Virus record (IMG/VR): IMGVR_UViG_3300013116_000108
Span: 1-64,000 of that record
Length of the DNA stretch: 64,000 nucleotides
Reading direction: 5' to 3' (one strand)
The position numbers and the translations under genes were made by a program. Numbering within the stretch: the stretch's first letter is position 1; each line of letters opens with the position of its first letter. The notes below the pieces were generated by a model. It saw only the letters and a list, made by a program, of their open reading frames with translations. It was not told the origin of the DNA and ran no database searches. Of the stretch, positions 1 through 64,000 are shown piece by piece.

Positions 1-42
1 TATCTTTTTTGGTTTTTTAACAGTAATTAACCAGGAGGCATA

Positions 43-3000
43 ATGCTATCAAAGTCAATCAAAGGTATATTAATAAGTTCATTAATATTTCTGCTAACTG
101 CTTGTGGAGGCGGTGGAGGTGGCGGTTCTATAACTTTAAATACTCCAACAAATCCAGATACCCCAATAGACACATCTTTTGGTAATACTGCTACAAGTAG
201 TATTAATGCTATTAATAATGGACTTCAAGTTTTAAATAATTCAACCGGCATGGAACTTAGTGCCATAAGACAAATTAAAGATAAAGATAATCTTAAAACT
301 GTTTTGGATAGTTTTAAAGCAATCGGTACTCTTAAATCCACATGGGACGGATTTGATGCTGAAACTAAAACTGCCTTAAACAGTTTGTTTACTGTTACAT
401 TTACATTTAAAGAAGGCGGTGCTAGTAAAACAGTTAACATGGGTACAGCAATTAATATTGCCCATGGAATGTATACAAGGTATTATGAAGGTCATGAAAC
501 ATTTTGGAATGATGCTGTTAATACAGGTCAGTTTGACGATACTGATTCTAGTTATACTTCTATTAAAAATAATGTTGAAACAGATTGGAACAAGAGTTCA
601 GAAGATTTATTAGATGAGTTTGATAACGGTTCTACAAAAAATGTTGTAGTAAATACAACCGAAACTGTTAGAGTAATAGTTGAAACAAATGCTACAAGAA
701 CATCATCAACAGAAGCAACTGAAACAGAAACAGTAGGTACTGTAACAAATACCTATAAGGTTACAACTACTGTAACAACAACATACAGTTCATACAGAGA
801 CGACACAGTTAACTATACAAGAACTGATGTTGTAACTACTTACACAAATGGTAAAGTTGAAACTACTACAGGTACGACTACCGAAGCAAGTAGAACTCAA
901 GGTACTGTTGTGGAACACGATGTAACTACAAGCGAATCGGTTAGTAGAGAATTAATAGAAACAGTAGATTCAGCAGAAATTAATATTAACACATTTGGAA
1001 ATAATATTATTCAACAAGTAAAAATTGTTGACAATGCTTTATCTATATTAAAGCAAACTGGCAATATGGTTAGTGCTATGGTTAGTATAGAACAAAGCGA
1101 CTATGTATCTGCTTTAGCAGGGTTTAAAGAAATAGCAACACTAAAGGAGACATTTGACGGATTATCAAATGCTGACAAACTTACACTACAAAGTATGACA
1201 GTGACTATTACATACGGAAATGGTTCATCCGAAACTACAAATCTAGTTGATGCTATCGCTATCGCTGATGGTATGTATAATAGATATTATAAAGGACATG
1301 AAACATTCTGGGAGAATGGTGCTACTAATGGACAAGTGGATGATTCAAGTTCTGACTTTACTAGTTTATCAGAAAAAGTAACTGCTGATGCTAGTAAGTC
1401 TAAAGATGATTTGATTGCTACTTATAATGGAACATACGAAGAACCAGAAGAAGAAACTGTAACTCTAGTTTCAACAACAAGTAATGTAGTAAACACTCAA
1501 GAAACTGTTAGGGTAATTATATCAACAAATGCTACAGAAATTATTACATCACAATCAACTAGTACAGAAGTAACAGGCACTATTACTAAAACTTACAGAG
1601 ACACATATGAAGTAACAAGGACATATAGTTCTTATAGAGATGATACTGTAAGTTATACTAGAACTGATATAGTAAAAACATATAGCGACGGTACAACTAC
1701 AACTACTACTGGTACAACTAGTGAGGTTGCTAGAACACAAGGTAATATAGTAGAGCATGGAGTAACTGATAGTGAACCCGTTCGTGTTAATAGAGAATTA
1801 ATATCAACCGTAGATTCAGCAGAAACAGGTACAGTCAACGAAGCACACTTAGGTACTAAGACTACAGGATTGTCAGATGATGCTGACAGTTTCTTAACAG
1901 GAGAAACAAGAGGTTACTGTGGCAACTGGCAAGGATGTACAGTAGACAACTTAACAGTTTGGACTGAAACAGACATTGCTAATGGCACAGGTACAAGTTA
2001 TCAACACATAGACGCCTCAGGTATTAATGATGCTTGGGCAAAAGGTTGGACAGGTAAAGGAGTTAACATAGGTATTATTGATACAGGTGTTAACATTGAC
2101 CACGATGAATTAGATGGACAAATAGGTGGCGTATATAATAACAGTTCAACAGACTGGAATGGACACGGCTCACACGTTGCTGGTACTATTGTTGCTAAAC
2201 ATGATGGACAAGGTACAGTAGGTGTAGCATTTGATTCTAAATTGTTTGTTGTTAGAACTCCTAGTTTAAGTTATTTAGATCACAACTATTGGAATTATTT
2301 TAAAGAAAATGATGTTGACGTAGTTAATTTAAGTATTAACGGTCGTTGGGATCAGAATGTTAGTTTCGATGATAGTTATGTTGTTGGTAGTGATCCTAAT
2401 AATCAAAACAACACTTATCAATCACTATCACTCATTGATGCTGATAAGAACTTATACAAATGGAATAAGACTATATTCAAAAATGGCGGGTATGTAAACT
2501 TAGATCAAGTTATAGCACAAGATGATAACGGCAATCTTGTTTATGGAGGTATGGATTCAATTAATGCTTTAGCAAGTAATATGGCTAACAGTGATATTAT
2601 ACTTGTTAATAGTGCTGGTAATAATCAAAAGATAGCAATGGCTCCAGGTTGGTATGCTACTGCTACAAACGACGATGGTAGTTTAATGCTAGACGGAAGA
2701 TTAATTATTGTTGGATCTTATGATCCTGCTAGTGGAACGAATAATAGTCATTCTGCTAATGCTGGAAGTATTTGTTGGGACGTAGTAAACGATGTATGTC
2801 AAGATGAATATCATGTTAGTGACTTCTTTATTAGAGCACCAGAGAGTATGACATCATTAGACAACTCCGGTTCTAAATATGTAAACATGAATGGTACTAG
2901 TATGGCGGCTCCAGTAGTAACTGGTAGTATTGCTTTACTTAGACAAATGTGGCCACACATGACCGGTTCTAATACAGTACAACTAATTTTACAAACTGCT

Positions 3001-3909
3001 GATTCAAGTTATGATGGATACAATGTAGGACTTGATGGACACGGTAGATTAGATATGGATGCCGCGACACAGCCAATTGGTGCTGTTGGTATTCCAACAG
3101 ATGGTAGAACAGATGGTGCCACTACTAGTACAACTGGCTACACAGCAGGCGGTAATAGTTTACCTAGTTCACTAAGTTCATTGATAGTAGAAACTACAGA
3201 AATGGGATTTAACAGAGATTGGTTAATACCACTTGCTAATGCTCATGTACCAATAGACACAGCATTTCATTCATTTACAAACTATGCTGGTTTAACAGGA
3301 TATGGTAATAGCGACTTTGCTGTACACTTAAAAGAAAATAGTACAGATAGTATTGCTGTAACACTAGATGGAACTACATTTGGTTACATGAAAGAGGATG
3401 GACAATACTTAGGAAGATACTTTAATGGTATGTTTGATATTGGTGAAACACAAACTGCTTTCTTACAAACAGGTAGAGTTTGGGAAACATCAGCAACTAA
3501 CAGACTATCTGCTAATATAAATTTAGGTTATACAACTGTTGACACAGTTAATGGATCACTTATTAATAGTAGTGACGACTTAATGAGTTATGGTTGGAAA
3601 CTACAAAATGATACAGTACTTAACGATAAGTGGAGTATGTCAAGTTATATTAGTCAACCAGTTAATGTATTTTCAGGTAACATGAATATACATGCTCCGA
3701 CTAGTAGAGGTGGAAATGAACTAAGTTCTAACCAAGTAAGTTATACAGATACAGAATGGAGCCAAACTGCTAAAACTGAAACTGATATCGGAATAGGATT
3801 TAACTATACCGAAGGAGACTTTAGTTGGAGCATAAGCACAGTATCAAGGTTTGATACTGCTGTTGGCAATGATCACAATGTTACCGCTTCATTTAAGTGG
3901 GTATTTTAG
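43..3909 (+). CDS. Lipoprotein S8 (subtilisin-like) serine protease with N-terminal tandem repeats and C-terminal autotransporter-like beta-barrel
   Basis: Lipobox LLTAC then a poly-Gly linker; catalytic triad motifs GIIDTG, HGSHVAGT, GTSMAAP; C-terminus of alternating beta strands ending in Phe (VTASFKWVF). Confidence 0.85.
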   Translation: MLSKSIKGILISSLIFLLTACGGGGGGGSITLNTPTNPDTPIDTSFGNTATSSINAINNGLQVLNNSTGMELSAIRQIKDKDNLKTVLDSFKAIGTLKSTWDGFDAETKTALNSLFTVTFTFKEGGASKTVNMGTAINIAHGMYTRYYEGHETFWNDAVNTGQFDDTDSSYTSIKNNVETDWNKSSEDLLDEFDNGSTKNVVVNTTETVRVIVETNATRTSSTEATETETVGTVTNTYKVTTTVTTTYSSYRDDTVNYTRTDVVTTYTNGKVETTTGTTTEASRTQGTVVEHDVTTSESVSRELIETVDSAEININTFGNNIIQQVKIVDNALSILKQTGNMVSAMVSIEQSDYVSALAGFKEIATLKETFDGLSNADKLTLQSMTVTITYGNGSSETTNLVDAIAIADGMYNRYYKGHETFWENGATNGQVDDSSSDFTSLSEKVTADASKSKDDLIATYNGTYEEPEEETVTLVSTTSNVVNTQETVRVIISTNATEIITSQSTSTEVTGTITKTYRDTYEVTRTYSSYRDDTVSYTRTDIVKTYSDGTTTTTTGTTSEVARTQGNIVEHGVTDSEPVRVNRELISTVDSAETGTVNEAHLGTKTTGLSDDADSFLTGETRGYCGNWQGCTVDNLTVWTETDIANGTGTSYQHIDASGINDAWAKGWTGKGVNIGIIDTGVNIDHDELDGQIGGVYNNSSTDWNGHGSHVAGTIVAKHDGQGTVGVAFDSKLFVVRTPSLSYLDHNYWNYFKENDVDVVNLSINGRWDQNVSFDDSYVVGSDPNNQNNTYQSLSLIDADKNLYKWNKTIFKNGGYVNLDQVIAQDDNGNLVYGGMDSINALASNMANSDIILVNSAGNNQKIAMAPGWYATATNDDGSLMLDGRLIIVGSYDPASGTNNSHSANAGSICWDVVNDVCQDEYHVSDFFIRAPESMTSLDNSGSKYVNMNGTSMAAPVVTGSIALLRQMWPHMTGSNTVQLILQTADSSYDGYNVGLDGHGRLDMDAATQPIGAVGIPTDGRTDGATTSTTGYTAGGNSLPSSLSSLIVETTEMGFNRDWLIPLANAHVPIDTAFHSFTNYAGLTGYGNSDFAVHLKENSTDSIAVTLDGTTFGYMKEDGQYLGRYFNGMFDIGETQTAFLQTGRVWETSATNRLSANINLGYTTVDTVNGSLINSSDDLMSYGWKLQNDTVLNDKWSMSSYISQPVNVFSGNMNIHAPTSRGGNELSSNQVSYTDTEWSQTAKTETDIGIGFNYTEGDFSWSISTVSRFDTAVGNDHNVTASFKWVF
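175..1824 (+). repeat. Two diverged tandem copies (~270-280 aa each) inside the S8 protein
   Basis: Both copies contain GMY.RYY.GHETFW, VVNT.ETVRVI..TNAT, TYSSYRDDTV.YTRTD and end in REL..TVDSAE; approx 175-978 and 991-1824. Confidence 0.9.
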
Positions 3910-3920
3910 GAGAAGAAATA

Positions 3921-4634
3921 ATGGCAAAAAGATTGTTTAGGGTAGACATGGGAATTAACGGAGGCGAATTAATTATTGGCAAAGTTAATGACGAATTTGT
4001 TAGACACTTTGTTGACAAAGACGAAGGGGATTTAATTGATGCTTTACATACAGCAGAGCATGATCCAGAAGAATATGATGGTCCTGAAATATGTGATAAC
4101 TTTTGTGCCTGGAACGAATGTGACGATATTGAACATCTCAATAATTCATATGGAGATACAGAATGGTCGTGGGTAGAGTTGCCTGCAGGTACTAAACCAG
4201 GCACCAGAGACTCAATGGAAAATGAATACGAAGGCGAGAGTTTTGAACCTTTACATTTATTTGATAGAGAAGCATACCATGAAGATAACGATAGTGCCAA
4301 AGATGAACATAATGTTGTTCCTGTACTAGTATATCATACAGGTGAAAAAGGTGGCATGGGTTGTTGGTTTGTTGAAACCGATGGCGAAGACTTTGACCCT
4401 AACAAGTTTTGTTATTCAACAGTAGCAACTAATGTTAGTGAAATTATAGAACAAGCATGGTATGATAAAGAAGAATTAGATCATAACATGGACTGGGCAG
4501 ATACAAGGAGTAAAGGCGATTGGGCACGAGTAGGCTGGATGAACATGGACTGGCATGACACCCGAGAACAACGATTAAATGATGAATACCTTTGGGAAAC
4601 CTATGATGAAATACAAGAAGAAGGAGAGGGCTAA
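3921..4634 (+). CDS. Acidic hypothetical protein
   Basis: Start moved to ATG 3921 after AGGAG; D/E-rich ORF. Confidence 0.75.
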   Translation: MAKRLFRVDMGINGGELIIGKVNDEFVRHFVDKDEGDLIDALHTAEHDPEEYDGPEICDNFCAWNECDDIEHLNNSYGDTEWSWVELPAGTKPGTRDSMENEYEGESFEPLHLFDREAYHEDNDSAKDEHNVVPVLVYHTGEKGGMGCWFVETDGEDFDPNKFCYSTVATNVSEIIEQAWYDKEELDHNMDWADTRSKGDWARVGWMNMDWHDTREQRLNDEYLWETYDEIQEEGEG

Positions 4635-4828
4635 TGGATTGGTACACAACATGGTGGTTACTTGCCGCATATACAATTGGTACAGTATTAGGATATAAAA
4701 TGGCAACTAGACGAAACTATATTATTATTTCTGAAACTATAGATGGTTTAAGAAGAGGTGGGTTTCTAAAAGTTAAAGAAACAGGTAATGACAATTATGA
4801 AATATTAAAGGTAAAACAAAATGATTAA
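4634..4828 (+). CDS. Small membrane-anchored hypothetical protein
   Basis: N-terminal hydrophobic helix; start overlaps upstream stop (TAATG). Confidence 0.65.
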   Translation: MDWYTTWWLLAAYTIGTVLGYKMATRRNYIIISETIDGLRRGGFLKVKETGNDNYEILKVKQND

Positions 4829-5300
4829 GAAGAAAATTTATAGTTGGCATGACGTTGAAAAAATGTGTTCACAATTACTTGTACAACTTTACAACAGTGA
4901 ATGGAGACCTGATTACATTGTAGGTATTACACGTGGCGGGAATGTACCTGCTACAATTTTAAGTAACATGACAGGTATTAGATGTGAGGCTGTTAAGGTT
5001 GCTTTACGAGATGGCGAGTCTGGTAAAACTGGAGACAGTATTGCTTGGATGGCCGAAGATGCTAAAATGGGCAAAAATATTTTAGTAGTAGATGACATTA
5101 ACGATACTGGTGCTACTTTTAAATGGTTATCAGAAGACTGGGGTCTTAATGGTGGGGACAATGTTCGTTTTGCTACATTAACAGAAAACTTATCAAGTGA
5201 TTTCGATGGAGTCGATTATTACTGTGATGAAGTTAACAAAGCCGAAGAAGATGTTTGGCTTGTTTATCCTTGGGAAAATGTAGGTGAATATAATGGATAA
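4821..5300 (+). CDS. Type I phosphoribosyltransferase (xanthine/guanine PRT-like)
   Basis: IVGITRGG, PRPP-binding loop ILVVDDINDTGAT, terminal WLVYPWE. Confidence 0.85.
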   Translation: MIKKKIYSWHDVEKMCSQLLVQLYNSEWRPDYIVGITRGGNVPATILSNMTGIRCEAVKVALRDGESGKTGDSIAWMAEDAKMGKNILVVDDINDTGATFKWLSEDWGLNGGDNVRFATLTENLSSDFDGVDYYCDEVNKAEEDVWLVYPWENVGEYNG

Positions 5301-5559
5301 AGAATACAAAAAATACACTTGTAAGTATAAAGCCGAATGGCCAGTTGATAAATTTGGTAGGATTGGTGGTATGTATAGTACGGCTGATTTACCTGTTCAA
5401 GGTTATGTAGAATTGGAAAGAACGGGCACTTTAGTATCCCAAGATTCCAAACGTGAAATGTACGAAGTACAAGATGGCGAAAGAATGTTTGTAAAGAGGG
5501 TGGTTCCTTTTACAAAAGTCACAGATATAGAGGAAGTCGTTAATGAATCAGATAAATAA
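5293..5559 (+). CDS. Hypothetical protein
   Basis: Operon-packed ORF; ATG 5293 preferred. Confidence 0.6.
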   Translation: MDKEYKKYTCKYKAEWPVDKFGRIGGMYSTADLPVQGYVELERTGTLVSQDSKREMYEVQDGERMFVKRVVPFTKVTDIEEVVNESDK

Positions 5560-5560
5560 G

Positions 5561-5590
5561 TTGACAATCCCATATACTTTATGTTATAAT
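5561..5590 (+). promoter_or_regulatory. Sigma70-type promoter upstream of queD-clpP
   Basis: TTGACA-N18-TATAAT with extended -10 (TGn). Confidence 0.75.
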
Positions 5591-5673
5591 TATAACATGA
5601 TAAACGAGGTCTACAAGGGATCAACCCTCACAAAATATTCTGCCCCCTCTATTAACAATCGGAGGATAAAATA

Positions 5674-6159
5674 ATGGCTAATGCCAAACAAAAAAAATAT
5701 GTTTCAACAAAAACGTACAGACAAGGATTTCCAGTTGCTTACAGACAATGGAGAGCCGACAGTCATTGTAATATAATTCATGGATATGCTTTGAGTTTCC
5801 ATTTTGAGTTTGAGTCAGATGACTTAGATGTAAGAAATTGGGTTATGGACTTTGGCGGTTTAAAACCACTAAAACAATTATTAGAAGATTGGTTTGATCA
5901 TACACTATTGTTAGCACTTGATGATCCAAACTATGATGATTTTAAGAAACTAGGCGAACTAGGACTAGCAAAGATTACAGAAGTTGAAAAAACAGGCTGT
6001 GAAGGTATTGCTGATTTCTTGTATGAATATATCAATACTATTTTCTTAAAAGATTATGGTGAAGCAGATAGAATATGGTGTTCTAGAGTAGAAGTAAGAG
6101 AAACAGATTCTAATATGTCCTACAGACAAGGACATAGAGAAGATGGCGATTTTGAATAA
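5674..6159 (+). CDS. queD: 6-carboxy-5,6,7,8-tetrahydropterin synthase (QueD/PTPS family)
   Basis: [29 protein letters not shown] motifs of the T-fold QueD family. Confidence 0.85.
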
Positions 6160-6175
6160 TAATAAAGGAGATAAC

Positions 6176-6763
6176 ATGGCATTAATACCAATTGTAGTAG
6201 AACAAACATCAAAAGGCGAACGTAGTTACGACATTTATAGTAGACTATTAAAAGACCGTATTGTAATGTTAAGCGGTGTAGTTGAAGAAAATATGTCAAA
6301 TGCCATTGTTGCTCAATTACTATTTTTAGAAAGTCAAGATCCTGAAAAAGATATTACACTATATATTAACTCACCTGGTGGTTCAGTAACTGCTGGAATG
6401 AGTATGCTTGATACAATGAACTTTATTAAACCTGATATCTCAACTGTAGTTATGGGCCAGGCTTGTTCGATGGGTTCATTGTTAGCAAGTTCAGGTACTA
6501 AAGGTAAACGTTTTATGTTACCTAATGCTAGACACATGATACATCAACCCTTAGGTGGATTTAGTGGACAAGCAACTGACGTAGAAATTAGAGCAAACGA
6601 GTTGTTACGTTGGAAGAAAGTATTAACTGAAGTGTATGTTACTAACACAGGCAAAGACTTTGATACATTAAGTAAAGACATGGATCGTGATAACTTTATG
6701 ACAAGTGAAGAAGCGGTTGCTTACGGACTTGCTGATAAAATTATTGCCGAAAGAGAAAAGTAA
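6176..6763 (+). CDS. clpP: ATP-dependent Clp protease proteolytic subunit
   Basis: [33 protein letters not shown], catalytic Ser in QACSMG, His in MIHQP, Asp in RDNFM. Confidence 0.97.
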
Positions 6764-6800
6764 ATTAATGATGTCACTTAAATATAGTAGTGAACCAGTA

Positions 6801-7703
6801 ATGAAAAAAGAAGAGAAAAAGTTTTATTACTCTGAAATATTTCATTCTATCCAAGGAGAAGGTCATTATACAGGTGTTCCTACTGCTTGGATACGGTTCT
6901 TTTTATGTAACTTACAATGTAGTGGATTTGGACAAGTAGATCCAACTAACCCAGATACATATGAACTTCCATTTGAAGATTTTGATGTATCAAGTGTAAG
7001 TCGTGTTGAAGACTTGCCAGTATGGGAGAAAGGTTGTGATAGTTCTTATACATGGGCTAAGAAATTTAAAAGTTTAATGGGCTATGAAACACCTACTACA
7101 CTAGCAAATAAAATTGTAGATGTTTTAAAAAATGAAAGTAATCCACAAGGCTTGTTTTTACATCCGGTAAGTAAACAACATCAACACTTATGTTTTACAG
7201 GTGGTGAACCGTTGATGTTAACAGGACAAATGGCTACAATGGGAATTTACAATGAACTTAAAAGACAAAACAATTTACCAAGTTCAATGACATTTGAAAC
7301 AAATGGAACACAACCATTAAAGCCTGAATTTATAGAATGGGCAAACACTATACCTGAAGAAGTATTCTTTTCGTGTAGTCCTAAATTGTTTACAGTATCA
7401 GGCGAGAAACCAGAAAAGGCTATTAGACCAGAAATTGTAGGCAAGTATATGTCAGCATCTATTAAAGGACAACTAAAATTTGTAGTTGGAGATAAAGACA
7501 GAGAGTGGGATGAAATGGAATCAGCAATACAGAAATTTAGAGATGCTGGTGTTGATTGGCCTGTATGGGTTATGCCCACAGGAGCAAGAGAAGAAGAACA
7601 AACTGCTGGTGCCGGTAAGGTGGCAGAAAAGGCATTTAAACGAGGATATAATGTAGCGGCAAGAGTACACGTTTATTTGTTTGGAAATGCTATAGGAACA
7701 TAA
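6801..7703 (+). CDS. queE: 7-carboxy-7-deazaguanine synthase (QueE-like radical SAM)
   Basis: YSEIFHSIQGEG..G.P..WIRF, CNLQC...GCDS, FTGGEP, FETNGT, SCSPK, RVHVYLFGN; start uncertain (6768 or 6801). Confidence 0.85.
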   Translation: MKKEEKKFYYSEIFHSIQGEGHYTGVPTAWIRFFLCNLQCSGFGQVDPTNPDTYELPFEDFDVSSVSRVEDLPVWEKGCDSSYTWAKKFKSLMGYETPTTLANKIVDVLKNESNPQGLFLHPVSKQHQHLCFTGGEPLMLTGQMATMGIYNELKRQNNLPSSMTFETNGTQPLKPEFIEWANTIPEEVFFSCSPKLFTVSGEKPEKAIRPEIVGKYMSASIKGQLKFVVGDKDREWDEMESAIQKFRDAGVDWPVWVMPTGAREEEQTAGAGKVAEKAFKRGYNVAARVHVYLFGNAIGT

Positions 7704-8009
7704 ATGACTCTAAGAGATATTTGGTATACTGCTGAACAAATTGCTTTAAAATTTACACTAAAGCCTCAAGTACAGAAGTTTGGGGAAGTAACAATTAAAA
7801 TAGCACATACTATTGTTTTACTTGTTTTATGTATATGTGTTTTTATATATCTTGGTTTTACAGCATTATTTAAAATGCTACAAGATAAGTTTAAAACAAA
7901 TGAAATTGAAGATCAGGTTACTGAAATTTCCGAAGATGATTATAAACCTAAAAAAGCAGAATTAGATGAACCTGAATTTGTTAAAAGACTAAGAAAGAAT
8001 GGTATATAG
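7704..8009 (+). CDS. Hypothetical membrane protein
   Basis: Single hydrophobic segment. Confidence 0.6.
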   Translation: MTLRDIWYTAEQIALKFTLKPQVQKFGEVTIKIAHTIVLLVLCICVFIYLGFTALFKMLQDKFKTNEIEDQVTEISEDDYKPKKAELDEPEFVKRLRKNGI

Positions 8010-8017
8010 GAGAATAT

Positions 8018-8380
8018 ATGGAAAATCCATTTAAAAATTTGTTTAGCAAAAAGGCTAAAACAAAAGAAGAGCATAAAACTGAAAAAGATATTGCTACAGA
8101 TAAGCAACAACCTTATGTAAATGTAATAGGATTAAGTTTAGATGATCCTAAGAAACCAGACCAAGGTGCTTTTGAACTTGATTGGAATATTTACTTTGTT
8201 AATCAATTGAGGAAAGAAGGGTACCAAGGTATTAAAGATGAAGATGTTGTTGACCAATGGTTCCAAAAAGTTTGTAGGAATGTAGCATTAGAAACTTGGG
8301 AAAATTACGACGCTGATCCTGAAAACAGAACTACTGTTAATAAGGTAAGGCGAGACGATGGTAAAACTGAGGTTAGTTAA
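8018..8380 (+). CDS. Hypothetical phage protein
   Basis: AGGAG RBS; GAFELDWN motif. Confidence 0.7.
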   Translation: MENPFKNLFSKKAKTKEEHKTEKDIATDKQQPYVNVIGLSLDDPKKPDQGAFELDWNIYFVNQLRKEGYQGIKDEDVVDQWFQKVCRNVALETWENYDADPENRTTVNKVRRDDGKTEVS

Positions 8381-8382
8381 AA

Positions 8383-9411
8383 ATGCATTTTCTAAGTTTT
8401 GGTGACGGCCATGCTGGCGGAGTTTGTAGTTTTACAGACTATTTAAAAGCAAATGATGACGGAGCATGGGTTGGTTTAGAACGTTATCCACACCCTGTGG
8501 ATTCGCAATACAGTTGGACGTCTAGGCTAGCAGAAGTATATTCAGCAAGAAATAAAAGTTTTTGTAGACATAATGCTTGTATAGAATCAATACTACAAGA
8601 AGTAAGTCAAACTTTAAGTATATATGACTTTGATGATTGTTATTATTTTATAGGGCTACCTAGTTGGAAGAGGAAACTGTTTCCTCTTTACGGTGACTGG
8701 GGTAGTGCTAAAGATCACCTCTGGAGTTCTTCTTTACATTCTTTTGGCGTTGACTGTAAAATGGACGGTACGGATTTTGACAGAGAATACGGTAAGCAAC
8801 TTATAATTGAAATGCTTAGAACAAACGGAGTCCGACCAAAAGATACTACATTTAAATCATGGTATGATGAACGGTTTGCTTCTCTTTTAACTCAAAATGA
8901 TTTAAACTTAGGTGAGGAATATGATCCTATGGTTTCATATCATCCAGATGACGATCGTTTTACTAAGATTATAGACATTTGGTTAGATACTTGCGAACAA
9001 GAGTATTTAAAAGAATGTGAAAGAATAGAAAACATAGAAGAAGATGATACTATGTCAAAGAATATTCATTTTATTTTTGATTTAATAGACTTTTTAAAAA
9101 CTGCTAAAGAAACCAAACATAAATTTTATTTTTACTTCACGGAACATACATGGCCATTACCAAATGACGATGATATAATTAAAACATCAACTAAGATCTG
9201 GGGTGATCCAAAGCCAAAAGAATTAGAGGAAGTTATAGTTAAACTAAATTATCCAAATATCCATTGGCTTTGGAATGTTTGTATGACACGGTTTTTTAAC
9301 GAAGATTTAGATAATGCTAGGCCAAAAACAAAGGGCTACTTTAAGCATGAAGACCATTATCAATTTTCAAGACATATGAGAAAACATTTAATCGACAATA
9401 GTTTAATTTAA
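8383..9411 (+). CDS. Hypothetical protein, possibly SGNH-hydrolase-like N-terminus
   Basis: LSFGDGH resembles GDSL/SGNH block I but lacks the Ser. Confidence 0.5.
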   Translation: MHFLSFGDGHAGGVCSFTDYLKANDDGAWVGLERYPHPVDSQYSWTSRLAEVYSARNKSFCRHNACIESILQEVSQTLSIYDFDDCYYFIGLPSWKRKLFPLYGDWGSAKDHLWSSSLHSFGVDCKMDGTDFDREYGKQLIIEMLRTNGVRPKDTTFKSWYDERFASLLTQNDLNLGEEYDPMVSYHPDDDRFTKIIDIWLDTCEQEYLKECERIENIEEDDTMSKNIHFIFDLIDFLKTAKETKHKFYFYFTEHTWPLPNDDDIIKTSTKIWGDPKPKELEEVIVKLNYPNIHWLWNVCMTRFFNEDLDNARPKTKGYFKHEDHYQFSRHMRKHLIDNSLI

Positions 9412-9414
9412 GTC

Positions 9415-9443
9415 TTGACAAGTCGGCCTGAATAGTATATAAT
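9415..9443 (+). promoter_or_regulatory. Sigma70-type promoter for RNase H operon
   Basis: Perfect TTGACA-N17-TATAAT. Confidence 0.85.
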
Positions 9444-9471
9444 ATTATTATATAGGCAATAAGAGGATCAT

Positions 9472-10458
9472 ATGAAATACCTAATAGTAGACACAGCAAA
9501 CACATTTTTTAGAGCAAGACATATCGCCTTTCGTGGTGCTTCACTTGACGAGAAAGTTGGACTAAGCATTCACATTACAATGAATAGTGTTAACAAAGTA
9601 TTCCGAAAGTTTCAAGCAGATCATGTAGTATTTTGCTTAGAAGGACGTAGTTGGCGTAAAGACTTTTACGAACCTTATAAAAAGAATAGACAAGTTGCTA
9701 GGTTGGCCCAAACAGATCAAGAAGCAGAAGAAGATAAAGTGTTTTGGGAAACATATGATGACCTCACATCATTCTTACGTGATAAAAGTAATTGTACTGT
9801 TCTTCGAAATGAAATAGCAGAAGCAGATGATCTTATTGCTAGATTTATTGCTAAACATCCAAATGATGAACATTTCATTATTAGTAGCGACACAGACTTT
9901 ATACAACTAATATCACCTACAGTTAAACAGTACAACGGTATTACAGATGAGTTACATACTACAGAAGGTATATTTAACGACAAAGGTAATAGGGTTCTTG
10001 ACAAGAAGACCAAAGAGCCCAAAGCAATACCAGATCCTAAATGGTTACTATTTGAGAAATGTATGAGAGGTGATACCAGCGATAACGTGTTTAGTGCTTT
10101 TCCTGGTGTTCGTAAAAAAGGTACAAAGAATAAAGTAGGACTATTAGAAGCCTTTGAGGACAAAGATCGTAAAGGTTTTAATTGGAACAACTTAATGCTA
10201 CAACGTTGGGTAGATCACAACGAAGTAGAACACAGGGTGTTAGATGATTATCAACGTAATGTTACATTGATTGATTTGACAGAACAACCTGAAGAAATAA
10301 AAAGTTTTATAGATGAAACTATTGATTCTATAGAACCTAAGAACTTTCCTATGGTAGGGGCAAGGTTCTTAAAATTTTGTGGAAAATATGACTTACAAAA
10401 AATTAGTGAGCAAATAGATAGTTATGCTCACTTCTTACAACTAGGATATAAGGAGTAA
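9472..10458 (+). CDS. rnh: T4-type RNase H / 5'-3' exonuclease
   Basis: LIVD..N.FFRA, EADD, SSDTDFIQL, MRGDTSDNV motifs of the PIN/FEN fold. Confidence 0.9.
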   Translation: MKYLIVDTANTFFRARHIAFRGASLDEKVGLSIHITMNSVNKVFRKFQADHVVFCLEGRSWRKDFYEPYKKNRQVARLAQTDQEAEEDKVFWETYDDLTSFLRDKSNCTVLRNEIAEADDLIARFIAKHPNDEHFIISSDTDFIQLISPTVKQYNGITDELHTTEGIFNDKGNRVLDKKTKEPKAIPDPKWLLFEKCMRGDTSDNVFSAFPGVRKKGTKNKVGLLEAFEDKDRKGFNWNNLMLQRWVDHNEVEHRVLDDYQRNVTLIDLTEQPEEIKSFIDETIDSIEPKNFPMVGARFLKFCGKYDLQKISEQIDSYAHFLQLGYKE

Positions 10459-10463
10459 TATCA

Positions 10464-10961
10464 ATGACAGTTAAGTTAAAAACAATAGTTAAAAATAACT
10501 TTTGGATACTAGAAGAAGATGGTACCAAAGTTGGAACAGTTAGTAAGAAAGATAAAAAGAATTATCAACTTCTTAGTTTACATCAAGATCAACCTGTTAC
10601 TATGACAATGACAGATATCATTAATAAATGGGGAGAGGATTGTTTTAAAGAACCAGTTAAAGTTGATGTAGAAAAAAGTATAACAACTGCCGGTGAAGTA
10701 TATCTACTTTTTGGATATCCTTGTGCTAGTAAACCAACAAATGAAATGTATGATGTACAACGTAAATTGCCTTTGTATACGAAAAATAACAAATCAAATA
10801 GTGTACATTCAGCAGGCTATTACATTGTAAAATATCCAAGCAACGGATGGTCGAGAGGGTTTTGTCCTAAGTTAGTTACATTAGAACGTTATCCGTATAA
10901 AGGCCCATTTAAAACTAAAGCAGATATGTCTTTGGCACTAAAGCAAAGTAGATACGAGTAA
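10464..10961 (+). CDS. Hypothetical phage protein
   Basis: AAGGAG RBS, operon-packed. Confidence 0.7.
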   Translation: MTVKLKTIVKNNFWILEEDGTKVGTVSKKDKKNYQLLSLHQDQPVTMTMTDIINKWGEDCFKEPVKVDVEKSITTAGEVYLLFGYPCASKPTNEMYDVQRKLPLYTKNNKSNSVHSAGYYIVKYPSNGWSRGFCPKLVTLERYPYKGPFKTKADMSLALKQSRYE

Positions 10962-11188
10962 TGAGTTTACATATAGATAAATTTAGACAGTTAGTACAGG
11001 CAAACCAACAAAAACAGGCGTCTAGCACCGTCTTAGACACCCGTACAGCGACGGATTTATTACATAGCATTACTGAACTTCAAACAAAATTAATTAACGT
11101 ACAAGACGAATTAATTAACACACAAAAAAAACTTATAGATAGCCAAACTGTTAATGTAGAATTTGACGGAGAAAATTGGTCTAATTAA
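10961..11188 (+). CDS. Hypothetical coiled-coil protein
   Basis: TAATG overlap with upstream gene; heptad pattern. Confidence 0.65.
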   Translation: MSLHIDKFRQLVQANQQKQASSTVLDTRTATDLLHSITELQTKLINVQDELINTQKKLIDSQTVNVEFDGENWSN

Positions 11189-11227
11189 ATACTCATATAA
11201 AAAGGGTTATATACTCATAGAATAATG

Positions 11228-11234
11228 ATAAATA
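11228..11234 (+). promoter_or_regulatory. T4-late-type promoter motif
   Basis: Intergenic ATAAATA just upstream of AGGAG and GTG 11257. Confidence 0.55.
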
Positions 11235-11256
11235 CTCGTATAATAGGAGTAATCAA

Positions 11257-11547
11257 GTGAGTAGACCAAAACCAGTTGTTATATTAGAACAAACAGATAA
11301 GAAGTCTTATCAGACAATTCAAGTATTAGCCAGTGACGGGATATGGGCAGTCTACTATGAAGACCGCCCCATTAATGTAAAAACATTTAATATGTTAGTA
11401 AGTTATCCTGGACCTAAATATAAAAAGGTGGCATTTTCCAATCCTGGTCATGCTATTAACTTAGCAAAGAAAATGAACTTAAAATACGACACTGATAGAT
11501 TTACCGTAGTGAAGTTAGACCGTGGCGAAAAAGTTCCCCTCCAATAA
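11257..11547 (+). CDS. Hypothetical phage protein
   Basis: GTG start after AGGAG. Confidence 0.7.
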   Translation: MSRPKPVVILEQTDKKSYQTIQVLASDGIWAVYYEDRPINVKTFNMLVSYPGPKYKKVAFSNPGHAINLAKKMNLKYDTDRFTVVKLDRGEKVPLQ

Positions 11548-11908
11548 GTTAGAAATTACTCGAGCATTAATTCAACAATTAGACAATGTATCTGAAGAAG
11601 AAGCATTATCTCAATGGTGGAGAAATACACGAGTAGAATCAGGGTTAAGGCTAACTGAAGTTGGCTTTGAAGTGTTTGTACAGAAACTATTTGTAAAACG
11701 ATATACAATTTCAATAGAGCAATCAATAAAACATATTAGAAGCAATCCTAGGGTATTACTAGACTTGGACAAATATTTAACTTGCCCTTATTACTTTCCT
11801 CCTCGTAAACAGGCTATTGTGTTATTTGGCGAACAAGAAGCAAATATGGTGTCATTATACAACGGTGATATCATGCTTTATATGAAAAACACGTCTGCTT
11901 GGTACTAA
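11522..11908 (+). CDS. Hypothetical phage protein
   Basis: Overlapping operon ORF. Confidence 0.6.
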   Translation: MAKKFPSNKLEITRALIQQLDNVSEEEALSQWWRNTRVESGLRLTEVGFEVFVQKLFVKRYTISIEQSIKHIRSNPRVLLDLDKYLTCPYYFPPRKQAIVLFGEQEANMVSLYNGDIMLYMKNTSAWY

Positions 11909-11959
11909 ATTTAAGGCCAAAAATACCTAAAATCTAAAAAAAGATTAAAAAGCCTTATA

Positions 11960-11972
11960 AATCAATGGTTTA
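11960..11972 (+). promoter_or_regulatory. IHF-consensus site
   Basis: AATCAATGGTTTA matches WATCAANNNNTTR, with upstream A-tracts. Confidence 0.5.
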
Positions 11973-11998
11973 CAAGCGAAAAAAAGACGTCAAAATGG

Positions 11999-12027
11999 TT
12001 GACAAATTGGCCGATAGACTGTATACT
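11999..12027 (+). promoter_or_regulatory. Sigma70-type promoter for MoxR-vWA operon
   Basis: TTGACA-N17-TATACT. Confidence 0.85.
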
Positions 12028-12060
12028 GTAAGTATAGTTAATAAAAAGGAGTAAGAAAAT

Positions 12061-13170
12061 ATGTCAATAACAGAACACAGAACAGTAACTTCCGAGGGTG
12101 CTAAAAGAAGCATAACTAAAGCATTTGCTAAAAAGCGTCCTATTTTCCTTTGGGGGCCAATGGGTATTGGTAAATCCGAACTAGCACAAGGTTTGGTTGA
12201 TTCTGGTGAACTTGGTAATGCTTTACTAATTGATCTTAGAATGGCACTTATGGAACCTACAGATATTAAAGGTATTCCTTTTTATAATAAAGACACAGGT
12301 ACAATGGATTGGGCTCCACCAGTTGATTTACCTAGTAAAGAATTAGCAAAACAATATGACACAGTTGTATTGTTTTTAGACGAACTTAACTCTGCTCCTC
12401 CAAGTACACAGGCGGCGGCATACCAGTTAGTTCTTAACAGACGTGTTGGTAATTATGTATTACCTGAAAACGTTGTTATGATTGCGGCGGGTAATAGAGA
12501 AACTGATAAAGGTGTTGTTTACAGAATGCCTGCTCCGTTGGCAAACAGATTTTTACATTTGGAAATGAGAGTTGATTACGACAGTTGGTTGAACTGGGCC
12601 GTTAACAACGATATTCATTCTGATGTTATTGGACACATTACAGTTCATAAACAAGACTTGTTCGACTTTGATCCTAAAGGTTCAAGTCGTTCTTTTGCTA
12701 CACCTCGTTCTTGGACATTTGTTTCAGAACTAATCGATGATGATGATTTAGATGATGAAACATTTACTGATTTGGTTTCTGGTGCGATTGGTGAAGGCAT
12801 TGCTGTTAAGTTTATGGCAACTAGGAAGGCTAGAAACAAACTTCCTAACCCAACTGAAATTTTAGAAGGTAAGATTAAAACACTTGACAAAGATGTTGAA
12901 ATGTCAGGTCGTTATTCACTTACAATGTCTATGTGTTATGAGTTACGTGAAAGAGCTCAAAAATCAGGAGCAAGTACTCAAAAATATATTGAGAACTTCT
13001 TAAGGTTTATGATGGACAACTTCGATGCCGAACTTACTGTAATGGGAGCTCAGACTGCCATTGTAAGATACGGTATTAATGTTAAGCCTAAAGAACTTCC
13101 GAGCTTTAACGAGTTCCACGAAAGGTTCGGTAAGTATATTAGAAAAGCTCGTTCAATGGATGAGAAATAG
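12061..13170 (+). CDS. MoxR/CobS-like AAA+ ATPase
   Basis: Walker A GPMGIGKS, Walker B LFLDELN, sensor IAAGNR, PLANRF. Confidence 0.88.
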   Translation: MSITEHRTVTSEGAKRSITKAFAKKRPIFLWGPMGIGKSELAQGLVDSGELGNALLIDLRMALMEPTDIKGIPFYNKDTGTMDWAPPVDLPSKELAKQYDTVVLFLDELNSAPPSTQAAAYQLVLNRRVGNYVLPENVVMIAAGNRETDKGVVYRMPAPLANRFLHLEMRVDYDSWLNWAVNNDIHSDVIGHITVHKQDLFDFDPKGSSRSFATPRSWTFVSELIDDDDLDDETFTDLVSGAIGEGIAVKFMATRKARNKLPNPTEILEGKIKTLDKDVEMSGRYSLTMSMCYELRERAQKSGASTQKYIENFLRFMMDNFDAELTVMGAQTAIVRYGINVKPKELPSFNEFHERFGKYIRKARSMDEK

Positions 13171-13176
13171 GAGGCT

Positions 13177-14475
13177 TTGATGTCAAATATTAATCCTACC
13201 GCAAAAGAAGATATCAAACCTGGCTGTGAAGTTGGGTTTGAAACTGACCCTAAGTTAGATCTTAAGGTACGTGAGCAACTAGTTCAAGCAAGAATTGGTT
13301 TGCTTATACTTCATCCTTTTTATGGTAACCTTGCTTTAAGACTTAAACTTGTTAATGCTGATGCTTGGTGTCCAACTGCCGCAACTGATGGCAGACACTT
13401 TTTTTACAATACTAAGTTTATTGAAAAACTAACAGACGGTGAAATACTATTTTTAATGGGACATGAAATACTTCATGTAGTTTACGACCATATGGCTAGG
13501 AACCAAGGACGTAACCCACAGTTATCAAATATTGCCGCTGACTATTGTGTTAATGGTGACTTGGTACAAAACAAAGTTGGTACTCCTATTAAAGTAGTTC
13601 CTATTTTACACGAAACAAAATATTACGGTTGGTCATTTGAAAAAGTATATGACGACCTTTATGAGAATGCTGAAAAAATTGACATGGACGACTTGCTTGA
13701 AAAAATGTTAGATGAACATTTAGATGGTGATAGCGGAGATGGTGATTCAAACGGTAATCAAGAAACTGACGAAAACGGTAACCCTGTTAGTAAGAGCAAA
13801 CCTAAACTATCTGAAAAAGATCGTAGACAAATTAAAGATGAAATGAAAGAGGCAGTATTAAATGCGGCCGCGGCGGCTGGTAATAGTGCTGGTAACATTC
13901 CACAAGGTGTTAAAAGACTTATTGAACAATGGACCGCTCCTAAATTAGATTGGAGAGAAATACTTCAACAACAGATACAATCGACTATTAAGAACGACTT
14001 TACTTTCCAAAAGATTAACAGACGTTCTTGGCACATGGATGCCATTCTTCCGGGAATGGACAATGATGAAAAAATTGATATTTGTCTTTGTGTTGACATG
14101 TCAGGATCTGTTTCAAGTACAATGATAAAAGATTTCTTTAGTGAAGTTAAAGGTATTACTGATATGTACGAAGACTTTAACATTCAACTATGGTGCTTTG
14201 ATACTGAAGTATATGGATATAAGAAATTTGATCCAACTAACATTGATGAATTGTTAGACTATACTCCGTTAGGTGGAGGTGGTACAGAATTTGATGTTAA
14301 CTGGACATTTATGAAAGAACATGACATTGTACCTAAGAAATTAATTATGTTCACAGACGGTTACCCGTGGGGTAGTTGGGGTGACGAAAACTACTGTGAT
14401 ACAGTTTTTATTATTCACGGTGCTAAAGATGTTACTGCTCCGTTTGGTGTTACTTGTCATTACGAGGAGGCTTAA
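13177..14475 (+). CDS. Metallopeptidase-like plus vWA domain protein (DUF2201-type AAA partner)
   Basis: TAATDG, HEILH zinc motif, MIDAS-like CVDMSGS, GGGGTEF, FTDG. Confidence 0.85.
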   Translation: MMSNINPTAKEDIKPGCEVGFETDPKLDLKVREQLVQARIGLLILHPFYGNLALRLKLVNADAWCPTAATDGRHFFYNTKFIEKLTDGEILFLMGHEILHVVYDHMARNQGRNPQLSNIAADYCVNGDLVQNKVGTPIKVVPILHETKYYGWSFEKVYDDLYENAEKIDMDDLLEKMLDEHLDGDSGDGDSNGNQETDENGNPVSKSKPKLSEKDRRQIKDEMKEAVLNAAAAAGNSAGNIPQGVKRLIEQWTAPKLDWREILQQQIQSTIKNDFTFQKINRRSWHMDAILPGMDNDEKIDICLCVDMSGSVSSTMIKDFFSEVKGITDMYEDFNIQLWCFDTEVYGYKKFDPTNIDELLDYTPLGGGGTEFDVNWTFMKEHDIVPKKLIMFTDGYPWGSWGDENYCDTVFIIHGAKDVTAPFGVTCHYEEA

Positions 14476-14645
14476 TGACATTACTATTTTGGGCAGGATT
14501 ATATTTTGTTGTTTATATAGCATTATGGCTTTTGGCCAATATGCTACCAATACTAGGAACCATAATTAAAGGATTGCTTCTTATAGCATCTTTTATATTT
14601 TGGTTCTTTTGGTTTATAGCATTAATTTTAACGGTATTTGGATAA
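14475..14645 (+). CDS. Small membrane protein
   Basis: Two hydrophobic helices; GAGGAGG RBS; TAATG overlap. Confidence 0.65.
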   Translation: MTLLFWAGLYFVVYIALWLLANMLPILGTIIKGLLLIASFIFWFFWFIALILTVFG

Positions 14646-14935
14646 TGGAAAATGTTAACCCACTAAACGTATTAGGTAAACGAGTAGTACCTAATTTACC
14701 CCTACATTTTACTAAAATTAGTATTCCATGCGATTCATGGAGAGTTGGGGACAAGATTAAAGAACTAAAATACTGGATCTATACTTCATTAGAAGGTAGG
14801 TATTGGGTAGGCGAAGCAAGTGACGACTATTCATTTACTACCACCAATACTATTACAGTAGGATTTGAAGATTCAAGCGAAGCCACATATTTTAGTTTGG
14901 CCTATCCACAAGAAGATCAAGAAGATAGATTTTAA
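14645..14935 (+). CDS. Hypothetical phage protein
   Basis: TAATG overlap; start moved to 14645. Confidence 0.6.
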   Translation: MENVNPLNVLGKRVVPNLPLHFTKISIPCDSWRVGDKIKELKYWIYTSLEGRYWVGEASDDYSFTTTNTITVGFEDSSEATYFSLAYPQEDQEDRF

Positions 14936-15022
14936 ACCAGAAATTCATTTAATTGATTCTTTTTTAAGTAAATAATAATAGCATATAATGAAATAGTTAT
15001 ATGTATAACAATGGAGATAATA

Positions 15023-15376
15023 ATGACAGACGATACAAAAAATACTGAAGCAGAAGCAACGACAGAGACTACTGCTCCAGAAACTAAACCAGAAGCACCA
15101 GCAGGTGGTCCTGGATTAACTCTAGGTGATCTACGTTTAGTTGCTAGAATCATTCAGATTTCAAGCGAACGTGGAGCCATTAGAGCAGACGAAATGGCAA
15201 CTGTTGGAGATCTATATAATAGATTAGTACAATGGTTAAACTCAATTCAGCCAGCGCCTAAACCAGAAGGCGACGGAACTACACCAGTACCGGGTACTGC
15301 TGAATTACCAAACGATGAAACACCTACTGAAGAATCAACTGATTCAGATTCCAAGGAAGGAAACACAGGAGAATAA
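15023..15376 (+). CDS. Hypothetical protein with acidic/Pro-rich tails
   Basis: GGAG RBS; folded core LTLGDL..RGAIRADEM..VG.LY. Confidence 0.7.
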   Translation: MTDDTKNTEAEATTETTAPETKPEAPAGGPGLTLGDLRLVARIIQISSERGAIRADEMATVGDLYNRLVQWLNSIQPAPKPEGDGTTPVPGTAELPNDETPTEESTDSDSKEGNTGE

Positions 15377-15377
15377 C

Positions 15378-16013
15378 ATGGCCTCATCAATTAAGCATAC
15401 AGGCACTCACAACGGAAAAAAAGTTGTAGTCTTGTTTAGGCAAACTCCAAACGAAGATCACATGGCTCTAGTAGTTTACAGTGATAGTATGCCATCATTA
15501 ATTCACGATGCCGTTATGGAGTGTGTTCAAAGTGATGTTGGGCAACAAGCAGATAATTTTGCTGATGCTCTACAAAGAAAAACTATGACCGATGGGAGAG
15601 TTGCTTTAACAGTACTCCACCAAGAAGGTTATATTAAGAAGGTCCAAACTAACCAAGTTATAATGACACCTAATGCTAAATCTACAGTAAGATTAGATGA
15701 GCTAAATGATGTTGTTAACAAACTAAAAGAAGGTGGAGAAGCCGCTGAAAGAATGAGAGAACTAGACCAAAATGCTGGTATGGTATCTCCGCAACCTCGT
15801 GGCAGAGACGTAGGCGAACCTATGATTGCTGAACGTACTCAAAATAATTCTGCTCTCGGCGATGAAGACCTTGCTAATAACTTGTTAAATCAGGCTAAAG
15901 GATTTGAAGACGAAGCCGTTAAGTTAAGGGAACAAGCATATGACTTGAATCCTGATCTTAGACCTCGTCGTGGTCGACCTGCTAAAAAGACCACGTCCGA
16001 TGTCAAAGCATAA
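15378..16013 (+). CDS. Hypothetical phage protein with C-terminal AT-hook-like RRGRP
   Basis: AGGAG RBS; PRRGRPAK. Confidence 0.7.
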   Translation: MASSIKHTGTHNGKKVVVLFRQTPNEDHMALVVYSDSMPSLIHDAVMECVQSDVGQQADNFADALQRKTMTDGRVALTVLHQEGYIKKVQTNQVIMTPNAKSTVRLDELNDVVNKLKEGGEAAERMRELDQNAGMVSPQPRGRDVGEPMIAERTQNNSALGDEDLANNLLNQAKGFEDEAVKLREQAYDLNPDLRPRRGRPAKKTTSDVKA

Positions 16014-16329
16014 TGACAAGGAAATTGATTACGATAAAATAATACAATCTCAATGGAGTGATCTGTTATCAGAGATTCCAATGGAGGATGTACCATTAGA
16101 AGTAATTAATAAAGTTTTAATCCATTTTAAGAATGGAAAAATAAAATCTGTCGATATCTCTGGTATAGCAGATTCTGATTTAGATTATAGAAAATTAGAA
16201 TCTGCTTTACAACGACAACTAGACAGATTAGCCGACGAAATAAAAACTGTGGATTGGGTAATTAATAGTAAAAAAATTATTGATACAGTCGAAGATGCTA
16301 AGACTGAATTGTTTAAGGATAAAAAGTAA
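16000..16329 (+). CDS. Hypothetical protein
   Basis: Overlapping operon ORF. Confidence 0.6.
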   Translation: MSKHNDKEIDYDKIIQSQWSDLLSEIPMEDVPLEVINKVLIHFKNGKIKSVDISGIADSDLDYRKLESALQRQLDRLADEIKTVDWVINSKKIIDTVEDAKTELFKDKK

Positions 16330-16358
16330 CTCTGGGGCGGGAGAAACGGTGCTACTAA

Positions 16359-16901
16359 ATGACAGAAACAATACGAATACATAATCCAACAACCTTAACT
16401 AACTTCCTCAAACTATGTAAACATATGGGCTTCGCAAATAACGAAAGCCTTACTGCTTTAAAGTGGCAATGGTTATTAGATAATAAAGGATCTTGGTGGG
16501 GTACAGTTTTAAGAGGTAATATAATTGCTGTAAGTGGCATACATCCTTTTAAAGATGGGTACCGAGCATTGTTTAGAGGAGTACAAACATTTCAAAGACC
16601 AGCAGGATTAAATAAATACCATATGTCTAGTTATGGCTTTGCTGAACACTTACCTGTACAAATAGAGTGGGCTCAGGTTATGTCTAATGACACAGATGTT
16701 CCAATATATATTACTACCAATGTCGACAACGATGCTAGTGGTAAAATGCTTCGAGTAAATAAAATTTTTAGCATTTTAGAGAAGCAAAAAATAGTTGACT
16801 TTGTAGGCGAAGAGGATGTATACTATACTAAACAAAACATATGGAAATTAAACAAGAAAGAATATTATGGATATAGATCTAAAACATTTAAAAAATATTA
16901 A
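16359..16901 (+). CDS. Hypothetical protein, possible GNAT-like fold
   Basis: Beta pattern IIAVSGIHPF..GYRALFRG; weak. Confidence 0.45.
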   Translation: MTETIRIHNPTTLTNFLKLCKHMGFANNESLTALKWQWLLDNKGSWWGTVLRGNIIAVSGIHPFKDGYRALFRGVQTFQRPAGLNKYHMSSYGFAEHLPVQIEWAQVMSNDTDVPIYITTNVDNDASGKMLRVNKIFSILEKQKIVDFVGEEDVYYTKQNIWKLNKKEYYGYRSKTFKKY

Positions 16902-17088
16902 AACAGGCTATTTTAAGCATTTTGCCTATGCTACTTACTTTAACTTTTTAGCATTATTAGTTTTTATTACAGGAACTATACATAGCATTTTTCCATTTGT
17001 ATTCGCTTTTACACCATACAAGTTAGCAAAGAAGATAGTAGATGGAACTGAAAAACACCTTATCAAAAATACTAAAAGAAGGAACTGA
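16867..17088 (+). CDS. DUF6356-like small membrane protein
   Basis: HL....GYFKHF..A.......GTIHSIFPF pattern. Confidence 0.55.
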   Translation: MDIDLKHLKNIKTGYFKHFAYATYFNFLALLVFITGTIHSIFPFVFAFTPYKLAKKIVDGTEKHLIKNTKRRN

Positions 17089-17752
17089 TCTTTTAACTAG
17101 CGGTACTACAGGTGCCCCAAAAGTAATATTCCAAACTCCTGAAAAATTATATCATGCTAATAAGTCAGCAATAGATAGCCAACAACTTACAAAACAATCT
17201 AAAATTTATACAGTATGTAAAATGACACATGCTGGTGGCCTACTGGCTCAAACGTTACCAGGCTTCTCTATAGGTGCTGATATTACCGTTGTAAACTTCA
17301 ATGCTTACGAGTTTAATAAAGAGATAACAAAGTATACACATACTCACTTAACACCTACACACGGGCGTATTTTAGCCCTTACAAAAGGTTTTAAACACTT
17401 AAACTTAACAGGTATCCATGTTACCTGTGGCAGTGATCCTGTACCATGGGAAATGATAGAATCATTTGTTTCTAAAGGTGCTACATTTACTACTAATTGG
17501 GGAATGAGTGAAGTTGGACCTTGTGCTATTAACACCACCTTTACAAGTATGGATCAAGTAGCAGATTATAAGTCTAGAAGTATAAAAGGTGCTACATTAT
17601 TAGGTGATCAAGCATATTGTTCTGTGGATATACGTGACAATGAATTGTATGTCAAAGGTGACATAAGTGTACATGGTAACAAATGGTTTGCTACTGGAGA
17701 TATGATTACTGTGAATAGTAATGGGGAGTTTTATTATCTTGGACGAAAGTAA
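17042..17752 (+). CDS. Minimal AMP-binding (ANL/acyl-CoA synthetase-like) protein
   Basis: A3 TSGTTGAPK, A5 WGMSEVG, A7 TGD, stops right after A8 YLGR. Confidence 0.75.
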   Translation: MELKNTLSKILKEGTDLLTSGTTGAPKVIFQTPEKLYHANKSAIDSQQLTKQSKIYTVCKMTHAGGLLAQTLPGFSIGADITVVNFNAYEFNKEITKYTHTHLTPTHGRILALTKGFKHLNLTGIHVTCGSDPVPWEMIESFVSKGATFTTNWGMSEVGPCAINTTFTSMDQVADYKSRSIKGATLLGDQAYCSVDIRDNELYVKGDISVHGNKWFATGDMITVNSNGEFYYLGRK

Positions 17753-18485
17753 ATTAATATTTGTTAGTTTTGAAAAAGGATGCGGTGGTCACAGTATTGC
17801 TAGAACACTATGTTCGTTGCCAAATGTATATTGGTACAGTAATAAGAATAATGGCATACATCCTTGGAATGTTGCTAGTGCTAAAACTAGTGATATTAGA
17901 CAACGAAAAGTTGCTCCAAAACACTTTGATCGAGAAATGGAAAATGGCGATAGATTGCCTCCTATGTACGATTATGTACAAGACTATATTAATGATATTG
18001 ACTGGTATTTAAGAGCCATCTTTTATCCTGCCATCAAAAAAGCACAGCGACAGACGTCTAAAATGCTTGTTTTTCCGACTCATTTAACCACTTTTCAGTT
18101 AAGGCAGTACTTTGGTACTAGTGCCTGCTTAAACGTGTTATACGACCCCTTAAAAGCGTCTAAACGGTACATTACTACTGTTAGTAAGTTCCCTGCTTAT
18201 GTTAAATTTAACGGTATAATACCTAAAGATAACGAGTATTTAAAATGGTTAGAATCCATACATACCATAAAACCAAAGTTTACAGTAGCAGATGTTTGGG
18301 CTATGAAAAAGCATAATAAACTGTATGATAAACGTTTTGAAGAAGAATATTACAACGAAATACAAACCCAAATGAACGACCGATTAATAGTTCGCGAAGG
18401 TGCTCAAAGGGATAGTACTGTTTGTACTATTCATCAAGATAAAATTGATTGGAAAAAAGTTAAGACTTATTTAAATTCGTTGTAG
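17721..18485 (+). CDS. Hypothetical protein, P-loop/sulfotransferase-like N-terminus
   Basis: FVSFEKGCGGHSIARTL; similar start in ORF 52251-53000. Confidence 0.45.
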   Translation: MGSFIILDESKLIFVSFEKGCGGHSIARTLCSLPNVYWYSNKNNGIHPWNVASAKTSDIRQRKVAPKHFDREMENGDRLPPMYDYVQDYINDIDWYLRAIFYPAIKKAQRQTSKMLVFPTHLTTFQLRQYFGTSACLNVLYDPLKASKRYITTVSKFPAYVKFNGIIPKDNEYLKWLESIHTIKPKFTVADVWAMKKHNKLYDKRFEEEYYNEIQTQMNDRLIVREGAQRDSTVCTIHQDKIDWKKVKTYLNSL

Positions 18486-19477
18486 AATTTAATACTAGCA
18501 AGATTCTTCATTTTGCTTTCACACATAATATCAAAATCTTCAGTAAATGTCCAAGCCCATTCGTTAACAGGCTTGTTCCAGTAGTAATCAGAATGGCCAC
18601 GTAACTTGCCTTTCTTGTAACCACTTTCTAGTAGTTTAGTATAATCGGGTCTTACGTCGATCGGATGATCTACAATATAGTTTTCACGACTAACGCTGTA
18701 ATGACAAGCAGGACGGACACCCCGCCAACTATCAATAACACGTCTAATCCTGTCGTCGGTTGGTTCAATATACTCTCCGGCACTATGAACCCAGTGGTGG
18801 TGTATGTCGACAACTAATGCTACCTCCTTTTCAAGTTCGAGTGAGGCATCGAGGCCCCAACTGTTTTCGTCGTTTTCAATAGTAAGTGTGTTTCGTGCTT
18901 CTGTAGACAATCTTGGAAGGACGGCTTTGATACCGGCTGGACCTTGTCTGCCCGAGATGTGGACGTTACATTTGAAGTCTTGCCAGTTTTTACCGTAACC
19001 CATGTACCTGATGAGATCCGCATGATATTCAAACTCCTCTATACTTCTATTTACTATATCTTCATTGTCGCTGGCTAGTACTGTAAACTGACCAGGGTGC
19101 ATTGATAATCTAATGTTATGGCTACGAGCTAAGTCACCTACCTTAATAAGATGTTGTTGACAATAAGCAATTACATCTGGCTTCTGCCAAAAGTAAGACC
19201 ATTCAGGATGTGTATATACAGGAAGACAATCTGATCCTAAACGTACCATTTGTAGTTCAGTTGGAAGTGTACTCACATATTGTACAAGATTGTAATAAGA
19301 CTGAATATTATGTACCATAATATCCCATAATCGTTCTTCAGCAACATCACGTGTTTGCTTATTGAGCCATTGTACTGTAGTAGATCTAGTATTCAACGGA
19401 CGTTGAATATCTTCTAGTAGTTTTTTCTTTTGTGTTTGATCTGGGTGTAAGTATTTACAAGCGAAACCTATCTTCAT
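18467..19477 (-). CDS. uvsE: UV-damage endonuclease (UvdE/UvsE)
   Basis: KIGFACK, RLGSD, RLSMHPGQF, NVHISG, TIENDE, VDIHHHW, H.S.SR, HSDY, MCESKMKN. Confidence 0.93.
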   Translation of the reverse strand: MKIGFACKYLHPDQTQKKKLLEDIQRPLNTRSTTVQWLNKQTRDVAEERLWDIMVHNIQSYYNLVQYVSTLPTELQMVRLGSDCLPVYTHPEWSYFWQKPDVIAYCQQHLIKVGDLARSHNIRLSMHPGQFTVLASDNEDIVNRSIEEFEYHADLIRYMGYGKNWQDFKCNVHISGRQGPAGIKAVLPRLSTEARNTLTIENDENSWGLDASLELEKEVALVVDIHHHWVHSAGEYIEPTDDRIRRVIDSWRGVRPACHYSVSRENYIVDHPIDVRPDYTKLLESGYKKGKLRGHSDYYWNKPVNEWAWTFTEDFDIMCESKMKNLASIKFYNEFK

Positions 19478-19509
19478 GTATAGTATTACCTAAGTTAAAT
19501 TATAGTATA

Positions 19510-19538
19510 ATTATACTACATTTAAATAGGATAGTCAA
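19510..19538 (-). promoter_or_regulatory. Sigma70-type promoter for uvsE
   Basis: TTGACT-N17-TATAAT on minus strand. Confidence 0.8.
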
Positions 19539-20148
19539 CCAAAAAAGTTTCTAGACCTTGATATGTATCAACACTAAAATTTGAATATTCTTTCCATTCC
19601 TCAGGAACTTTCCAACCCTCAGTATTAATATAAACAAATTGTGTATCAGGATAATGTTTGAAAAGTTTAGCACTATGATAAATCCAAAATTTTGGATCTA
19701 CTGCTTCATCTGTTTTCTTTTTATAACCTAATGTTCCGGAATAAATGTTATTCTGCATATTGTTGGCAGTACCATATAAATCAAATCCTAACACTATAAT
19801 AATTTCGTGTCCTTTTTCACATGCTAATAACATAGAATAATGGCCACTTCCCCAATGCTCTGCCTTGTCGGCTTTATTAGGTCCTAAGTATGGCAAGTCA
19901 GGAACAACTTGTAAATTAGGATCTTTGTTACCATCTAGCCATCTTGCTCTACTGTATATAAAAGAGTTTTTAGTTATTTCTAAATCTGTTGCTTCTTTGA
20001 GCATAGTCTTATCACACGTTACAAGATAGTTAACTGCTATATCTCTGTGAATAGCATTTGATCCGTATGTAACTCCAGCAATGTTTAATCGTTTTAAATC
20101 AAAGCCTGTTCTACTTCTACCGTTACCTATTACAAATGCTGGTCTCAT
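19522..20148 (-). CDS. MptE/DUF115-like nucleotide-binding-fold protein
   Basis: FVIGNGRSR, YGSNA, LVTCD, WGSG, LGFDL; start MRPAF. Confidence 0.55.
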   Translation of the reverse strand: MRPAFVIGNGRSRTGFDLKRLNIAGVTYGSNAIHRDIAVNYLVTCDKTMLKEATDLEITKNSFIYSRARWLDGNKDPNLQVVPDLPYLGPNKADKAEHWGSGHYSMLLACEKGHEIIIVLGFDLYGTANNMQNNIYSGTLGYKKKTDEAVDPKFWIYHSAKLFKHYPDTQFVYINTEGWKVPEEWKEYSNFSVDTYQGLETFLVDYPI

Positions 20149-20149
20149 T

Positions 20150-20341
20150 TTACTCCCCAAACGTATCCATTAAAGTAGGTCCAAATGTTGTAAAGGCATA
20201 CGATAAAGCAACGATTGTTATTACACCAAATATTAACCATTTCATTTTAAAATCATCTACAACCATCTTAAACCCTATAAGTTCGTTGCCTAATACTCTC
20301 ACAGACATTTCAATTTTGCCTTCGTCTTCTTTATTGCTCAT
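20150..20341 (-). CDS. Small membrane protein
   Basis: C-terminal hydrophobic helix; GAGGAAG RBS. Confidence 0.6.
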   Translation of the reverse strand: MSNKEDEGKIEMSVRVLGNELIGFKMVVDDFKMKWLIFGVITIVALSYAFTTFGPTLMDTFGE

Positions 20342-20474
20342 TTAATTCTTCCTCGGTTAATATATTTCCGTAATGTGGCCACCCATAATCATCAGGACTT
20401 TCTCCAACGTATCTCCAACGTATTACTCCTGTGTCTGGATTACGCTCGTAAATTTTTGGTCTTTCTTCGCTCAT
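20331..20474 (-). CDS. Small phage protein
   Basis: MSEERPKIYERNPDTG; ATGA overlap with upstream stop. Confidence 0.55.
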   Translation of the reverse strand: MSEERPKIYERNPDTGVIRWRYVGESPDDYGWPHYGNILTEEELNEQ

Positions 20475-21886
20475 TCGATTTCTCCAAACTTGGCCCAACG
20501 TGTTCTTCCTAAACACACCCAACCAATAGGTTGTCCTATTTGAGGTTGTGTGTTCCAATGTATATCTCCTATTGATCCGTCGATGCCAGGGATATTAGGT
20601 CCCTGTGTAAATCGTCTATCATCTAAGACAGGATTTTTAATAACAGTTGAGTCTTCTGTAATTGTAATTTTAGGATCTCTGTTAACACCTAATTCTAAAT
20701 CGTGTCCACGTCCTGTTCCAACCCAGCCAGTTTTTGCTTTGCTTCTACCTAAAGTAACTTGTACACCTTCGTCCCATATATCTATAGGCATTGTAGGCTC
20801 ATCAGTATTAACACCAATTCTTCCTAGTGGAGAAAAGTATACACTACTTGCTAAACTAGTTTCACCTGAAACTACTAACTCTCGTAATGTTCCAACTGTT
20901 CTTAAGTTAGAATTTATAACAGTATTTCCTAATGCTTGTTCTTCTAATACTACTCGTTTGCCAATAGTTAAACTGCCGCCTTCAGGAATAATACTTTCTA
21001 ATTCAACCTTAGTACTCATGTACTCTACTAAATCGTCTTTAATGCTTTCTGGTAGTTTTATGTTACCTTTAACATCTAAATCTTTCTCTACTGTTACACT
21101 TCCTAATACATTAAGATTACTAACTTGTGATTCGTTAACTACTAACGACTCTGCTGTAATAGATTGTGTATCTACAGATATAAAATTTCCTGTGCCACTA
21201 ACTGTTAATCTTTGTGATTCTATATTTTCTGTTTGTAAAGTTTGATGTACATTTACAACTTTATCACTAATGGTTAATTGTGTGCCAGTTGCGTTATCTT
21301 GTATACCGTCACTTTCAAAACTTTTTATTTTACCTGGATGTACTTGTGATTGATCTAATTTAAACCCTGTAAAATTAATAGCACCATGTGGTATTTGTCC
21401 ATCGTTAAATGTTACATCAATACCATTTAAAAATTTAGCAGGTCCTTTGAATTCGTTTTCACCTTGTGTTGTTAACTTGCCTAACACTAAAGCATCTTGA
21501 TGAAATAATGCTGATTCTGTAATAGATAAATTTTTGGCTTTTGCTCTACCGGCAACATCAATATTATTTTGGAGGGTAATGTTTGTTGCTACTAAAGAAT
21601 CTTCTACTACTACAGTATCATCTAAAATCGTAAGTTGAATATTATTTGATCTGTCCTCAATACCTGGTGTTTCATACGGATCATTAAATCCAATAAAATC
21701 AATTGACTCTGCTTTAATACTTCGTGGAGGGAATGAGTAATTTTGAAGAGATTTAGATAAATGGTCTGAAACTATTTCTTTAAAATTTAAAGTCTTCAGT
21801 GCTTTTAATACAGCATTATTAACTTGCGCCGCTACTGAATCTCTAACTAGCTCTTGGACTACTCCATCTAATAATTGATTTTTCAT
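20471..21886 (-). CDS. Probable virion fibre/structural protein with internal repeats
   Basis: Repeated GI.DxxT..QLTI.D..V and beta-rich L.V.G patterns; SNLRTVGTLRELVVSG. Confidence 0.55.
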   Translation of the reverse strand: MKNQLLDGVVQELVRDSVAAQVNNAVLKALKTLNFKEIVSDHLSKSLQNYSFPPRSIKAESIDFIGFNDPYETPGIEDRSNNIQLTILDDTVVVEDSLVATNITLQNNIDVAGRAKAKNLSITESALFHQDALVLGKLTTQGENEFKGPAKFLNGIDVTFNDGQIPHGAINFTGFKLDQSQVHPGKIKSFESDGIQDNATGTQLTISDKVVNVHQTLQTENIESQRLTVSGTGNFISVDTQSITAESLVVNESQVSNLNVLGSVTVEKDLDVKGNIKLPESIKDDLVEYMSTKVELESIIPEGGSLTIGKRVVLEEQALGNTVINSNLRTVGTLRELVVSGETSLASSVYFSPLGRIGVNTDEPTMPIDIWDEGVQVTLGRSKAKTGWVGTGRGHDLELGVNRDPKITITEDSTVIKNPVLDDRRFTQGPNIPGIDGSIGDIHWNTQPQIGQPIGWVCLGRTRWAKFGEIE

Positions 21887-21894
21887 TGATTTTC

Positions 21895-22677
21895 CTATTC
21901 ATAGTCGATTGAAATAACGTGTTCAAATGTTTTATTAATTAGCGGTTTATAAAATAAGTTTTTATGAATAGTAAATCCTGTACTACCAGAATCGCTACTA
22001 AACTTTGCTAATTGTTTAAAGAACATCGTTCTCCTTTTAGTTTTACTTGCTCCAATTAGTTTATCTTCTTCGATATGTAACCAATTGTTTTCGTAGTTTT
22101 GTCTATCAACCGGATTCCATGTTCTGTGGTTCATAAACAAATTTTGTTTACCATTAATATTTATTGTTAACGGTAAGTCGGCCATCCTACTCTGGCTTGT
22201 TTGATTTTTATAGTCTACTAGACTTGTAATAAATTTACCTTTAGTAACCTTTGCTACTTGGCTTATAAACTCTTTTTGCTCGTCTTCAGAGTTAAAGTAT
22301 GTCATAGTTTGATCTAAACCTAATACTAAATCGTATGTGTTTCCTTCTTTAATTTCATTCTCTAACGTGTGATTAACCATGCCTTCCATAGTGTCTTTAT
22401 AACCATTAACACCTTCGAAAGTTGAAGAAAGAAAATCATGCTGTCCTATAGGACAATATATTGCTCTTACAGTATGTCCTCTAGCCGCTAATCCTGTAGC
22501 AACTAGGCTACAACCTAAACTCAAAACATTATAAGTTTTAGGATGTGTTCCTTTAGCAAAGCCAAGTGCCGTATCGATAATGCCCGTTTTAACGTCTGCG
22601 ATTTCTATTGTTTTCTTGGGGTTTGAAGCGATTACGGTCCTAATAGCGTCGTAGTATTCTGATTGATGATCATTCAT
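21895..22677 (-). CDS. SAM-dependent methyltransferase-like protein
   Basis: NVLSLGC motif I-like, YDLVLGL motif; degenerate. Confidence 0.45.
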   Translation of the reverse strand: MNDHQSEYYDAIRTVIASNPKKTIEIADVKTGIIDTALGFAKGTHPKTYNVLSLGCSLVATGLAARGHTVRAIYCPIGQHDFLSSTFEGVNGYKDTMEGMVNHTLENEIKEGNTYDLVLGLDQTMTYFNSEDEQKEFISQVAKVTKGKFITSLVDYKNQTSQSRMADLPLTININGKQNLFMNHRTWNPVDRQNYENNWLHIEEDKLIGASKTKRRTMFFKQLAKFSSDSGSTGFTIHKNLFYKPLINKTFEHVISIDYE

Positions 22678-22737
22678 ATTTTTATCGATTCCTATTCGGT
22701 TACTGTATTTACCATTTAGAATGAGAATGTCAATGAG

Positions 22738-22813
22738 TGGTGGAGGATACCAGGATCGAACTGGTGACCTCCTGAATGCAAATCAGGCGCTCTCCCATCT
22801 GAGCTAATCCCCC
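22738..22813 (-). tRNA. tRNA-Ala(UGC), CCA encoded
   Basis: 76 nt cloverleaf; acceptor GGGGGAT/ATCCTCC with G3:U70; anticodon arm CCTGA-TTTGCAT-TCAGG; GTTCGAT T-loop. Confidence 0.97.
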
Positions 22814-23190
22814 TATTTTGTATGTGAGTCTAATTCAACTAAACTAGTTTCTCTATCGATAAACTTGTATTCAACTTTTACTGGATCAAATTCTTTCATT
22901 AGATCAAAAATTAATTGAGGATCAAAGTCGGAACAAGAATAAACATCCAATTGAACTAGCCCTGGATTAGATTCATCCCAACAATGTAAAGCAATGTGAG
23001 ATGTTTCAATTATTACCAAACCAGTTAAGCCAGCATTACCAGGAACATCAACGTATGCTGTAATTGGACCTTGGCATATTTTCATGTCTAATTTTTTTAC
23101 TAGATCTGTTAGCCAAGCATGACACCAACTAGGATCGTCTGGAGTTTTTCTAGTTTCTGCCCTTACAATTAGATGTTTATGCTTCGTCAT
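22813..23190 (-). CDS. speD: Pyruvoyl-dependent S-adenosylmethionine decarboxylase-like proenzyme
   Basis: HKHLIV, GLTGLVIIETSHIALHCW, LDVYSC; substrate could be SAM, Arg or Orn. Confidence 0.85.
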   Translation of the reverse strand: MTKHKHLIVRAETRKTPDDPSWCHAWLTDLVKKLDMKICQGPITAYVDVPGNAGLTGLVIIETSHIALHCWDESNPGLVQLDVYSCSDFDPQLIFDLMKEFDPVKVEYKFIDRETSLVELDSHTK

Positions 23191-23402
23191 TTAAAGTACT
23201 TATTTAAAACTTCAATTCTATCATTTTGTGTTGCTATAATATCTAACTCTTTTTGTATTGTTTCCAATATATCTGAGTGTTCACCAATCCCTACTGTCTT
23301 GGCTAGGTACACATCAATATTAGTTTTATGTAATGCTATTTCACCATGAGCGTGGTCAATCAAACCACCAATGATGCGTTCTCTCATTTCCTGTTCAGAC
23401 AT
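23187..23402 (-). CDS. Small conserved-type phage protein
   Basis: Start MSEQEM after AAAGGA; VGIGEHSDI motif. Confidence 0.7.
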   Translation of the reverse strand: MSEQEMRERIIGGLIDHAHGEIALHKTNIDVYLAKTVGIGEHSDILETIQKELDIIATQNDRIEVLNKYFK

Positions 23403-23423
23403 GTTTTTTCCTTTCTTAATATC

Positions 23424-23499
23424 TGGTGCCGGCACACGGACTCGAACCGCGGACCTACTGATTACAAATCAGTTGCTCTACCAACTGAGCTATGCCGGC
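23424..23499 (-). tRNA. tRNA-Thr(UGU), CCA encoded
   Basis: 76 nt; acceptor GCCGGCA/TGCCGGC; anticodon arm ACTGA-TTTGTAA-TCAGT; GTTCGAG T-loop. Confidence 0.97.
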
Positions 23500-23522
23500 T
23501 ATCAATACTTATCCTACAGTAT

Positions 23523-24707
23523 TTAAACACCGTAATCTTCTTGTCCGCCTTCACGTTCAATATCTAGTGTAACACAATGCCATCCTGCGTCCCAGAAGTG
23601 CCTGTGTCTGTTTGGTACATGGATCATGTCAATACCATGTGAGTTGAATGTTTTTTCTAATTCTAAATTCTCAGCATTTACTACTGCTGTTTTTTCGTCT
23701 AGCATTAACAGATTAACATCAAAAACTGTTTCTTCTACAAACCCAACCCAATCGTCTAACCAGGTTTCTACAAAGTCTGTAAACTCAGCATTATCTTCTT
23801 CACCAGGCATCCACCATTTACCTTCGTTATGCTTTTTAATATCTAAAAACGGTCTTACTTGATTTAAGTTGCTTTCTGGTAAGAATATTTTATCCCAACC
23901 TGGGAAAGATTCAGCGTAATGTCCAATATCTTGTGTTGTTAATAATACGCCCGGTTTTAGCACATTAAAAACAGCATCATTATGACCACCAATAAAAACA
24001 CCTTTATAGTTGAACTGCGGATATGCCAATTCCATGTAGTCAGCAATATCTACTGCCTGTTGAGTATCAGCAAAACAAGTCTTTCCTACTCTAGTTAATT
24101 CCGGAGCACAAAACCCTGTCATTCTATCTGTTGTATGTTGCTCTTGTTCTAATTCTAATAATGTGTCAATATCGCTATCTTTAATACCTAACCGACCTAA
24201 TCTATTTCTGTGATTTGCTGTTGTTCTTGTAAACTTCTTTTTATTTTTAACAATGCTCCAATCAAAGTTATCACCAAACCATTTCTCAAGCAATGGAACC
24301 CATGGTTTGGATTCAAAAGCACTTCCAGTCATTACTACTTGATTGCCCATTGTAACAAAATCATCACGCGGATTAAGTGGTGGGACAGGTAGTTGATTTC
24401 TGCCCTTTTCATGTTGACCATGTTTATCACTTCCCATGCCCAACTTACCTTCTTCATCCAAATAGTCCATTATACTTGTTTTGTATCCAAGTTCTTCTGT
24501 TGTAGTAGTATATGTTTTAGCACCGAAGTCTTCTACTACCTTTTTTAAGTTATCTAAATCTTCTAATGTTTCACTAGCAATACGCTGAAGACAATCTCTT
24601 GCTTTAGAGTTTTTAACGTCTTCAAAAAATTCTGGAGGATAAGTTGTACCAATTACTAATTGTTTGAGCGGTTGGAATTCGCTCCATGAGTTTACTTTAT
24701 TTGTCAT
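23523..24707 (-). CDS. Amidinotransferase (pentein; glycine/inosamine-phosphate amidinotransferase-like) copy 1
   Basis: VNSWSEFQPLKQLVIG, PRDD, GGHND, FDVN, AGWHCVTLD. Confidence 0.85.
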   Translation of the reverse strand: MTNKVNSWSEFQPLKQLVIGTTYPPEFFEDVKNSKARDCLQRIASETLEDLDNLKKVVEDFGAKTYTTTTEELGYKTSIMDYLDEEGKLGMGSDKHGQHEKGRNQLPVPPLNPRDDFVTMGNQVVMTGSAFESKPWVPLLEKWFGDNFDWSIVKNKKKFTRTTANHRNRLGRLGIKDSDIDTLLELEQEQHTTDRMTGFCAPELTRVGKTCFADTQQAVDIADYMELAYPQFNYKGVFIGGHNDAVFNVLKPGVLLTTQDIGHYAESFPGWDKIFLPESNLNQVRPFLDIKKHNEGKWWMPGEEDNAEFTDFVETWLDDWVGFVEETVFDVNLLMLDEKTAVVNAENLELEKTFNSHGIDMIHVPNRHRHFWDAGWHCVTLDIEREGGQEDYGV

Positions 24708-25059
24708 TTAATGATTCTCTGTGTTTAGTTAAATCGTCGGGGAAATCCCTGTATAAGAAATGCTGTATTGTTTCCAGTTCAACATACTTGTTAAAGCCGT
24801 GATGCTCGTCTTCAATCTTGTTTTCGTTTGTTACTACACTAGACATGGCATCATCTAGTTGTTGCATATTTTTAAATTCCATATCAATACGAAATTCCGG
24901 TAATTCCATTGAACGAAATCCTAATTTCATTCTTGTAATTCTATATGATTCCATTCGTCCTGCTTGAACTAACTTATCTAAGAATTTAGTCATATATCTT
25001 ATGAATTCATGAGCTGTGACCTCTTCGGTATGATCTGAGTAAATAGTATAAACATCCAT
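24697..25059 (-). CDS. DUF6614-like dimeric alpha-beta barrel protein
   Basis: YRITRMKLGFR..LPEFRIDMEF..MQQLDDAM..LYRDFPD; start moved to MDVY. Confidence 0.6.
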   Translation of the reverse strand: MDVYTIYSDHTEEVTAHEFIRYMTKFLDKLVQAGRMESYRITRMKLGFRSMELPEFRIDMEFKNMQQLDDAMSSVVTNENKIEDEHHGFNKYVELETIQHFLYRDFPDDLTKHRESLNDK

Positions 25060-25125
25060 TTGATAACTTCCTTTTGTATTTAATATATAAGTAATTATCA
25101 GAGCATATAACAGAAAAACAAATTC

Positions 25126-25809
25126 ATGAAAGTTTATTACGATCACATTTACGGAACCATGGAAAACATGGATATCCGTTGTACAGAAATATTAGCAAAA
25201 CACGTTAAACCAGAAGAAGAATTAAAAGCATTAGACATGGGCTTTTTGTGGTCTAAGGTTGCTGACGATGGCGAAATATGGTATAACAGTCGTTCAGTTA
25301 GAGTTGATTTAAGCACCTGGAAAACAAGAAGAAGTAAGCCTGTTTGGAATAATGTAAAAGAACTTAAAAGAACTGATCCTCGCTGGCCTACTATGTACCG
25401 CGATTATATAAAAAGTAAAGGCTTGTATCCGTACCCAGGTGATGACGAACTACACAAAGAAAACAAACTGCTTGGCTACTTTGATGACAATGACAAATTA
25501 TTAGGATTGTCTAAATTACGTGAATATGTGGGAGCCTGGGAGACTTGTGTATTTGTACATGACCATTCTATTCCTAACTTCGGACGTATAACACTTGACC
25601 ATGAAATTCATCTTGCTACTATGTTAGGACATAAACACATTTACATTGGTTCTGGTTATGAGAAAACTTGTATATACAAAGGCAAGTTAAAAGGTTTTGA
25701 ATTTTGGACTGGCGAAAAATGGAATAGCAATAAAGAAGATTACATTAAACTTTGTCAGCGTGATAGTCTTGTTAGGACTTTACAGGATCTTCATGATGTC
25801 TCCAGTTAA
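25126..25809 (+). CDS. ATE1/Bpt-like aminoacyl-tRNA-protein transferase
   Basis: ALDMGF, SRSVRVDL, MYRDY, FGRITLDHEI..A..LGHKHIYIG.GY...CIYK...GFEFW match the ATE_N/ATE_C pattern (SLG...L..I..A...G..Y.YLGY...C.KM.YK). Confidence 0.7.
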   Translation: MKVYYDHIYGTMENMDIRCTEILAKHVKPEEELKALDMGFLWSKVADDGEIWYNSRSVRVDLSTWKTRRSKPVWNNVKELKRTDPRWPTMYRDYIKSKGLYPYPGDDELHKENKLLGYFDDNDKLLGLSKLREYVGAWETCVFVHDHSIPNFGRITLDHEIHLATMLGHKHIYIGSGYEKTCIYKGKLKGFEFWTGEKWNSNKEDYIKLCQRDSLVRTLQDLHDVSS

Positions 25810-26284
25810 CTACATCATCTAAATTTTCTTTACTCCAAACATCATAGTATCCTCTCTTTTTAAGTATACCACTAAACATTTGTATTTTACTCAATCGTTG
25901 CATTAACATAATAGGATATTTCCCATTGTTCATTATTATACCGTTAATGTTTTCTTCTTCATCTGGGTGGTCTTCTAACACCACAAAATCCTGCTCCATT
26001 AAATAAAGTTTATTTGTATTTTCTACCATAACACTTAAATTAGTAGAATTAATATTAGGAACAAAAATACAACATACATCTGTATCCTCATTCCAGCGTT
26101 TTGCTTTTTCTTTAAGGTATGAGTCAATTTTAATTTCACATACTTCAAACTCTACTTTGTTATCTATTATTGCCTGCTTGGCAAAAGGACATGGCGGAAA
26201 GTTGTTTAGGTCTGGATTTGGTTGCGATACAAAATCGTCTATCCATTTTAGGATATAAGTTTGTGCTTCTTCTAAATTAAACAT
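25772..26284 (-). CDS. DUF1415-like protein
   Basis: WI..FV..PN..LNNFPPCPFAK, EDHPD, YPIMLMQRL. Confidence 0.55.
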   Translation of the reverse strand: MFNLEEAQTYILKWIDDFVSQPNPDLNNFPPCPFAKQAIIDNKVEFEVCEIKIDSYLKEKAKRWNEDTDVCCIFVPNINSTNLSVMVENTNKLYLMEQDFVVLEDHPDEEENINGIIMNNGKYPIMLMQRLSKIQMFSGILKKRGYYDVWSKENLDDVVNWRHHEDPVKS

Positions 26285-27194
26285 TGAATGTATCCGAATG
26301 TATTTCTAAGTTAGTGTCATATAACTTTGCTATTACAATAGAATTAGAAGAATACCTAACCCTTGCTATAATAATCATAAGTTCGTTAAATGATGTTGTC
26401 AAATAAGTCATCATAGAAGTTAAAAAGTTTCCTATAAGCCAAACTGTATCAGTTGGATATAATTCTAACTTTTCTTTTAATTCATCTATTGTAGAAAATG
26501 TATCACTATGTTCGTAATCTTTAACAATTGATTTTATATCATCTGTAAAATTTTTGTGATACACAATATTTGTTTTTCCTGAGTTACGGAGTATGGATTT
26601 ATGTGACGGAGATACCTTCCATGGATTTTCTAAATAGATATCTTTGGGGAAATCATCAACAGTCCATTTAGTATAATCTATATCGTTTTGAGAACGATCA
26701 TAAATCATTGTATTATCTACAATAATTTTTAAGTTATTTGCCTTACAGCATTCTTCTATTTCAGCAATATTATTACTTTTATAAACATAACTATAATTAG
26801 GATTTATAATAAAGTACTTGTCGTGGTCTCCCCTAACTAGGCCCCAATCATTACCTAAACTTCCAATCTTATCTACTAAATCGTTTCTAAAAGATATGCC
26901 TAACATTACTCCTGGCTTAATAACTATAATACCATAAGTAGCAATTAAACTAGTATGTGCTGTCCACGATATTCTATGTAAATCATCACCTACGTTATAT
27001 GCTACATTGTCACATGATAAATCATTTGAAGACCCAGGCACCGTACATCTATAATAGTATGCTGTTCTTTGTGCTAAGTTATGTGTTTGTAAGTCAGCAT
27101 GATCGGAGTAAATTAAATATAAGCAACTGCCCTTGTTAGTAGTTGCCTTTTCCTCTATTGTATTTTTAGTATCACTTATTATTGTTAATGGCAC
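26277..27194 (-). CDS. Hypothetical protein
   Basis: 305 aa ORF, overlapping neighbours. Confidence 0.6.
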   Translation of the reverse strand: MPLTIISDTKNTIEEKATTNKGSCLYLIYSDHADLQTHNLAQRTAYYYRCTVPGSSNDLSCDNVAYNVGDDLHRISWTAHTSLIATYGIIVIKPGVMLGISFRNDLVDKIGSLGNDWGLVRGDHDKYFIINPNYSYVYKSNNIAEIEECCKANNLKIIVDNTMIYDRSQNDIDYTKWTVDDFPKDIYLENPWKVSPSHKSILRNSGKTNIVYHKNFTDDIKSIVKDYEHSDTFSTIDELKEKLELYPTDTVWLIGNFLTSMMTYLTTSFNELMIIIARVRYSSNSIVIAKLYDTNLEIHSDTFNV

Positions 27195-27658
27195 ACTAAT
27201 ATCGCTCCTTCTCGTAATGTTAATTTGCTTATGGATTCATTTAAAGAATCTAACCTAGTATTATTTGTTTTGTAAACTAATACATCGCTGTTATCAAAAG
27301 ATGTGATAGTATCTTTTTCAATATAAAATATTTTTTTAAAATTGGTAATCTCAACTTCTTGCGGTAATACTAAATTGTACAATATAATTTTCTTTAATTT
27401 TAAAAATTCAATCCATTGATCTAATATTTTAGTATTATTAAGTTCAACAAGGTACCCTTCTTTACTATTCCATATAACCATACCTTCAGATCCAACTTTA
27501 TATTTCATTGACCTTAATTCTATTATAAGTTTAATATCAAGTGTTTCTACTCTCAAGTGTGAAAGAGTATCTACTTCCTTGATATCAAATTCTTTATCAA
27601 TAGGCTTTGGTGTACTAGTCAATTTTCTATTGACGATTGAAGTTGTTTTGAGTGTCAT
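27185..27658 (-). CDS. Hypothetical protein
   Basis: 157 aa ORF after TAAATA motif. Confidence 0.6.
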   Translation of the reverse strand: MTLKTTSIVNRKLTSTPKPIDKEFDIKEVDTLSHLRVETLDIKLIIELRSMKYKVGSEGMVIWNSKEGYLVELNNTKILDQWIEFLKLKKIILYNLVLPQEVEITNFKKIFYIEKDTITSFDNSDVLVYKTNNTRLDSLNESISKLTLREGAILVCH

Positions 27659-27683
27659 GATTACCTTTATTTTAGGTATTTAT

Positions 27684-28619
27684 TTACGCGGCAATCGGTG
27701 CGGCTTGAAAACGTTTTCCAAAGATATTTTTAGTAAACAATCCCCAATCAGCATCTTTAGGATGCCATTCTTTTTTAGGAATTTCGCCGTTACTAAACTG
27801 CCATAGCCAACTACCAACACAACATGCTTCAGCATAATGCCAAGCACTAGCACCTTGTGTAGCAGGAACTCTAGTGTAGTAAAGTTCATTCTGAGGTTTC
27901 TTAAATTTAGTACCATTAATATTACAAAATATATCTAAGTAACTGTCTGTATGATTATACAAATGTCCTTCTTTACTATTGTGAACAATATCCCTATACT
28001 TCTTGCTCAGATACAACCAATTTAAACTATAATCATGGTTGTGATAAGGCAAATATAATGAGTGGCTTATAGTTTCAGCAATATAGTTTCTACTTCTTAA
28101 ACTTATTTCTGTAAAATGTTCTGTACCACTTTGTACAATATCTTTATATAACCTAGGATCTAAATTAGGAGCAATAGGTGTTCGGCCGTCCCACATATTT
28201 GGATTCATTCCAATATAATAATCAAGTCGGTCAACTGTTGAATATTCTCCTATCATTACTGCTGACATCATATCCATTAAACCTGAAAAAACGCCAATAC
28301 CATCTACTATGTTTTTTCCTGTTCCGTGAAACATGTCTGTTCTATTAATAGTAATAAGTGTATTATGCTCTGTCATAGCATTTGCTAGAGCATGAGTTAC
28401 ACCAAAGTCGCTATTACTAACAATATAATCGTGATTTTTTGTTATATCTTCTGGTGTAAAATTAGAAAACGGTAATGCTCCTTGTGAGAGTGTTTTACCT
28501 ACAGATGTATCATCAAACCAAGTACAAACAACTTCTGTATTAAACCGATTCTTTTGTCTAGTGATAACGCTTCTAATTGCGGATCCTAGTTGGCCGTTAC
28601 ATACTATTGCTACTCTCAT
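27684..28619 (-). CDS. Saccharopine dehydrogenase / carboxynorspermidine dehydrogenase-like NAD(P)-binding protein (degenerate)
   Basis: N-terminal Rossmann MRVAIVCNGQLG, G.GVFSGL.D, YIG pattern. Confidence 0.5.
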   Translation of the reverse strand: MRVAIVCNGQLGSAIRSVITRQKNRFNTEVVCTWFDDTSVGKTLSQGALPFSNFTPEDITKNHDYIVSNSDFGVTHALANAMTEHNTLITINRTDMFHGTGKNIVDGIGVFSGLMDMMSAVMIGEYSTVDRLDYYIGMNPNMWDGRTPIAPNLDPRLYKDIVQSGTEHFTEISLRSRNYIAETISHSLYLPYHNHDYSLNWLYLSKKYRDIVHNSKEGHLYNHTDSYLDIFCNINGTKFKKPQNELYYTRVPATQGASAWHYAEACCVGSWLWQFSNGEIPKKEWHPKDADWGLFTKNIFGKRFQAAPIAA

Positions 28620-28637
28620 TTGATCACCTCTATTTTG

Positions 28638-28650
28638 TATAAATATTTAT
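28638..28650. promoter_or_regulatory. Overlapping divergent T4-late-type motifs
   Basis: TATAAATATTTAT gives TATAAATA on + and ATAAATA on -, between divergent genes. Confidence 0.6.
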
Positions 28651-28700
28651 CGAAGATGTCTAATCAAATATTGAAAAAAGAATTAGGTAGGGAATAATTT

Positions 28701-28862
28701 ATGGATTTGAGTCTTATAGAATTGGTCACTCAATTATGGCCATTATTTTTAGGTTTTATCACATTAGTTATAGTATTAGCAAAAATGCATTCTGCTATTA
28801 CTGTTTTAGAAGAAAAAGTTAAAGTATTATTTGAACTTGTTAACAAAATCAATAGTAAATAA
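28701..28862 (+). CDS. 53-aa single-TM plus coiled-coil protein (missing from ORF track)
   Basis: MDLSLIELVTQLWPLFLGFITLVIVLAKMHSAITVLEEKVKVLFELVNKINSK; AGGGA RBS. Confidence 0.65.
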   Translation: MDLSLIELVTQLWPLFLGFITLVIVLAKMHSAITVLEEKVKVLFELVNKINSK

Positions 28863-28872
28863 AGGGAATATT

Positions 28873-29022
28873 ATGAGTAAAGACGACCAACGTGCTTGGA
28901 ATATGTTTAAAATATCAAACGGTGGACAATTATGGACCAGTTGTGATTTATGTAAAACGTTTTGTCTTGGCTTAATTGCTGGACTTTGTATAACTTTTAT
29001 ACTTGTTGCTATTATTTTGTAG
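28873..29022 (+). CDS. 49-aa Cys-containing membrane peptide
   Basis: AAGGGA RBS; CDLC and C-terminal TM helix. Confidence 0.5.
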   Translation: MSKDDQRAWNMFKISNGGQLWTSCDLCKTFCLGLIAGLCITFILVAIIL

Positions 29023-31111
29023 TAGCAACATACACACCATCCCATTCTTTAGGTGGAGGATTTTTCTTAAATTCTTCAATCCTATCTGTGATGATTTCGT
29101 AATAACTATCTAGAGAACCACTAAACTGCCCCTTAAGATTATCAATACAATCTTTACAATGTTTCCAATCTTGTTTACGATAACTTTTTCTCAATTCTAT
29201 ATGTAGTTTAACAAATTGCATTACAGTTGGTAAGTCATGTATTCCAACAACATCAGGATCTAATACTGTGTAAATAGCAACCGGTTCTGTTTTGCCTTTT
29301 ACAGCAATTTGATCTAGTTCTAAAATTGTATGTTTATCAGATAAACTCCTTGCTGTTTCTTCGCCAAATAATATTTTCACACCATATCCTTTCGTTTGTC
29401 CTTCTAACCTAGCGGCTAAATTAACAGCATCACCTAAACAACTGTAATCAAATCTTTGATCTGATCCCATATTTCCAACTACGGCATCACCTGTATTAAG
29501 TCCAATGCCTATGTTAATTGGTAGTTTATTTTCTGCCGTTAACTGAGTATTTAACTCCTCTAATCCCTTTAACATCAATAAACTGGTATCAACTGCCTTG
29601 TCAGCCTGTTCGTCAACATCTAAAGGAGCGTTCCAAAATGCCATAATACAATCGCCCATGTATTTGTCGACCGTACCTTCTTTTTCCATAATAATATTTG
29701 TCATAGGTGTTAAGAACCTGTTAACTAATTCTGTTAAACCTTGTGGATTAGTTTTGAATTGTTCTGATATAGGAGTGAACCCTCTAATATCGCAAAACAG
29801 CAATGTAAGTTTTCTAGTATCTCCACCTAGTTTTAATAAGTCTGGATCTTTTTGTAATTTCTTAACCATGCTCGGTGCTAGGTAATGTTCAAACTGCTTT
29901 TTGATTTGTTGCTTTAATCTAAACTCTTTTACAAATCTATTAAACACAGCATGGAAGCCAACAATTAATAACATTAATGCCGGCATTGTAGGATCTATTA
30001 ACCATAACTTAGATTGGAACAAATATGTCACGCCATATACTATGCCATTTAAACTAGCAATAATAACAACACCACTAAACCAATAAGGAGCAAAGGCTAC
30101 AATAATAACAAGTAACATGCCCATAGCAATAATGCCACCTAGTTCATATAAATCCGCCCACATAGGACGTTCAACAGTTTCGCCTAATATAATTGTGCTT
30201 AGTGTACTGCCTATAATTTCATGTGGATATTTTTCACCTATAGGTGTACCAACTGGATTGCCTAATCCTTCTGCTGTTAATCCTATAATAACTGTTTTAC
30301 CTTCAATACTTTGTAAACTATCTACAGTATAATCTAATGTAGGAATGTCAGCATTCCAACGTAAAAATAATCTACCCCTGTCATCAGTTTTAATAATTCC
30401 TCTGTTAACAGGAAAACCTTTTACTCTAACACTATCTATTCCATAAGGCGTAGTTTTCATTTGATAACTGTCTACGCCCATCATTACTCTTAGTGTTTCT
30501 ACTGCTATATTAGGATATAAATCTCCTTGTACATTTATAAGCAAAGGAACACGTCTTACAACGCCATCTACCTCTGGTGCTGTAGTTATTACACCTACAC
30601 CATCAACAACGTCTGCTAGTTCTTTTAGAGGCCCTAGCATACCTGAATATGTAAACAAGTTATTAGCCGCATCTTTGTTACCGCCAACCATACTAACACC
30701 ACGTGGTATACCTGTTGTGCTTTTTTGTATGCTACCTGTTTGTGCTATAACTACACCATTCTGGTATAGTGTTTCCATAAATTCCTGATCTTTGAGAAAT
30801 CTATCTGCTTCACTAAACAGTACAGGTAATACAATAACGCCTGCTCCGTTTTCGCGAAGTTCCCAAATAAGATTGGAAATTAAATCTCTTGGCCAAGGCC
30901 ATTGGCCATTTGTTTCGATACTTGCTTCCCCCAATGTTACATAAACAAGATTATTATCTACATAAGGTTCTTCTTTTTGTAATTGATAATCAAAACTTTT
31001 TAATTTTGCTGTTTGTACTACCCAAGGATTTAAGAATACTATATAAGCAATAGCAAATACAGTTAAAAAAGGTATACTCCAATGTGTTAGAATTCTACTT
31101 AACTTCGACAT
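29012..31111 (-). CDS. CHASE2-domain class III adenylate cyclase
   Basis: N-terminal TM, CHASE2 (GQWPWPR, DGVVRRVPLL), 3 TM helices, FCDIRGFT, DKYMGD (ATP-specifying Lys), FDYSCLGDAVNLAARLE. Confidence 0.92.
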   Translation of the reverse strand: MSKLSRILTHWSIPFLTVFAIAYIVFLNPWVVQTAKLKSFDYQLQKEEPYVDNNLVYVTLGEASIETNGQWPWPRDLISNLIWELRENGAGVIVLPVLFSEADRFLKDQEFMETLYQNGVVIAQTGSIQKSTTGIPRGVSMVGGNKDAANNLFTYSGMLGPLKELADVVDGVGVITTAPEVDGVVRRVPLLINVQGDLYPNIAVETLRVMMGVDSYQMKTTPYGIDSVRVKGFPVNRGIIKTDDRGRLFLRWNADIPTLDYTVDSLQSIEGKTVIIGLTAEGLGNPVGTPIGEKYPHEIIGSTLSTIILGETVERPMWADLYELGGIIAMGMLLVIIVAFAPYWFSGVVIIASLNGIVYGVTYLFQSKLWLIDPTMPALMLLIVGFHAVFNRFVKEFRLKQQIKKQFEHYLAPSMVKKLQKDPDLLKLGGDTRKLTLLFCDIRGFTPISEQFKTNPQGLTELVNRFLTPMTNIIMEKEGTVDKYMGDCIMAFWNAPLDVDEQADKAVDTSLLMLKGLEELNTQLTAENKLPINIGIGLNTGDAVVGNMGSDQRFDYSCLGDAVNLAARLEGQTKGYGVKILFGEETARSLSDKHTILELDQIAVKGKTEPVAIYTVLDPDVVGIHDLPTVMQFVKLHIELRKSYRKQDWKHCKDCIDNLKGQFSGSLDSYYEIITDRIEEFKKNPPPKEWDGVYVATTK

Positions 31112-31307
31112 CTGGTTTCCATTGTAATTTTTCTCTTGTTTCTAATTGAGATTTAAATTTATCTGTAACATTTGGGTTATCACAGGCAGATACAAACATC
31201 TTAATTGCTACATATCCATCACCTTTAAATTTAAGCACATTATTTTCGTAGAAAGTTGCTTTGCTTTCCTGTAAATCTAAAGAATATTTTTTATATCTAT
31301 ATATCAC
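31095..31307 (-). CDS. Hypothetical protein
   Basis: Preceded by TAAATA motif. Confidence 0.55.
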   Translation of the reverse strand: MIYRYKKYSLDLQESKATFYENNVLKFKGDGYVAIKMFVSACDNPNVTDKFKSQLETREKLQWKPDVEVK

Positions 31308-31318
31308 GTTAGTATTTA

Positions 31319-32767
31319 CTAATTTTGTGTCACACTAGTTGAGCATCCGGAACTGTTTGTACAATCTTGTGTAAGTGTATAATTTTGGTTTGTACTGCTG
31401 TTTTGGTCTAATGTTACAGTACTTGCTCCTCCCGAATTTGTTACACTTATCCTAGCACCGTGATCGCCTGAGCCTTGCTGTGTTGTTGTAATAGTATGGC
31501 TATTACCGTTAACATCAATATCTAAATAATGGTTTCCTGTATTTTTTTGGTCTAATGTTAATGTATTACTTGAGCCGTCTAGGTCAATAAACAGAACTTT
31601 ATCGGAGTTATTTCGTTGATGTGCTGTAATTGTATTAGAACTTCCTAACACGTCTATATCTCCGTAATGCCCTGAATCAGTGGCACCATCATTATACTGA
31701 TAAAGTGTTACTGAATTTGTATCACCATCAACTTTTAATTTTGCTCTATGTCCGCCGGTGTCACTACTGCCCATTGTGCCTTGCCTAATCATTACTGTAT
31801 TAGTATTACCATCTACATCTATTCCTATACCATTATTACTTGACGATCCTAAACTGTCGGATCCTTGTTCTAATGTTATGTTTAAATTATCTCCAGTAAG
31901 TGTTCCTCTGCTAGACCAATCTGTTCCTTCGATAAAATTATTGTCGCCTGATTGTACAATATCTAAATCTAAATTTGCTCCACTTTGTGTAATTCTAACA
32001 CTATTTCCTGTAATTGTTCTACTCTGTGCTGTAGTTACAGATGTACTTTGAGAACTTGTAATAGTAACTGTTGATGTTTGACTAAGTATTCCTTCTTCTT
32101 CAAGAGTTTCTTCTACAAAAGTAAACACTCTGGTTTCATTAGTGCCTGTCATGTTGAATTGATCTTGGTCAAATGTAATAATAAGTTTACCACCATTTGA
32201 TCCATAATCATACACCGCCCAAGTTTCCCAGATGCTATTGTTCAATGCCAAGGCTGTGCCTCCACTGTCCATATCAAACACAAGGTCAACACCCCATTGG
32301 TTGCTACTGCCTGTTAGTGAGTATTGTGAGCCTGAGGCATAAGATACATATCCTGAACTACTAGATGTGCCATATATTGTTATTGTACCAACACTTAATT
32401 TTGATTCAACTAACTGCTCGATATTGCCGTTCCTGTTAGTTGCGCCACCATCACCTGCAATGATCACAGTACCACCATTACCGATATAAGTTTCGTATGC
32501 TGTTTTACAAGTACTGCCACAATTTGAGCTACCTGCGATATTGATGTGTAAATCTTTGCCTGTGAAATCACTGAGACTGATTGATCCACTGTTGGTTCCT
32601 GTGACTGTAAACCCCATGTCTTCCAAATGGCCTTTGATGTTGGTGTAGTGATTTGATGTGGCACTGGTATAATTGATATGTGCCGTTTCTGCCCAAACAG
32701 ATTGTGGAATAAAAACTAAAGCAAAAAATAATAAACTAATTACCTTGCTGAACGATTGTAACATCAT
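31319..32767 (-). CDS. Secreted protein with N-terminal globular domain and C-terminal curlin (CsgA/CsgB-like) repeats
   Basis: Signal peptide; repeats of Q.G..N...I...G..N...I.Q. Confidence 0.75.
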   Translation of the reverse strand: MMLQSFSKVISLLFFALVFIPQSVWAETAHINYTSATSNHYTNIKGHLEDMGFTVTGTNSGSISLSDFTGKDLHINIAGSSNCGSTCKTAYETYIGNGGTVIIAGDGGATNRNGNIEQLVESKLSVGTITIYGTSSSSGYVSYASGSQYSLTGSSNQWGVDLVFDMDSGGTALALNNSIWETWAVYDYGSNGGKLIITFDQDQFNMTGTNETRVFTFVEETLEEEGILSQTSTVTITSSQSTSVTTAQSRTITGNSVRITQSGANLDLDIVQSGDNNFIEGTDWSSRGTLTGDNLNITLEQGSDSLGSSSNNGIGIDVDGNTNTVMIRQGTMGSSDTGGHRAKLKVDGDTNSVTLYQYNDGATDSGHYGDIDVLGSSNTITAHQRNNSDKVLFIDLDGSSNTLTLDQKNTGNHYLDIDVNGNSHTITTTQQGSGDHGARISVTNSGGASTVTLDQNSSTNQNYTLTQDCTNSSGCSTSVTQN

Positions 32768-33836
32768 TACCTCCTTGGCCACCTAGTTCATAATTGTATA
32801 TTTCTATATCTCCTTGCTTAACATTTATATTATAGTTGCTATCTCGATTAAGTTCTAAGTCAATAGTGTTATTGCCATCTACTCTCCTACTCCAATTCCA
32901 ACTATCTGCTCTAACAATTAACACAATTCCTCTGTCGTCTACTCCTGATTTTTTCTCTTTCTTCTTGCCACTTAAAGCATCCATACTCAATAGTGCTATT
33001 AATTCTTTGTTAACTTGTTCTAAGATATCTGGTAATAGGTCAAAGTCTAAAAAATTAATATCTAGTTCGTTAAATTCTTCTTCTGTTGCCAATAAGTCAA
33101 CATCTAACTCTTTAAACTCTAAAAAGTCTATATCTAGTATGTTTATGATTTTTACTCGACCTGTCTCGTCTTCATCATCTACTAATTTTTTCTTTCTTAT
33201 TAGTAGCATATTGTTAATTAAATTTTCATCTAATTCTAATTGTACAACTGGAGCCGGTGGACGTTCACGTGAGCTAGTATAAGTTGCCTGAAATGCCTGG
33301 TTGAGAATAACAATACCAACATCGGTCTCAACCTCAATTTCGCCAACGTAACAATATCCTGAAATATCGCAAGAGGGAAGTAATATGATAGTACTGCCCC
33401 CGAGTTCATCCACCGACATAGTAAAGTCAGTACCCCTGACTCCGATTGTTGATGTTGGTGTTTCTATTTTTACGTTTTGCCTAAAGTTTTTTGCCAGTTT
33501 GCCTGAAGCGTATCTTATTGTGCCTAATTTTGCCTGTAAATTCAAAGAGCCTTCATTATTACTTGGATCATATACATAATCATCAATAGTAAGAAGTGAC
33601 TGAGGAGTCATATCTACAATCGTCTCGTCTATGAATGTAAGTCTATGTGCTCCTTGAAATGTTTCAATACGGTCCATCATTTGTAATGGAGTATTTTCTT
33701 GTGTTTCTAGTTTCTCTCCAGATTCTCTTTTTAAAGTACCTGAAGATTCTGCGGCTGTTACTATTCCAATTGAATGATCTTCAGCGTTTACCAGCGTCGG
33801 TAAAACGATCAACAATGTTAATAACAGCCTCAGCAT
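32736..33836 (-). CDS. FecR-domain periplasmic protein
   Basis: Signal peptide; D.I.T, LTFIDET.V.M, G.IRYASG, TPTSTIGVRGTDF. Confidence 0.85.
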   Translation of the reverse strand: MLRLLLTLLIVLPTLVNAEDHSIGIVTAAESSGTLKRESGEKLETQENTPLQMMDRIETFQGAHRLTFIDETIVDMTPQSLLTIDDYVYDPSNNEGSLNLQAKLGTIRYASGKLAKNFRQNVKIETPTSTIGVRGTDFTMSVDELGGSTIILLPSCDISGYCYVGEIEVETDVGIVILNQAFQATYTSSRERPPAPVVQLELDENLINNMLLIRKKKLVDDEDETGRVKIINILDIDFLEFKELDVDLLATEEEFNELDINFLDFDLLPDILEQVNKELIALLSMDALSGKKKEKKSGVDDRGIVLIVRADSWNWSRRVDGNNTIDLELNRDSNYNINVKQGDIEIYNYELGGQGGNDVTIVQQGN

Positions 33837-33843
33837 ATTTCAT

Positions 33844-34536
33844 TTAGTCACTCACTGTAATGTCTACGTCATGACTAGCACCTGATGTAATTGTGCTTAC
33901 ATTAGCATCATTTGTACCACTTACGACAACATCGAAGTTACCCGACGATCCTGTATGTTGCATAGTTACACTATGACCAGCACTATCTCCGTCACCGTCT
34001 ACATCTACGTTAAATGTATTAGTAGATCCTGTTACAGTTAAAGATACTGGAGCACTAGCACCATCAATATCAATATTTGCTGTGTTAGTATCACCTGTAA
34101 TCTGTAAAGTAACATCAGAGTCAGCAGAGTTTCTAATTGTTCCTACATCAATGTCAATGTTGTTACTATCACCTGTTGATCCTGAATCGGTTACGTCAAT
34201 ATCTACATTCCAGTTATCACAGTTATAGTTTCCTGTAGCGTCACAATTTAACACAATGTCGTTTGAGTTACCAGTTACGTCAATATCAACGTTAGCACTA
34301 GCACCTTCTACGTCTGCGTCTAAAATGTTACTATTACCTGTTTGAGTTACACTAAATGCCATACTTGAGCCTATTAACGAAATTCTGTCACTACTAGTAC
34401 CAGCAACGTTATTTGTACCATCTTGGACAATATCTAAGTTTAAGTTATCACCACTTTGTGTAATATAGATATCGTTTGCTTTGGCTCCAGTTAACCCTAA
34501 TGCAACTAAAAATGATATTAATATTATTTTTTTCAT
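33844..34536 (-). CDS. Curlin-like secreted protein
   Basis: Signal peptide; NDIYITQSGDNLNLDIVQDG..N and successive ...G..N repeats. Confidence 0.75.
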   Translation of the reverse strand: MKKIILISFLVALGLTGAKANDIYITQSGDNLNLDIVQDGTNNVAGTSSDRISLIGSSMAFSVTQTGNSNILDADVEGASANVDIDVTGNSNDIVLNCDATGNYNCDNWNVDIDVTDSGSTGDSNNIDIDVGTIRNSADSDVTLQITGDTNTANIDIDGASAPVSLTVTGSTNTFNVDVDGDGDSAGHSVTMQHTGSSGNFDVVVSGTNDANVSTITSGASHDVDITVSD

Positions 34537-35519
34537 AATTTATTTTCCTCAAGGTTGAAGTACGAAGAATGTAAATCGTTACCGTCTTTGATATTATTAG
34601 TTTTATCTTCTTGGTTTTGTTTTTCAACTGCTTCGTCAACTTCTGCCCAAGCCTTTTCTTCTTCGGCTCTGGCATCTGCTTCTTGATCCGATATTGTTTC
34701 TTGTACTTCATTCTGTAAATCTAACCCGTCGTTAGATTTAAACGCCCAAAGTTTTTTTTGATTACCACGTTCAATTAAGTCGCATACTGCTAATTCTATG
34801 GCTAGTCTTACAGCCACGTTTACAGGTTCATTGAGTGCTACTCCTACTTCTCCTTCTACAGGTAATGTACCAGCATCAAACCATCTAAATATATCACCTT
34901 GTGTTTTAGCACCAATGATTGTTTTTGTGGTTGTTGATGTTAGTAATATTTCTCCCGATGAAACTGAAACTAGTCTTATGCTAATTGTTACAGAATCTCT
35001 TGTATATTGAGAATTTGCTCCAATGCCTAATATCCTTGCTCCATTTCCACCACTTTCGAGATTGCTATCGTATCCTACTATTGCGCCTTCAATTATCACT
35101 CCAGCAAATAACAATGGTCTTAATTTTTCTTTGTCTTCGTTTAGTTCCCTGGTTTGCCTAATAATTTGTCGTTCTTTTATAAGGTGATCAATTCCTGCTC
35201 TTTCAACTACTTGAAACCAAGTGCCATTTCCTACTTCCTTTAGTGTTTCTATCAAATAAGCATCGGCTCCTTGGGTTACTGCCGAACTTAAATGTGCTAT
35301 ATTCAATCCAGGTTTTCTTTGACCTGTTTTGTCGGAAAACTGATAAACAGCAACCGTCATTGCGGGTCCATCTAACTCTGGATGATTTTTGACATCTTGA
35401 CTAGCATGTTGTACACCGGCTATATTATACTTGTCAGTATAAAGTTTATTATTCTTAGTCGTTGTAGTACATCCTGTTAAGAAGATTACTAAAATTATAA
35501 TTGATAAAATCTGTTTCAT
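34533..35519 (-). CDS. csgG: Curli secretion channel lipoprotein
   Basis: Lipobox LTGC; VAVYQFSDKTGQRK, SAVTQGA, WFQVVER, KERQIIR, EGAIVGYDSN, NEP. Confidence 0.93.
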   Translation of the reverse strand: MKQILSIIILVIFLTGCTTTTKNNKLYTDKYNIAGVQHASQDVKNHPELDGPAMTVAVYQFSDKTGQRKPGLNIAHLSSAVTQGADAYLIETLKEVGNGTWFQVVERAGIDHLIKERQIIRQTRELNEDKEKLRPLLFAGVIIEGAIVGYDSNLESGGNGARILGIGANSQYTRDSVTISIRLVSVSSGEILLTSTTTKTIIGAKTQGDIFRWFDAGTLPVEGEVGVALNEPVNVAVRLAIELAVCDLIERGNQKKLWAFKSNDGLDLQNEVQETISDQEADARAEEEKAWAEVDEAVEKQNQEDKTNNIKDGNDLHSSYFNLEENKL

Positions 35520-35968
35520 TAGAAAGCAAAGTCTCCTACTGGTACTGACATTGTAGTAACTGTTCCATCGGCTTCTGTAATTCTGATATTAATATTACCG
35601 TTTACTTTTTCCCAGTATACTATGTTGCCTTCTATTTCTGCTGTGCCTGAAGTGGCACTACCTTCTCCAAACATATTATCAACTAACTGCTTGGATAATT
35701 GAGCATATATACGACTTTCAACGTTAACTAAGAATTTTTTAACCGTGTTTTGCGATGATTTTCGTTCTTGCTCTTTTCTTTCTGATTCTTCTTTTTCTTT
35801 TATTTCTTTTTCACGAGAAAAGCGAAGTTGCTCTACAGATAACACATGATTACTGTAGCCATTTCCTGAATGAAAACTAGGATTTTTAAACCCAAACGTT
35901 AAGTCTTGTGCTGTCGCACCAACAGAAATTAAACTACAAATAAATGCTATTGTTATAAGTTGTTTCAT
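35519..35968 (-). CDS. csgF: Curli assembly component
   Basis: Signal peptide; QDLTFGFKNPSF..GNG; ESRIYAQLSKQLV. Confidence 0.85.
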   Translation of the reverse strand: MKQLITIAFICSLISVGATAQDLTFGFKNPSFHSGNGYSNHVLSVEQLRFSREKEIKEKEESERKEQERKSSQNTVKKFLVNVESRIYAQLSKQLVDNMFGEGSATSGTAEIEGNIVYWEKVNGNINIRITEADGTVTTMSVPVGDFAF

Positions 35969-35989
35969 TATTAACCCTTCCCATGGTAT

Positions 35990-36232
35990 TTACTCTGATT
36001 CTTTTTGGGTTAATAGTTGCTTATATTCTTCAGATGATACACAAGCGAAATCATATAGCACAAGTTCTGTGTTGTATGCTTCGTTGACGTGATTGTTTAC
36101 AATCGGATAATTTTCCTGAGCAAAACTAATACAAGCCGTTTCATTTTTAAATGAAAGGCTGTCAAACTTGTAGACTTCATAGTCAGTGCCTTCTTGACTG
36201 ACTATTGCCATCAAAATCCAAAATAATTTCAT
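35990..36232 (-). CDS. Small hypothetical protein
   Basis: Late-type motif upstream; two Cys. Confidence 0.55.
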   Translation of the reverse strand: MKLFWILMAIVSQEGTDYEVYKFDSLSFKNETACISFAQENYPIVNNHVNEAYNTELVLYDFACVSSEEYKQLLTQKESE

Positions 36233-36259
36233 ATATCTTCCCTAAAGACTCCTCAACAA

Positions 36260-36266
36260 TATTTAT
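36260..36266 (-). promoter_or_regulatory. T4-late-type promoter motif heading the curli block
   Basis: ATAAATA on minus strand, then GGAG and AGGGAAG. Confidence 0.55.
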
Positions 36267-36271
36267 CAAAT

Positions 36272-36964
36272 CTACTTATCAATTTCCGGTTGTTTTAGGA
36301 GAGGATCTACTAGGTTAAGTTGTTTGAATGCCCATTGCCTTTCATGGCACCACATACAGTCGTAACAATGCCCTTCTTTTGTTGCTGTACAACTATGTGT
36401 TACTTCTATTAATTCTTCAGCATCAAATCTATAAAATAAGTCTACAATATGATATTTGTATAAGTGTAAAAACGGTGTTTTAAGTCCAGGAACATCAATA
36501 TTCCATGGTCTTTGCCCATTGGCCATACCCCTAGATTGTAAAGTGTTAAATTCTTCAGGTATGCCAAAATCAAAGCCTAAAGGAACTTGGTGATTTACAC
36601 CGTCGTACACTAACTTAAATTTCTTTGATCTTACTAAATCACCTGTGGGTTTAGTACTATCAATAGAGTTAGCATTTCCTAATATCTCAGGTGACGGTAT
36701 TCCTGAATCTAGCATAGTTGATATTTTTTTATGTACGTTTAAAGAATGATGAAGAGAATTGTCTACTTCTCTTGGTACACAAAAAGTTTTAATCGTTTTA
36801 GTTGGATTTAATACTTTTAAAGCATAAAACAAAATAGCACTATCCATGCCACCTGAAACCATTACTGCTACTTCATTTACGTCATCGGGTATTTTTAAAT
36901 CAATTAAACGTTTATCCCAATGTGGGCCTACTACAAAATTATCAGGGTATGGATATCTTCTCAT
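36272..36964 (-). CDS. QueC-like PP-loop ATPase (7-cyano-7-deazaguanine synthase family)
   Basis: SGGMDS PP-loop, TPF..LYK..IV, THSC...GHCYDCMWCHER zinc motif. Confidence 0.7.
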   Translation of the reverse strand: MRRYPYPDNFVVGPHWDKRLIDLKIPDDVNEVAVMVSGGMDSAILFYALKVLNPTKTIKTFCVPREVDNSLHHSLNVHKKISTMLDSGIPSPEILGNANSIDSTKPTGDLVRSKKFKLVYDGVNHQVPLGFDFGIPEEFNTLQSRGMANGQRPWNIDVPGLKTPFLHLYKYHIVDLFYRFDAEELIEVTHSCTATKEGHCYDCMWCHERQWAFKQLNLVDPLLKQPEIDK

Positions 36965-36966
36965 GT

Positions 36967-37869
36967 TTATTCTTCAAACAAATCGTCAAAGTTATTTAGA
37001 GGTTCTATTTCCTCACTAGGATCATAATTCATAATTAATAATTCTGTTCTTTCTGGTCTTATGCCAGCCGCATCAGAGCCGTCTTTTCTTACAGCACCTT
37101 CTTCTTTAACTAATCCGTTGTTTGTAATTGTTGTTTCTTCGTGCCAATAATACTGATCACGAGGTAGCATCTTTTCAAGTTCATCAAAATGATAATAACT
37201 TAATGCCCATTTACCTTTTGTTTGTTTAAGTAAATCTAGCAACTCTAAATGATCACCTTTACCAAACTCATCTTCTGTGTAATAACTTTCAAGTTTAAAA
37301 TAAGGAGGATCAACATAAAAGAAAGTATCTTTATGATCATACTTTCTAATTAAATCTCTACAATCTATATTTTCAACTGTTAAATGATTTAGTTTGTCTA
37401 AGTATCTTACTTGCTGAAACTTTTCTGTAAATGTTTTAAACTTTGCTTTATAATTTTTATTATAATACATTTTAGACTTTTCTGTTAAGCCATTTCCACC
37501 AGCAAATATCTGTAATTGGCAAAGCATATACTTTGCCGCTAAATCATAATCAGGAATAGGAAACTGTTGACTGTAAATAGAAAATACTTCATCTCTGTAT
37601 TTTGTAAAAGTATCGCCATCATGTAAATCATTATAATAACTTTTACAAGTTTGTTCCATTTTTTGAGGATCTGTACTGCTACATAAAAATACGTTTGCTA
37701 GGTGTCTGTTAAAATCATTATAAACATTTTTATCTACTGGAAATTTGCCACTCATCCAGTAACACCACATAGCACCACCAAACACTTCTACATAAGTTTT
37801 AGACTCACTAGGAAATAAAGGATCAATCCATCTGCTATGATGTTTTTTACCACCTATATACGGAAACAT
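36967..37869 (-). CDS. D12-class N6-adenine DNA methyltransferase
   Basis: YIGGK, YVEVFGGA, VYND, FYVDPPY, ELLIMNY. Confidence 0.9.
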   Translation of the reverse strand: MFPYIGGKKHHSRWIDPLFPSESKTYVEVFGGAMWCYWMSGKFPVDKNVYNDFNRHLANVFLCSSTDPQKMEQTCKSYYNDLHDGDTFTKYRDEVFSIYSQQFPIPDYDLAAKYMLCQLQIFAGGNGLTEKSKMYYNKNYKAKFKTFTEKFQQVRYLDKLNHLTVENIDCRDLIRKYDHKDTFFYVDPPYFKLESYYTEDEFGKGDHLELLDLLKQTKGKWALSYYHFDELEKMLPRDQYYWHEETTITNNGLVKEEGAVRKDGSDAAGIRPERTELLIMNYDPSEEIEPLNNFDDLFEE

Positions 37870-38969
37870 TATTCACCTATCGTTGAACTTTCGTAAACTG
37901 TGTTTAACTGATTATTAACTTGAATAAATGTAGCACACTTTGAAAGACTTTTTAACATATTAGCACCAACGTATGTACAAGCACTTCTAACACCTCCAAG
38001 TATATCTTGAATTGTATGGTCAACATTTCCTCGATAAGGTACAAGTACTGTTCTACCTTCACTTGAGCGATATTTCTTAAGTCCATCAAAGTGTTTATCG
38101 TTGGCTGTTTTACTGCTCATACCATAGAATTGTACAAATGATTTTTCTTCATAAACTTGTTCAAGTCCTTGAACTTCATTTGTAATATATTTTTTAGTGA
38201 TTATCTCGCCACCGCCTTGATCATGTCCTGCTAACATACCACCAAGCATAACGTAATCTGCTCCGCCGGCAAATGCTTTTGCTACATCACCTGGGCAAGT
38301 ACAACCGCCGTCAGCAATAATATGGCCACCGAGCCCGTGTGCCGCATCGGCACATTCGATAACTGCTGATAGTTGAGGATAACCAACGCCAGTCTTAAGC
38401 CTAGTAGTACAAACACTACCAGGGCCAATGCCCACTTTAACAATATCAGCGCCATTTAATATTAACTCCTGTGTCTGATCTGCTGTAACTACGTTACCGG
38501 CAATAATAATTATACCTGGATACTTTTTATGAAACATATGAATAAAATCTAAAAATCTTTCACTATAACCATTTGCTACATCAATACAAACATACTTTAA
38601 CCTGTCGCTAACTGCCTTATAAACATCATCAAATTTATGTCTATCATGATCTAAAATACCAATGCTCATAGCAACAAAGTTTCCCCTGTCGGGTCTTGAT
38701 GTATCATTAAAATAATTTACTAACTCTTCTACTGAATATGTTTTAACTAAACAAGTAAAAATTCTTTGCTCTGCTAATCTGTCAGCCATTTCAAATGTAC
38801 CAACTCCATCCATATTACTTGCCATAATAGGAATGCCTTCCCACTTCTTCTTACTTTTAAATGTAAATTCTCTTGTAAGTTTTACATCTTTTCTTGAACC
38901 TAATACACTACGTTTAGGTCTCAAAAGTACACTAGAATAATCTAGTTTAATATCCGGCTCAATTCTCAT
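37869..38969 (-). CDS. guaC: GMP reductase
   Basis: [59 protein letters not shown]. Confidence 0.95.
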
Positions 38970-39373
38970 TGTTCACACACCCTTTTTCTCAAATCAGTTG
39001 TACTAAATCTGTGATCTCGTTTGTTGAAATAAATTTGTATATCCCTTGATTTACAAATCTCCTTGCCTGTAAAGTCTTTAGTTCTATATTCTTCACCTAG
39101 TATTCTAATATTAATAGGATACATAGATAAAATATCTTCTAAGTCACGCTCAGTAGCATAAGGTACAATTTCATCAACATACTTTACAGCATCTAATTGA
39201 GAAAACCTTTCTACTAAACTTTGTATTGGTGAATTCTTTTCTGCTCTATCTATACTTGGATCAACTTGTAATCCTACAATCAAATGATCGCAAGTACTTT
39301 TTGCTTCTCTCAGCATTTCAATATGTCCAGCGTGTAATAAGTCAAAAGTTGAACAAGTAAAACCTATTTTCAT
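38966..39373 (-). CDS. Cytidylyltransferase (glycerol-3-phosphate CT-like)
   Basis: [14 protein letters not shown] motif; RDHRFSTT. Confidence 0.9.
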
Positions 39374-39452
39374 TTTTTTGGATCCTCTTTATTCATTTTA
39401 TATAACAAACCTACAGGAATTATAAAACAACACAATGTAAAAATTATGGCTG

Positions 39453-39995
39453 TTACCATCTCTTAGTAACTCCAAAGTGTTTAAATGTTTTCTGAACACA
39501 TTTTGCTTGATAATAACAATCAGCCAAAGCATTATGTAAGTCTTCTTGAATTGCTTTACGCGGATCAACTGGCATTAAATTAAATAAAGTCCTCGAATCT
39601 TGTATTTGCCAAAAGTTCCACGGTGTAGGGGTGTTTAGTTGTCTATATAAATGTTCTAAAATAGCAATATCAAACACTGGTCCTTGAGCCCATATTTTGT
39701 CTACACCAACAAGACTTTTATTAAGTTGTTCTAATACTTGTGTTAAATTTGTACGTCCTTCTTCTGACAATGCTTCGTTTCTTACTTTAGCATCTTGTTT
39801 GCCCCACCAAGCCATTGTATCATCATCTACACTTCTATTTAAATCATTTTGTTCGTTGATGTCTAATTTCAGGTACAAACCATCATAAGGTTCGCTATCC
39901 GAATATGGATCAAACTTTATAGCACCTAGAGATGTAATAACACAATCTGGTTTTGTTCCAAATGTTTCTAAGTCGATCATAGCATGAACAGACAT
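39453..39995 (-). CDS. DEDDh 3'-5' exonuclease (DexA-like)
   Basis: MIDLET, WAQGPVFD, DSRT, HNALADC. Confidence 0.85.
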   Translation of the reverse strand: MSVHAMIDLETFGTKPDCVITSLGAIKFDPYSDSEPYDGLYLKLDINEQNDLNRSVDDDTMAWWGKQDAKVRNEALSEEGRTNLTQVLEQLNKSLVGVDKIWAQGPVFDIAILEHLYRQLNTPTPWNFWQIQDSRTLFNLMPVDPRKAIQEDLHNALADCYYQAKCVQKTFKHFGVTKRW

Positions 39996-39997
39996 TG

Positions 39998-40306
39998 TTA
40001 TTCCTTTTCTATTTTTACTTGTAATGGGAAACCTCTGCTTCGAGCAAGTACTGTTACTTCTATTCCTTTTTGCTCAGCAATTTCATAAGGTAATACGGCT
40101 ACTACAGCCATGCCATCCTCGTGGATTTTTACTGTAATGCCTTCAGCGTCATCTGGATTGTAATCAAATATGTCTAATAATGTTTCAACAACAAATTCCA
40201 TTGTTGTTAATTCGTCATTCATATAAATGACTTTATACAGGCCAGGTTCAGTAACTTTTATTCGTGTTACTGTGGACGGTTTTTCTTTTATTTGTGTGTC
40301 GCTCAT
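39998..40306 (-). CDS. clpS: N-degron adaptor ClpS
   Basis: PGLYKVIYMNDELTTMEFVV, VHE/IHEDG.AVV, EIAEQK, FPL. Confidence 0.93.
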   Translation of the reverse strand: MSDTQIKEKPSTVTRIKVTEPGLYKVIYMNDELTTMEFVVETLLDIFDYNPDDAEGITVKIHEDGMAVVAVLPYEIAEQKGIEVTVLARSRGFPLQVKIEKE

Positions 40307-40330
40307 AGTTACCTCTTGTTAGTAACTGTT

Positions 40331-40359
40331 ATTATAACAAAAATTGAGTATGTTGTCAA
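40331..40359 (-). promoter_or_regulatory. Sigma70-type promoter for clpS operon
   Basis: Perfect TTGACA-N17-TATAAT. Confidence 0.85.
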
Positions 40360-40365
40360 GAAAAA

Positions 40366-40400
40366 AGATAGGATTAGCCAAAATAAACTAACCCTATCTT
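40366..40400 (-). terminator. Probable intrinsic terminator after hsp20
   Basis: AAGATAGG...CCTATCTT inverted repeat with T-run on minus strand. Confidence 0.6.
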
Positions 40401-40416
40401 CAATTGTTAACTAGAA

Positions 40417-40845
40417 TTATTTGATACTAATTGTTCTTGGCTTTTTGGCCTCAGGAACAATTTTCTCCAATGATACTTTTAGTAAGCCATCTTTTAATTC
40501 CGCCCCATTTACAACTACGTCATCAGCAATAGTGAAAGATCTCTTGAATTGACGTTTTGAAATTCCTCTGTGTAATACACTTGGATCTTCGCTTTCGTCT
40601 TTTTCACTTTGAACTGAATTAACAGTTAGATTGTTATCAGCATATTTTACTTCAATGTCTTTTTTGCCAAATCCGGCTAAAGCCATTTCGATGTCATATG
40701 TGAAGTCACCTGTTTTTACGATATTGTATGGTGGAAAATTCACTTGTGGCATATCTGTCATACGTTCAAATGTATCGAACATATCGTCGAAGCCTACTGT
40801 GAATGGTTTAAGGTTATTAAAGATAGATAGTCTTGCGTTTGTCAT
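40417..40845 (-). CDS. Small heat-shock protein Hsp20/IbpA
   Basis: FPPYNI, MALAGF, LHRGISKRQF.RSF, LKDGLL, PEAKKPRTI. Confidence 0.95.
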   Translation of the reverse strand: MTNARLSIFNNLKPFTVGFDDMFDTFERMTDMPQVNFPPYNIVKTGDFTYDIEMALAGFGKKDIEVKYADNNLTVNSVQSEKDESEDPSVLHRGISKRQFKRSFTIADDVVVNGAELKDGLLKVSLEKIVPEAKKPRTISIK

Positions 40846-40903
40846 TGTTTTCTCCTTATATTAAGCAAGTTAACTTTGTGTACCCGACCTTTCGGCGTAC
40901 AAT
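40846..40903 (-). promoter_or_regulatory. ROSE-like RNA thermometer in hsp20 5' UTR
   Basis: UUGCU opposite SD AAGGAG with bulged G; upstream GAAA-capped hairpin. Confidence 0.55.
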
Positions 40904-40925
40904 AGTATTTAGCATACTATACTAT

Positions 40926-40955
40926 ATTATATAAGCATTAATGATAAAAAGTCAA
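40926..40955 (-). promoter_or_regulatory. Sigma70-type promoter for hsp20
   Basis: TTGACT-N18-TATAAT; also TAAATA at 40906-40911. Confidence 0.65.
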
Positions 40956-40980
40956 GTCTTTTTTGGAAATAAATCCAAAA

Positions 40981-41006
40981 AAAATCCCCCAATTAAGGGG
41001 GACTTT
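40981..41006 (-). terminator. GC hairpin terminator
   Basis: TCCCCC-AATTAA-GGGGGA followed by a long T-run on the minus strand. Confidence 0.7.
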
Positions 41007-41070
41007 GAATAGTGTGGGATTTTAGTTTTTTTAGAGCTCAAAAATCCCCTGGAAAGTTGCTCTTGTGTTG

Positions 41071-41403
41071 TTAGGAATAAATGGAATTATCCCCAACCAC
41101 TTCTCCGTCCTCTACTTCAAACATCGCAAGTATTGGCGAATTCAACCACTGATTTAATCCATCACTAAATTGGATCTTATCAGCAAACTTTAACTTATCT
41201 ACTGGCTTTCTAAATGAACGCTCTAGTGCTTTCATCTTAGTAGCCTGTTCTAATGTAACTTTAACAATTTCGCCGTCATCTGTTTTAACAGTATCTAGCG
41301 GTTTAATATTTTCTTGTGAATCTTCAATTTTACTAAATTGGACAAACATTTTCTGTTGCTTGTAACCCGGACCAAACTCATCATTGTCAATCTTAAAACC
41401 CAT
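41071..41403 (-). CDS. Hypothetical protein
   Basis: GAGG RBS; own promoter. Confidence 0.7.
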   Translation of the reverse strand: MGFKIDNDEFGPGYKQQKMFVQFSKIEDSQENIKPLDTVKTDDGEIVKVTLEQATKMKALERSFRKPVDKLKFADKIQFSDGLNQWLNSPILAMFEVEDGEVVGDNSIYS

Positions 41404-41435
41404 TTAGAACCTCACTTTTATTATTAATACTATGT

Positions 41436-41464
41436 ATTATACACTCTTTATATCCAAAAGTCAA
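41436..41464 (-). promoter_or_regulatory. Sigma70-type promoter
   Basis: TTGACT-N17-TATAAT. Confidence 0.8.
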
Positions 41465-41470
41465 CCAAAA

Positions 41471-42097
41471 TCACGTCTTTTTTCCACCTTTTTTACCAAC
41501 TATTAATTTAAAAATAGCATTATGTCCTTGCTGTGTGTAAGTATAATCGTAGTTATAATGGCTATTTGTGGCTATCAAATCCTCGATTTTAGCGTGGTTT
41601 TCTGTATCTATGCCATATATGTTACACCAGCGAATAAACTGCTCAGATAATGAATATTTGTGAAAATATGGGGTCATAGTAGTCTCTAATAGTGTTTCGC
41701 CTACACACGGGCGTATTTGAGCCCACTCTGTAACGATTTTAACGTCTTTTCTTATAGTTTTAATAGCATTATAAAACCCCATATTATGCTCAACCAAACT
41801 ATCCGGAGTATGTGTCATTAATAACATATCACGTCTACGAGTAAAGTTCACATCTAAGTAATTGTCATTACTCCAATTATATACAAAATTTCCTATTTTT
41901 TGATGTACAAAATCAGGAAACATTACTATTATATTCTTATGGTCTTTTTGATGTTTAATAAATTGTTGAAAGGTATCTTCGTTAGATTCTGTAACTATAA
42001 CTTTAGGTTCTTCTTTGTAATGGTCTGCTAATTGAAGAACCCAATGTCCTTCGCCGTGATTGGTTATACTAACTGTGTCATTACCTATTACTAACAT
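41471..42097 (-). CDS. Hypothetical protein, degenerate SGNH-like
   Basis: LVIGND start and C-terminal HY....QQGH..IF. Confidence 0.4.
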   Translation of the reverse strand: MLVIGNDTVSITNHGEGHWVLQLADHYKEEPKVIVTESNEDTFQQFIKHQKDHKNIIVMFPDFVHQKIGNFVYNWSNDNYLDVNFTRRRDMLLMTHTPDSLVEHNMGFYNAIKTIRKDVKIVTEWAQIRPCVGETLLETTMTPYFHKYSLSEQFIRWCNIYGIDTENHAKIEDLIATNSHYNYDYTYTQQGHNAIFKLIVGKKGGKKT

Positions 42098-42884
42098 CTA
42101 TCTTCTCTTTTACTAATTTAGCAAAGTCTTTGTTAGTTTTTGGGCCAGGATGTTTACCATCAGAACCATATTCTTGTGTATTATCTAACAACTCTAAAAT
42201 ACCTGTTTCTAGCCAGTTAGTTTTGTCAATTTTATTTGCTAACTGCTTTACATTTAGTAACGGTCCATCTTCTATTTCACTTAAAAAAGTTAAGGGATGC
42301 CACTCTCCCCAATCACCTGGATACTTAAAATCGCCTGTATAAAACCAGTCTCCTCCATTTACAAACAAGTAAGGTTGCCCTATATCTTTAAAATAGTTTT
42401 GTAAGACATAGGCATTTTTAATTAAACTTAAAAAACTAGTTGCTGAGTCTTCTAACAAAACATACTGCCTACCTCTATTGCTATCTACCCAACTACCATG
42501 TTCTATACTAGCATAACCTGTTGGACCGTTATCTACTGTCCAAAAATTTTGAGTACCTTTAACTCTAGAATGTGTCAACGTTTCATAATTACCATCTATA
42601 CTACTTTCAGTTAATTGTGTTTCGTCAGTTTGCTTTTGAATACCTATTGTTTCCCAACGTGGCAAGCCTGTCCATTGAACGACAACCATTTCAGGCTTAT
42701 AGTGTTCACAGTAACTCCATGCTCTTCTGGCTATAAAATCATTAGAACTTCCGCATACACCGTGGTTAACTACTTTAGAAAAACCCAAGTGATTGGTCCA
42801 ACTATCTTTATAACTATCTAAATAATGGTAATGGCTGTTACTACAGCCTGATATGTAAACTGTGTCTATTAGAGGTTTTGCCAC
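42081..42884 (-). CDS. SGNH/GDSL-like hydrolase
   Basis: ISGCSNS, NHGVCGSSN, VVQWT, DGKHPG. Confidence 0.65.
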   Translation of the reverse strand: MAKPLIDTVYISGCSNSHYHYLDSYKDSWTNHLGFSKVVNHGVCGSSNDFIARRAWSYCEHYKPEMVVVQWTGLPRWETIGIQKQTDETQLTESSIDGNYETLTHSRVKGTQNFWTVDNGPTGYASIEHGSWVDSNRGRQYVLLEDSATSFLSLIKNAYVLQNYFKDIGQPYLFVNGGDWFYTGDFKYPGDWGEWHPLTFLSEIEDGPLLNVKQLANKIDKTNWLETGILELLDNTQEYGSDGKHPGPKTNKDFAKLVKEKIDVSNR

Positions 42885-42894
42885 TAGTACTCAC

Positions 42895-43200
42895 CTAGTA
42901 CATTCTCTTTTGAGAAAATCCCCATTGTGCTTCTTGTTCACGTTGTTTCTTTAACCAACGATTACGGCCTGCTTTTTTGGCTAGTCTTTTCTTTTCGCTA
43001 GGTTTTATAAAATACTGCCTATCTCGACATTCTTGTAAAGTATTGTCTGCTTGGAGTTTTTTCTTTAGTTTTCTTAATGCCTTTGTGACATCATTGTTGT
43101 GAACTATAACAGTTGTTCCACCTGTTAAATCTTGAGCTCTTTTAGGTTGATTTCTATTACCAAAGCCTGCTCTGTTATTGCTTTTTCTATTTACAAACAT
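42895..43200 (-). CDS. rpsU: Ribosomal protein bS21
   Basis: V.V.NNDVTKALRKLKKK....E...RQYF.KPSEKKR. Confidence 0.88.
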   Translation of the reverse strand: MFVNRKSNNRAGFGNRNQPKRAQDLTGGTTVIVHNNDVTKALRKLKKKLQADNTLQECRDRQYFIKPSEKKRLAKKAGRNRWLKKQREQEAQWGFSQKRMY

Positions 43201-44363
43201 TAAGCCTCCTGTACGTCTGTGTCATTAATAATTACTTCCTTTCCTTTAAGTTGATCTAACTCGTAATAGTATTCAAGCAAAGTATTTTCTAATATACCTT
43301 TTAATGCTCTAGCACCTACCTTATATTGTAACGCAAGTTCGACTATTTTGTCAAGTGCTTTCTCCGAAAATATCAAACTAACATTATCTAAATCAAAATA
43401 GAACCTAGTTTGCTCAATTAGGTTATTATCAATATCAGCCAATACTTGTTTTAATTCATCTTTGGAAAGTTCTGTTGTTTGAACAACAACTGGAAAGCGA
43501 CCAATAAATTCAGGTATCATTCCAAAGTCAATTAACTCGCTTGAAATTAGTTTACTTTGGCCTCCGTGTGTTTCTCCAAACCCAATAGTATTTGTTTTTT
43601 GGCTGTCCATTCCAACAAATGCTCCACTTCCAATAAACAAAATCTTACTAGTATCTACTTCAATCATTTCTTGCTGTGGATGTTTTCTTCCACCTTGTGG
43701 TGCTACTCTAACAGTTGTACCTTCAACTAATTTTAACAATGCTTGTTGTACACCTTCGCCTGAAACATCTCTAGTAATTGAAACGTTCTCACTTTTCCTG
43801 CCAATTTTATCAATTTCATCTAAAAATACAATACCTTGTTCTGCTCTTGCTACATTGTAATCTACTTTCATTAGCAAAGAACTAATAATACTTTCAACAT
43901 CATCACCAACATACCCACTTTCAGTTAAACTTGTAGCATCAGCAATTACAATAGGCACATCTAAAAACTTAGCAATTTGTTTTGCCATAAAAGTTTTACC
44001 ACTACCAGTAGGACCAATTATTAATTGATTATTCTTTTCAATAGTACCTTTTCTATCATACATTAATCTCTTGTAGTGATTTACTACACCTACTGCCATA
44101 TGACGTTTTGCTTTATGTTGTCCAACTACTGTTTCGTCTAAAAATGCTACAATCTCTTTTGCTGTTTTGGGTTCTAATTCCTTTGCCCATTGCTTTGCCT
44201 TTTCATCTGTGAGGACTTTACTACACAAATCTATACATTCATCACAAATACCAACACCTTCTGCTACAATAATCTTGTATACTTGGTCTTTTGTTTTGCC
44301 ACAAAAATTACACTGACTGACTGAACGAATTTGATCTATACTAGTTGATTTATCATCTGTCAT
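43200..44363 (-). CDS. clpX: ATP-dependent Clp protease ATP-binding subunit ClpX
   Basis: Zinc finger CNFCGK..CDEC, GPTGSGKT, GYVG pore loop, DEIDK, RDVSGEGVQQALLK, RKH loop, IGF loop; start 44363 or 44393. Confidence 0.96.
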   Translation of the reverse strand: MTDDKSTSIDQIRSVSQCNFCGKTKDQVYKIIVAEGVGICDECIDLCSKVLTDEKAKQWAKELEPKTAKEIVAFLDETVVGQHKAKRHMAVGVVNHYKRLMYDRKGTIEKNNQLIIGPTGSGKTFMAKQIAKFLDVPIVIADATSLTESGYVGDDVESIISSLLMKVDYNVARAEQGIVFLDEIDKIGRKSENVSITRDVSGEGVQQALLKLVEGTTVRVAPQGGRKHPQQEMIEVDTSKILFIGSGAFVGMDSQKTNTIGFGETHGGQSKLISSELIDFGMIPEFIGRFPVVVQTTELSKDELKQVLADIDNNLIEQTRFYFDLDNVSLIFSEKALDKIVELALQYKVGARALKGILENTLLEYYYELDQLKGKEVIINDTDVQEA

Positions 44364-44730
44364 TTGAGAGCCTTTTTTGTAATATCCAGTCAACTGGAAC
44401 TGTTAGTTTTCTATTATTTAATGAATCGTAATTCTCTTCATGATGTATATCATCACACCACCAAACGTTTGGCATAGACATCAAGTACCCTGTAACAATT
44501 TTATTTTCATATTCATTGCTTACAATAACTACAGATGATCTAGTTGCTGTATTAACAATCCAATCAACTTTGCTATTTTGTTCGCCTATGTGTAAACTAT
44601 AATCGCCGTATTTAGGTAATTCCTTAATATATTGCTCAACTGTCCAGTTATCACAACCTACAAGGAATACACTTTCTTGTTTACCAAACCAATAATCTGG
44701 TTCTGTTACTACTGTTACATTATTGTCCAA
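44353..44730 (-). CDS. Hypothetical protein
   Basis: Operon-packed. Confidence 0.6.
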   Translation of the reverse strand: MDNNVTVVTEPDYWFGKQESVFLVGCDNWTVEQYIKELPKYGDYSLHIGEQNSKVDWIVNTATRSSVVIVSNEYENKIVTGYLMSMPNVWWCDDIHHEENYDSLNNRKLTVPVDWILQKRLSNDR

Positions 44731-45295
44731 GGACGTCCCTTCTTGTTAAGTAATTTGATACAGCCGTTTTTTCTTCAGCACTCAAGTCGTCAACATCTTG
44801 AGTATTTCTTGCTAACTGATCCACTAAGTGTTTAATGTAATCATTTGTTAAGTATGCTGATGTTCCATCTTTGTCTACATCAATCCACTTATTGCCATTC
44901 CATTTTTTAAGTTCATGTGGGTATACATTTGTTAATGTATGTAGTTGACCTTTTTCTGGATCTGCTGGAAAACTATCACCATACGTTGCTTTAACACCTA
45001 AGTTTTCTTCTTCCTCTTTTATTTTTGTTTTATCAATAAGATCGTATTTTTGACTTATTCTTTCAATAGCCTGATCTCTACTTGCTACTTGAGTTTGTAA
45101 GTCTATAATATCTCTGTTAAGTGAATCAATGCCCGAAGTATCTTTGATAATTACTTCTTTCTCAACTTCAACTTCTTTTATTTCAGGTGGTTTGTTTTCT
45201 AATTCTAACACTTGCGATTGTAGTGCTTGGTTTTCTTTTTCAAGTTTGGCAATAGTACTCGTTGCTTTCCTTGTTAGGTCGTCAACTTCATCCTT
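44720..45295 (-). CDS. -1 frame C-terminal extension of the upstream coiled-coil membrane protein (or separate ORF from GTG 45211)
   Basis: Open -1 frame from the A9 run reads KDEVDDLTRKATSTIAKLEKENQ..., continuing the coiled coil. Confidence 0.65.
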   Translation of the reverse strand, partial: KDEVDDLTRKATSTIAKLEKENQALQSQVLELENKPPEIKEVEVEKEVIIKDTSGIDSLNRDIIDLQTQVASRDQAIERISQKYDLIDKTKIKEEEENLGVKATYGDSFPADPEKGQLHTLTNVYPHELKKWNGNKWIDVDKDGTSAYLTNDYIKHLVDQLARNTQDVDDLSAEEKTAVSNYLTRRDVLGQ

Positions 45296-46908
45296 TTTTT
45301 TTGAAGGCTGGAATACTCCTTCTCTAACTCCGCTTTTTCTTCTGTGAGAGTGTCGTGCTCTTTTTGAAGAGAAGCCAATTCCGCTTTAGTCATTTTACCA
45401 CTTGCTATTGCTCCGTCAAGTTGTTCTTCTAACTTTAGCAGAAGGTCTGTATGCTCTTGTATTTTCATTTCAAGTTCCCTCTCTCTTTTTGATTGCTTTT
45501 TTTTTGATTCTGTTGGTTCTGGTTCTTTAGGCGGATGCCAAGGTTTGTGGCCTTTTTGTTGCCTCGCCCAACTTATAGTTTGAACACCTGCCAGCACCAA
45601 CATAATAGCAAGTGGGTCAAATACTAATACAATAATAATGATAACCCAACGTACAGCACGTTCGAGTAATTCGGTATCTGCTTTTTCACCATAAACAAAT
45701 TCAGCAATGTACTTAATTGGTCCTACTTCTGCTTCTAGTTTTCTATACTCTTTTTGTATATCAAACTTTTCATCAATTAGGGTATCAATCTTATCATTTG
45801 ATTCTTTAATCTTTGCTAACTGTTCATCAATCAAAGCATCAGCAGATTCAGTTGTGCCTTGCCCTAGTTGAGAACGTAATCTTGTAATAACTTCATTAGC
45901 ATTTCTAATTTCTTCTTCTGCTATACCACGTAAACGTTTAATTTCTTCTCTAGCATTGTTTATAATATCATTGTCAACGCCTGTGTTAGACTCTTGTGCT
46001 TCTGCTGTTTCTCTTAAACGTTGCTTTTCTTTATTTGCTTGTACAATAGCATAATTAAATTTTGCTCCATCTTTAATCTCTTTAATTTCTTCTAGTACTT
46101 CTAATCGTCTTGCTGTTAACTCATCTTTAAATTTCTTCAAAGCCGTTCTAGTAGCATAACCAAACTTGCCATCAGCATTAACACCAATTAGTGCTTGTAG
46201 TTCTTTAATCTTATCTTCAGCAGGCCAAGTTTCTAACTTGTTCATCTTCTCGTCTATTACTTCTATTTCGTCTAAGTACGGTTGAATTGTATCTGCTAGT
46301 TTCTGCTCTTCTCTTTCAATAATAGCATTTTGCTCATCAATAGCAGGCTGGATTCTTTCAAATGCTTCGTTGACTCTGCCTAGTTCTTGGTCAATAATTA
46401 ATTGTTGTTGATCAATAGCAGGTTGCTGTCTAGCATAAGCATTATTAATACGTTCTTCTTCTGTTGCTATTTGCTCTTGTATTCTAGCATCTTTATTATC
46501 GTCTTGATTTTCTGCGGCAACAATTTTTTCTTCCGCTCTAGTAATAATAAGTTCAAACCTGTCAATTTCAGATTCAATTCTTACTAACTGTTGTTGGTTT
46601 TCTTCACTTTGTGATGTTTGTTCAATATGTGCTTTAGATAAGAAACCAAAGATACCCATACTCGTAATAAACATAATGATTATTACTGCGGCCGCTAGGT
46701 AAGTTTTCATCCATTTTTTAGAATCAAACCAATATTGATGTAGCCAGACTGTTGTTACAATTTTACCAACTTCTAAAACACCACCCATAATAATTACAGG
46801 AACAACTGCGGCGGCAAAAATAGCCGTTAATCCTATTATTGAGTAGTATGCGGCAACACCTGATATACATAGTGCTACAAATAAAATGAAAAGTCCGAAT
46901 ATCATCAT
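45274..46908 (-). CDS. Multi-TM, long coiled-coil protein (contains short peptidoglycan-binding-like DGKFGYATR motif)
   Basis: Three N-terminal TMs, heptads, EAEVGPIKYIAE, VFDPLA TM, basic tail ending at an A9 run. Confidence 0.8.
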   Translation of the reverse strand: MMIFGLFILFVALCISGVAAYYSIIGLTAIFAAAVVPVIIMGGVLEVGKIVTTVWLHQYWFDSKKWMKTYLAAAVIIIMFITSMGIFGFLSKAHIEQTSQSEENQQQLVRIESEIDRFELIITRAEEKIVAAENQDDNKDARIQEQIATEEERINNAYARQQPAIDQQQLIIDQELGRVNEAFERIQPAIDEQNAIIEREEQKLADTIQPYLDEIEVIDEKMNKLETWPAEDKIKELQALIGVNADGKFGYATRTALKKFKDELTARRLEVLEEIKEIKDGAKFNYAIVQANKEKQRLRETAEAQESNTGVDNDIINNAREEIKRLRGIAEEEIRNANEVITRLRSQLGQGTTESADALIDEQLAKIKESNDKIDTLIDEKFDIQKEYRKLEAEVGPIKYIAEFVYGEKADTELLERAVRWVIIIIVLVFDPLAIMLVLAGVQTISWARQQKGHKPWHPPKEPEPTESKKKQSKRERELEMKIQEHTDLLLKLEEQLDGAIASGKMTKAELASLQKEHDTLTEEKAELEKEYSSLQKKRMKLTT

Positions 46909-46922
46909 GTATTTATCGCCTC

Positions 46923-48317
46923 TTAGATGTTATTAAGCATATTTTTCAACTTGCTCGCCTGTACATCTGCTGTAATTTTAGGTTCTTCTGTAGTGTCCTC
47001 TTGACCGCCTACAGTTGATCTAGTTTTAAGTTTTTCCACAACATCACTTGTATGCTGTTCTGGTTGATGGTCTTCGCCTAAATCTAATATTCTTAAACTG
47101 TTTATATCAAATCCTAGTTCAACCTTTTGTCCAACACCTGAACTACTTCTAGTTTTCATAAGTTGTAACTGATACTTGCCACGTTCTCTCATTGCTCTAC
47201 TTGTAAAGATACCAAATACATTGTCTGCTGTATTAATCTTACTAATACCACCAGCAATATGAGAGTGGTCAAATTCAATTTCTTCTACTGCTCCTCTGTT
47301 TAACTGCGAAGCCGTTACAAATAATACATTAAGTTCTTTAGATAAGTTTCTTAGTTCTTCACTAACATACTTGTCTTTAATAAACTGATCATTTGGACTT
47401 ACTTTAACACTAACAGGACTTAACAAGTCTAAATAATCAACTAGCATAAAGTCTAGTTTGTTTCCTGTTTTAATTTGTAGTTCTTTACAATATGCTCTAA
47501 TATCATTAATTGTACTTTGTGCTGGCATATACTTAATTCTTAAGTTACCTGCTTTCTTGCCTACCATTTTAACTTTAAAGTCTAAGTCATCTAAATCTTT
47601 AAAAATATCTTTGCTTGGAATATCTGTAAGCATACTATCAATTCTCATAGAACATAAGTTCTCACTTAATTCTAGTGTTACATAACAACCATTCAATCCT
47701 TTTAATGCCCAGTTACATGCCAAGTTCTGTAAGAACAAACTCTTACCAGATCCACTACCACCAGCAAATATATTAAGTTCACCTTTACTCATACCGCCAA
47801 ATAGTTTTCTATCTAGCATTGGCCAACCTGTACTTACTTGTCCGTTGTTATCTTTTAATGCTAACAATCTTTGCTTAGGTTCTAAGAAATAATCTGTACC
47901 TAAGTCTCTTGTCAAACTAATTTGTACAGCATCTTTGATTAATTTTTCTACTGGAGCATAATTGCCCTTCTCTAAATGATCAGCACTTTTTAAAATTGCT
48001 CTTTCTAATTCTTGTCGTCTTGTAAAGTTTTCAAACTCTTCAAAGAACCAACTGTAATGTCCATCTTGTAATTCTGGAGTTGCTTTTAAATTTGTATTAG
48101 CAAAAGCATTTACTTGTTCTAGTGTAGGCATTGTACTTTGCTTTTCAGCATGATCAAAAATAAATTCAGCCGCCTTCCTCAAACTTCTATCAAAGTTTTC
48201 AGCATTAAAAATATTTTGTACTCTGACATAACTCTGAGCATCATTAACCATCATTTCTAAAAATAGTTTTTGAAGTTCTACTGTATAATCAGTTATTTTA
48301 TTTTCTTCAGTTTCCAA
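46923..48317 (-). CDS. DnaB-like replicative helicase (T4 gp41 type)
   Basis: AGGSGSGKS, LELSE, VDYLDL, TASQLNR, KINTAD, MKTR. Confidence 0.93.
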   Translation of the reverse strand: METEENKITDYTVELQKLFLEMMVNDAQSYVRVQNIFNAENFDRSLRKAAEFIFDHAEKQSTMPTLEQVNAFANTNLKATPELQDGHYSWFFEEFENFTRRQELERAILKSADHLEKGNYAPVEKLIKDAVQISLTRDLGTDYFLEPKQRLLALKDNNGQVSTGWPMLDRKLFGGMSKGELNIFAGGSGSGKSLFLQNLACNWALKGLNGCYVTLELSENLCSMRIDSMLTDIPSKDIFKDLDDLDFKVKMVGKKAGNLRIKYMPAQSTINDIRAYCKELQIKTGNKLDFMLVDYLDLLSPVSVKVSPNDQFIKDKYVSEELRNLSKELNVLFVTASQLNRGAVEEIEFDHSHIAGGISKINTADNVFGIFTSRAMRERGKYQLQLMKTRSSSGVGQKVELGFDINSLRILDLGEDHQPEQHTSDVVEKLKTRSTVGGQEDTTEEPKITADVQASKLKNMLNNI

Positions 48318-49311
48318 GTTTCTTCCTTGCTAATTGTATTTTTAATTTGTTACGTTGTGTTGCTTCTAAAATACTACTTAACGTAAATAATTTACCATAT
48401 TTCAAAACAGCATCACTAACATCTTTCACATCATCATGCCAGTTTGGAAAACTTACTCCCCAACCATATTCTAGAGCACTATCAATTAACTGCTCTCCTG
48501 CTTTATCTCTATCTGGCACTACTATTACTTCTTTACCAATGCTATCAATAATATCTGCTTGTTGCTCGTTAATGTTACTTCCTAACACACCAACACCATC
48601 AATTGCTATAGCATCAAATACTCCTTCAACTACTATTATACACTCTCTACTACCAGTTTGTCTATCAGAATTAAAAACATATCCAGCAGGCCTATGAGCC
48701 ATATATTTTTGCTTTATATTATCAACTACTGCCCTTGCGGCATATCCAACAATTTTATCCTTCCACATAAACGGTATAATAACTCTATGCTTCATTAATG
48801 TCGAATTTGACCAATACGTTGGCCATTTGTAATTTGGATCTCTATCTAACAAATATTGGCAACATTCAGTAAACGGCTCAATGTCGTTTTCTGATAACTT
48901 GTCACCCCAATCGTTAATTTCCAAACTACCTTCTGGTAATTCATATTCATCAAAATTAACTTCAACTTCGTGTTGTACTTCTTCAAGTACACCAACTTCA
49001 TCTTTAACCCTTACTGCTTCAATTACTAAACGTTGTATTTCACCGTCATTAGCACCAAGCCAAGTAAGTAACTTCCTCATCTTGTATCCAAGATGTCCTC
49101 CAGGTTTCCAACCAGTTTTAAAATTACAATTAAAACAGTGGTAAGAGATGGCACCGTCACCTTGGGCAATAATGCCACCTCTACCACGAGTATCTTGGCT
49201 CTCGCCATTATGAACACAGCACGGAGCATTGAAACTTGTCCAGCCTGACGGTGTAGTCTTGCGACGAGGAGGAAGAAAGGATACTACACTATCTTGTATG
49301 CTTGTGTTCAT
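48307..49311 (-). CDS. DNA primase (T4 gp61-like)
   Basis: CC.H...CFNC zinc finger; VVEGVFDA; VPDRD Toprim. Confidence 0.88.
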   Translation of the reverse strand: MNTSIQDSVVSFLPPRRKTTPSGWTSFNAPCCVHNGESQDTRGRGGIIAQGDGAISYHCFNCNFKTGWKPGGHLGYKMRKLLTWLGANDGEIQRLVIEAVRVKDEVGVLEEVQHEVEVNFDEYELPEGSLEINDWGDKLSENDIEPFTECCQYLLDRDPNYKWPTYWSNSTLMKHRVIIPFMWKDKIVGYAARAVVDNIKQKYMAHRPAGYVFNSDRQTGSRECIIVVEGVFDAIAIDGVGVLGSNINEQQADIIDSIGKEVIVVPDRDKAGEQLIDSALEYGWGVSFPNWHDDVKDVSDAVLKYGKLFTLSSILEATQRNKLKIQLARKKLGN

Positions 49312-49318
49312 AGTTATT

Positions 49319-49348
49319 ATTATACTAGAAGTAGTACTTTAAAGTCAA
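49319..49348 (-). promoter_or_regulatory. Sigma70-type promoter for primase-helicase
   Basis: TTGACT-N18-TATAAT. Confidence 0.7.
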
Positions 49349-49352
49349 CCTT

Positions 49353-50015
49353 TTATTTCGATTGCTTTAAATATATATAGATTTTTTTCAGTAGTCTCTT
49401 AATTACTGGATTGGAGGCATCGTAGTTAAAAAGAGAAAAGTATGCTAATAAGTCTGGACTCAAAAAATGTCCTATCTCTGTTTTAAATTGTGCTGTCTTT
49501 TTAGCCATTCTCAATAGTTGGAATGCTCCATCTTTTCCAACGTGTCTTGTTAATTCATCTGCTATGTTCATAGCATAGGCTTCAATTTCATCCGGGCGAC
49601 TCATGTATTCGTAATTGTTATCACGTTGGTCGTAACCTTCTCTACCTGGATGGAAATCTCTCATTCTGTGTTGACTTAAATGTAGTAGTTCGTGCTTCAT
49701 TACATCTTGTAACTTATAAAGAAAAAACTTTCTACCTTGCTTTGTCCATTCAAGTTCGTCATCATCTTTATTACTAAACATTAAGTCTATATGTATTGGC
49801 AATCTACCTTCCTCATCAGCATCTGGATCATAATGAGCACCTATGTTCATTGAACCTGAGTCTATTTTAGGTGTAGTATGTACATCGACAGTTGTCATTG
49901 GAAAATGTTTAGCAACAAGTTTGGCTATTTCACTATGGGTTTGTGTTCCTCGGATTTCTTTTGCTAATCCAATTAACTCTACTTGACTGGGTTTTGTTAT
50001 TTCAAACAATCTCAT
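49353..50015 (-). CDS. Putative zinc metallopeptidase (HExxH), probably late/virion
   Basis: KHELLH, Y...PDEIEAYA; ATAAATA at 50021-50027. Confidence 0.6.
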   Translation of the reverse strand: MRLFEITKPSQVELIGLAKEIRGTQTHSEIAKLVAKHFPMTTVDVHTTPKIDSGSMNIGAHYDPDADEEGRLPIHIDLMFSNKDDDELEWTKQGRKFFLYKLQDVMKHELLHLSQHRMRDFHPGREGYDQRDNNYEYMSRPDEIEAYAMNIADELTRHVGKDGAFQLLRMAKKTAQFKTEIGHFLSPDLLAYFSLFNYDASNPVIKRLLKKIYIYLKQSK

Positions 50016-50023
50016 AGTAATAT

Positions 50024-50665
50024 TTATTTCATGAATGTGTGGTTTCCTAAAGTACCAATAAATGTTTTAGTATCAGCCCAATTAGGATATACTAAATTGT
50101 GAGCATAATAATATACTGCTCCGTTTGTATTATCTTTTATTGACATTGTGCCAACTTCAAGAATATATATTGCTACTTCAACTGCTTCTCGCCATGCCCT
50201 AGCATTGCCTTCAATTGTTTGTCCAGTTTTTTCGTAGTTTGCCCAGATAACATCTGCTTGTCCATCACAATACCAACTAAATTGACATCTGTGTTTTCTA
50301 GGATAATAAACTCTTTCTGAATCTGGTAAATCGGCGTGTTGTTTAGTCTTCCACGATTCTCTTACAGGACCTTGTGTAACAACATCACAATAAGTTGACG
50401 GCCATCTTTTATCTAAAACTCTGTTTCTAGTAACATTACCTACTGCCGCCTTACCTGAAAAACTTTCTGCTCTTGCTTCAAAGTAAATATTTTCTGCTAG
50501 ACATTGTACTTCTGGGTGATGCTTATTTTGAACTCCTTCTGATGCTAGTATTTGCCAAAGGATATGTTCTGCTTGAGATGTTAAACTTGCTCCTGTAGTT
50601 GCCATTGCTGGCATAACACTAAAAGTTGTTAGCATTACTACTAACCCCGCCATTAGTTTCTTCAT
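50024..50665 (-). CDS. SleB-like cell wall hydrolase (Hydrolase_2)
   Basis: Signal peptide; CLAENIYFEARAE, CQFSWYCDG, YYYAH, GNHTF. Confidence 0.9.
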   Translation of the reverse strand: MKKLMAGLVVMLTTFSVMPAMATTGASLTSQAEHILWQILASEGVQNKHHPEVQCLAENIYFEARAESFSGKAAVGNVTRNRVLDKRWPSTYCDVVTQGPVRESWKTKQHADLPDSERVYYPRKHRCQFSWYCDGQADVIWANYEKTGQTIEGNARAWREAVEVAIYILEVGTMSIKDNTNGAVYYYAHNLVYPNWADTKTFIGTLGNHTFMK

Positions 50666-50699
50666 AATATGCTTCTTTCTTTATTGTTAATATAGTAAT

Positions 50700-50728
50700 A
50701 TTATAGCATATTTTGGCCAAACTGTCAA
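50700..50728 (-). promoter_or_regulatory. Sigma70-type promoter
   Basis: Perfect TTGACA-N17-TATAAT. Confidence 0.85.
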
Positions 50729-50778
50729 CCAATATTAGGGGCAGGTTTGTTGTAATAATGCAACAAATCTGTTAATTT

Positions 50779-51207
50779 TTATAGTTTTACTACACCTTCA
50801 CGAATTAATTTATCTCTATTAACAAGGTGCTTTGCTTGTATTTCTTCTTTAGATCCACCGAAGTATGCTACAGCATGACCTTCTTCAACAAGGATGTCAG
50901 TAACCATTTTACCGTTTTCAGTAACAAAGTCTCCTAAGACTCTACCAAACTTACCTTTCATGTCCTCGCCTTTTTTATTAATTTGAGTTTTTAGAACTGT
51001 AGTTTTACCTAACAATTCTTTAAGTCTGGTCTTTGATGCTAGTCCAAATTTCTTTTCTACTTTGTCTCTAGTTCTTGACTCCGGTGTGTCAATGCCCATT
51101 ATTCTAACTCTTTCATTGTTCAGCGAAATGCCAAACCCTAAATCAATGTCCACATCAACGGTGTCACCATCTACAACTTTTATAACTTTTGCTCTATATT
51201 CGTACAT
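50779..51207 (-). CDS. Thermonuclease (SNase-like)
   Basis: KVVDGDTVD, RIMGIDTPE, GKFGRVLG. Confidence 0.9.
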   Translation of the reverse strand: MYEYRAKVIKVVDGDTVDVDIDLGFGISLNNERVRIMGIDTPESRTRDKVEKKFGLASKTRLKELLGKTTVLKTQINKKGEDMKGKFGRVLGDFVTENGKMVTDILVEEGHAVAYFGGSKEEIQAKHLVNRDKLIREGVVKL

Positions 51208-51210
51208 TAT

Positions 51211-52251
51211 CTATTCTCTCCATAGTTCGCCGAAATCGAGATCGTCTTTTCTATTAAAGAGATCTTCAATGTTGCTTTGTCTTTCTATATCAAAAGTAAC
51301 ACAATGACTACCACCGTCCCAAAAATATTTGTGTCGCAAAGGACAATGTATTACTTCAATTCCATTTGTATTTAACAATCTTGTAACACTATCGTTTACA
51401 TGACTAGTAATAACAGTCTCAGGATTAATATGTAACATGTTAACTTCAAATGTAGTTTCTTGACTATAACCAATCCAATGTGTTAGATACTGCTTAATAA
51501 AATCTACTGCTTCTTGCTGTGGCTCGTTAACTAACTTAAAACTAAAATCTTCCCATAATCTATGATAACGTTCTAAATCGTTTGGCATATAATGAGGGAG
51601 TTTATGTATTTCCCAACCTTTGAACGTATCAGAATATTGATCTACTTCATAACGTGTTAGTAATAATCCAGGCTTTATAGGACATACACTACTATCACTA
51701 TGTCCCCCAATACTTGCTGTATGTATGTTTACATCTAGATGGACCAACTCTCTATATTTCTTTATCCATTCAACAAATGGCAAGTTTAATTTATTTTCTG
51801 TATCTATTAATAAATCTTTACCTAACCTAAAAACATCACTAGCACAAAAGTAATCAAAAAGTATAACATCATCTTTATATGATGCTAGTGCTTCTTTGCC
51901 ATAATTTTCCCAGGCCCAATTAGCACCAACAAATATTTTATCATGCCAACGTAATAAATGATTTCTTACAGCAAACGGTTGTCCTGGTAATTGTTTACGT
52001 TCTGCTATTGTTTGTTCAGCAAGAGTAAACCCTTCGTTATCCATGTATGTTTTAACGTCTGGTCGTACCACCTTAACACCTTGCGATTTTAATACCGAAC
52101 ACATGTTGTTTAAATCTTCTTGTGTTTCTTCTGTAATTTGTACTAGACAATTTTTTATTTGGGCAGGCAGTCCCTCGTAAACACTTGTAGGTAAAACGTC
52201 ACCCACTAATACTTTAGATAACTCTCCCCAATTATGAAAACAATTTTCCAT
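51211..52251 (-). CDS. Amidinotransferase copy 2
   Basis: WGELSKVLVG, AVRNH, GGHSD, FEVN, GGSHCVTFD. Confidence 0.8.
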   Translation of the reverse strand: MENCFHNWGELSKVLVGDVLPTSVYEGLPAQIKNCLVQITEETQEDLNNMCSVLKSQGVKVVRPDVKTYMDNEGFTLAEQTIAERKQLPGQPFAVRNHLLRWHDKIFVGANWAWENYGKEALASYKDDVILFDYFCASDVFRLGKDLLIDTENKLNLPFVEWIKKYRELVHLDVNIHTASIGGHSDSSVCPIKPGLLLTRYEVDQYSDTFKGWEIHKLPHYMPNDLERYHRLWEDFSFKLVNEPQQEAVDFIKQYLTHWIGYSQETTFEVNMLHINPETVITSHVNDSVTRLLNTNGIEVIHCPLRHKYFWDGGSHCVTFDIERQSNIEDLFNRKDDLDFGELWRE

Positions 52252-53000
52252 TATTCTAAACCCTTTATCAATTTTTTGTTTTCTACATTATACCATCGAA
52301 TTGAATTTACAATATCCTCATCCGGAATAACTGGTTCTAGTTTATAATAATCATCCACTTCTTTAAAACAACTAATATCACCATCAATTAAATCATCATA
52401 GTTGAAAATTATGTCGGCATATTTTACTTCTAAATCCATAATATTTCTAATTTTTAATCTTTCTATATGGGGTATTGGTAATAATTCCTTAGCACCTAAT
52501 TCTAAAGGTGAAGGCCCTTCTTCATGCCAAATTTCTTTTTCTCTGATATCCATATTTTTATCGTCACGTAAATCAAAGTGATCTTTCATTAATGATTTTA
52601 CATCTCTTAACTGACGACAAAACAATGCTGTCTTTATATTCTTTGTTGTGAGAAAAATATTAGGACATTCAATTCCTTTTACTTTTTTCATTGACTCATT
52701 TAAATTTGGAAAAATTTGATGGTCAAGTATAAAAGAATTTGTGTTTGGAACTTCAAACGTTTCTAGATATTTTTCTAATACTGTTGAGTCATAATGTTTA
52801 GTTTCTATCCATTCTTCACCATACTCTAAATCTATCTGTAACCTAGGCATTTCTGGTAGGCGCCAATATGTTTCAGGGAAGTGATATTCATTCCAGTAAC
52901 TATTAGATTTGGGCTTGTTTACAAATCCCCATCTCCAAAATAAAAGTCTTTGAAAAAAATGACCACCCATACCAGGTTGAAAAGAAAAGTATGCTATCAT
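52251..53000 (-). CDS. Hypothetical protein, P-loop/sulfotransferase-like N-terminus
   Basis: YFSFQPGMGGHFFQRLL. Confidence 0.45.
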   Translation of the reverse strand: MIAYFSFQPGMGGHFFQRLLFWRWGFVNKPKSNSYWNEYHFPETYWRLPEMPRLQIDLEYGEEWIETKHYDSTVLEKYLETFEVPNTNSFILDHQIFPNLNESMKKVKGIECPNIFLTTKNIKTALFCRQLRDVKSLMKDHFDLRDDKNMDIREKEIWHEEGPSPLELGAKELLPIPHIERLKIRNIMDLEVKYADIIFNYDDLIDGDISCFKEVDDYYKLEPVIPDEDIVNSIRWYNVENKKLIKGLE

Positions 53001-53016
53001 ACTAGTAATTATTCAT

Positions 53017-53054
53017 AAAAAAAAGCAGACACCATCTTAATGATATCTGCTTTT
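53017..53054 (-). terminator. Probable intrinsic terminator after porin
   Basis: AAAAGCAGA...TCTGCTTTT inverted repeat with T-run. Confidence 0.65.
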
Positions 53055-53074
53055 AAGATAAAACTACAAATAGT

Positions 53075-53983
53075 TTAGAATGAGTATTTAATTCCTAATG
53101 CCATTTGTGTAGTATCAGTACCAGAGTCAACATCAGTTAACTGGTACTCAGCGTATGTTGACAAAGATTCAGATAAGTCACGGCTAACTCCCGCTGTGTA
53201 GTAGTTGCCTGTACCTTCTTTATCTTGTAAACTAACAGCAATCGTGTTTCCAGCGATTGAAGTAGATGCTGAGTATTCAAGACCTGTTAAGTCTGTAGTT
53301 GCTGTATCTTTGTACGAGTATGTACCTGCTAGTGTAATACCAGCAACGTCAATACTTGCAGAAGCAATGTTGTACTTAACAACATTTACTTTGTCATCAA
53401 CCATAGCACCAGAAAGTGCTACTGGACCTACGTCCATTGAAGCAGATACATCAATAACATCAAGACCATCCTTACCTGTAGAACCATCAATTACTGCCAT
53501 AGCATTAATTGTAACTGGGCCTACTGAGTTAGAATATTTTACAGAGTTTGAACTACGGTCAGCATATTTAAATGTGGCGTTTCCACCATAGACGTTAAAT
53601 ATGTTAGTTTTACTAACTCCAGCACCTGGATTTGCTTGTCTACCAGCCGCTACTGAACCTAAAGTACCTGCATCTACACCAACGTATGCTAGTCTAGAGT
53701 CAAATGTATCAGATCCTGAATCATCGGCGTCAACGCCAACCTCTACTTTACCGAATCCAGTAAGACCGCCTTTTTCGTTGCCCTCAGCATCAACTAATGT
53801 TTCGCTAAATTCAACACCGATCTTAGATCCGTTGTTTTGTGCCTTTAAGTGTGCCTTTCCTGTAGAATCATCATCGTTAGAAACCATGTAATTTACAGAA
53901 CCATAAACGTTAACATCAGCAAGTACCGGAGCACTTAAAAATGATAAGCCTAAAGCAACTGTGGCAATTAGTATATTTTTCAT
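53075..53983 (-). CDS. Gram-negative trimeric porin
   Basis: Signal peptide; VNVYGSVN, SKIG, SRLAYVG, GRQ, SVKY; ends LGIKYSF. Confidence 0.9.
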   Translation of the reverse strand: MKNILIATVALGLSFLSAPVLADVNVYGSVNYMVSNDDDSTGKAHLKAQNNGSKIGVEFSETLVDAEGNEKGGLTGFGKVEVGVDADDSGSDTFDSRLAYVGVDAGTLGSVAAGRQANPGAGVSKTNIFNVYGGNATFKYADRSSNSVKYSNSVGPVTINAMAVIDGSTGKDGLDVIDVSASMDVGPVALSGAMVDDKVNVVKYNIASASIDVAGITLAGTYSYKDTATTDLTGLEYSASTSIAGNTIAVSLQDKEGTGNYYTAGVSRDLSESLSTYAEYQLTDVDSGTDTTQMALGIKYSF

Positions 53984-54037
53984 ATTTTTTTCCTTTACAT
54001 ATATGTAAAGACCCTCGCCACTAGAGGCGAGAGCCCT

Positions 54038-54341
54038 CTTCTAGAAGATTTCTGTTGATAGGCATCTTCCAAACCCCGAGCAACTATGCCGCTAAGGCAA
54101 AGTCCTCATGAAACACATTATCGTTTGCGTTTATACGTTTTGTTCGCGTTAACCGAGCTTACATCCGGGCAACTCCACTCTCCTAATAACTACCTGTCGA
54201 TCCTTTTTCAACCCCATCATAAACACATTCATATAATCACACCAAAATCTGTGTTGTTACTTTTGGAATGTGTTTATGGTGGAGTTGCTGGGTACCGCCC
54301 CCAGGTCCAGATTAGCGTTTGAATAACTTCATCGTTACGAC
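54038..54341 (-). ncRNA. ssrA: Circularly permuted two-piece tmRNA; acceptor piece ends CCA at 54277, coding piece starts at 54215; tag ANDNVFHEDFALAA (54128-54084)
   Basis: ...GGCGGTACCCAGCAACTCCACCA precedes GGGGTTGAAAAAGGATCGAC; acceptor GGGGTTG/CAACTCC with G3:U70; 13-bp inverted repeat bounding the intervening segment; outer ends approximate. Confidence 0.93.
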
Positions 54342-54345
54342 ATTA

Positions 54346-54374
54346 TTTATAACATAAAGTAGAAAAAATGTCAA
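54346..54374 (-). promoter_or_regulatory. Composite sigma70 and late promoter for tmRNA
   Basis: TTGACA-N17-TATAAA whose -10 extends to TATAAATA. Confidence 0.8.
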
Positions 54375-54410
54375 GAAAGTGATTTGAAAAAACGAAGGAA
54401 AACATAGGTT

Positions 54411-55652
54411 TTATATGTCGTAATCGGTTTGCTCACCAACTCTGTGTATATCTAATGTGTTACAATGCCAGCCTCCGTCCCAAAAGAAACGATGCCTTAA
54501 TGGAACAAAAATTGGTGTGATGCCTCGTTGTTCTAATTGATCTTTTAAATTTTTATCGTTACTATTAATGACAACGTGCTTTTCGTCTAATACTAAAACG
54601 TTAACATCAAAAATAGTTTCGTCAACTTGTCCGTGCCAATTGTCTAACCATTTGTTAATAAAGTTTTCTAGTTGTGGATTCTCTTCGACTTCCGGTGTCC
54701 AGTAACAACCTTGATTATTATGTCTTAAATTAATTGCTGATTTAACTTCCTTGCCCCAACTTGGTTGATCAAACCAAATAATATCCCAACCTTTAAAAAT
54801 GTCAGCATAAGGTTTGAACCAAGGAGTAGCAATTACTAATCCAGGACGAACTACACTAAACACACTATCGTTATGTCCGCCTATAAAAATTTTATGAAAG
54901 TCAAAGTTTTTGTAATTAGGTTCTAAAAATTCTTCTACTACTTCTGGTGTTTGCCACACATCTACTAAAACTTTATTTCCTAGTCTTGTTAAGTTTGGAG
55001 CACACCACCCATTAAGCGGTGTAGAGTCTTGTAACTTTTCTAACTCGTCCATGTCCTCAACATCAATAGACAAGTGATGTCTCTCTGCCCAACTTTTAAC
55101 GTTTTTAATACTACGTCTAAAGTTAATATTCTTTTCATATATGCTATTATCAACCACAGCATCGCCAAACATTTCTTTATACTTTATAGCAGATAGGTTA
55201 GTACTGTATACATGAGCCTGTGTAATTAATATCTTATCTCCCATTACAAGAGCATCATCTCTTATTGCTAATGGCGGTTGTGGTATTCCTGTACTAGAAT
55301 CGCGTGATAAACGTATATTACGATGGTTTACACCAAAGTTACTTGCTTCTGGAAAGTCTTTTATAGGACTACTAACACCTATTTCACCTGTTTGCCAGTT
55401 AGTGTAGTCTAGTATACTATCTTGGTATCCTAATTCTTTTGGAGTAAGTTGTATTACATCAATGCCGTGGCTTAATAATGTTTGCTTAAAGTATTCAATA
55501 TCTTCTCTTGTTTCTCGAAGTATCTTTGCTAAGCCGTTTTTAATAGTTGTATTTTTAATACCGTCTAAGAAACTATCCTCAAAGACTGACCCTACCATTA
55601 CAGTTTGTAGTGGTTGAAATTCATCCCAAGAATTGACAGTTAACTTTGTCAA
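54411..55652 (-). CDS. Amidinotransferase copy 3
   Basis: VNSWDEFQPLQTVMVG, IRDD, GGHND, FDVN, GGWHCNTLD. Confidence 0.85.
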   Translation of the reverse strand: MTKLTVNSWDEFQPLQTVMVGSVFEDSFLDGIKNTTIKNGLAKILRETREDIEYFKQTLLSHGIDVIQLTPKELGYQDSILDYTNWQTGEIGVSSPIKDFPEASNFGVNHRNIRLSRDSSTGIPQPPLAIRDDALVMGDKILITQAHVYSTNLSAIKYKEMFGDAVVDNSIYEKNINFRRSIKNVKSWAERHHLSIDVEDMDELEKLQDSTPLNGWCAPNLTRLGNKVLVDVWQTPEVVEEFLEPNYKNFDFHKIFIGGHNDSVFSVVRPGLVIATPWFKPYADIFKGWDIIWFDQPSWGKEVKSAINLRHNNQGCYWTPEVEENPQLENFINKWLDNWHGQVDETIFDVNVLVLDEKHVVINSNDKNLKDQLEQRGITPIFVPLRHRFFWDGGWHCNTLDIHRVGEQTDYDI

Positions 55653-55655
55653 AGT

Positions 55656-55988
55656 TTAGTTTGCTTTTGTTTTTAGTTTTTCAGGGTTACTAGTAGTAGC
55701 CATAACTAGACCACTAGTTGTTTGTAAATAACTATCTGTAACATTCTTGTTTGGAACACTAGCAGAAATAATTGCTGACTTGTTATAAGAAATTTCAGCA
55801 TTTTGATCTACTGTTACCATAGCAGGAACCATTACAACACCCTTAGGTCCATTAACTAGTGCTAATGGTTTTGATACTGTGTATGTAGTATCTGATTCTG
55901 CTTTTAGTTTTGCTACAATTTCTTCGCCTGTAGTAATTCTAAAACAGATAATATCGTTTTCTTTATATGAACTTGTTGTTACTAACAT
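55656..55988 (-). CDS. Sm-like-fold phage protein
   Basis: CFRITTGEEIVAKL. Confidence 0.55.
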   Translation of the reverse strand: MLVTTSSYKENDIICFRITTGEEIVAKLKAESDTTYTVSKPLALVNGPKGVVMVPAMVTVDQNAEISYNKSAIISASVPNKNVTDSYLQTTSGLVMATTSNPEKLKTKAN

Positions 55989-56251
55989 TCTTCTTCTCCT
56001 TGAATTTGTTCTACTCTTTCATTGATTTGCTCTGTTGATAATCTAACTAGTTCGTTGGCACCGCCGGCAACTAATAATTTTTTACCTACAAAAATTTGAG
56101 GTACTGATCTAAGACCTTGCTCTACTAAAAAGTTTCTGCCATCTCTATCTTCTTCTATATTGATTGTTTCGTATGCTATTCCTTTCATGTCTAAAAAGTT
56201 TTTTGCTTTGACACAATAAGGGCAAACATTCTTTGTATATACTGTTAACAT
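55982..56251 (-). CDS. Glutaredoxin
   Basis: CPYC, SVPQIF, GG. Confidence 0.93.
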   Translation of the reverse strand: MLTVYTKNVCPYCVKAKNFLDMKGIAYETINIEEDRDGRNFLVEQGLRSVPQIFVGKKLLVAGGANELVRLSTEQINERVEQIQGEEEC

Positions 56252-56260
56252 AATTTCCCT

Positions 56261-57394
56261 TTAAAGTTTGAAGCCACTGAATGTTTCTTCAGTAACATCT
56301 TGTTTTGTTCCTCCAATAATGTAAGAACTTATTTCTGTTTCTTGTGGTGCTACTTGTACGTCACTTCCTGCTATCCATTTTTCTGTCCACGGTAGAGGGT
56401 TTGCTCCTGGTACTTTAATTGGACTAGGTAAATTAACTGCTAGTAATCTTCTATGAGCAATCCAATCTACATACTGATTTAATAGTTCAGCATTTAATCC
56501 AATCATTGATCCATCTCTAAACAAATAGTTGGCCCAATCTTTTTCTTGCTGTACAGCATCCATGAACATATTAATACATTCTTGTTCTGTTTCTTTTGCG
56601 ATCTTTTTAAAGTCAGGATCGTCATTTGGCAATAACTTCAATAATGTTTGTGTACTTGCTAGGTGAACATTTTCATCTCTAGCAATAAACTTAATAATTT
56701 TAGCATTACCTTCCATTTTCTTTAGTTCAGCAAATGCCCAACTACAAGCAAATGAAACATAGAAGCGAACACCTTCAAGTATATTTACACTCATTAAGCA
56801 CTTCCAGAGTAACGTCTTGAGCTCATATATTTTGATAACTTCTTTTTTACCATTAATGGTATGTGTGCCTTCACCAAATAATTCGTAAATTTTAGACTTA
56901 TAAATCAATTCGTCGTATGCTTCAGTAATGCTGTCAGCACAATCTACAATTTCCTTAATGTCTAACATTTCATCAAAAATAAGACTAGGATTACTATAAA
57001 TGTTACGAATAATATGTGTATAACTGCGACTATGAATTGTTTCACTAAATGTCCAAGTTATAATCCAGTTTTCTAATTCAGGTAAACTGACAATAGGACC
57101 AAAGGCTTCTGCTGGTGCTCTACCTTGAACACTATCCAAAAGAATTTGACGTTTTAAGTTTGAGGTGAAAATATGTTGTTCCCATTCGCTCAACTCTTTA
57201 AAGTCTTTGGAATCTTTAATAACATCAACTTCTTCTGGTCGCCAGAAAAAACCTAATTGCTTATCTGTTAACTTGTCAAATTGTCTATATTTTAATGTAT
57301 CGTAACGTTGTATTGCTACGCCACCTGCTGGATCTAAAAATGCTAAACTCTTTGTATGATCCTTTTTACCGTCGGTTTGAAAAACTGTCTTCAC
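56261..57394 (-). CDS. nrdB: Class Ia ribonucleotide reductase beta subunit
   Basis: FFWRPEE, QILLDS, ETIHSRSY, EGVRFY, DENVH, VAPQE.E..SY. Confidence 0.97.
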   Translation of the reverse strand: MKTVFQTDGKKDHTKSLAFLDPAGGVAIQRYDTLKYRQFDKLTDKQLGFFWRPEEVDVIKDSKDFKELSEWEQHIFTSNLKRQILLDSVQGRAPAEAFGPIVSLPELENWIITWTFSETIHSRSYTHIIRNIYSNPSLIFDEMLDIKEIVDCADSITEAYDELIYKSKIYELFGEGTHTINGKKEVIKIYELKTLLWKCLMSVNILEGVRFYVSFACSWAFAELKKMEGNAKIIKFIARDENVHLASTQTLLKLLPNDDPDFKKIAKETEQECINMFMDAVQQEKDWANYLFRDGSMIGLNAELLNQYVDWIAHRRLLAVNLPSPIKVPGANPLPWTEKWIAGSDVQVAPQETEISSYIIGGTKQDVTEETFSGFKL

Positions 57395-57443
57395 TCTATT
57401 ATTTCCTTGATTGTGTTGTTTCTAGTTGTGAATGTGTACTTAG

Positions 57444-59777
57444 TTAAATAGCACAAGATTCACAATATTCGTCATATTCGGCGTCACTGCTGAACTCATT
57501 CCTCTCTAGCATTGTAACTTCTTCAGCCTCATTGACCATGTCTTTGATTTCAATTTCGCCAGCACCGTCATAAGTGTTAAAGTAGTATAATTGCTTTCCG
57601 CCGTACTTGTAAAAAGTTAATAAATGTCCAAGCATAGTACTCATTGGAATTTTTTCATCTTCATGATGTACTGGATTATAACTTGTATTAACACTAATAC
57701 CTTGGTCAATATACTTTTGTAATATTGCCATAATCTTAATATAACCCTCAGGAGACTTTTGATCCCAAAGTAATTCATACTTGTTTTTTAATTGGTGTAT
57801 ACCTGGTACTACTTGTTTTAATACACCGTGCTTACTTTGTTTAACACTAACAAGACTACGAGGAGGTTCAATGCCATTAGTACTGTTACTAATTTGTGCT
57901 GATGTTTCAGCAGGCATAAGTGCCATTAGTGTTGAGTTTTTAATACCAGTTTCTTTAAGTTGCTTTCTTAAACTTGTCCATGCCATACGTTCTTTGTGTG
58001 GAACTAATTCATCGACATCTTTTTTATATGTGTCAATAGGTAGCAATCCTTCTCCGTATTTTGTTTCGTTAGTACCCGGACAAGCACCTTGCTCTACAGC
58101 CAAATCGGCACTTGCTTTAATTAAGTAATAACTCCATGCTTCTGCCCATCTATCAATTAATTCTAGATTAGGCTCACTGTATGTCATATTATTTTTGGCC
58201 ATCCAATAAGCAAGATTAATAATACCAACACCTAATGGGCGTCTTTTCATTGTACTATTTTCTGCCGCTTTAACAGGATAATTTTGATAATCTAATAAAG
58301 CATCTAATCCTCTTACTGCTAATTCACAAGGCATTTGAAAATCTCTAGGATCTTTTATATTGCCCCAATTAATTGCGGAAAGAGTACATAAAGCAATTTC
58401 ACCTTCCTCGTCACTAAAATCATTTAGTGGTTTAGTAGGTAAGTCAATTTCACAACATAAATTACTTTGCTTGATAGGTGCGACATCTTGTTTAAATGCT
58501 CCATGCTCGTTAGCATTGTCAACATTCATTAAATAAATTCTGCCTGTGTTTTTACGTTCTTCCATAAAATCACCAAACAATTTAGAAGCGGGAATAGATT
58601 TTTTACGAATTTTAGTAGACCTTTCTGCTCGTTCATACAGTTCTTTGAACTTGTCTTGATCGGCAAAAAATGAATCATAAAGCCCTGGAACATCGTGTGG
58701 GCTGAACAACGTAATGTTACCACCTTCGATTAATCTTTCGTACATAAGTTTATTAAACTGTACACCATAATCCATGTGTCTAACACGGTTGTCTTCTGTT
58801 CCTTTATTGTTCTTTAATACTAATAAATCTTCAATCTCGTAATGCCAAACAGGATAATAAAGAGTGGCGGCACCATTTCTTACTCCGCCTTGACTACAAC
58901 TCCTTGTCGCCGCTTGAAACATTTTATAAAAAGGAACGACACCTGTATGATAAGCATCGCCCTTTCTAATTGGTGACCCTAAAGCACGAATAGAACCTGC
59001 GCCAATCCCGATACCTGCCTTTTGACTAACGTACTTTACAATACTACTTGTTGTAGCGTTAATCGAATCTAGGCTATCACCTGTTTCAATAAGAACACAA
59101 CTACTAAATTGTCTTTGTGGTGTTCTAACTCCTGCCATAACTGGCGTAGGTAAACTTAAATCAAAATTGCTAATAGCATCATAATAATTTTTTACCCATC
59201 TTAATCTTGTTTCTTTAGGATACTTGCTAAACAAAGTTGCGGCAATTAGCATATAAGTCATTTGAGGTGTTTCTTTAAGTTCCCCAGTAACTCTATTTTG
59301 TACTAGGTACTTTCCTCTAAACTGCTCCATTGCGGCATAAGTTAAATTTTCATCGCGGTCGTGTTTGATGAAACTGTTAAGTTTATCCCACTCGTTTTCT
59401 GTGTATGTTTCTAATAATTCTTTATCGTAATATTCTTCAGCAACATTTTTCTTAACTAGATCTAAAATGTGCCATGGTTCAAACTGTCCGTAAACCATCT
59501 TTCTTAAATGATATGATATTAATCTTCCTCCAACGTATTGATAGTTGGGCGTATTTTCACTAATTAAATCTGCGGCGCTTTTAATTAATGTTTCTTGAAT
59601 TTCTGATGTTGTCATTCCGTCGAAAAAACTTAAATGACTATTAATTTCTACTTGACTAGCACTTACGTTTGCTAATCCTTCACAAGCAAAAAATACAACC
59701 TTATGCATCTTTTCTAGATCTAAAGGTTCGTTGACTCCGTCTCTTTTTTTAATTTGAATTTGTTTTACTGCCACCAT
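57444..59777 (-). CDS. nrdA: Class Ia ribonucleotide reductase alpha subunit with ATP cone
   Basis: KKRDG ATP cone, PTPVM, FSSC, SNLCCE, MPAETS, C-terminal CESC; start moved to MVAVK. Confidence 0.97.
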   Translation of the reverse strand: MVAVKQIQIKKRDGVNEPLDLEKMHKVVFFACEGLANVSASQVEINSHLSFFDGMTTSEIQETLIKSAADLISENTPNYQYVGGRLISYHLRKMVYGQFEPWHILDLVKKNVAEEYYDKELLETYTENEWDKLNSFIKHDRDENLTYAAMEQFRGKYLVQNRVTGELKETPQMTYMLIAATLFSKYPKETRLRWVKNYYDAISNFDLSLPTPVMAGVRTPQRQFSSCVLIETGDSLDSINATTSSIVKYVSQKAGIGIGAGSIRALGSPIRKGDAYHTGVVPFYKMFQAATRSCSQGGVRNGAATLYYPVWHYEIEDLLVLKNNKGTEDNRVRHMDYGVQFNKLMYERLIEGGNITLFSPHDVPGLYDSFFADQDKFKELYERAERSTKIRKKSIPASKLFGDFMEERKNTGRIYLMNVDNANEHGAFKQDVAPIKQSNLCCEIDLPTKPLNDFSDEEGEIALCTLSAINWGNIKDPRDFQMPCELAVRGLDALLDYQNYPVKAAENSTMKRRPLGVGIINLAYWMAKNNMTYSEPNLELIDRWAEAWSYYLIKASADLAVEQGACPGTNETKYGEGLLPIDTYKKDVDELVPHKERMAWTSLRKQLKETGIKNSTLMALMPAETSAQISNSTNGIEPPRSLVSVKQSKHGVLKQVVPGIHQLKNKYELLWDQKSPEGYIKIMAILQKYIDQGISVNTSYNPVHHEDEKIPMSTMLGHLLTFYKYGGKQLYYFNTYDGAGEIEIKDMVNEAEEVTMLERNEFSSDAEYDEYCESCAI

Positions 59778-59811
59778 ATTCCCTACTTTCGTTTGATATT
59801 CACTATTTTCT

Positions 59812-60264
59812 TTATAAGTACGTCTCTGTTCTAAGTTCAACATAATTGTATCTCCAAATTCTACTATTGGAACTATTTTCTACTACTGAAGTATTTACAA
59901 CGTCGCCATTACTCCAATTAAGAGTATATTTGTTGTAGACATCAACAGTAGGGGTTAATGTTGAACTTTCTTTATTGTTATATATTACTACATCTAGGTC
60001 CCGTTTGTCAAATCTATTTGTCAAAAAAAGTGTATAATATATTCCTAATGTTTTCCCTACGTCATCAAAAGCATGGTATGACATTAAGTCCCAAGGCTGA
60101 GGCCAAGTGTCCGGCAAATCGTAAGCCAAATGTGGCATGGCTATTGGTGCCATTGCCCACAAAGTCGCTGTGCGATTTAGTATAACATCTCTATCCAGCC
60201 AAGAAACTTCTAGGCGAAAATTACGCCATGCTCTGACTTTCTCTTGATACGAAAGGTCAAACAT
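59812..60264 (-). CDS. Hypothetical phage protein
   Basis: WPQPWDL motif. Confidence 0.65.
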   Translation of the reverse strand: MFDLSYQEKVRAWRNFRLEVSWLDRDVILNRTATLWAMAPIAMPHLAYDLPDTWPQPWDLMSYHAFDDVGKTLGIYYTLFLTNRFDKRDLDVVIYNNKESSTLTPTVDVYNKYTLNWSNGDVVNTSVVENSSNSRIWRYNYVELRTETYL

Positions 60265-60279
60265 TCTTTGTATATGTAA

Positions 60280-61839
60280 TTAGTAATTTTGTTCTATTTT
60301 ATAATAGAAATCGGCAGTACTGCCCTGATTGTTTGTTGTATAAAATAATTTTGTATCACTTCCGCTTCTATCTAATGTAAAAGTAACACCTACATCTGCT
60401 TCTTCAACAAAATCATCCTCAATAGAACTATCTGCGGTTGTATTGGTTATCCACATATTACCATTTCTCATACGAGCGCCTCTGCTAATACTATAGGATA
60501 TTTTTATACCTGTGTCTGCTTGTCTGTCTAAAGAAATACCAGTTGTTATTGCTGAAGTTTGATTATCTGCTAACACAATTTTTTTACCAGCAAATTCTTT
60601 TGAATATCCGTATCCAATAAAGTTATCTGCTAACGTTGAATAAACTTCATTACCATTATGTTCTACCCTAGGAAACGTTTTAGCATCAGCATCATTTCTA
60701 TCAAACCAATCACCAAAAGCACCATTGCCGTTTTGACTAAATTCAATAACAGGTACTATAGGATTTCCTGCTCCTACATTATTTGTACCACAATCTAAAT
60801 AAGTGTTAAATGCTGACGTAACTGCTTTGCCATTAAAAATGTAAAGAGCTCTGCCTGTAATTTTATCAAATTGTGAATTTTGTACTCTTAACCCTTTAGG
60901 ATATTGCCCACTAGCAATATTTTCACCTATTCTAAATCCTTCATACAAATAAGAGAAAGAACAAGAATCAAATACAACGTTTGTATGTGCTACATCTGAA
61001 ATAACACCTATGTCATTAAATGTAAAATCACACCCGTCAAATACAACATGACTTGTAACATGTGTATTAGTTTGATCTATTTTAACACAAGAATATTTGT
61101 TGCCTAATAATGTTGGAACTGCTGACAGCCTTCCTTTAAATCCTACATTATTAAATCTCACTTCGTTACATTGTTCAACAAGAGCAACGTCATGCCCTGT
61201 TGTATTCCATAATGTTATTCCTGTAACTGTAATGTATCTAGGTGTTATTGCTGTGCCTGTACCAATACTAGAAGATACATTTTGATCACTGTCTGCTGTT
61301 CTAAGAACTGTTTTGCCGCCTGCTGTTTGTTGTTTAAGGATAGTTTTTTCTTGGCCAGCACCTATCATATGAGCGTATGGTGGAACTTTTAATTCGTCTG
61401 AATTTAATAAGTAAGTTCCTGGTGGGAAATACAATATTCTTCTTGTAATTGTACTTGTATCTTGTACACAATACAATTGGTATAAAGCATTATTAATAGC
61501 CACTGTATCATCTGTAGCACCGTCTCCTTTGGCACCAAAGTCTAATACACTAACTAGTTCGTCTAGTTTTGCTTGTAGACTTCTTGCTGATGTGCTACCT
61601 GCTGTGTAACCTGCTCTAGCACCTTTATAAGTGTAACTACTAGCACCTTCTAAAATATTACTATGTTCAGTTAATACTTCAGTATTACCTATAGTTGGTG
61701 CTCCTTCTACAGTAGAACCGTTACCTATATAAAGTTTACGTTGATTTATAACCCAGCCTAACTCTGCTGATGATAGTTGAGGTAAGTCGTCACTTAACCC
61801 TCGTCTGTGTTGGATTCTAGATATTTGAACTACAGCCAT
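60280..61839 (-). CDS. Virion tail/baseplate protein with pectate-lyase-like beta-helix
   Basis: MAVVQISRIQHRRG..LPQL..AELGW....LYIGNG; SVLDFGAKGDG.TDDT.AI; YFPPGTY. Confidence 0.75.
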   Translation of the reverse strand: MAVVQISRIQHRRGLSDDLPQLSSAELGWVINQRKLYIGNGSTVEGAPTIGNTEVLTEHSNILEGASSYTYKGARAGYTAGSTSARSLQAKLDELVSVLDFGAKGDGATDDTVAINNALYQLYCVQDTSTITRRILYFPPGTYLLNSDELKVPPYAHMIGAGQEKTILKQQTAGGKTVLRTADSDQNVSSSIGTGTAITPRYITVTGITLWNTTGHDVALVEQCNEVRFNNVGFKGRLSAVPTLLGNKYSCVKIDQTNTHVTSHVVFDGCDFTFNDIGVISDVAHTNVVFDSCSFSYLYEGFRIGENIASGQYPKGLRVQNSQFDKITGRALYIFNGKAVTSAFNTYLDCGTNNVGAGNPIVPVIEFSQNGNGAFGDWFDRNDADAKTFPRVEHNGNEVYSTLADNFIGYGYSKEFAGKKIVLADNQTSAITTGISLDRQADTGIKISYSISRGARMRNGNMWITNTTADSSIEDDFVEEADVGVTFTLDRSGSDTKLFYTTNNQGSTADFYYKIEQNY

Positions 61840-61865
61840 TTTTAAAACTCCTTATATAGAAGTAT

Positions 61866-62549
61866 TTATGCTGATTGACGATAGTATGTTTGGACTCTGT
61901 TTAACCAATGTTCAGTAAAAAGTTCAAATTCCTCACCTTTTAGCACCCATTTTTGGAATTCAAAGTCTTTGCTACACATTAAAATAACACCTTGTTTAAT
62001 GTTAGTTTCGTATACTTCATTGTGTGCTAAGGCATAGGCTACTAACTGTGTTTTATAATCATCTACCCATTCGTCTTTTTTAGGTTTATTTGTTTGTTTA
62101 AAATCAATAATACTAGGTTCGCCGTTAAAAACACCTACAGCATCAGTTGTACCAGCATATAATTCTGGGAAATACATAGGAACTTCTGTTCCCCATATTT
62201 CATCAACATCACACATACCTTCATCAATAATAACTTGTGCCATTTTATTTGCTTGTTGGCTAAATGGATTAGATCCAGGAGAATTTAATACACTTTCAAT
62301 ACAATAATCTTCTAGGTATTTGTGCATCCTAGTACCGCGTCCTGCCGCCTCAGTAACAATTTCTTGTGCTTTTGCTTCACCTACACGTTTTTTCCAATTA
62401 GCAAGTGCTTGACGCTTTTCCTCGCTTTTAGTTTTATCAAGTATAGTCGTAACACTAGGAACGGCTGTGCCGTTAGGAGTCGTGTAAAGGCGTTTGCCTT
62501 CAACACTATTTCGTTTTAATTGAGTGTATTGGAACTTTTCTGTGATCAT
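61866..62549 (-). CDS. PD-(D/E)XK exonuclease (Cas4/MGME1-like)
   Basis: PSVTTIL, RGTRMH, E.P, AGTTD, IIDFK, QLVAY. Confidence 0.88.
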   Translation of the reverse strand: MITEKFQYTQLKRNSVEGKRLYTTPNGTAVPSVTTILDKTKSEEKRQALANWKKRVGEAKAQEIVTEAAGRGTRMHKYLEDYCIESVLNSPGSNPFSQQANKMAQVIIDEGMCDVDEIWGTEVPMYFPELYAGTTDAVGVFNGEPSIIDFKQTNKPKKDEWVDDYKTQLVAYALAHNEVYETNIKQGVILMCSKDFEFQKWVLKGEEFELFTEHWLNRVQTYYRQSA

Positions 62550-62555
62550 TTACAA

Positions 62556-62584
62556 AGTATAACAGGTTTACAACCTGCTGTCAA
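62556..62584 (-). promoter_or_regulatory. Sigma70-type promoter
   Basis: TTGACA-N17-TATACT. Confidence 0.85.
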
Positions 62585-62601
62585 GTCTATTTGACTTTAA
62601 T

Positions 62602-63060
62602 TTACCACTTACGACAACTCCAGTACCTTGCTTTTGTCTTAGGTCCTGGATTATCACAGTTATGCCTTGCTCTAAATGATTTTCTTGCTTTAGGATTATT
62701 CTTTCTAATTTTCATAGCCTTGCCCTTAACACTAGAACCGCCATGACCAAAGTTTACTTTTTTAACATTTCCTGTTTTAGGATCTTTAACATAAACTTTA
62801 AATTTCTTAACGTCACCTTGCATTGGCTTGTTAAGTTTTACTTTACGACCTTGATACTCTGCTTCAAACGTATCACTTTCATCAATACTATAACCTAAGT
62901 ATCCGTAGTCTTCAAAAAATTCGTTATCACTATCGTATGAATATTCAGTTTCGCTAACTTTTACACAGTTATTAACACGTTTACCTTTGTTTTTTCCTGT
63001 GCCGGGTTTAGTTCCTTGTTTTTTGTAACCATCCCAACAATCTATTTCACTTATTCTCAT
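62602..63060 (-). CDS. Probable head-associated protein (basic modules split by an acidic spacer)
   Basis: CWDGY..NNCV, KKVNFG, RKSFRARHNC..YWSC motifs typical of marine T4-like phages. Confidence 0.65.
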   Translation of the reverse strand: MRISEIDCWDGYKKQGTKPGTGKNKGKRVNNCVKVSETEYSYDSDNEFFEDYGYLGYSIDESDTFEAEYQGRKVKLNKPMQGDVKKFKVYVKDPKTGNVKKVNFGHGGSSVKGKAMKIRKNNPKARKSFRARHNCDNPGPKTKARYWSCRKW

Positions 63061-63064
63061 AAAT

Positions 63065-63397
63065 TTACCTTCTTTTGTTTAATGCTCGTTTGGCCATATC
63101 ATCTACTTTTTTATCAGCATCTATTTCTGGCTCTTCAGCGTCGATTGAATCATTGTCTATTTCATCAGGGGATTTTAGTATAATACTATCCTGATTTATG
63201 TCAGCGATAAGGTTTTGTAAATTAGGATTTTCGTCGTATGCTTTTTTAATAGCAGGATAACTTAAAGGTATTCCCATTTTTTGACCCATAGCAATAAAGG
63301 CCTTCATAGGCATTTCTTTGTTGTCACCTTCTATTTTGTTGGCTAGGAAAGCCATTAATGAAGATAATTTAGTAGGAGCAAACTCAACGAGTCGCAT
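63065..63397 (-). CDS. Hypothetical late protein
   Basis: MRLVEF start; acidic tail. Confidence 0.65.
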   Translation of the reverse strand: MRLVEFAPTKLSSLMAFLANKIEGDNKEMPMKAFIAMGQKMGIPLSYPAIKKAYDENPNLQNLIADINQDSIILKSPDEIDNDSIDAEEPEIDADKKVDDMAKRALNKRR

Positions 63398-63981
63398 TAG
63401 CGTTCCTCTCTGTCTAACCCCGGTTCACCTTCAGTTCCGCCTTCTGGAGCATCTAAGTCCATAGCAGGAATTTCAGCATCTAAATCTAAATCGCCTGCTG
63501 GTTCCATAGCATCAGCACCATCTTCAGGTTCAGCACCTAAGTCAATACCTGTTTCTTCACCAGTTAACATTCTAGCGGCACTATCCATTCCACTTCTTGC
63601 TGATTCAACAGCACTTAAACAAGTTTCAATTGTTCCTTTAGCGGCATTTGAGAATCCATCTGCTTTATCTTGGCCCATTTCATCTCTAATAGCATCTACT
63701 AATGGTGGAAGGTTTTCATTTTGTAATTCGCCTAGTTGCTCTTGCATTTTTTGAAGTTGGTCAACCATATCTTTAGCGGCTAATACTAATTCTGCTGATT
63801 CCATTTCGCCTTCTTTTAAAATGCCTTCTTTAATTTTTAACATTCTTTTACTTCTTTTATCTAACTGTTGCATTATTCTAACGTTAGATAAACTTGCTGA
63901 CATAACGTTTTCTAGTAAGTCTAGTAATGGAACTAGACCTTCCATAAAGTTTGCCGGAACGCTTTTACCTGCTTTTGCCAT
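63397..63981 (-). CDS. Hypothetical late protein with acidic low-complexity tail
   Basis: LNESE-like segment KEGEMESAELVLAAKDMVD; start uncertain. Confidence 0.6.
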   Translation of the reverse strand: MAKAGKSVPANFMEGLVPLLDLLENVMSASLSNVRIMQQLDKRSKRMLKIKEGILKEGEMESAELVLAAKDMVDQLQKMQEQLGELQNENLPPLVDAIRDEMGQDKADGFSNAAKGTIETCLSAVESARSGMDSAARMLTGEETGIDLGAEPEDGADAMEPAGDLDLDAEIPAMDLDAPEGGTEGEPGLDREER

Positions 63982-64000
63982 CTTAAGGGCATTTATGGCT

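What the first reader, a model, noticed from the sequence alone, without database searches (positions are those of the whole stretch)
23523..26284. ATE/Bpt-like transferase inverted within an amidinotransferase-DUF6614-DUF1415-like cassette
The only substantial + strand gene in a long - strand stretch. It is divergent from a DUF6614-like protein and overlaps a DUF1415-like protein (CPFA) tail-to-tail. It keeps the C-terminal ATE signature but lacks obvious N-terminal Cys pairs. Phage aminoacyl-tRNA-protein transferases are essentially uncharacterised; the cassette could be an arginine-centred protein-modification unit as well as the ClpS writer.
Basis: partly seen in the sequence, partly recalled or inferred. 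Interest (0 to 1): 0.7.

Follow-up and report, generated by a model that had tools for sequence, protein, structure and literature searches.

The report
Phage Bpt-like transferase paired with haem oxygenase
A marine jumbo phage carries a stripped-down, virus-only relative of the enzymes that add an amino acid from a charged tRNA onto proteins. It is always locked gene-to-gene with a small predicted haem oxygenase, so it looks like a new two-enzyme tailoring unit rather than an ordinary protein-degradation tagger.

Summary
Window 25126-25809 (+) is a real 227-aa gene, the only credible + strand gene between about 18.4 and 64 kb. It lies divergent from a DUF6614 gene and overlaps a 170-aa gene tail-to-tail by 38 bp.

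Profile and fold evidence place it in the Bpt/ATE1 aminoacyl-tRNA transferase lineage over its whole length. It keeps the catalytic Tyr-Lys. It lacks all four metal-binding Cys and the Arg that reads acidic N-termini. Its donor pocket resembles ATE1 (Glu160), not Bpt.

The "inversion" is not local. The arrangement DUF6614< transferase> partner< recurs in most of 80 diverged viral loci, always with a 17-66 bp convergent overlap.

The partner belongs to the DUF6875/DUF1415 (cytochrome P422) superfamily. It folds like AglA, a Cys-ligated haem arginine-conjugate N-hydroxylase.

My preferred reading is a dedicated aminoacyl-tRNA ligase plus haem oxygenase tailoring module, probably using a cationic amino acid such as Arg, with an unknown acceptor. 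A ClpS-feeding N-degron writer remains a live rival, because these phages also encode ClpS, ClpP and a ClpX-like ATPase.

The family is unannotated, nearly virus-restricted, and had no tblastn match in 50,697 GenBank phage records. I class it as a new variant of a known kind.

The parts
25126..25809 (+). 227-aa Bpt/ATE1-like aminoacyl-tRNA transferase. It lacks the metal-binding Cys. Catalytic Tyr184-Lys185 are kept, the donor pocket carries Glu160, and Arg56 and Arg59 are invariant.
25772..26284 (-). 170-aa DUF6875/DUF1415-superfamily protein (cytochrome P422 / AglA-like fold). It is a predicted Cys32-ligated haem oxygenase and the transferase's obligate convergent partner.
   Evidence: linkage
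25772..25809 (.). 38-bp tail-to-tail overlap of the two convergent genes. No terminator-like site lies between them.
   Evidence: All 64 convergent pairs in related loci overlap by 17-66 bp.
24697..25059 (-). DUF6614 protein, 120 aa counted from Met30 of the longest ORF. It has a dimeric alpha/beta-barrel (Dabb/EthD-like) fold and is the most conserved member of the triad. It is divergent from the transferase.
   Evidence: linkage
25060..25125 (.). 66-bp divergent spacer between the DUF6614 and transferase start codons. It holds no sigma-70-like site. RNA-library contigs end at 25066.
23523..24707 (-). 394-aa amidinotransferase (AGAT/HsvA/StrB1-like) with Cys-His-Asp positions aligned. It is an accessory neighbour, present in 10 of 81 loci.
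39998..40306 (-). Phage ClpS (N-recognin adaptor). This is context for the N-degron rival and is not adjacent to the module.

Best explanation
The + strand gene encodes a compact, virus-restricted offshoot of the Bpt/ATE1 aminoacyl-tRNA transferases.

Shown by sequence and predicted fold:
- The two-lobed Bpt architecture is kept over the whole length.
- The GNAT catalytic Tyr-Lys is kept (Tyr184-Lys185, matching klAte1 Tyr303-Lys304).
- The C4 metal site is lost, and so is the GFRRSG arginine that reads N-terminal Asp/Glu.
- The donor pocket is polar and acidic like ATE1 (Ser/Thr140, Ser/Thr156, Glu160), not like the Leu-transferase Bpt (Ala, Ala, Gln).
- The gene is one leg of a conserved triad: DUF6614 (divergent), transferase, and a DUF6875/DUF1415 AglA-like protein with an invariant Cys-Pro (convergent and overlapping).

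Inferred mechanism:
- The transferase takes a cationic aminoacyl group, most likely Arg, from a charged host or phage tRNA.
- It forms an amide, or possibly an O-aminoacyl, bond on a specific acceptor that is not the canonical Nt-Asp/Glu.
- The haem-thiolate partner hydroxylates the acceptor beforehand or the aminoacylated product afterwards.
- DUF6614, a Dabb/EthD-like small protein, serves as an accessory.
- In this phage the neighbouring amidinotransferase adds or supplies a guanidino group.

I therefore read it as a dedicated 'aminoacylate and oxidise' tailoring module. It would act on one defined target, either a small amino-acid-derived molecule or one particular protein. I do not read it as a general N-degron tagger.
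For: Homology and fold:
- The family profile hits ATE1 structures at E 3e-8.
- 43 of 60 members hit ATE_C.
- hhalign against 11 genuine Bpt gives probability 98.2% and E 2.5e-13 over the full length.
- All top 30 AFDB Swiss-Prot matches are Bpt.

Active site:
- Lys185 is present in 59 of 60 sequences, Tyr/Trp184 in 58 of 60 and Glu160 in 57 of 60.
- These positions were mapped onto klAte1 Lys304, Tyr303 and Glu277.
- Sampled Bpt have Gln at the Glu position in 8 of 11 and Ala at both Ser positions.

Module:
- The partner is present in 70 of 81 loci. In 64 it lies immediately downstream on the opposite strand, always overlapping by 17-66 bp.
- DUF6614 is present in 41 of 81 loci, and in 39 it is immediately upstream and divergent.

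Partner:
- 31 of 35 members hit DUF6875.
- DUF6875 is cytochrome P422, a Cys-ligated haem family that hydroxylates free Trp (bioRxiv 10.64898/2025.12.11.692455).
- AglA is a Cys44-ligated haem enzyme that N-hydroxylates an arginine conjugate (PMC12866846).
- AFDB and ESM Atlas neighbours are DUF6875 and DUF1415 families.

Precedent: the argolaphos gene cluster holds a YqcI/YcgG haem enzyme together with two GNAT proteins proposed to be aminoacyl-tRNA-dependent peptide ligases (PMC8976061).

Small-molecule-type neighbours: amidinotransferase in 10 loci and radical SAM genes in many.
Against: - No biochemistry exists for any member. Donor, acceptor, haem binding and the order of steps are all inferred.
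- Glu at the donor position is not exclusive to Arg-transferases. Two of 11 sampled Bpt also have Glu there.
- The fold is closest to protein N-terminal transferases, and the N-lobe is strongly conserved (Gly39, Trp52, Arg56, Arg59). This fits a peptide acceptor as well as a small one.
- The phages carry ClpS, ClpP and a ClpX-like gene.
- The complex prediction gave no answer on any physical contact.
- Radical SAM and amidinotransferase genes are variable neighbours and may be unrelated.
- About 10 loci carry the transferase without the partner next to it.
Confidence: 0.42

Rival explanations
1. N-degron writer. The enzyme adds a destabilising, or secondary-destabilising, residue to the N-termini of host or phage proteins. 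The phage's own ClpS then hands these to ClpAP-type proteases. The haem partner may create or edit the N-terminal residue.
For: - The nearest families are the two known N-degron transferases, matched over the whole length.
- ClpS is present in the window with its NDx.T.MEFV and H..G motifs.
- ClpS is present in every record of the jumbo type that is at least 56% complete: own, G001, G002, G003 and G005.
- The window also encodes ClpP, a ClpX-like AAA+ ATPase, Hsp20 and a tmRNA.
Against: - The Arg equivalent to klAte1 Arg80 is essential for Nt-Asp/Glu recognition (PMC9351520) and is invariant in 11 of 11 sampled Bpt. It is Leu, Ile, Ala, Ser or Thr in all 60 phage sequences.
- The predicted donor is cationic, whereas ClpS reads Leu, Phe, Tyr and Trp (established knowledge).
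- No Aat gene was found in the 204 kb held.
- ClpS is never adjacent to the module, and its co-occurrence may only reflect a shared clade.
- The strict gene partner is an oxygenase family known so far to act on free amino acids or small conjugates.
Confidence: 0.28
2. Anti-defence or host-takeover module. The triad modifies or depletes a host molecule, such as a charged tRNA, a signalling nucleotide precursor or an immune protein, to blunt bacterial immunity.
For: - An ORF predicted to be DUF6614 in phage DruSM1 was reported to have anti-Druantia type I activity (bioRxiv 10.1101/2024.04.14.589459).
- DUF6614 is the most conserved member of the triad, with 72% mean column identity.
- The family is almost confined to viruses.
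Against: - The DruSM1 assignment is a prediction in a preprint about an unrelated phage.
- Nothing links the transferase or the haem protein to any defence system.
- No PADLOC or defence context was examined.
Confidence: 0.1
3. FemX/aaPGS-like envelope enzyme. It aminoacylates a peptidoglycan precursor or a lipid instead of a protein.
For: - FemX, aaPGS/MprF and L/F-transferase follow closely in the fold searches.
- A distant relative, P0142, lies directly behind a Mur ligase in a 492-kb cellular-looking contig.
Against: - Only ATE1 and Bpt align with the N-lobe and the whole chain. FemX and aaPGS align with 136-172 residues of the GNAT core.
- No membrane segment or Mur-type neighbour appears in any phage locus.
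Confidence: 0.06
4. Pseudoenzyme or structural relic. The fold is retained but catalysis is lost.
For: The metal site and the acceptor Arg are lost, and the window's own protein scores below every curated threshold.
Against: The catalytic Lys, the adjacent Tyr, the pocket Glu and the GFEWWTG..W motif are near-invariant across 60 sequences at about 30% identity.
Confidence: 0.04

Closest known systems
Bacterial Bpt (Asp/Glu leucyltransferase; Pfam ATE_N + ATE_C)
   Same: Similar size (227 aa against about 235-270 aa). The two-lobed fold matches over the whole chain: all top 30 AFDB Swiss-Prot hits, TM 0.53-0.67 by query, and hhalign probability 98.2%. Also shared are the YxG.GY...YK catalytic motif, the conserved Arg of the 'vRi' strand (Arg59), and the Leu-like fourth pocket residue.
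   Different: No Cys pairs. The 'RP.C..C' segment is deleted. GFRRSG is replaced by G[WF][LIAST], so the acidic-N-terminus Arg is missing. The donor pocket is Ser/Thr, Ser/Thr, Glu instead of Ala, Ala, Gln. The family has its own C-terminal GFEWWTG..W...D extension. Its genomic context is viral, with a haem partner.
Eukaryotic ATE1 arginyltransferase (PDB 7WG1, 7TIF, 8E3S, 8TZV)
   Different: ATE1 is about 500 aa with long insertions and a C-terminal domain. It has a C4 Zn/Fe-S site and Arg80, both absent here.
Cytochrome P422 (DUF6875) and AglA/DcsA (YqcI/YcgG) thiolate-haem hydroxylases, compared with the 170-aa partner
   Different: The sequence motif is xPPCP[YF]A rather than RxGxVCP. The P422 Trp-binding motifs were not recognised. 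The phage family has its own invariant set (Asp105-His106-Pro107, Glu111, Asn119, Gly121, Tyr147, Trp150, Arg162). Haem binding is untested.
Natural-product pathways that couple an aminoacyl-tRNA-dependent GNAT-fold ligase with an N-oxygenase. Examples: the argolaphos cluster (AlpD/AglA with AlpF/AlpO) and, from my own knowledge, valanimycin (VlmH/VlmA).
   Same: The same pairing of enzyme types: an amino acid is taken from tRNA to build an amide or ester, and a hydroxylase acts on an N-H of the same molecule.
   Different: Those ligases belong to the FemX/PF13480 or MprF-like branches, not the Bpt/ATE branch. They sit in large bacterial gene clusters, not in a three-gene phage module. No product is known here.

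Membership tests
Bpt/ATE aminoacyl-tRNA-protein transferases | Homology of the GNAT (ATE_C) core | tested here: met
   The profile hits ATE1 at E 3e-8, 43 of 60 members hit PF04377, and hhalign against Bpt gives 98.2%. The window protein alone stays below the curated cut-offs.
Bpt/ATE aminoacyl-tRNA-protein transferases | Catalytic Lys (klAte1 Lys304 / FemX Lys305) preceded by an aromatic residue | tested here: met
   Lys185 in 59 of 60 and Tyr/Trp184 in 58 of 60 sequences; role taken from PMC9351520.
Bpt/ATE aminoacyl-tRNA-protein transferases | ATE_N lobe with the four-Cys metal (Zn or Fe-S) site | tested here: not met
   No ATE_N Pfam hit in any of 60 members. The lobe's fold is kept, but the first Cys pair is replaced and the second lies in a deleted segment.
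Bpt/ATE aminoacyl-tRNA-protein transferases | Basic residue of GFRRSG (klAte1 Arg80) that recognises N-terminal Asp/Glu | tested here: not met
   The aligned position 41 is Leu, Ile, Ala, Ser, Cys or Thr in all 60 sequences. It is Arg in 11 of 11 sampled Bpt.
Bpt/ATE aminoacyl-tRNA-protein transferases | Aminoacyl transfer from aa-tRNA to a protein N-terminus | not testable with these tools
   This needs an in vitro transfer assay.
ATE1-type (Arg) versus Bpt-type (Leu) donor pocket | Acidic residue at klAte1 Glu277 with polar Ser255 and Ser273 | tested here: met
   Glu160 in 57 of 60, Ser/Thr140 in 41 of 60 and Ser/Thr156 in 34 of 60 sequences. Bpt has Gln in 8 of 11 and Ala at both Ser positions. 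Specificity itself is only inferred.
Cytochrome P422 (DUF6875) / DUF1415 / AglA-like thiolate haem proteins (170-aa partner) | Family HMM match | tested here: inconclusive
   The window protein scores 18.3 bits against a cut-off of 24.5. 31 of 35 family members match DUF6875 (best E 1e-6) and 4 match DUF1415.
Cytochrome P422 (DUF6875) / DUF1415 / AglA-like thiolate haem proteins (170-aa partner) | Sandwich fold | tested here: met
Cytochrome P422 (DUF6875) / DUF1415 / AglA-like thiolate haem proteins (170-aa partner) | Conserved N-terminal Cys-Pro axial ligand | tested here: met
   Cys32 and Pro33 are invariant in 35 sequences and lie inside the stretch that matches the DUF6875 profile.
Cytochrome P422 (DUF6875) / DUF1415 / AglA-like thiolate haem proteins (170-aa partner) | Haem binding and oxygenase activity | not testable with these tools
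   This needs UV-visible and CO-difference spectra and activity assays.
Amidinotransferases (AGAT/StrB1/HsvA) | Catalytic Cys with His and Asp in the C-terminal module | tested here: met
   GWHC aligns with AGAT GGFHC, and GGHND aligns with NPHID. The protein has no Pfam hit of its own.
DUF6614 | Pfam PF20319 above the curated cut-off | tested here: met
   82.2 bits against a cut-off of 25. Dabb/EthD-like fold according to the ESM Atlas.

The most novel reading that the evidence does not exclude
The triad is a viral, oxygenase-coupled N-terminal (or side-chain) arginylation system. The haem-thiolate enzyme oxidises a residue, or the appended arginine, on a specific protein. The Cys-less Bpt-like enzyme writes the aminoacyl mark. 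The phage's own ClpS/ClpP machinery or another reader interprets it. This would be a bacterial-virus counterpart of the eukaryotic oxidation-then-arginylation N-degron branch, with the redox sensor moved out of the transferase into a separate haem protein.
Probability: 0.1. Interest if true: 0.85.

Novelty: new variant of a known kind. Interest (0 to 1): 0.64.

Why it matters
Aminoacyl-tRNA transferases of the Bpt/ATE branch are known only as N-degron writers that act on acidic N-termini. Here a large branch of at least 529 viral loci has no annotation and gave no tblastn match in 50,697 GenBank phage records. It has dropped both the metal site and the acidic-N-terminus reader. It keeps the catalytic core and is wired to a member of the thiolate-haem P422/AglA family, which was characterised only in 2025.

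If the module is active, it would show two new things. It would be a new acceptor class for this enzyme branch. It would also be the first phage use of tRNA-borne amino acids for tailoring chemistry, or alternatively a phage-run N-degron pathway.

Either outcome can be tested directly with three small, well-folding proteins.

Tried and rejected
- Single-sequence searches of the 227-aa protein were almost empty. Pfam gave only DUF7506 at E 0.12. PHROGs gave nothing. PDB phmmer gave nothing. NCBIfam arginyltransferase reached only E 0.011. Profiles were needed.
- The word-index homologue search found only close relatives.
- tblastn of two family members against 50,697 GenBank phage records gave no match.
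- ATE_C searched in the phage's own genome gave no hit even at E 1.
- A three-chain complex prediction (transferase + partner + DUF6614) scored 0.00. The tool says this is neither evidence for nor against binding.
- I tested whether a linked tRNA names the donor and rejected the idea. tRNA-Thr and tRNA-Ala next to the cassette are seen again only in the close relative L002, and most of the 60 loci scanned have no tRNA.
- I looked for a conserved RNA between segE and DUF6614. There was no Rfam hit in six loci.
- An HMM search for hidden, diverged copies of the partner or DUF6614 in loci that seem to lack them found none.
- ClpS co-occurrence across 50 other records is uninformative for most, because they are estimated at 5-33% complete.
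- Bpt was not present in the five MAGs that carry relatives. Bpt sequences were instead taken from a class-level sample. Genome G054 is unpublished, and its locus L097 was not used. It counts only in the tally of 18 of 41, on which no claim here rests.
- I rejected the idea that DUF6614's N-terminal Asp is the acceptor. Homologues start with either MD or MAD, so no common exposed Asp is expected.
- RNA-library data are unstranded assembler contigs from relatives. They show presence only.
Full report
**Setting.** The window is the first 64 kb of a 204.1-kb IMG/VR virus record estimated at 56% complete. G+C is about 34%. Sequencing runs that hold it are marine or seawater metagenomes. Close relatives come from Tara and other marine assemblies on contigs up to 408 kb. 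Related contigs carry T4-type genes: gp46/gp47-like nuclease subunits, segE, a baseplate protein and the gp20 portal. Their sizes and completeness estimates imply genomes of roughly 340-400 kb, and one record of 338 kb has terminal repeats.

**Observation.**
- 23523-24707 (-) is an amidinotransferase relative. phmmer hits AGAT structures at E 6e-11, then HsvA, StrB1 and SxtG. The catalytic Cys (GWHC) and the His/Asp stretch align.
- 24697-25146 (-) is DUF6614 (E 3.8e-23). The Pfam domain and every homologue begin at Met30, so I place the start at 25059. This leaves a 66-bp spacer to the ATG at 25126.
- 25126-25809 (+) is the 227-aa target.
- 25772-26284 (-) overlaps it tail-to-tail by 38 bp.

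From 18.4 kb to the end of the window, the target is the only + strand ORF of at least 150 aa that is not nested in a longer - strand ORF.

**The target is a Bpt/ATE1-lineage protein.**
- On its own it reaches no curated threshold. The only hint is NCBIfam arginyltransferase at E 0.011.
- An exhaustive search found 144 representatives at 50% identity.
- A 60-sequence alignment (A1) gives a profile that hits yeast ATE1 structures at E 3e-8.
- 43 of 60 members individually touch ATE_C, and none touches ATE_N.
- The AF2 model is confident: pLDDT 94.8, pTM 0.90.
- Foldseek against the PDB puts human and yeast ATE1 first. The other aminoacyl-tRNA transferases follow (aaPGS/MprF, FemX, L/F-transferase).
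- Against AlphaFold Swiss-Prot models, all 30 best matches are bacterial Bpt, aligned over essentially the whole chain.
- I took 11 genuine Bpt genes from a class-level genome sample. Profile-profile alignment with them gives 98.2% probability and E 2.5e-13 over the full length.

**What is kept and what is lost.** I used the klAte1 mutagenesis paper (PMC9351520). The 7WFX numbering is native +4, read.

Kept:
- The catalytic Lys304 and Tyr303 correspond to Lys185 (59 of 60) and Tyr/Trp184 (58 of 60).
- The Arg-pocket Glu277 corresponds to Glu160 (57 of 60).
- Ser255 and Ser273 correspond to Ser/Thr140 and Ser/Thr156.
- Tyr289 corresponds to Leu/Val/Ile172.

The paper gives Ala168, Ala185, Gln189 and Leu201 for the Leu-transferase Bpt. 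My 11 Bpt show Ala 11/11, Ala 9/11 and Gln 8/11 (Glu 2, Thr 1) at the first three of these positions. The donor pocket therefore resembles the arginyl-transferase at three of four positions. Donor specificity for a cationic amino acid is an inference from this, not a result.

Lost:
- The first Cys pair of the C4 site.
- The 'RP.C..C' segment that holds the second pair.
- The first Arg of GFRRSG (klAte1 Arg80). Charge reversal at this residue abolishes activity on Nt-Asp/Glu. It is Arg in 11 of 11 Bpt but is never basic in the phage family.

Arg59 matches the conserved Arg of the following strand. Arg56 is a family-specific invariant whose place in the pocket I could not check, because model coordinates are not exposed.

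**The gene is part of a conserved triad.** A pattern scan of IMG/VR gave at least 529 confirmed loci, and the best 80 were fetched. I called ORFs and clustered them.
- The 170-aa neighbour's family occurs in 70 of 81 loci. In 64 it lies immediately downstream on the opposite strand.
- DUF6614 occurs in 41 of 81 loci. In 39 it lies immediately upstream and divergent.
- The amidinotransferase occurs in 10 loci.
- HMM searches found no hidden, diverged copies of either neighbour.
- Every one of the 64 convergent pairs overlaps by 17-66 bp. The divergent spacer is never longer than 56 bp when measured from the longest ORFs.

These loci share only about 30% identity in the transferase. The 'inverted' orientation is therefore the ancestral layout of a module, not a local rearrangement.

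In most loci the module sits between gp46/gp47 (often with a radical SAM gene and segE) and baseplate or portal genes. In the window and its close relatives it sits in a different neighbourhood together with the amidinotransferase.

**The partner.**
- An alignment of 35 members (A2) shows these invariant residues: Trp14, Phe18, Cys32, Pro33, Ala35, Asn91, Asp105, Glu111, Gly121, Tyr147, Trp150 and Arg162. Pro31, His106, Pro107 and Asn119 are near-invariant.
- 31 of 35 members hit DUF6875 and 4 hit DUF1415.
- A December 2025 preprint renames DUF6875 'cytochrome P422'. These are Cys-ligated b-haem enzymes that hydroxylate free tryptophan or form a C-S bond. The ligand Cys lies in an RxGxVCP motif.
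- The AF2 model has pLDDT 93.1. It has no strong Foldseek PDB match.
- AglA (YqcI/YcgG family) has Cys44 as axial haem ligand. It N-hydroxylates the guanidine of an arginine-aminomethylphosphonate conjugate (PMC12866846).
- AlphaFold cluster and ESM Atlas neighbours are DUF6875, DUF1415 and a Trp-dioxygenase-DUF6875 fusion. Many of the ESM Atlas clusters are viral.
- tblastn finds distant relatives in cyanophages, Puniceispirillum phage HMO-2011 and a roseophage.

I conclude that the partner is a predicted thiolate-haem oxygenase. Haem binding is not shown.

**DUF6614.** It is the most conserved of the three, with 72% mean column identity. Language-model and structure look-alikes are Dabb, EthD, NIPSNAP, DUF1330 and HapK, which are small dimeric alpha/beta-barrel proteins. 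One preprint reports anti-Druantia activity for an ORF predicted to be DUF6614 in an unrelated phage.

**Distribution.**
- No match in 50,697 GenBank phage records with two different family members.
- Only seven hits in 185,579 species genomes, all in MAGs and mostly on short contigs.
- Source names are 'hypothetical protein' throughout.
- A distant relative, P0142, lies directly behind a Mur ligase on a 492-kb contig that also carries ribosomal protein S20 and RuvA. Remote branches may therefore have FemX-like roles.

**The ClpS question.**
- The window does encode ClpS at 39998-40306 (-), PF02617 at E 4.5e-25. It has NDELTTMEFV and HEDG where E. coli ClpS, as I recall its sequence, has NDDYTPMEFV and HYQG.
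- The window also encodes Hsp20 next to ClpS, ClpP at 6143-6763, a ClpX-like AAA+ gene at 43200-44393 and a tmRNA.
- ClpS is found in all five jumbo-type records that are at least 56% complete. It appears only sporadically in smaller fragments.
- It is never near the module, and the records are related, so the co-occurrence may be clade history.
- No L/F-transferase gene and no plant-type ferredoxin gene were found in the 204 kb held.

**Expression hints.**
- No sigma-70-like site lies in the 66-bp spacer.
- One 11/12 match lies at 26402-26374 (-), upstream of the partner gene.
- No terminator-like site lies in the convergent overlap.
- Contigs from four metatranscriptomic libraries, which are unstranded and from relatives at 85-99% identity, cover 22842-25066. 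That is the amidinotransferase plus DUF6614, ending at the DUF6614 start. Apart from one 150-nt piece at 25113-25265, nothing covers 25337-27400.
- This is weak evidence that DUF6614 and the amidinotransferase form their own transcription unit and are more abundant in RNA than the transferase and its partner.

**Interpretation.** The homology and the module are well supported. The chemistry is inferred.

I favour a dedicated tailoring pair at 0.42. The transferase would move a probably cationic aminoacyl group from tRNA to a specific non-canonical acceptor, and the haem enzyme would hydroxylate the substrate or the product. My reasons:
- the acidic-N-terminus reader is gone;
- the obligate partner belongs to families known to act on free amino acids or small conjugates;
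- amidinotransferase and radical SAM genes recur nearby;
- bacterial natural-product clusters already pair a YqcI/YcgG haem enzyme with GNAT proteins proposed to be aminoacyl-tRNA-dependent ligases.

The N-degron writer reading is at 0.28. It is kept alive by the whole-length Bpt fold, the strongly conserved N-lobe and the phage's Clp toolkit. The anti-defence, envelope-enzyme and pseudoenzyme readings are minor.

The complex prediction gave no usable answer.

**Novelty.** This is a new variant of a known enzyme kind in a new, conserved genomic partnership. It is not a new category.

Noticed in passing
window 53993-54369 (-): A phage-encoded tmRNA with tag peptide ANDNVFHEDFALAA. Together with ClpP and a ClpX-like gene, it suggests the phage brings its own ssrA-tag proteolysis route.
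   Followed up: no
window 39453-40845 (-), 43200-44393 (-), 6143-6763 (+): A proteostasis set: Rv2179c-like 3'-5' exoribonuclease, ClpS, Hsp20, an AAA_2 (ClpX-like) ATPase and a strong ClpP (E 1e-80).
   Followed up: partly
window 29012-31111 (-); L107 14896-20690: A 699-aa CHASE2 sensor fused to an adenylate/guanylate cyclase domain. In a 79%-identical relative it is followed by FecR-like and CsgG-like genes. This is an unusual signalling or secretion-like block for a phage.
   Followed up: no
window 5674-6159 (+) and 43-3909 (+): A PTPS/QueD-like gene (a possible 7-deazaguanine pathway) and a 1288-aa protein with a subtilase domain.
   Followed up: no
window 22738-22813 (-) and 23424-23499 (-): tRNA-Ala(UGC) and tRNA-Thr(UGU) lie just beyond the amidinotransferase. 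Of the 60 loci scanned, only the close relative L002 shows the same pair.
   Followed up: yes
window 26277-28619 (-): Three further - strand genes (305, 157 and 311 aa) follow the partner gene. They are conserved only in close relatives and have no family match.
   Followed up: partly
L007, L010, L015, L018 and other loci, about 5217-5474 (-): A conserved ORF-like stretch ('cluster 15', 68-85 codons, low-complexity peptide) lies between segE and DUF6614 in 12 loci. It may be non-coding. There was no Rfam match.
   Followed up: partly
L010 3737-4747 (+); L061 3835-5100 (-): Two radical SAM gene families (about 337 and 422 aa) recur within a few genes of the triad in many T4-like loci. They may belong to the same pathway or be mere neighbours.
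   Followed up: no
L105 4646-6699: A distant ATE_C-like relative (P0142) starts 4 bp inside the end of a Mur ligase gene. The 492-kb contig also carries ribosomal protein S20 and RuvA. This hints at a FemX-like role in a remote branch.
   Followed up: no
L048 2437-8035: A 10-tRNA array next to a partner-less copy of the transferase. It includes a tRNA with a CTA anticodon, which ARAGORN calls Pyl.
   Followed up: no
window 22842-25066: Metatranscriptome contigs cover the amidinotransferase and DUF6614 and stop at the DUF6614 start. The transferase, its partner and the downstream genes are nearly absent from the same libraries.
   Followed up: partly

What the first reader, a model, noticed from the sequence alone, without database searches (positions are those of the whole stretch)
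29012..35968. Curli secretion operon fused to a trans-envelope cAMP signalling chain
Seen, co-oriented and tightly packed: csgF, csgG, curlin-like protein, FecR protein, large curlin-repeat protein, small ORF, CHASE2 adenylate cyclase. Known: CsgG/F secrete and anchor curli amyloid; FecR-type periplasmic proteins relay outer-membrane signals; csgF/G have been reported in some marine phages. Inferred: the phage builds an amyloid coat on the infected cell and couples its assembly or contact state via FecR and CHASE2 to cAMP, a surface-sensing circuit that could control aggregation, superinfection exclusion or lysis timing. No CsgE, csgD or CRP is in the window.
Basis: partly seen in the sequence, partly recalled or inferred. 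Interest (0 to 1): 0.85.

Follow-up and report, generated by a model that had tools for sequence, protein, structure and literature searches.

The report
Pelagiphage curli–FecR–CHASE2 cyclase cassette
The gene cluster is real, but it is the already published "viral curli (T8SS) + FecR + adenylate cyclase" module of marine SAR11/OM43 phages; how it works is still unknown, and the idea that it forms an envelope-spanning sensor is plausible but untested.

Summary
Observation confirmed. On the minus strand at 29012-35968 lie csgF, csgG, a 230-aa curlin-repeat protein, a secreted FecR-domain protein, a 487-aa head-plus-curlin-repeat protein, a 70-aa ORF and a CHASE2 class III cyclase with all six catalytic residues.

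The window is an uncultured relative of Pelagibacter phage HTVC008M and Methylophilales phage Melnitz, which carry the same cassette in the same order. In 80 further viral contigs, 69/69 informative loci keep csgF-csgG-curlin-FecR and 33/34 keep the cyclase.

The cassette is already published, FecR and the adenylate cyclase included (PMC7029224, PMC9004378, PMC9599517). The finding is therefore not new.

What I add:
- FecR-domain plus CHASE2 is a widespread bacterial gene pair, usually next to a Slam-like TPR/beta-barrel outer-membrane protein. SAR11 hosts carry their own version with a PP2C output.
- Phage loci lack that barrel and carry CsgG/CsgF and the curlins instead.
- The head of the second curlin protein is swapped between phages (PA14 versus a GIFT/GATase-like fold).
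- Every phage FecR protein ends in a small beta-domain with a conserved terminal strand.

Best reading: an envelope-spanning sensor with cAMP output, confidence about 0.45. No cAMP receptor is known.

The parts
35990..36232 (-). 80-aa ORF just upstream of csgF, with a hydrophobic N-terminus. Membership of the cassette is uncertain.
   Evidence: 67% identical copy in the same position in L004. No Pfam, PHROG or PADLOC hit. Absent as a recognisable homologue from HTVC008M and Melnitz.
35519..35968 (-). csgF: secreted cap/nucleator partner of the CsgG channel.
   Evidence: Pfam CsgF E 3.5e-19. phrog_35372 E 3e-47. N-terminal signal peptide followed by FGFKNPSF. Its start codon lies next to the csgG gene with a 1-nt overlap.
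34533..35519 (-). csgG: outer-membrane lipoprotein secretion channel of the type VIII (curli) system.
   Evidence: Pfam CsgG E 2.3e-49. Full-length match to E. coli CsgG structures (3x2r, 4uv3, 6l7a) at E 5e-45. Lipobox LTGC. The constriction-loop residues differ from E. coli, and there is a window-specific acidic C-terminal tail at residues 262-328.
33844..34536 (-). curA: 230-aa secreted protein made almost wholly of curlin-like repeats. It sits in the CsgA/CsgB position.
   Evidence: Signal peptide and Q-x-G-x-x-N repeats. Curlin_rpt 17.1 bits, below threshold. Orthologues are present in every phage locus. HTVC008M's copy is annotated as curlin-associated/CsgB.
32736..33836 (-). Secreted FecR-domain protein. 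Layout: signal peptide; FecR domain at about 25-200; acidic low-confidence linker at 204-294; small beta-meander C-domain at 298-363, ending in a conserved strand.
   Evidence: Pfam FecR E 2.7e-8. phrog_37870 E 2e-95. Alignments show an invariant Q363 and a G-x-N-x-I-x-I-x-Q tail. AlphaFold model m4860c17409a4. Foldseek matches to PupR CCSSD 6ovk_R and to 5ix9, described as 'cell surface anchoring domain'. More than 3600 metagenomic homologues.
31319..32782 (-). curB: 487-aa secreted protein with an alpha/beta head (about 33-230) and about nine curlin-like repeats (260-486). The start may instead be the ATG at 32764.
   Evidence: Signal peptide. Curlin_rpt 17.6 bits here, 33.1 bits in the HTVC008M orthologue. 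AlphaFold model me0fe63952997, pLDDT 72. The head's best fold matches are the IFT52 N-terminal domain 5fms_A (TMt 0.64, E 1e-4) and class I glutamine-amidotransferase folds. Orthologues carry PA14 heads or no head. The 481-aa database copy P0121 supports the later start.
31095..31307 (-). 70-aa ORF between curB and the cyclase. No signal peptide; function unknown.
   Evidence: 51% identical copy at the same place in L004/L005. No recognisable homologue in the other phage loci compared, L001, L002 and L006-L011. No family hit.
29012..31111 (-). Inner-membrane CHASE2 class III adenylate cyclase. Layout: TM1 7-33; periplasmic CHASE2 34-318; TM2-4 319-394; cyclase domain about 425-620; C-terminal extension to 699.
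   Evidence: Pfam CHASE2 3.4e-36 and Guanylate_cyc 2.1e-20. Best solved relatives are the engineered bacteriophytochrome-adenylate cyclase fusion 6fht (4e-36), P. aeruginosa CyaB 3r5g (9e-36), Cya2 2w01 and CyaC 1wc0. D441, K483, D487, S557, N564 and R568 are all present. Hydropathy gives the topology. phrog_35576 E 2e-205.

Best explanation
The cassette is one functional unit that a SAR11/OM43-type myophage installs in the envelope of the infected cell.

Shown:
- All five extracytoplasmic proteins carry Sec signals. CsgG is a lipoprotein channel with its CsgF partner.
- Two proteins are curlin-type beta-solenoid repeat proteins. One is repeats only; the other has an exchangeable globular head.
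- The cyclase has the topology and all catalytic residues of an active, ATP-specific class III enzyme with a periplasmic CHASE2 sensor.
- Gene order is conserved down to 34% identity.
- FecR-domain plus CHASE2 is a bacterial gene pair that normally sits beside an outer-membrane TPR/beta-barrel (Slam-like) protein. In phages that position is taken by CsgG/CsgF and the curlins.

Inferred:
- CsgG/CsgF export CurA and CurB, which assemble into a surface fibre displaying the CurB head.
- The soluble periplasmic FecR-domain protein couples the state of the channel or fibre to the CHASE2 domain. Its C-terminal beta-domain would dock at the channel or on curlin subunits, and its FecR domain would contact CHASE2.
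- The cyclase converts this signal into cAMP inside the infected cell.

The downstream target and the physiological pay-off are not known. Candidates are aggregation sensing, detection of lysis products or of superinfection, lysis timing, and metabolic reprogramming.
For: - Domain calls and signal peptides.
- Catalytic residues D441/K483/D487/S557/N564/R568, and the 1+3 transmembrane topology.
- Synteny: identical order in HTVC008M and Melnitz and in the IMG/VR loci L004-L011. In 80 more IMG/VR loci, 69/69 keep the upstream part and 33/34 keep the cyclase.
- The bacterial module: 32/74 FecR-selected loci have a CHASE2 gene within 10 kb (median gap about 430 bp; 27 of the 32 also match my cyclase-domain model). 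40/74 have a Slam-like TPR-barrel gene, mostly directly adjacent, and 17 have both. None of the 17 phage-type loci has one.
- The host lineage has its own CHASE2-PP2C / barrel / FecR operon.
- Literature: FecR-CHASE2 pairing in Burkholderia, Campylobacterota and S. meliloti (PMC5192318, PMC9239204, PMC5498481). An outer-membrane barrel, NsrA, is required for signalling to CHASE2 cyclases (PMC7529298, PMC13001267).
- Fold evidence: the FecR domain resembles the PupR cell-surface-signalling domain, and the C-domain resembles a 'cell surface anchoring domain'.
Against: - No physical interaction was or could be tested here.
- No cAMP receptor (CRP, cNMP-binding, GAF) or phosphodiesterase is encoded in the window. 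I could not establish that SAR11 has one.
- S. meliloti's FecR-domain neighbour of cyaD1 (SMc02177) was not needed for plant-signal perception (PMC5498481).
- According to PMC9599517, podovirus versions often lack the second curlin gene and the cyclase and carry a histidine kinase instead. The cyclase is therefore dispensable for whatever CsgGF, curlin and FecR do.
- The CsgG constriction residues differ from E. coli, so curlin export is not assured.
- The curlin repeats in this window are below Pfam's threshold.
- The Foldseek match of the small C-domain is weak (E 7.6e-3, 62 columns), and the FecR model has a mean pLDDT of only 64.
Confidence: 0.45

Rival explanations
1. Adhesive-fibre module with merely co-inherited regulators. 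CsgG/F export curlin fibres that clump cells ('sibling capture') or shield the infected cell from other phages. FecR and the cyclase act independently, for example in iron or general regulation. This is the reading proposed in PMC7029224 and PMC9599517.
For: - A complete minimal T8SS plus two curlin-repeat proteins is present.
- CurB heads are of kinds I recall being linked to sugar binding (PA14, GIFT-like), which fits an adhesin.
- Some podovirus cassettes lack the cyclase (PMC9599517).
Against: - FecR is wedged between the two curlin genes, and the order is invariant.
- The protein lacks everything that makes FecR an iron regulator: anti-sigma domain, FecI and FecA.
- FecR-domain plus CHASE2 is a conserved pair in its own right.
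- No clumping was seen in Melnitz infections (PMC9004378).
Confidence: 0.2
2. FecR is a secretion adaptor or plug that replaces the missing CsgE. It binds curlin subunits through its C-terminal beta-meander and caps the periplasmic mouth of CsgG. The CHASE2 cyclase then reports secretion load or channel occupancy rather than an outside signal.
For: - CsgE is absent.
- The FecR C-domain is a small beta-meander whose last strand, G-x-N-x-I-x-I-x-Q, looks like half a curlin repeat and is conserved in all phage copies.
- Its best fold match is described as a 'cell surface anchoring domain'.
- In bacteria the FecR gene abuts another outer-membrane translocon type, the Slam-like barrel.
Against: - The similarity to curlin repeats is a short motif only. 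Curlin HMMs do not hit the FecR proteins, and the reverse is also true.
- The fold match is weak.
- There is no evidence that Slam-like partners secrete FecR proteins. The T11SS cargo survey I searched contains no occurrence of 'FecR', 'CHASE2' or 'cyclase'.
Confidence: 0.15
3. Lysis-timing pore. CsgG, with or without CsgF, is repurposed as a gated outer-membrane pore, pinholin- or secretin-like, as proposed for Melnitz in PMC9004378. FecR and CHASE2-cyclase would provide the trigger.
For: - The constriction loop of CsgG differs from E. coli: Y to G, N to H, F to L, plus one extra residue.
- T4-type phages time lysis from periplasmic signals (general knowledge).
Against: - Two conserved curlin-repeat cargo genes with signal peptides would be unnecessary for a mere pore.
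- An outer-membrane pore does not depolarise the inner membrane.
- No holin linkage was seen near the cassette.
Confidence: 0.1
4. The curlin-like proteins, or the whole set, are virion or otherwise unrelated structural components, and the gene adjacency is an accident of a hypervariable region.
For: - The cassette lies between the replication and structural modules, next to baseplate and tape-measure genes in HTVC008M and Melnitz.
- Beta-solenoid repeats also occur in tail fibres.
Against: - All five extracytoplasmic proteins have Sec signal peptides or a lipobox.
- CsgG and CsgF are bona fide outer-membrane secretion proteins.
- Order is conserved across 34-100% identity and, according to PMC9599517, across two phage families.
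Confidence: 0.03

Closest known systems
Viral T8SS (curli) module of pelagiphages: HTVC008M-type myophages, Melnitz and HTVC023P-type podophages (PMC7029224, PMC9004378, PMC9599517)
   Same: Same genes in the same order (csgF, csgG, curlin repeat, FecR, curlin repeat, adenylate cyclase) at 42-50% protein identity to the cultured phages. Same genomic position next to the baseplate/tape-measure block.
   Different: This copy comes from an uncultured 204-kb IMG/VR contig. It has two extra small ORFs (80 aa and 70 aa), a CsgG with an acidic C-terminal tail, and a CurB head that is not PA14. There is no histidine kinase of the kind reported upstream in the podovirus version.
Escherichia/Salmonella curli system (csgBAC-csgDEFG)
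   Same: CsgG lipoprotein channel (E 5e-45 to the solved structures), CsgF, and secreted Q/N/G-rich strand-turn-strand repeat subunits.
   Different: No CsgE, CsgC/H or CsgD. The CsgG constriction residues are not conserved. The subunits are much longer, and one carries a globular head. A FecR-domain protein and a cyclase lie inside the operon.
Bacterial FecR-domain + CHASE2 receptor modules: Burkholderia BiofilmReg LysM-FecR + CHASE2 kinase; the Campylobacterota CHASE2 cyclase cluster; S. meliloti cyaD1-smc02177; NsrA to CyaK/CyaD
   Same: A secreted FecR-domain protein is encoded beside a CHASE2 receptor of the same membrane topology, with an outer-membrane component in the same locus. The cyclase output matches that of most alphaproteobacterial examples found here.
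   Different: The bacterial loci carry a Slam-like TPR + beta-barrel protein, or LysM, and never CsgG/CsgF among the 74 loci examined. The phage FecR has its own C-terminal beta-domain and acidic linker.
FecIRA cell-surface signalling (anti-sigma FecR/PupR)
   Same: The periplasmic FecR domain fold (Pfam FecR; Foldseek match to PupR CCSSD 6ovk_R).
   Different: No cytoplasmic anti-sigma domain, no membrane anchor, no ECF sigma factor and no TonB-dependent transducer. It is not an iron regulator.

Membership tests
Type VIII (curli) secretion system | CsgG outer-membrane lipoprotein channel | tested here: met
   Pfam CsgG 2.3e-49. Full-length alignment to E. coli CsgG structures at 5e-45. Lipobox LTGC.
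Type VIII (curli) secretion system | CsgG constriction residues as in E. coli (Tyr51/Asn55/Phe56; numbering recalled from the literature) | tested here: not met
   The alignment puts Gly, His and Leu at these positions, with a one-residue insertion in the loop.
Type VIII (curli) secretion system | CsgF accessory protein | tested here: met
   Pfam CsgF 3.5e-19, covering 5-132 of 132 profile positions. No PDB sequence hit by phmmer.
Type VIII (curli) secretion system | Secreted curlin-repeat subunit(s) | tested here: inconclusive
   The window proteins score 17.1 and 17.6 bits against a 20.7 cut-off. Eight of 14 orthologues hit at E<=0.01, with the HTVC008M CurB at 33.1 bits. AlphaFold predicts a strand-turn-strand solenoid. 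Amyloid formation is untested.
Type VIII (curli) secretion system | CsgE periplasmic adaptor, CsgC/H chaperone, CsgD regulator | tested here: not met
   None of these families appears in any window ORF scanned. PMC9599517 reports the same absence.
FecIRA cell-surface signalling | Periplasmic FecR domain | tested here: met
   Pfam FecR 2.7e-8, 34.6 bits against a 24 cut-off. Foldseek match to PupR CCSSD 6ovk_R over 153 columns.
FecIRA cell-surface signalling | N-terminal cytoplasmic anti-sigma domain plus one transmembrane helix | tested here: not met
   The FecR domain starts about residue 25, directly after a cleavable-looking signal peptide. The only hydrophobic segment is residues 1-19.
FecIRA cell-surface signalling | Partner ECF sigma factor (FecI) and TonB-dependent transducer (FecA) | tested here: not met
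   No sigma-70 r2/r4 or TonB-receptor family in the window ORFs scanned.
CHASE2 class III adenylate cyclase | Periplasmic CHASE2 domain between TM1 and a three-helix bundle, followed by a cytoplasmic cyclase domain | tested here: met
   Pfam CHASE2 3.4e-36 (residues 19-334) and Guanylate_cyc 2.1e-20 (433-610). Hydropathy segments at 7-33 and 319-394.
CHASE2 class III adenylate cyclase | Two metal Asp, substrate Lys + Ser/Thr/Asp, transition-state Asn and Arg | tested here: met
   D441, D487, K483, S557, N564 and R568 are present, by alignment to CyaB 3r5g and Cya2 2w01. Lys instead of Glu argues for ATP. In Melnitz and L008 the Asn column reads Ser.
CHASE2 class III adenylate cyclase | cAMP synthesis regulated through CHASE2 | not testable with these tools
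   Needs an enzyme assay or complementation of a cya mutant.
Bacterial Slam-like barrel / FecR-domain / CHASE2 triad | FecR-domain gene next to a CHASE2 receptor gene | tested here: met
   In the window the two genes are separated only by curB and a 70-aa ORF. Among bacterial loci, 32/74 have the pair, with a median gap of about 430 bp.
Bacterial Slam-like barrel / FecR-domain / CHASE2 triad | TPR + beta-barrel (SlipAM/DUF2860-like) outer-membrane protein in the locus | tested here: not met
   Present in 40/74 bacterial loci and in none of the 17 phage-type loci L001-L017. None was detected in the 80 extra viral loci either.
Pycsar anti-phage system | PycC cyclase plus adjacent cNMP-binding effector | tested here: not met
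   The cyclase domain hits PycC models (2e-29) through the shared fold. No effector is nearby and no other PADLOC hit was found. The purine-type Lys483 is present.

The most novel reading that the evidence does not exclude
FecR-domain proteins are the missing periplasmic co-receptors of CHASE2 sensor domains, whose ligands have never been identified. In this reading they always work tethered to an outer-membrane translocon: a Slam-like TPR-barrel in bacteria, including the SAR11 host's own CHASE2-PP2C operon, and CsgG/CsgF with a curlin fibre in phages.

The phage would then have swapped in its own antenna, a surface amyloid with exchangeable lectin-like heads. It would use that antenna to sense events outside the infected cell, such as contact, lysate from neighbours or superinfection. 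It would answer with cAMP, possibly feeding the host's GAF-PP2C partner-switching pathway.
Probability: 0.2. Interest if true: 0.75.

Novelty: already known. Interest (0 to 1): 0.4.

Why it matters
These phages infect the most abundant heterotrophic bacteria in the ocean. According to PMC9599517, the module is found at every ocean virome station surveyed, is expressed there, and makes up about 0.1% of assembled viral proteins. It gives the host an envelope structure it does not otherwise have. Its function remains unknown despite three papers.

The useful angle from this re-examination is that the cassette may be a natural experiment on CHASE2 signalling. CHASE2 is a widespread sensor domain with no known ligand. 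A phage has kept the FecR-CHASE2 pair while replacing the usual outer-membrane partner. That makes the pairing directly testable in laboratory E. coli.

Tried and rejected
- **Promoter and terminator scans.** The T4 late-promoter motif TATAAATA occurs twice in the window against about 11 expected. Sigma-70-like sites and terminators are at shuffle level. Nothing can be said about expression timing.
- **FecR-domain tree.** The phage clade is monophyletic, but its sister group is unresolved.
- **CHASE2-domain tree.** The phage clade groups with SAR11 CHASE2-PP2C. Support is only UFBoot 72 / SH-aLRT 96, and the SAR11 rows have deviant amino-acid composition. I treat host origin as a lead, not a result.
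- **FecR C-terminus as a true curlin repeat.** My curlin HMMs do not hit FecR proteins, and the reverse is also true. Only a short motif resemblance remains.
- **Combined CsgG + FecR + CHASE2 locus in real bacteria.** The only genome-collection hits with csgG/csgF (L012, L015, L017) lie on MAG contigs of 11-104 kb with full-length phage-like FecR (34-46% identity), which I take for mis-binned phage. L015 has phage-like small ORFs. L013 and L014, which show curlin and FecR genes only, look the same.
- **cAMP receptor.** None is encoded in the window. A literature search for SAR11 cAMP signalling was uninformative.
- **Pycsar or another defence system.** Rejected; only fold-level similarity of the cyclase was found.
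- **The NsrA paper (PMC5952392).** Not held, so I could not check whether NsrA belongs to the Slam-like family.

Full report
**What is there.**

Seven co-oriented ORFs lie on the minus strand between 35968 and 29012. They overlap by 1-47 nt or are separated by 7-11 nt. Pfam identifies them as follows:

| ORF | Coordinates | Pfam result |
|---|---|---|
| CsgF | 35519-35968 | E 3.5e-19 |
| CsgG | 34533-35519 | E 2.3e-49 |
| 230-aa repeat protein (CurA) | 33844-34536 | Curlin_rpt 17.1 bits, below the 20.7 cut-off |
| FecR-domain protein | 32736-33836 | E 2.7e-8 |
| 487-aa protein (CurB) | 31319-32782 | Curlin_rpt 17.6 bits, below the cut-off |
| 70-aa ORF | 31095-31307 | no hit |
| 699-aa cyclase | 29012-31111 | CHASE2 3.4e-36 + Guanylate_cyc 2.1e-20 |

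- CsgG aligns over its whole length with the solved E. coli CsgG (E 5e-45) and has a lipobox (LTGC).
- CsgF, CurA, FecR and CurB all begin with signal peptides.
- Hydropathy gives the cyclase the usual CHASE2 topology: TM1 at 7-33, a periplasmic domain, then three helices at 319-394.
- All six class III catalytic residues are present: D441, K483, D487, S557, N564 and R568. The Lys is the residue that specifies ATP.

**Are the 'curlin-like' proteins curlins?**

In this window they fall just below Pfam's threshold. Three other results support the assignment:
- Eight of the 14 orthologues I collected hit Curlin_rpt. The HTVC008M CurB scores 33.1 bits and the L008 CurB 24.3 bits.
- Many metagenomic relatives of CurB carry a precomputed PF07012 (Curlin_rpt) label.
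- AlphaFold (20-sequence alignment, pLDDT 72) models residues 260-486 of CurB as about nine strand-turn-strand repeats.

I accept them as curlin-type beta-solenoid repeat proteins. Whether they form amyloid is untested.

**Where the window comes from.**

The window is identical to part of IMG/VR contig UViG_3300013116_000108, which is 204 kb long. Its other genes are phage and auxiliary genes typical of pelagimyophages:
- ribonucleotide reductase and DnaB
- ClpX/ClpP/ClpS and Hsp20
- ribosomal protein S21
- a permuted alpha-type tmRNA and two tRNAs

The only deposited phages with DNA or protein similarity to the cassette are Pelagibacter phage HTVC008M and the four Methylophilales phage Melnitz isolates. 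Both carry the same genes in the same order and are already annotated as such.

**Conservation.**

In the first IMG/VR loci the order csgF-csgG-curA-fecR-curB-cyclase holds down to 34% FecR identity. A profile-based scan returned at least 586 viral hits, of which I examined the best 80:
- All 69 loci with enough upstream sequence have csgF > csgG > curlin > FecR.
- 33 of 34 loci with enough downstream sequence have the CHASE2 cyclase.

**Prior knowledge.**

- Zaragoza-Solas et al. 2020 (PMC7029224) described the 'curli operon' of pelagimyophages and proposed 'sibling capture'.
- Buchholz et al. 2022 (PMC9004378) found the operon in Melnitz, saw no clumping, and proposed a gated pore that controls lysis.
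- A 2022 mSystems paper (PMC9599517) reported that the viral T8SS cluster contains FecR, a histidine kinase and an adenylate cyclase. It re-found curlin repeats, FecR and the cyclase in the myophages. It showed the module at all 65 GOV2.0 stations and in metatranscriptomes, and argued for transfer between phage families.

That paper's main text never mentions CHASE2 or PA14, and it reads FecR as an iron regulator.

**What FecR and CHASE2 are doing together.**

The phage protein is not a FecR anti-sigma factor. It has no cytoplasmic domain and no membrane anchor, and the window has no FecI or FecA.

I scanned one genome per bacterial species with a FecR profile. The top full-length hits (L012-L017) sit on MAG contigs of 11-104 kb that look like mis-binned phage; L012, L015 and L017 also show csgF and csgG. 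Among the remaining 74 bacterial loci, matched on the FecR domain only:
- 32 have a CHASE2 gene within 10 kb, with a median gap of about 430 bp. 27 of these also match my cyclase-domain model.
- 40 have, usually directly adjacent, a 450-500-aa secreted protein with N-terminal TPR repeats, a C-terminal barrel that hits SlipAM/DUF2860, and a terminal aromatic residue. This is a Slam-like outer-membrane protein.
- 17 have all three genes.
- None has csgG or csgF.

No phage-type locus has the Slam-like gene.

Pelagibacteraceae single-cell genomes carry their own version: CHASE2-SpoIIE (a PP2C phosphatase), a DUF2860-like barrel, a 190-aa FecR protein and a 344-aa unknown. A GAF-SpoIIE gene lies next to them on the opposite strand.

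The pairing has been noted piecemeal in the literature:
- Burkholderia LysM-FecR + CHASE2 kinase (PMC5192318).
- Campylobacterota CHASE2 cyclase + FecR + TPR protein + phosphodiesterase (PMC9239204).
- S. meliloti smc02177, described as a FecR-domain protein (PMC5498481). That it lies next to cyaD1 is my recollection from the locus-tag numbering.

In S. meliloti an outer-membrane barrel, NsrA, is required for CHASE2 cyclases to respond to an external protein signal (PMC7529298, PMC13001267).

An envelope-spanning relay ending in a CHASE2 cyclase therefore has experimental precedent. The phage cassette looks like that bacterial module with CsgG/CsgF and the curlins in place of the usual barrel.

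**Extra anatomy.**

- *FecR protein.* The AlphaFold model has mean pLDDT 64. The FecR domain scores about 80, the linker at 204-294 scores below 50, and the C-domain at 298-363 scores about 75. The FecR domain matches the PupR cell-surface signalling domain. The small C-terminal beta-meander's best match is a 76-residue 'cell surface anchoring domain', 5ix9 (TMt 0.74, E 7.6e-3). I recall 5ix9 as the retention domain of a giant RTX adhesin. This is a weak but suggestive match.
- *FecR C-terminus.* Every phage FecR ends in G-x-N-x-I-x-I-x-Q, with the Gln invariant. This resembles half a curlin repeat, but profile searches do not link the two families.
- *CurB head.* The head differs between phages. 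It is a PA14 domain in HTVC008M and L007 (27.7 and 43.9 bits), it is absent in L006, and it is an alpha/beta domain here. The fold here is closest to the IFT52 N-terminal (GIFT) domain and to class I amidotransferases. One metagenomic relative is 86% identical over the repeat half but carries a PA14 head (P0154). Head swapping on a conserved fibre stalk is what one expects of a surface-exposed binding element.
- *CsgG constriction.* The three constriction residues of E. coli CsgG are replaced by Gly, His and Leu, and the loop is one residue longer.

**Origin of the sensor.**

In a CHASE2-domain tree the phage sequences form one clade whose sister is the SAR11 CHASE2-PP2C group. Support is only UFBoot 72 / SH-aLRT 96, the SAR11 rows have deviant composition, and sampling was driven by FecR similarity. 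The FecR tree is unresolved. A host origin for the sensor domain is a lead only.

**Mechanism I commit to (confidence about 0.45).**

The cassette is one unit:
1. CsgG/CsgF export CurA and CurB, which form a surface fibre displaying the CurB head.
2. The soluble periplasmic FecR protein links the channel or fibre to the CHASE2 domain.
3. The cyclase makes cAMP.

*Shown:* domains, signal peptides, catalytic competence by sequence, conserved order, and the bacterial counterpart of the module.
*Inferred:* every contact, the direction of signalling, and the output.

The weakest point is the output. No cAMP receptor or phosphodiesterase is encoded in the window. I could not establish what the host has. 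The host's GAF-PP2C neighbour is a speculative candidate.

**Rivals.**

| Rival | Confidence |
|---|---|
| Adhesive fibre with independent regulators | 0.2 |
| FecR as a CsgE-like adaptor or plug, with the cyclase sensing secretion load | 0.15 |
| Lysis-timing pore | 0.1 |
| Virion components or accidental adjacency | 0.03 |

The cyclase domain's hits to Pycsar PycC models reflect the shared fold only.

**Verdict.**

The locus is real, is correctly read at the gene level, and is biologically interesting. However, it is a new member of a module published in 2020-2022. The 'trans-envelope cAMP chain' is a reasonable and partly new framing, supported by bacterial gene-neighbourhood evidence and by the S. 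meliloti precedent. None of the functional claims is demonstrated.

Noticed in passing
L044:6629-12898 (Pelagibacteraceae single-cell genome AG-891-N03); similar in L031, L032, L034, L036, L041, L053, L075: SAR11 cells have their own operon: a CHASE2-SpoIIE (PP2C) sensor, a DUF2860/Slam-like barrel, a 190-aa FecR-domain protein and a 344-aa unknown. A GAF-SpoIIE gene lies next to it on the opposite strand. This host counterpart of the phage's FecR-CHASE2 pair is not mentioned in the passages of the three phage papers that my term searches returned.
   Followed up: partly
L018-L091 (bacterial loci from the genome collection): A Slam-like outer-membrane protein (N-terminal TPR, C-terminal SlipAM/DUF2860-type barrel ending in R-W/F-D/E-F) sits directly beside FecR-domain genes in 40 of 74 loci. 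It occurs together with a CHASE2 receptor in 17. This suggests a general barrel / FecR / CHASE2 triad.
   Followed up: partly
window 31319-32782 versus L001:7694-9019, L007:5265-6551, L006:9013-9708 and protein P0154: The N-terminal head of the second curlin-repeat protein is exchanged between phages: PA14, a GIFT/amidotransferase-like alpha/beta fold, or none. The repeat stalk stays conserved, up to 86% identity with a different head.
   Followed up: partly
window 32736-32950 (C-terminal third of the FecR protein) and residues 204-294: All phage FecR proteins end in a conserved G-x-N-x-I-x-I-x-Q strand with an invariant Gln. They also have an acidic linker with repeated LDxDFL-like motifs that AlphaFold cannot place. 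Neither feature is explained.
   Followed up: partly
window 34533-34735 (CsgG residues 262-328): This CsgG carries a 65-residue acidic, low-complexity C-terminal tail. It is absent from the HTVC008M, Melnitz and other phage CsgG proteins, which are 271-301 aa.
   Followed up: no
L008:10149-13926 (IMG/VR UViG_3300024228_000554, 340 kb): A distant phage version of the cassette has five extra ORFs between the second curlin gene and the cyclase. One has a weak cytochrome c-like hit. The contig also encodes an Mtd-type tail fibre N-domain.
   Followed up: no
window 54041-54378 (-), 22738-22813 (-), 23424-23499 (-): A permuted (two-piece) alphaproteobacterial-type tmRNA with tag peptide ANDNVFHEDFALAA, plus tRNA-Ala(TGC) and tRNA-Thr(TGT). 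Melnitz has a similar tmRNA. I did not look for the glutamine riboswitch reported upstream of the Melnitz tmRNA.
   Followed up: no
window 43-3909 (+) and window 18467-51207: There is a 1288-aa protein with a subtilase S8 domain. There is also a set of host-like proteostasis and metabolism genes: ClpX-like 43200-44393, ClpP, ClpS, Hsp20, ribosomal protein S21, an IMPDH/GMP-reductase-family protein, AdoMet decarboxylase, UvdE 18467-19477 and a Dam-type methylase.
   Followed up: no
whole contig (IMGVR_UViG_3300013116_000108): The source contig is 204 kb, clearly longer than HTVC008M (147 kb) and Melnitz (142 kb). I did not check whether this reflects a larger genome, a concatemer or a mis-assembly.
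   Followed up: no

What the first reader, a model, noticed from the sequence alone, without database searches (positions are those of the whole stretch)
40846..40903. ROSE-like RNA thermometer on the phage hsp20
Seen: the 5' UTR has a GAAA-capped hairpin (UGUAC-GCC-GAAA-GGU-CGG-GUACA), then CUUGCUU-AAUAU-AAGGAG. Known: ROSE elements use U(U/C)GCU pairing with the SD around a bulged G and control small HSP genes in alpha- and gammaproteobacteria. A virus-borne temperature sensor would be notable.
Basis: partly seen in the sequence, partly recalled or inferred. Interest (0 to 1): 0.6.

Follow-up and report, generated by a model that had tools for sequence, protein, structure and literature searches.

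The report
ROSE-like thermometer leader, phage hsp20
The small heat-shock gene of this marine T4-like phage is preceded by the same two-hairpin RNA design that proteobacteria use as a heat-sensing switch. That design is kept in every one of about 300 related ocean-phage and SAR11-host hsp20 genes examined, so it is a real, conserved control element whose temperature response still has to be tested.

Summary
On the minus strand, ahead of hsp20 (40417-40845), lie a stable hairpin (40901-40879) and a weak hairpin (40874-40847). In the weak hairpin UUGCU (40868-40864) pairs with the Shine-Dalgarno AAGGAG (40857-40852) around a bulged G (40866).

- **Rfam:** the only credible match is ROSE_3, the short Pseudomonas ibpA thermometer. 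It scores 30.5 bits, below the curated 43.
- **Conservation:** the decisive evidence is comparative. All 305 hsp20 leaders examined (232 distinct) carry YYGCU. They come from pelagiphages, two cyanophage clades, a Pseudomonas jumbo phage and SAR11 bacteria.
- **Pairing:** the six core pairs are 99% canonical, against 54-76% when slid. The outermost pair switches C-G to G-C in a whole cyanophage clade. Hairpin 1 covaries at every lower-stem pair.
- **Cross-validation:** a model built from pelagiphages alone finds the SAR11 and cyanophage leaders at the right place.
- **Origin:** SAR11 hosts carry the same leader behind sigma-32-like promoters; phages carry it behind phage-type promoters.

Best reading: a short ROSE-like translational control leader, shared by phage and host. 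Temperature response is inferred, not shown. Hsp20 self-repression through the leader is a live alternative or addition. I class it as a new member of a known kind. No paper in the searched library describes it in phages.

The parts
40981..41006 (-). Intrinsic-terminator-like hairpin plus U-run. It ends the upstream gene (41071-41403) and isolates hsp20 as its own unit.
   Evidence: 10-bp stem, 5 GC pairs, T-run; sequence
40926..40955 (-). Sigma-70-like promoter, TTGACT (40955-40950), 18 nt, TATAAT (40931-40926). The predicted start is near 40920.
   Evidence: 11 of 12 matches. The same promoter is in the closest relatives L004 and L005. The TSS is inferred, not mapped.
40902..40920 (-). Hairpin 0 (7-bp A/U-rich stem), present only in the window's clade. 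Its loop and 3' arm hold GCTAAATA (40913-40906), a degenerate copy of the TATAAATA box that precedes hairpin 1 in 50 of 54 pelagiphage-type leaders.
   Evidence: -7.2 kcal/mol at 20 C
40879..40901 (-). Hairpin 1: a 5-bp lower stem, bulged G 40896, a 4-bp G+C upper stem and a 4-nt loop. It is predicted to be stable and not to respond to temperature.
   Evidence: -13.0 at 20 C, -9.6 at 37 C. Covariation at all lower-stem pairs. The architecture is in 228 of 232 leaders against <=1% of shuffles.
40847..40874 (-). Hairpin 2, the putative thermosensor. It has an outer GUU/AAC stem and an AA/AA internal loop. CUU-[G40866]-CUUA then pairs with UAAG-GAG.
   Evidence: -5.8 at 5 C, -3.3 at 20 C, -0.9 at 37 C
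40864..40868 (-). ROSE motif UUGCU (anti-SD). G40866 is the predicted bulge.
   Evidence: YYGCU is in 232 of 232 distinct leaders, as UUGCU or UCGCU.
40852..40857 (-). Shine-Dalgarno AAGGAG, 6 nt before the start codon.
   Evidence: paired to the anti-SD
40417..40845 (-). hsp20 (small heat-shock protein, 142 aa). The start codon 40845-40843 is predicted to be unpaired.
   Evidence: PF00011, 66 bits; phrog_432. R98 and F37 align with IbpA R93 and Y34.
40364..40401 (-). Terminator-like hairpin that closes the hsp20 unit.

Best explanation
This is a short ROSE-like translational control leader of the phage's hsp20 mRNA. It is homologous in design to the two-hairpin ibpA thermometers of Pseudomonas, and it is shared with the hsp20 genes of SAR11 bacteria. 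The gene and its leader have evidently moved together between SAR11 and its phages.

Proposed mechanism:
1. The mRNA starts upstream of the hairpins. In this phage the promoter is sigma-70-like and adds a third, 5'-terminal hairpin. In most relatives the start follows a TATAAATA box placed 5 nt before hairpin 1.
2. Hairpin 1 is stable. It probably nucleates folding and protects the 5' end.
3. Hairpin 2 is weak. Its UUGCU pairs with the AAGGAG ribosome-binding site around a bulged G, so 30S binding is hindered in the cold.
4. As temperature rises the hairpin opens and translation is allowed.

What is shown: the sequence, its conservation, covariation, gene context and the relation to the host. 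What is inferred: the transcription start, SD occlusion in vivo, and the response to temperature.
For: - **Rfam.** The only credible match is ROSE_3, full length and on the right strand, abutting the ATG. A Pseudomonas ibpA leader scores 69 bits in the same test, which serves as a positive control.
- **Conservation.** All 80 IMG/VR relatives, HTVC008M and Mosig have the leader. So do 160 cyanophage loci, P-TIM40, syn9, S-RSM4, S-N03 and the Pseudomonas phage Deifobo, and 79 SAR11 genomes.
- **Hairpin 2.** YYGCU is in 232 of 232 distinct leaders. The core pairs are 99% canonical against 54-76% when slid. U.G alternates with C-G (126 and 106 leaders), which is exactly the U(U/C)GCU variation. 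The outer pair is C-G in 161, G-C in 52 and U-G in 18.
- **Structure counts.** 93% and 90.5% of cells are paired. The covariation score is 0.37-0.42 against 0.15-0.17 in shuffles (0 of 500 reach it). Hairpin 1 has changes on both sides at 7 of 8 pairs.
- **Cross-validation.** The pelagiphage-only model R1 finds SAR11 and cyanophage leaders ending exactly at ATG+5. It finds one real hit per genome in 4 SAR11 genomes and in the 204 kb phage record.
- **Energetics.** The pattern matches published short ROSE-like elements (PMC3669281). Hairpin 1 is -9.6 kcal/mol at 37 C. Hairpin 2 goes from -5.8 at 5 C to -0.9 at 37 C. Deleting the bulged G stabilises it to -7.5 at 20 C.
- **Virus identity.** The record is a T4-like virus, with Gp23 capsid and terminase.
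Against: - The ROSE_3 score of 30.5 bits is below the curated 43. Relatives score 30 bits or less, and SAR11 leaders give no Rfam hit at E <= 1.
- For the single sequence, the stability of hairpin 2 is not better than shuffles (32 of 100).
- When 20 nt of coding sequence are included, the MFE prefers CUUGC pairing with GCAAG in codons 4-6. P(SD paired) then falls to 0.2-0.3.
- Most hairpin 2 columns are invariant, so covariation there rests on few events. The SD itself is under separate constraint.
- No TSS or temperature data exist. The metatranscriptome evidence is contigs only.
- Open-ocean hosts see small temperature swings, so a heat switch has no obvious ecological rationale.
Confidence: 0.65

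Rival explanations
1. The leader is mainly an operator for the chaperone itself. Free Hsp20 binds its own 5' UTR and represses translation. Unfolded or aggregating proteins, for instance the flood of capsid proteins late in infection, titrate Hsp20 away and release the block. It would then be an aggregation sensor rather than, or as well as, a thermometer.
For: - E. coli, Cedecea and Vibrio IbpA repress their own translation through their ROSE-type 5' UTRs. This needs R93 and an aromatic residue at position 34, and both residues are reported as conserved in alpha-proteobacterial IbpAs (PMC10474464).
- In my alignment with Salmonella IbpA, the window's R98 aligns with R93, R102 with R97 and F37 with Y34. 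The Arg is kept in SAR11, pelagiphage and cyanophage proteins.
- Conservation of the sequence of hairpin 1 (bulged G followed by C, then GG) goes beyond what pairing needs, which suits a protein-binding site.
- It would explain why phages of thermally stable waters keep the leader.
Against:
- K98 of IbpA is Ser in the window protein.
- The Deifobo protein has Lys at the R93 position yet keeps the leader.
- This reading does not exclude thermosensing. In E. coli both mechanisms act on one UTR.
Confidence: 0.35
2. The leader is a constitutive mRNA element, a 5' stabilising hairpin plus a ribosome-binding region. It is kept because it came with the gene and has no regulatory switching.
For: - Hairpin 1 sits at the predicted 5' end in most relatives (TATAAATA, 5 nt, then the stem). 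A 5'-terminal stem-loop is a known stabiliser, as discussed in PMC3669281.
- Hairpin 2 is predicted to be weak: -3.3 kcal/mol at 20 C.
- Shuffles do as well.
Against: A mere stabiliser does not explain several observations:
- the invariant YYGCU placed so as to pair with the SD in 232 of 232 leaders;
- the coupled C-G to G-C change together with an SD change (GGAG to GGAC) in a whole cyanophage clade;
- the coupled extra U in the anti-SD with an extra G in the SD among pelagiphages.
Confidence: 0.12
3. The resemblance is chance, or the conserved CUUGCUUA block is a DNA signal and not an RNA structure. One candidate is a T4 MotA-box-like middle promoter element (TGCTT).
For: - The block contains TGCTTA, which resembles the T4 Mot box (own knowledge).
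- The Rfam score is sub-threshold.
Against: - The same block is in 75 of 75 distinct bacterial SAR11 leaders, and bacteria have no MotA.
- A box 25 nt before the ATG would start transcription inside the gene.
- Hairpin 1 covariation and pairing-preserving changes are properties of RNA.
- Only one hit is found per genome, always at hsp20.
Confidence: 0.02

Closest known systems
Short ROSE-like RNA thermometers of Pseudomonas ibpA (Rfam ROSE_3, RF02523; Krajewski et al. 2013, PMC3669281)
   Same: - Two hairpins in the 5' UTR of a small heat-shock gene.
- A G+C-rich stable hairpin I with a 5' bulged G followed by CC(G).
- A short hairpin II in which U(U/C)GCU pairs with the SD around a bulged G.
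- An unpaired AUG.
- It is the best and only credible Rfam hit.
   Different: - The score is 30.5 bits against a cut-off of 43.
- Hairpin II is A/U-rich and much weaker, lacking the flanking G-C clamps stressed for Pseudomonas.
- The element is phage-borne and sits behind phage-type promoters.
- This window has an extra 5' hairpin.
Classical ROSE elements (ROSE1 of Bradyrhizobium, RF00435; E. coli/Salmonella ibpA, ROSE_2 RF01832)
   Same: The same anti-SD motif, bulged G and gene class. In the SAR11 hosts the leader follows a sigma-32-like promoter, as in the classical cases.
   Different: - The classical elements have three to four hairpins and a longer final hairpin that often includes the AUG.
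- No Rfam hit to RF00435 appears here.
- Only a 26-bit ROSE_2 hit is found, in one cyanophage (S-N03).
Known phage RNA thermometers: lambda cIII, SPbeta blyA (fourU), gut Caudoviricetes sigma-70 (fourU) (PMC11182007)
   Same: They are cis-acting 5' UTR structures in phage genes that are proposed or shown to sense temperature.
   Different: They use different motifs (an alternative-structure switch, or fourU) and control different genes. They come from temperate or gut phages. None is ROSE-type, and none is conserved across a large phage family.
Cyanobacterial hsp17 thermometer (Synechocystis; cited in PMC3669281)
   Same: It controls a small heat-shock gene in the host phylum of the cyanophages that carry the present leader.
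   Different: It is a single short hairpin without the U(U/C)GCU motif (own knowledge). The cyanophage leaders follow the proteobacterial ROSE design instead.
freshwater-2 RNA motif (Rfam RF02980)
   Same: It has two hairpins followed by AAGGAGAAAAcAAAUG, and it gives a weak hit over 40843-40919.
   Different: The score is 22 bits against a cut-off of 49.9. Its consensus has no UUGCU anti-SD and no bulged G. I do not file the leader there.

Membership tests
ROSE-like RNA thermometers | Located in the 5' UTR of a small heat-shock (Hsp20/IbpA) gene | tested here: met
   The leader abuts the ATG of a Pfam HSP20 / phrog_432 gene. Predicted promoters and an upstream terminator bracket it.
ROSE-like RNA thermometers | [quoted passage not shown] | tested here: met
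   Three predicted hairpins here and two in relatives. The structure is supported by covariation and slide controls.
ROSE-like RNA thermometers | Conserved U(U/C)GCU anti-SD motif imperfectly paired with the SD | tested here: met
   UUGCU lies at 40868-40864. The motif is in 232 of 232 distinct leaders as UUGCU or UCGCU, and the pairs are 99% canonical.
ROSE-like RNA thermometers | Bulged G opposite the SD | tested here: met
   G40866 is unpaired in the Rfam alignment, in RNAfold and in the consensus structure. This is a prediction only; no probing was done.
ROSE-like RNA thermometers | Non-canonical pairs in the sensor helix (G-G pair, base triple) seen by NMR in ROSE1 | not testable with these tools
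   This needs NMR or structure probing.
ROSE-like RNA thermometers | Temperature-dependent melting of the SD hairpin and temperature-dependent translation | not testable with these tools
   Only nearest-neighbour energies are available. Hairpin 2 goes from -5.8 kcal/mol at 5 C to -0.9 at 37 C, while hairpin 1 is still -9.6 at 37 C.
ROSE-like RNA thermometers | Occurrence in alpha- or gamma-proteobacteria | tested here: inconclusive
   The same leader precedes hsp20 in 79 SAR11 (alpha-proteobacterial) genomes. It is also in cyanophages. The cyanobacterial hosts could not be examined, and the host of this phage is unknown.
Rfam ROSE_3 (RF02523) | Score at or above the curated gathering threshold (43 bits) | tested here: not met
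   The window scores 30.5 bits. The best relative scores 30 bits. The Pseudomonas control scores 69.2 bits.
Rfam ROSE (RF00435) and ROSE_2 (RF01832) | Any match at E <= 10 in the leader | tested here: not met
   Neither is listed for the window. ROSE_2 scores 26 bits in cyanophage S-N03 only.
IbpA-type self-repressing sHsp / 5' UTR pair | Arg equivalent to IbpA R93 and an aromatic residue equivalent to Y34 in the protein | tested here: met
   R98 and F37 of the window protein align with R93 and Y34 of Salmonella IbpA. The requirement is taken from PMC10474464. Binding itself was not tested.

The most novel reading that the evidence does not exclude
The ROSE-type leader may be an ancient module, maintained across the whole lineage of marine T4-like phages (Kyanoviridae). 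On this reading it works even in cyanobacterial hosts, outside the alpha/gamma-proteobacterial range known for ROSE. In phages it would act chiefly as a proteostasis sensor: Hsp20 represses its own mRNA until virion proteins titrate it away. Hsp20 supply would then be tied to capsid load and water temperature during infection.
Probability: 0.25. Interest if true: 0.8.

Novelty: new member of a known kind. Interest (0 to 1): 0.62.

Why it matters
hsp20 is among the most widely kept 'host-like' genes of marine T4-like phages. Homologues are in 507 GenBank phage records, mostly cyanophages, yet how it is controlled is unknown.

A conserved ROSE-type leader gives a concrete, testable mechanism:
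- It would be the first ROSE-class element in viruses.
- It would be by far the most widespread candidate phage thermometer.
- It would extend the class to SAR11, the most abundant marine bacteria, which current Rfam models miss.

If it responds to temperature or to protein aggregation, infection by abundant ocean phages has a built-in physical sensor. That bears on how viral lysis responds to warming.

It also shows a phage capturing a gene together with its RNA switch while replacing the host sigma-32 promoter with phage promoters.

Tried and rejected
- **Single-sequence thermodynamics.** The whole leader gives z = -2.7. The SD hairpin is not better than shuffles (32 of 100), and a CDS-including fold prefers another pairing. 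I therefore did not rest the case on energies.
- **freshwater-2 (RF02980).** It scores 22 bits and lacks the anti-SD motif, so it was rejected.
- **Other Rfam hits in the region** (STnc340, csRNA, snoRNAs and others). They have E of about 0.1 or more, are far below their cut-offs and lie on irrelevant strands or contexts.
- **GAAA-tetraloop reading of hairpin 1.** It is not conserved.
- **MotA-box or promoter reading of CUUGCUUA.** It was rejected because the block is present in bacterial genomes and is wrongly placed.
- **Coding leader.** There is an in-frame TAA 18 nt upstream, and the indels among relatives are not multiples of three.
- **Second model hits.** G000:139958-140043 (22 bits) is only a TATAAATA box before a structural gene. 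The extra hit in one SAR11 genome is a degenerate leader before a 9-codon ORF.
- **Metatranscriptome contigs.** They cover hsp20 and run into the leader, but they cannot give a start, a strand or a level.
- **Literature searches.** Phage or cyanophage with hsp20 and thermometer, ROSE with phage, Pelagibacter with RNA thermometer, and freshwater-2 found no prior description.
- **blastn of Pseudomonas ibpA against E. coli genomes.** It found nothing. I used a Salmonella record instead.
- **Protein tree.** Only the quick version finished. It shows pelagiphage and SAR11 Hsp20 interleaved but does not give a direction of transfer.

Full report
**What is there.** The gene at 40417-40845 on the minus strand encodes a 142-aa Hsp20/alpha-crystallin protein. 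Read on the minus strand, the upstream region holds these features in order:
- a terminator-like hairpin with a U-run (41006-40981);
- a sigma-70-like promoter, TTGACT-18 nt-TATAAT (40955-40926);
- an A/U-rich hairpin 0 (40920-40902);
- hairpin 1 (40901-40879), with a 5' bulged G at 40896;
- a 4-nt linker;
- hairpin 2 (40874-40847), in which CUU-[G40866]-CUUA pairs with UAAG-GAG, so that UUGCU (40868-40864) sits against the SD AAGGAG (40857-40852);
- six further bases, then the ATG (40845-40843).

Only the 'GAAA-capped' drawing of hairpin 1 is not the conserved fold.

**Is it more than chance?** Against all 4227 Rfam families, the one credible match in 1.2 kb is ROSE_3. It is full length, on the right strand, and ends at the start codon. 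It scores 30.5 bits with E = 4.8e-4, and E = 1.9e-5 for that family over the whole 204 kb record. This is below Rfam's curated 43 bits. A Pseudomonas ibpA leader that happened to be in the phage database scores 69 bits in the same test. By Rfam's rule, therefore, this is not a ROSE_3 member. Folding energy of the single sequence is weak evidence. The leader has z = -2.7. The SD hairpin alone does no better than 32 of 100 shuffles of its 5' half. With 20 nt of coding sequence added, the MFE prefers CUUGC pairing with GCAAG in codons 4-6.

**Comparative evidence decides the matter.**
- The nearest cultured relatives of the gene are Pelagibacter phages HTVC008M and Mosig.
- All 80 IMG/VR loci fetched with the protein, and both isolates, have the same leader plan: a TATAAATA box, 5 nt, hairpin 1, a variable linker, AACUUGCUUAA, a variable loop, AAGGAG, then ATG.
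- On a model-based alignment, hairpin 1 has changes on both sides at 7 of 8 pairs and 96% of its cells are paired. Overall covariation exceeds all 500 shuffles and all slid controls.
- The same plan appeared in cyanophages P-TIM40, syn9, S-RSM4 and S-N03, and in the Pseudomonas jumbo phage Deifobo.
- It also appeared in every one of 160 further cyanophage loci, and in 79 SAR11 genomes whose Hsp20 is about 60% identical to the phage protein.

**Counts over 305 loci (232 distinct leaders).**
- YYGCU is present in all 232 leaders.
- The six core pairs flanking the bulged G are 99% canonical, against 54-76% when the 3' partner is slid.
- The pair next to the bulge is U.G in 126 leaders and C-G in 106, which is the U(U/C)GCU alternation that defines ROSE.
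- The outermost pair is C-G in 161, U-G in 18 and G-C in 52. The G-C cases form a whole cyanophage clade in which the SD reads GGAC and the anti-SD reads GUCGCU.
- Among pelagiphages, an extra U in the anti-SD goes with an extra G in the SD.
- Hairpin 1's design (a lower stem of at least 4 bp, a bulged G followed by C, a 2-4 bp upper stem) is in 228 of 232 leaders, as 122 different sequences, against 1% or less of shuffles.
- The pelagiphage-only model finds SAR11 and cyanophage leaders at exactly the right place. A mixed alignment of 74 distinct leaders gives 90.5% paired cells and a covariation score of 0.42 against 0.17 in shuffles.
- The model hits only hsp20 leaders in the phage record and in four SAR11 genomes.

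**Where it comes from.** The record is a T4-like virus, with a Gp23 capsid protein and a large terminase. In SAR11 the leader follows sigma-32-like boxes (CTTGAAA, then CCCATAT). In most pelagiphage-type contigs it follows TATAAATA, the T4 late-promoter consensus (own knowledge), placed so that transcription would begin at the foot of hairpin 1. Some contigs keep half of the sigma-32 boxes. This window's clade has a degenerate box (GCTAAATA) inside an extra hairpin and a sigma-70-like promoter further upstream. TATAAATA is depleted in the window, with 2 copies against 11.4 expected. A quick protein tree puts pelagiphage and SAR11 Hsp20 in one clade, interleaved, with the cyanophage clades apart. 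The direction of transfer is not resolved. The simplest inference is that the gene and its RNA leader travelled together while the promoters were exchanged.

**How it most likely works.** Published work on the two-hairpin Pseudomonas elements shows three things. Hairpin II alone confers thermoregulation. It melts between 25 and 42 C. The G+C-rich hairpin I stays closed and may aid folding or protect the 5' end (PMC3669281). The energetics here have the same shape. Hairpin 1 is -13.0 kcal/mol at 20 C and -9.6 at 37 C. Hairpin 2 is -5.8 at 5 C, -3.3 at 20 C and -0.9 at 37 C. Removing the bulged G stabilises hairpin 2 to -7.5 at 20 C. I therefore propose SD occlusion in the cold and opening on warming, tuned to lower temperatures than in Pseudomonas. 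This step is inferred.

**A serious alternative or addition.** IbpA-type self-repression could also act on this leader. IbpA binds its own ROSE-type UTR and needs R93 and an aromatic residue at position 34 (PMC10474464). The window protein has Arg and Phe at the aligned positions, and the Arg is kept in SAR11, pelagiphage and cyanophage proteins. For a phage in thermally stable water, sensing protein load may make more sense than sensing heat.

**Expression.** Metatranscriptome contigs from three studies cover the hsp20 coding region nearly identically and run into the leader. The 35 nt around the SD hairpin are shared with other, highly covered hsp20 transcripts that have different first hairpins. 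These are contigs from RNA libraries. They show presence but not a start site, a strand or a level.

**Comparison and novelty.** In design this is a short ROSE-like element. All sequence-level defining features are met. The Rfam threshold is not met, and the functional features cannot be tested here. The phage thermometers named in the literature I could search are lambda cIII, SPbeta blyA and a gut-phage sigma-70 element, none of them ROSE-type (PMC11182007). Searches for a prior description in phages, cyanophages or Pelagibacter found nothing. Subscription journals are not covered by that library. I rate it a new member of a known kind. What is notable is its breadth: essentially every marine T4-like phage hsp20 examined carries it. 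It is also found in cyanophages, whose hosts are not known to use ROSE elements, although I could not examine those hosts.

Noticed in passing
window 39453-44393 (-): A phage-borne proteostasis and translation cluster lies around hsp20. It comprises a ClpX-like ATPase (43200-44393), ribosomal protein S21 (42895-43200), hsp20, the ClpS adaptor (39998-40306) and an Rv2179c-like 3'-5' exoribonuclease (39453-39995).
   Followed up: partly
window 29012-31111 (-): A 699-aa ORF has a CHASE2 sensor domain and an adenylate/guanylate cyclase domain, which is unusual cargo for a phage. An IMPDH/GMP-reductase-like ORF lies at 37869-38969.
   Followed up: no
window 40879-40901 (-) and 228 of 232 related leaders: Hairpin 1 repeats the design of the sensor hairpin. 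It has a 5' bulged G followed by C(C), facing a G-rich, SD-like 3' strand. This could be an old duplication, a decoy or standby site, or a protein-binding determinant.
   Followed up: partly
window 40865-40869 and 40827-40831 (-): CUUGC of the anti-SD can pair instead with GCAAG in codons 4-6 of hsp20. RNAfold prefers this when the coding start is included. It is possible only in the window's close clade.
   Followed up: partly
window, whole: TATAAATA occurs twice (28638, 54344) where 11.4 copies are expected. Such depletion would be expected if the motif is a functional late promoter that is avoided elsewhere. The window looks like an early-gene region with sigma-70-like promoters.
   Followed up: no
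window 40331-40359 (-): A perfect TTGACA-17 nt-TATAAT promoter with an upstream TG sits directly after the hsp20 terminator (40401-40364) and before clpS.
   Followed up: no
L012-type and L038/Mosig-type loci, about 30-60 nt upstream of hairpin 1: Phage promoters look like hybrids of the host sigma-32 boxes and the late box. Some keep CTTGAAA and others keep CCCCATAT fused to TATAAATA (CCCCATATAAATA).
   Followed up: partly
L086 (S-RSM4) 1-291 and L087 (S-N03) 1-323: In these cyanophages hsp20 lies immediately downstream of regA, the T4-type translational repressor.
   Followed up: no
L336 (SAR11 genome G004, C1:219670-219740, -): A second, degenerate copy of the leader has hairpin 1 and ACUUGCUAA but no SD. 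It sits before a 9-codon ORF that begins MSK like the intact hsp20, so it may be a pseudogene remnant.
   Followed up: partly
L089 (OQ572409.1, 'UNVERIFIED Pseudomonas phage Y7'): This 22.6 kb record carries a bona fide ROSE_3 (69 bits) and an ibpA gene typical of Pseudomonas aeruginosa. It looks like bacterial DNA filed as a phage.
   Followed up: no
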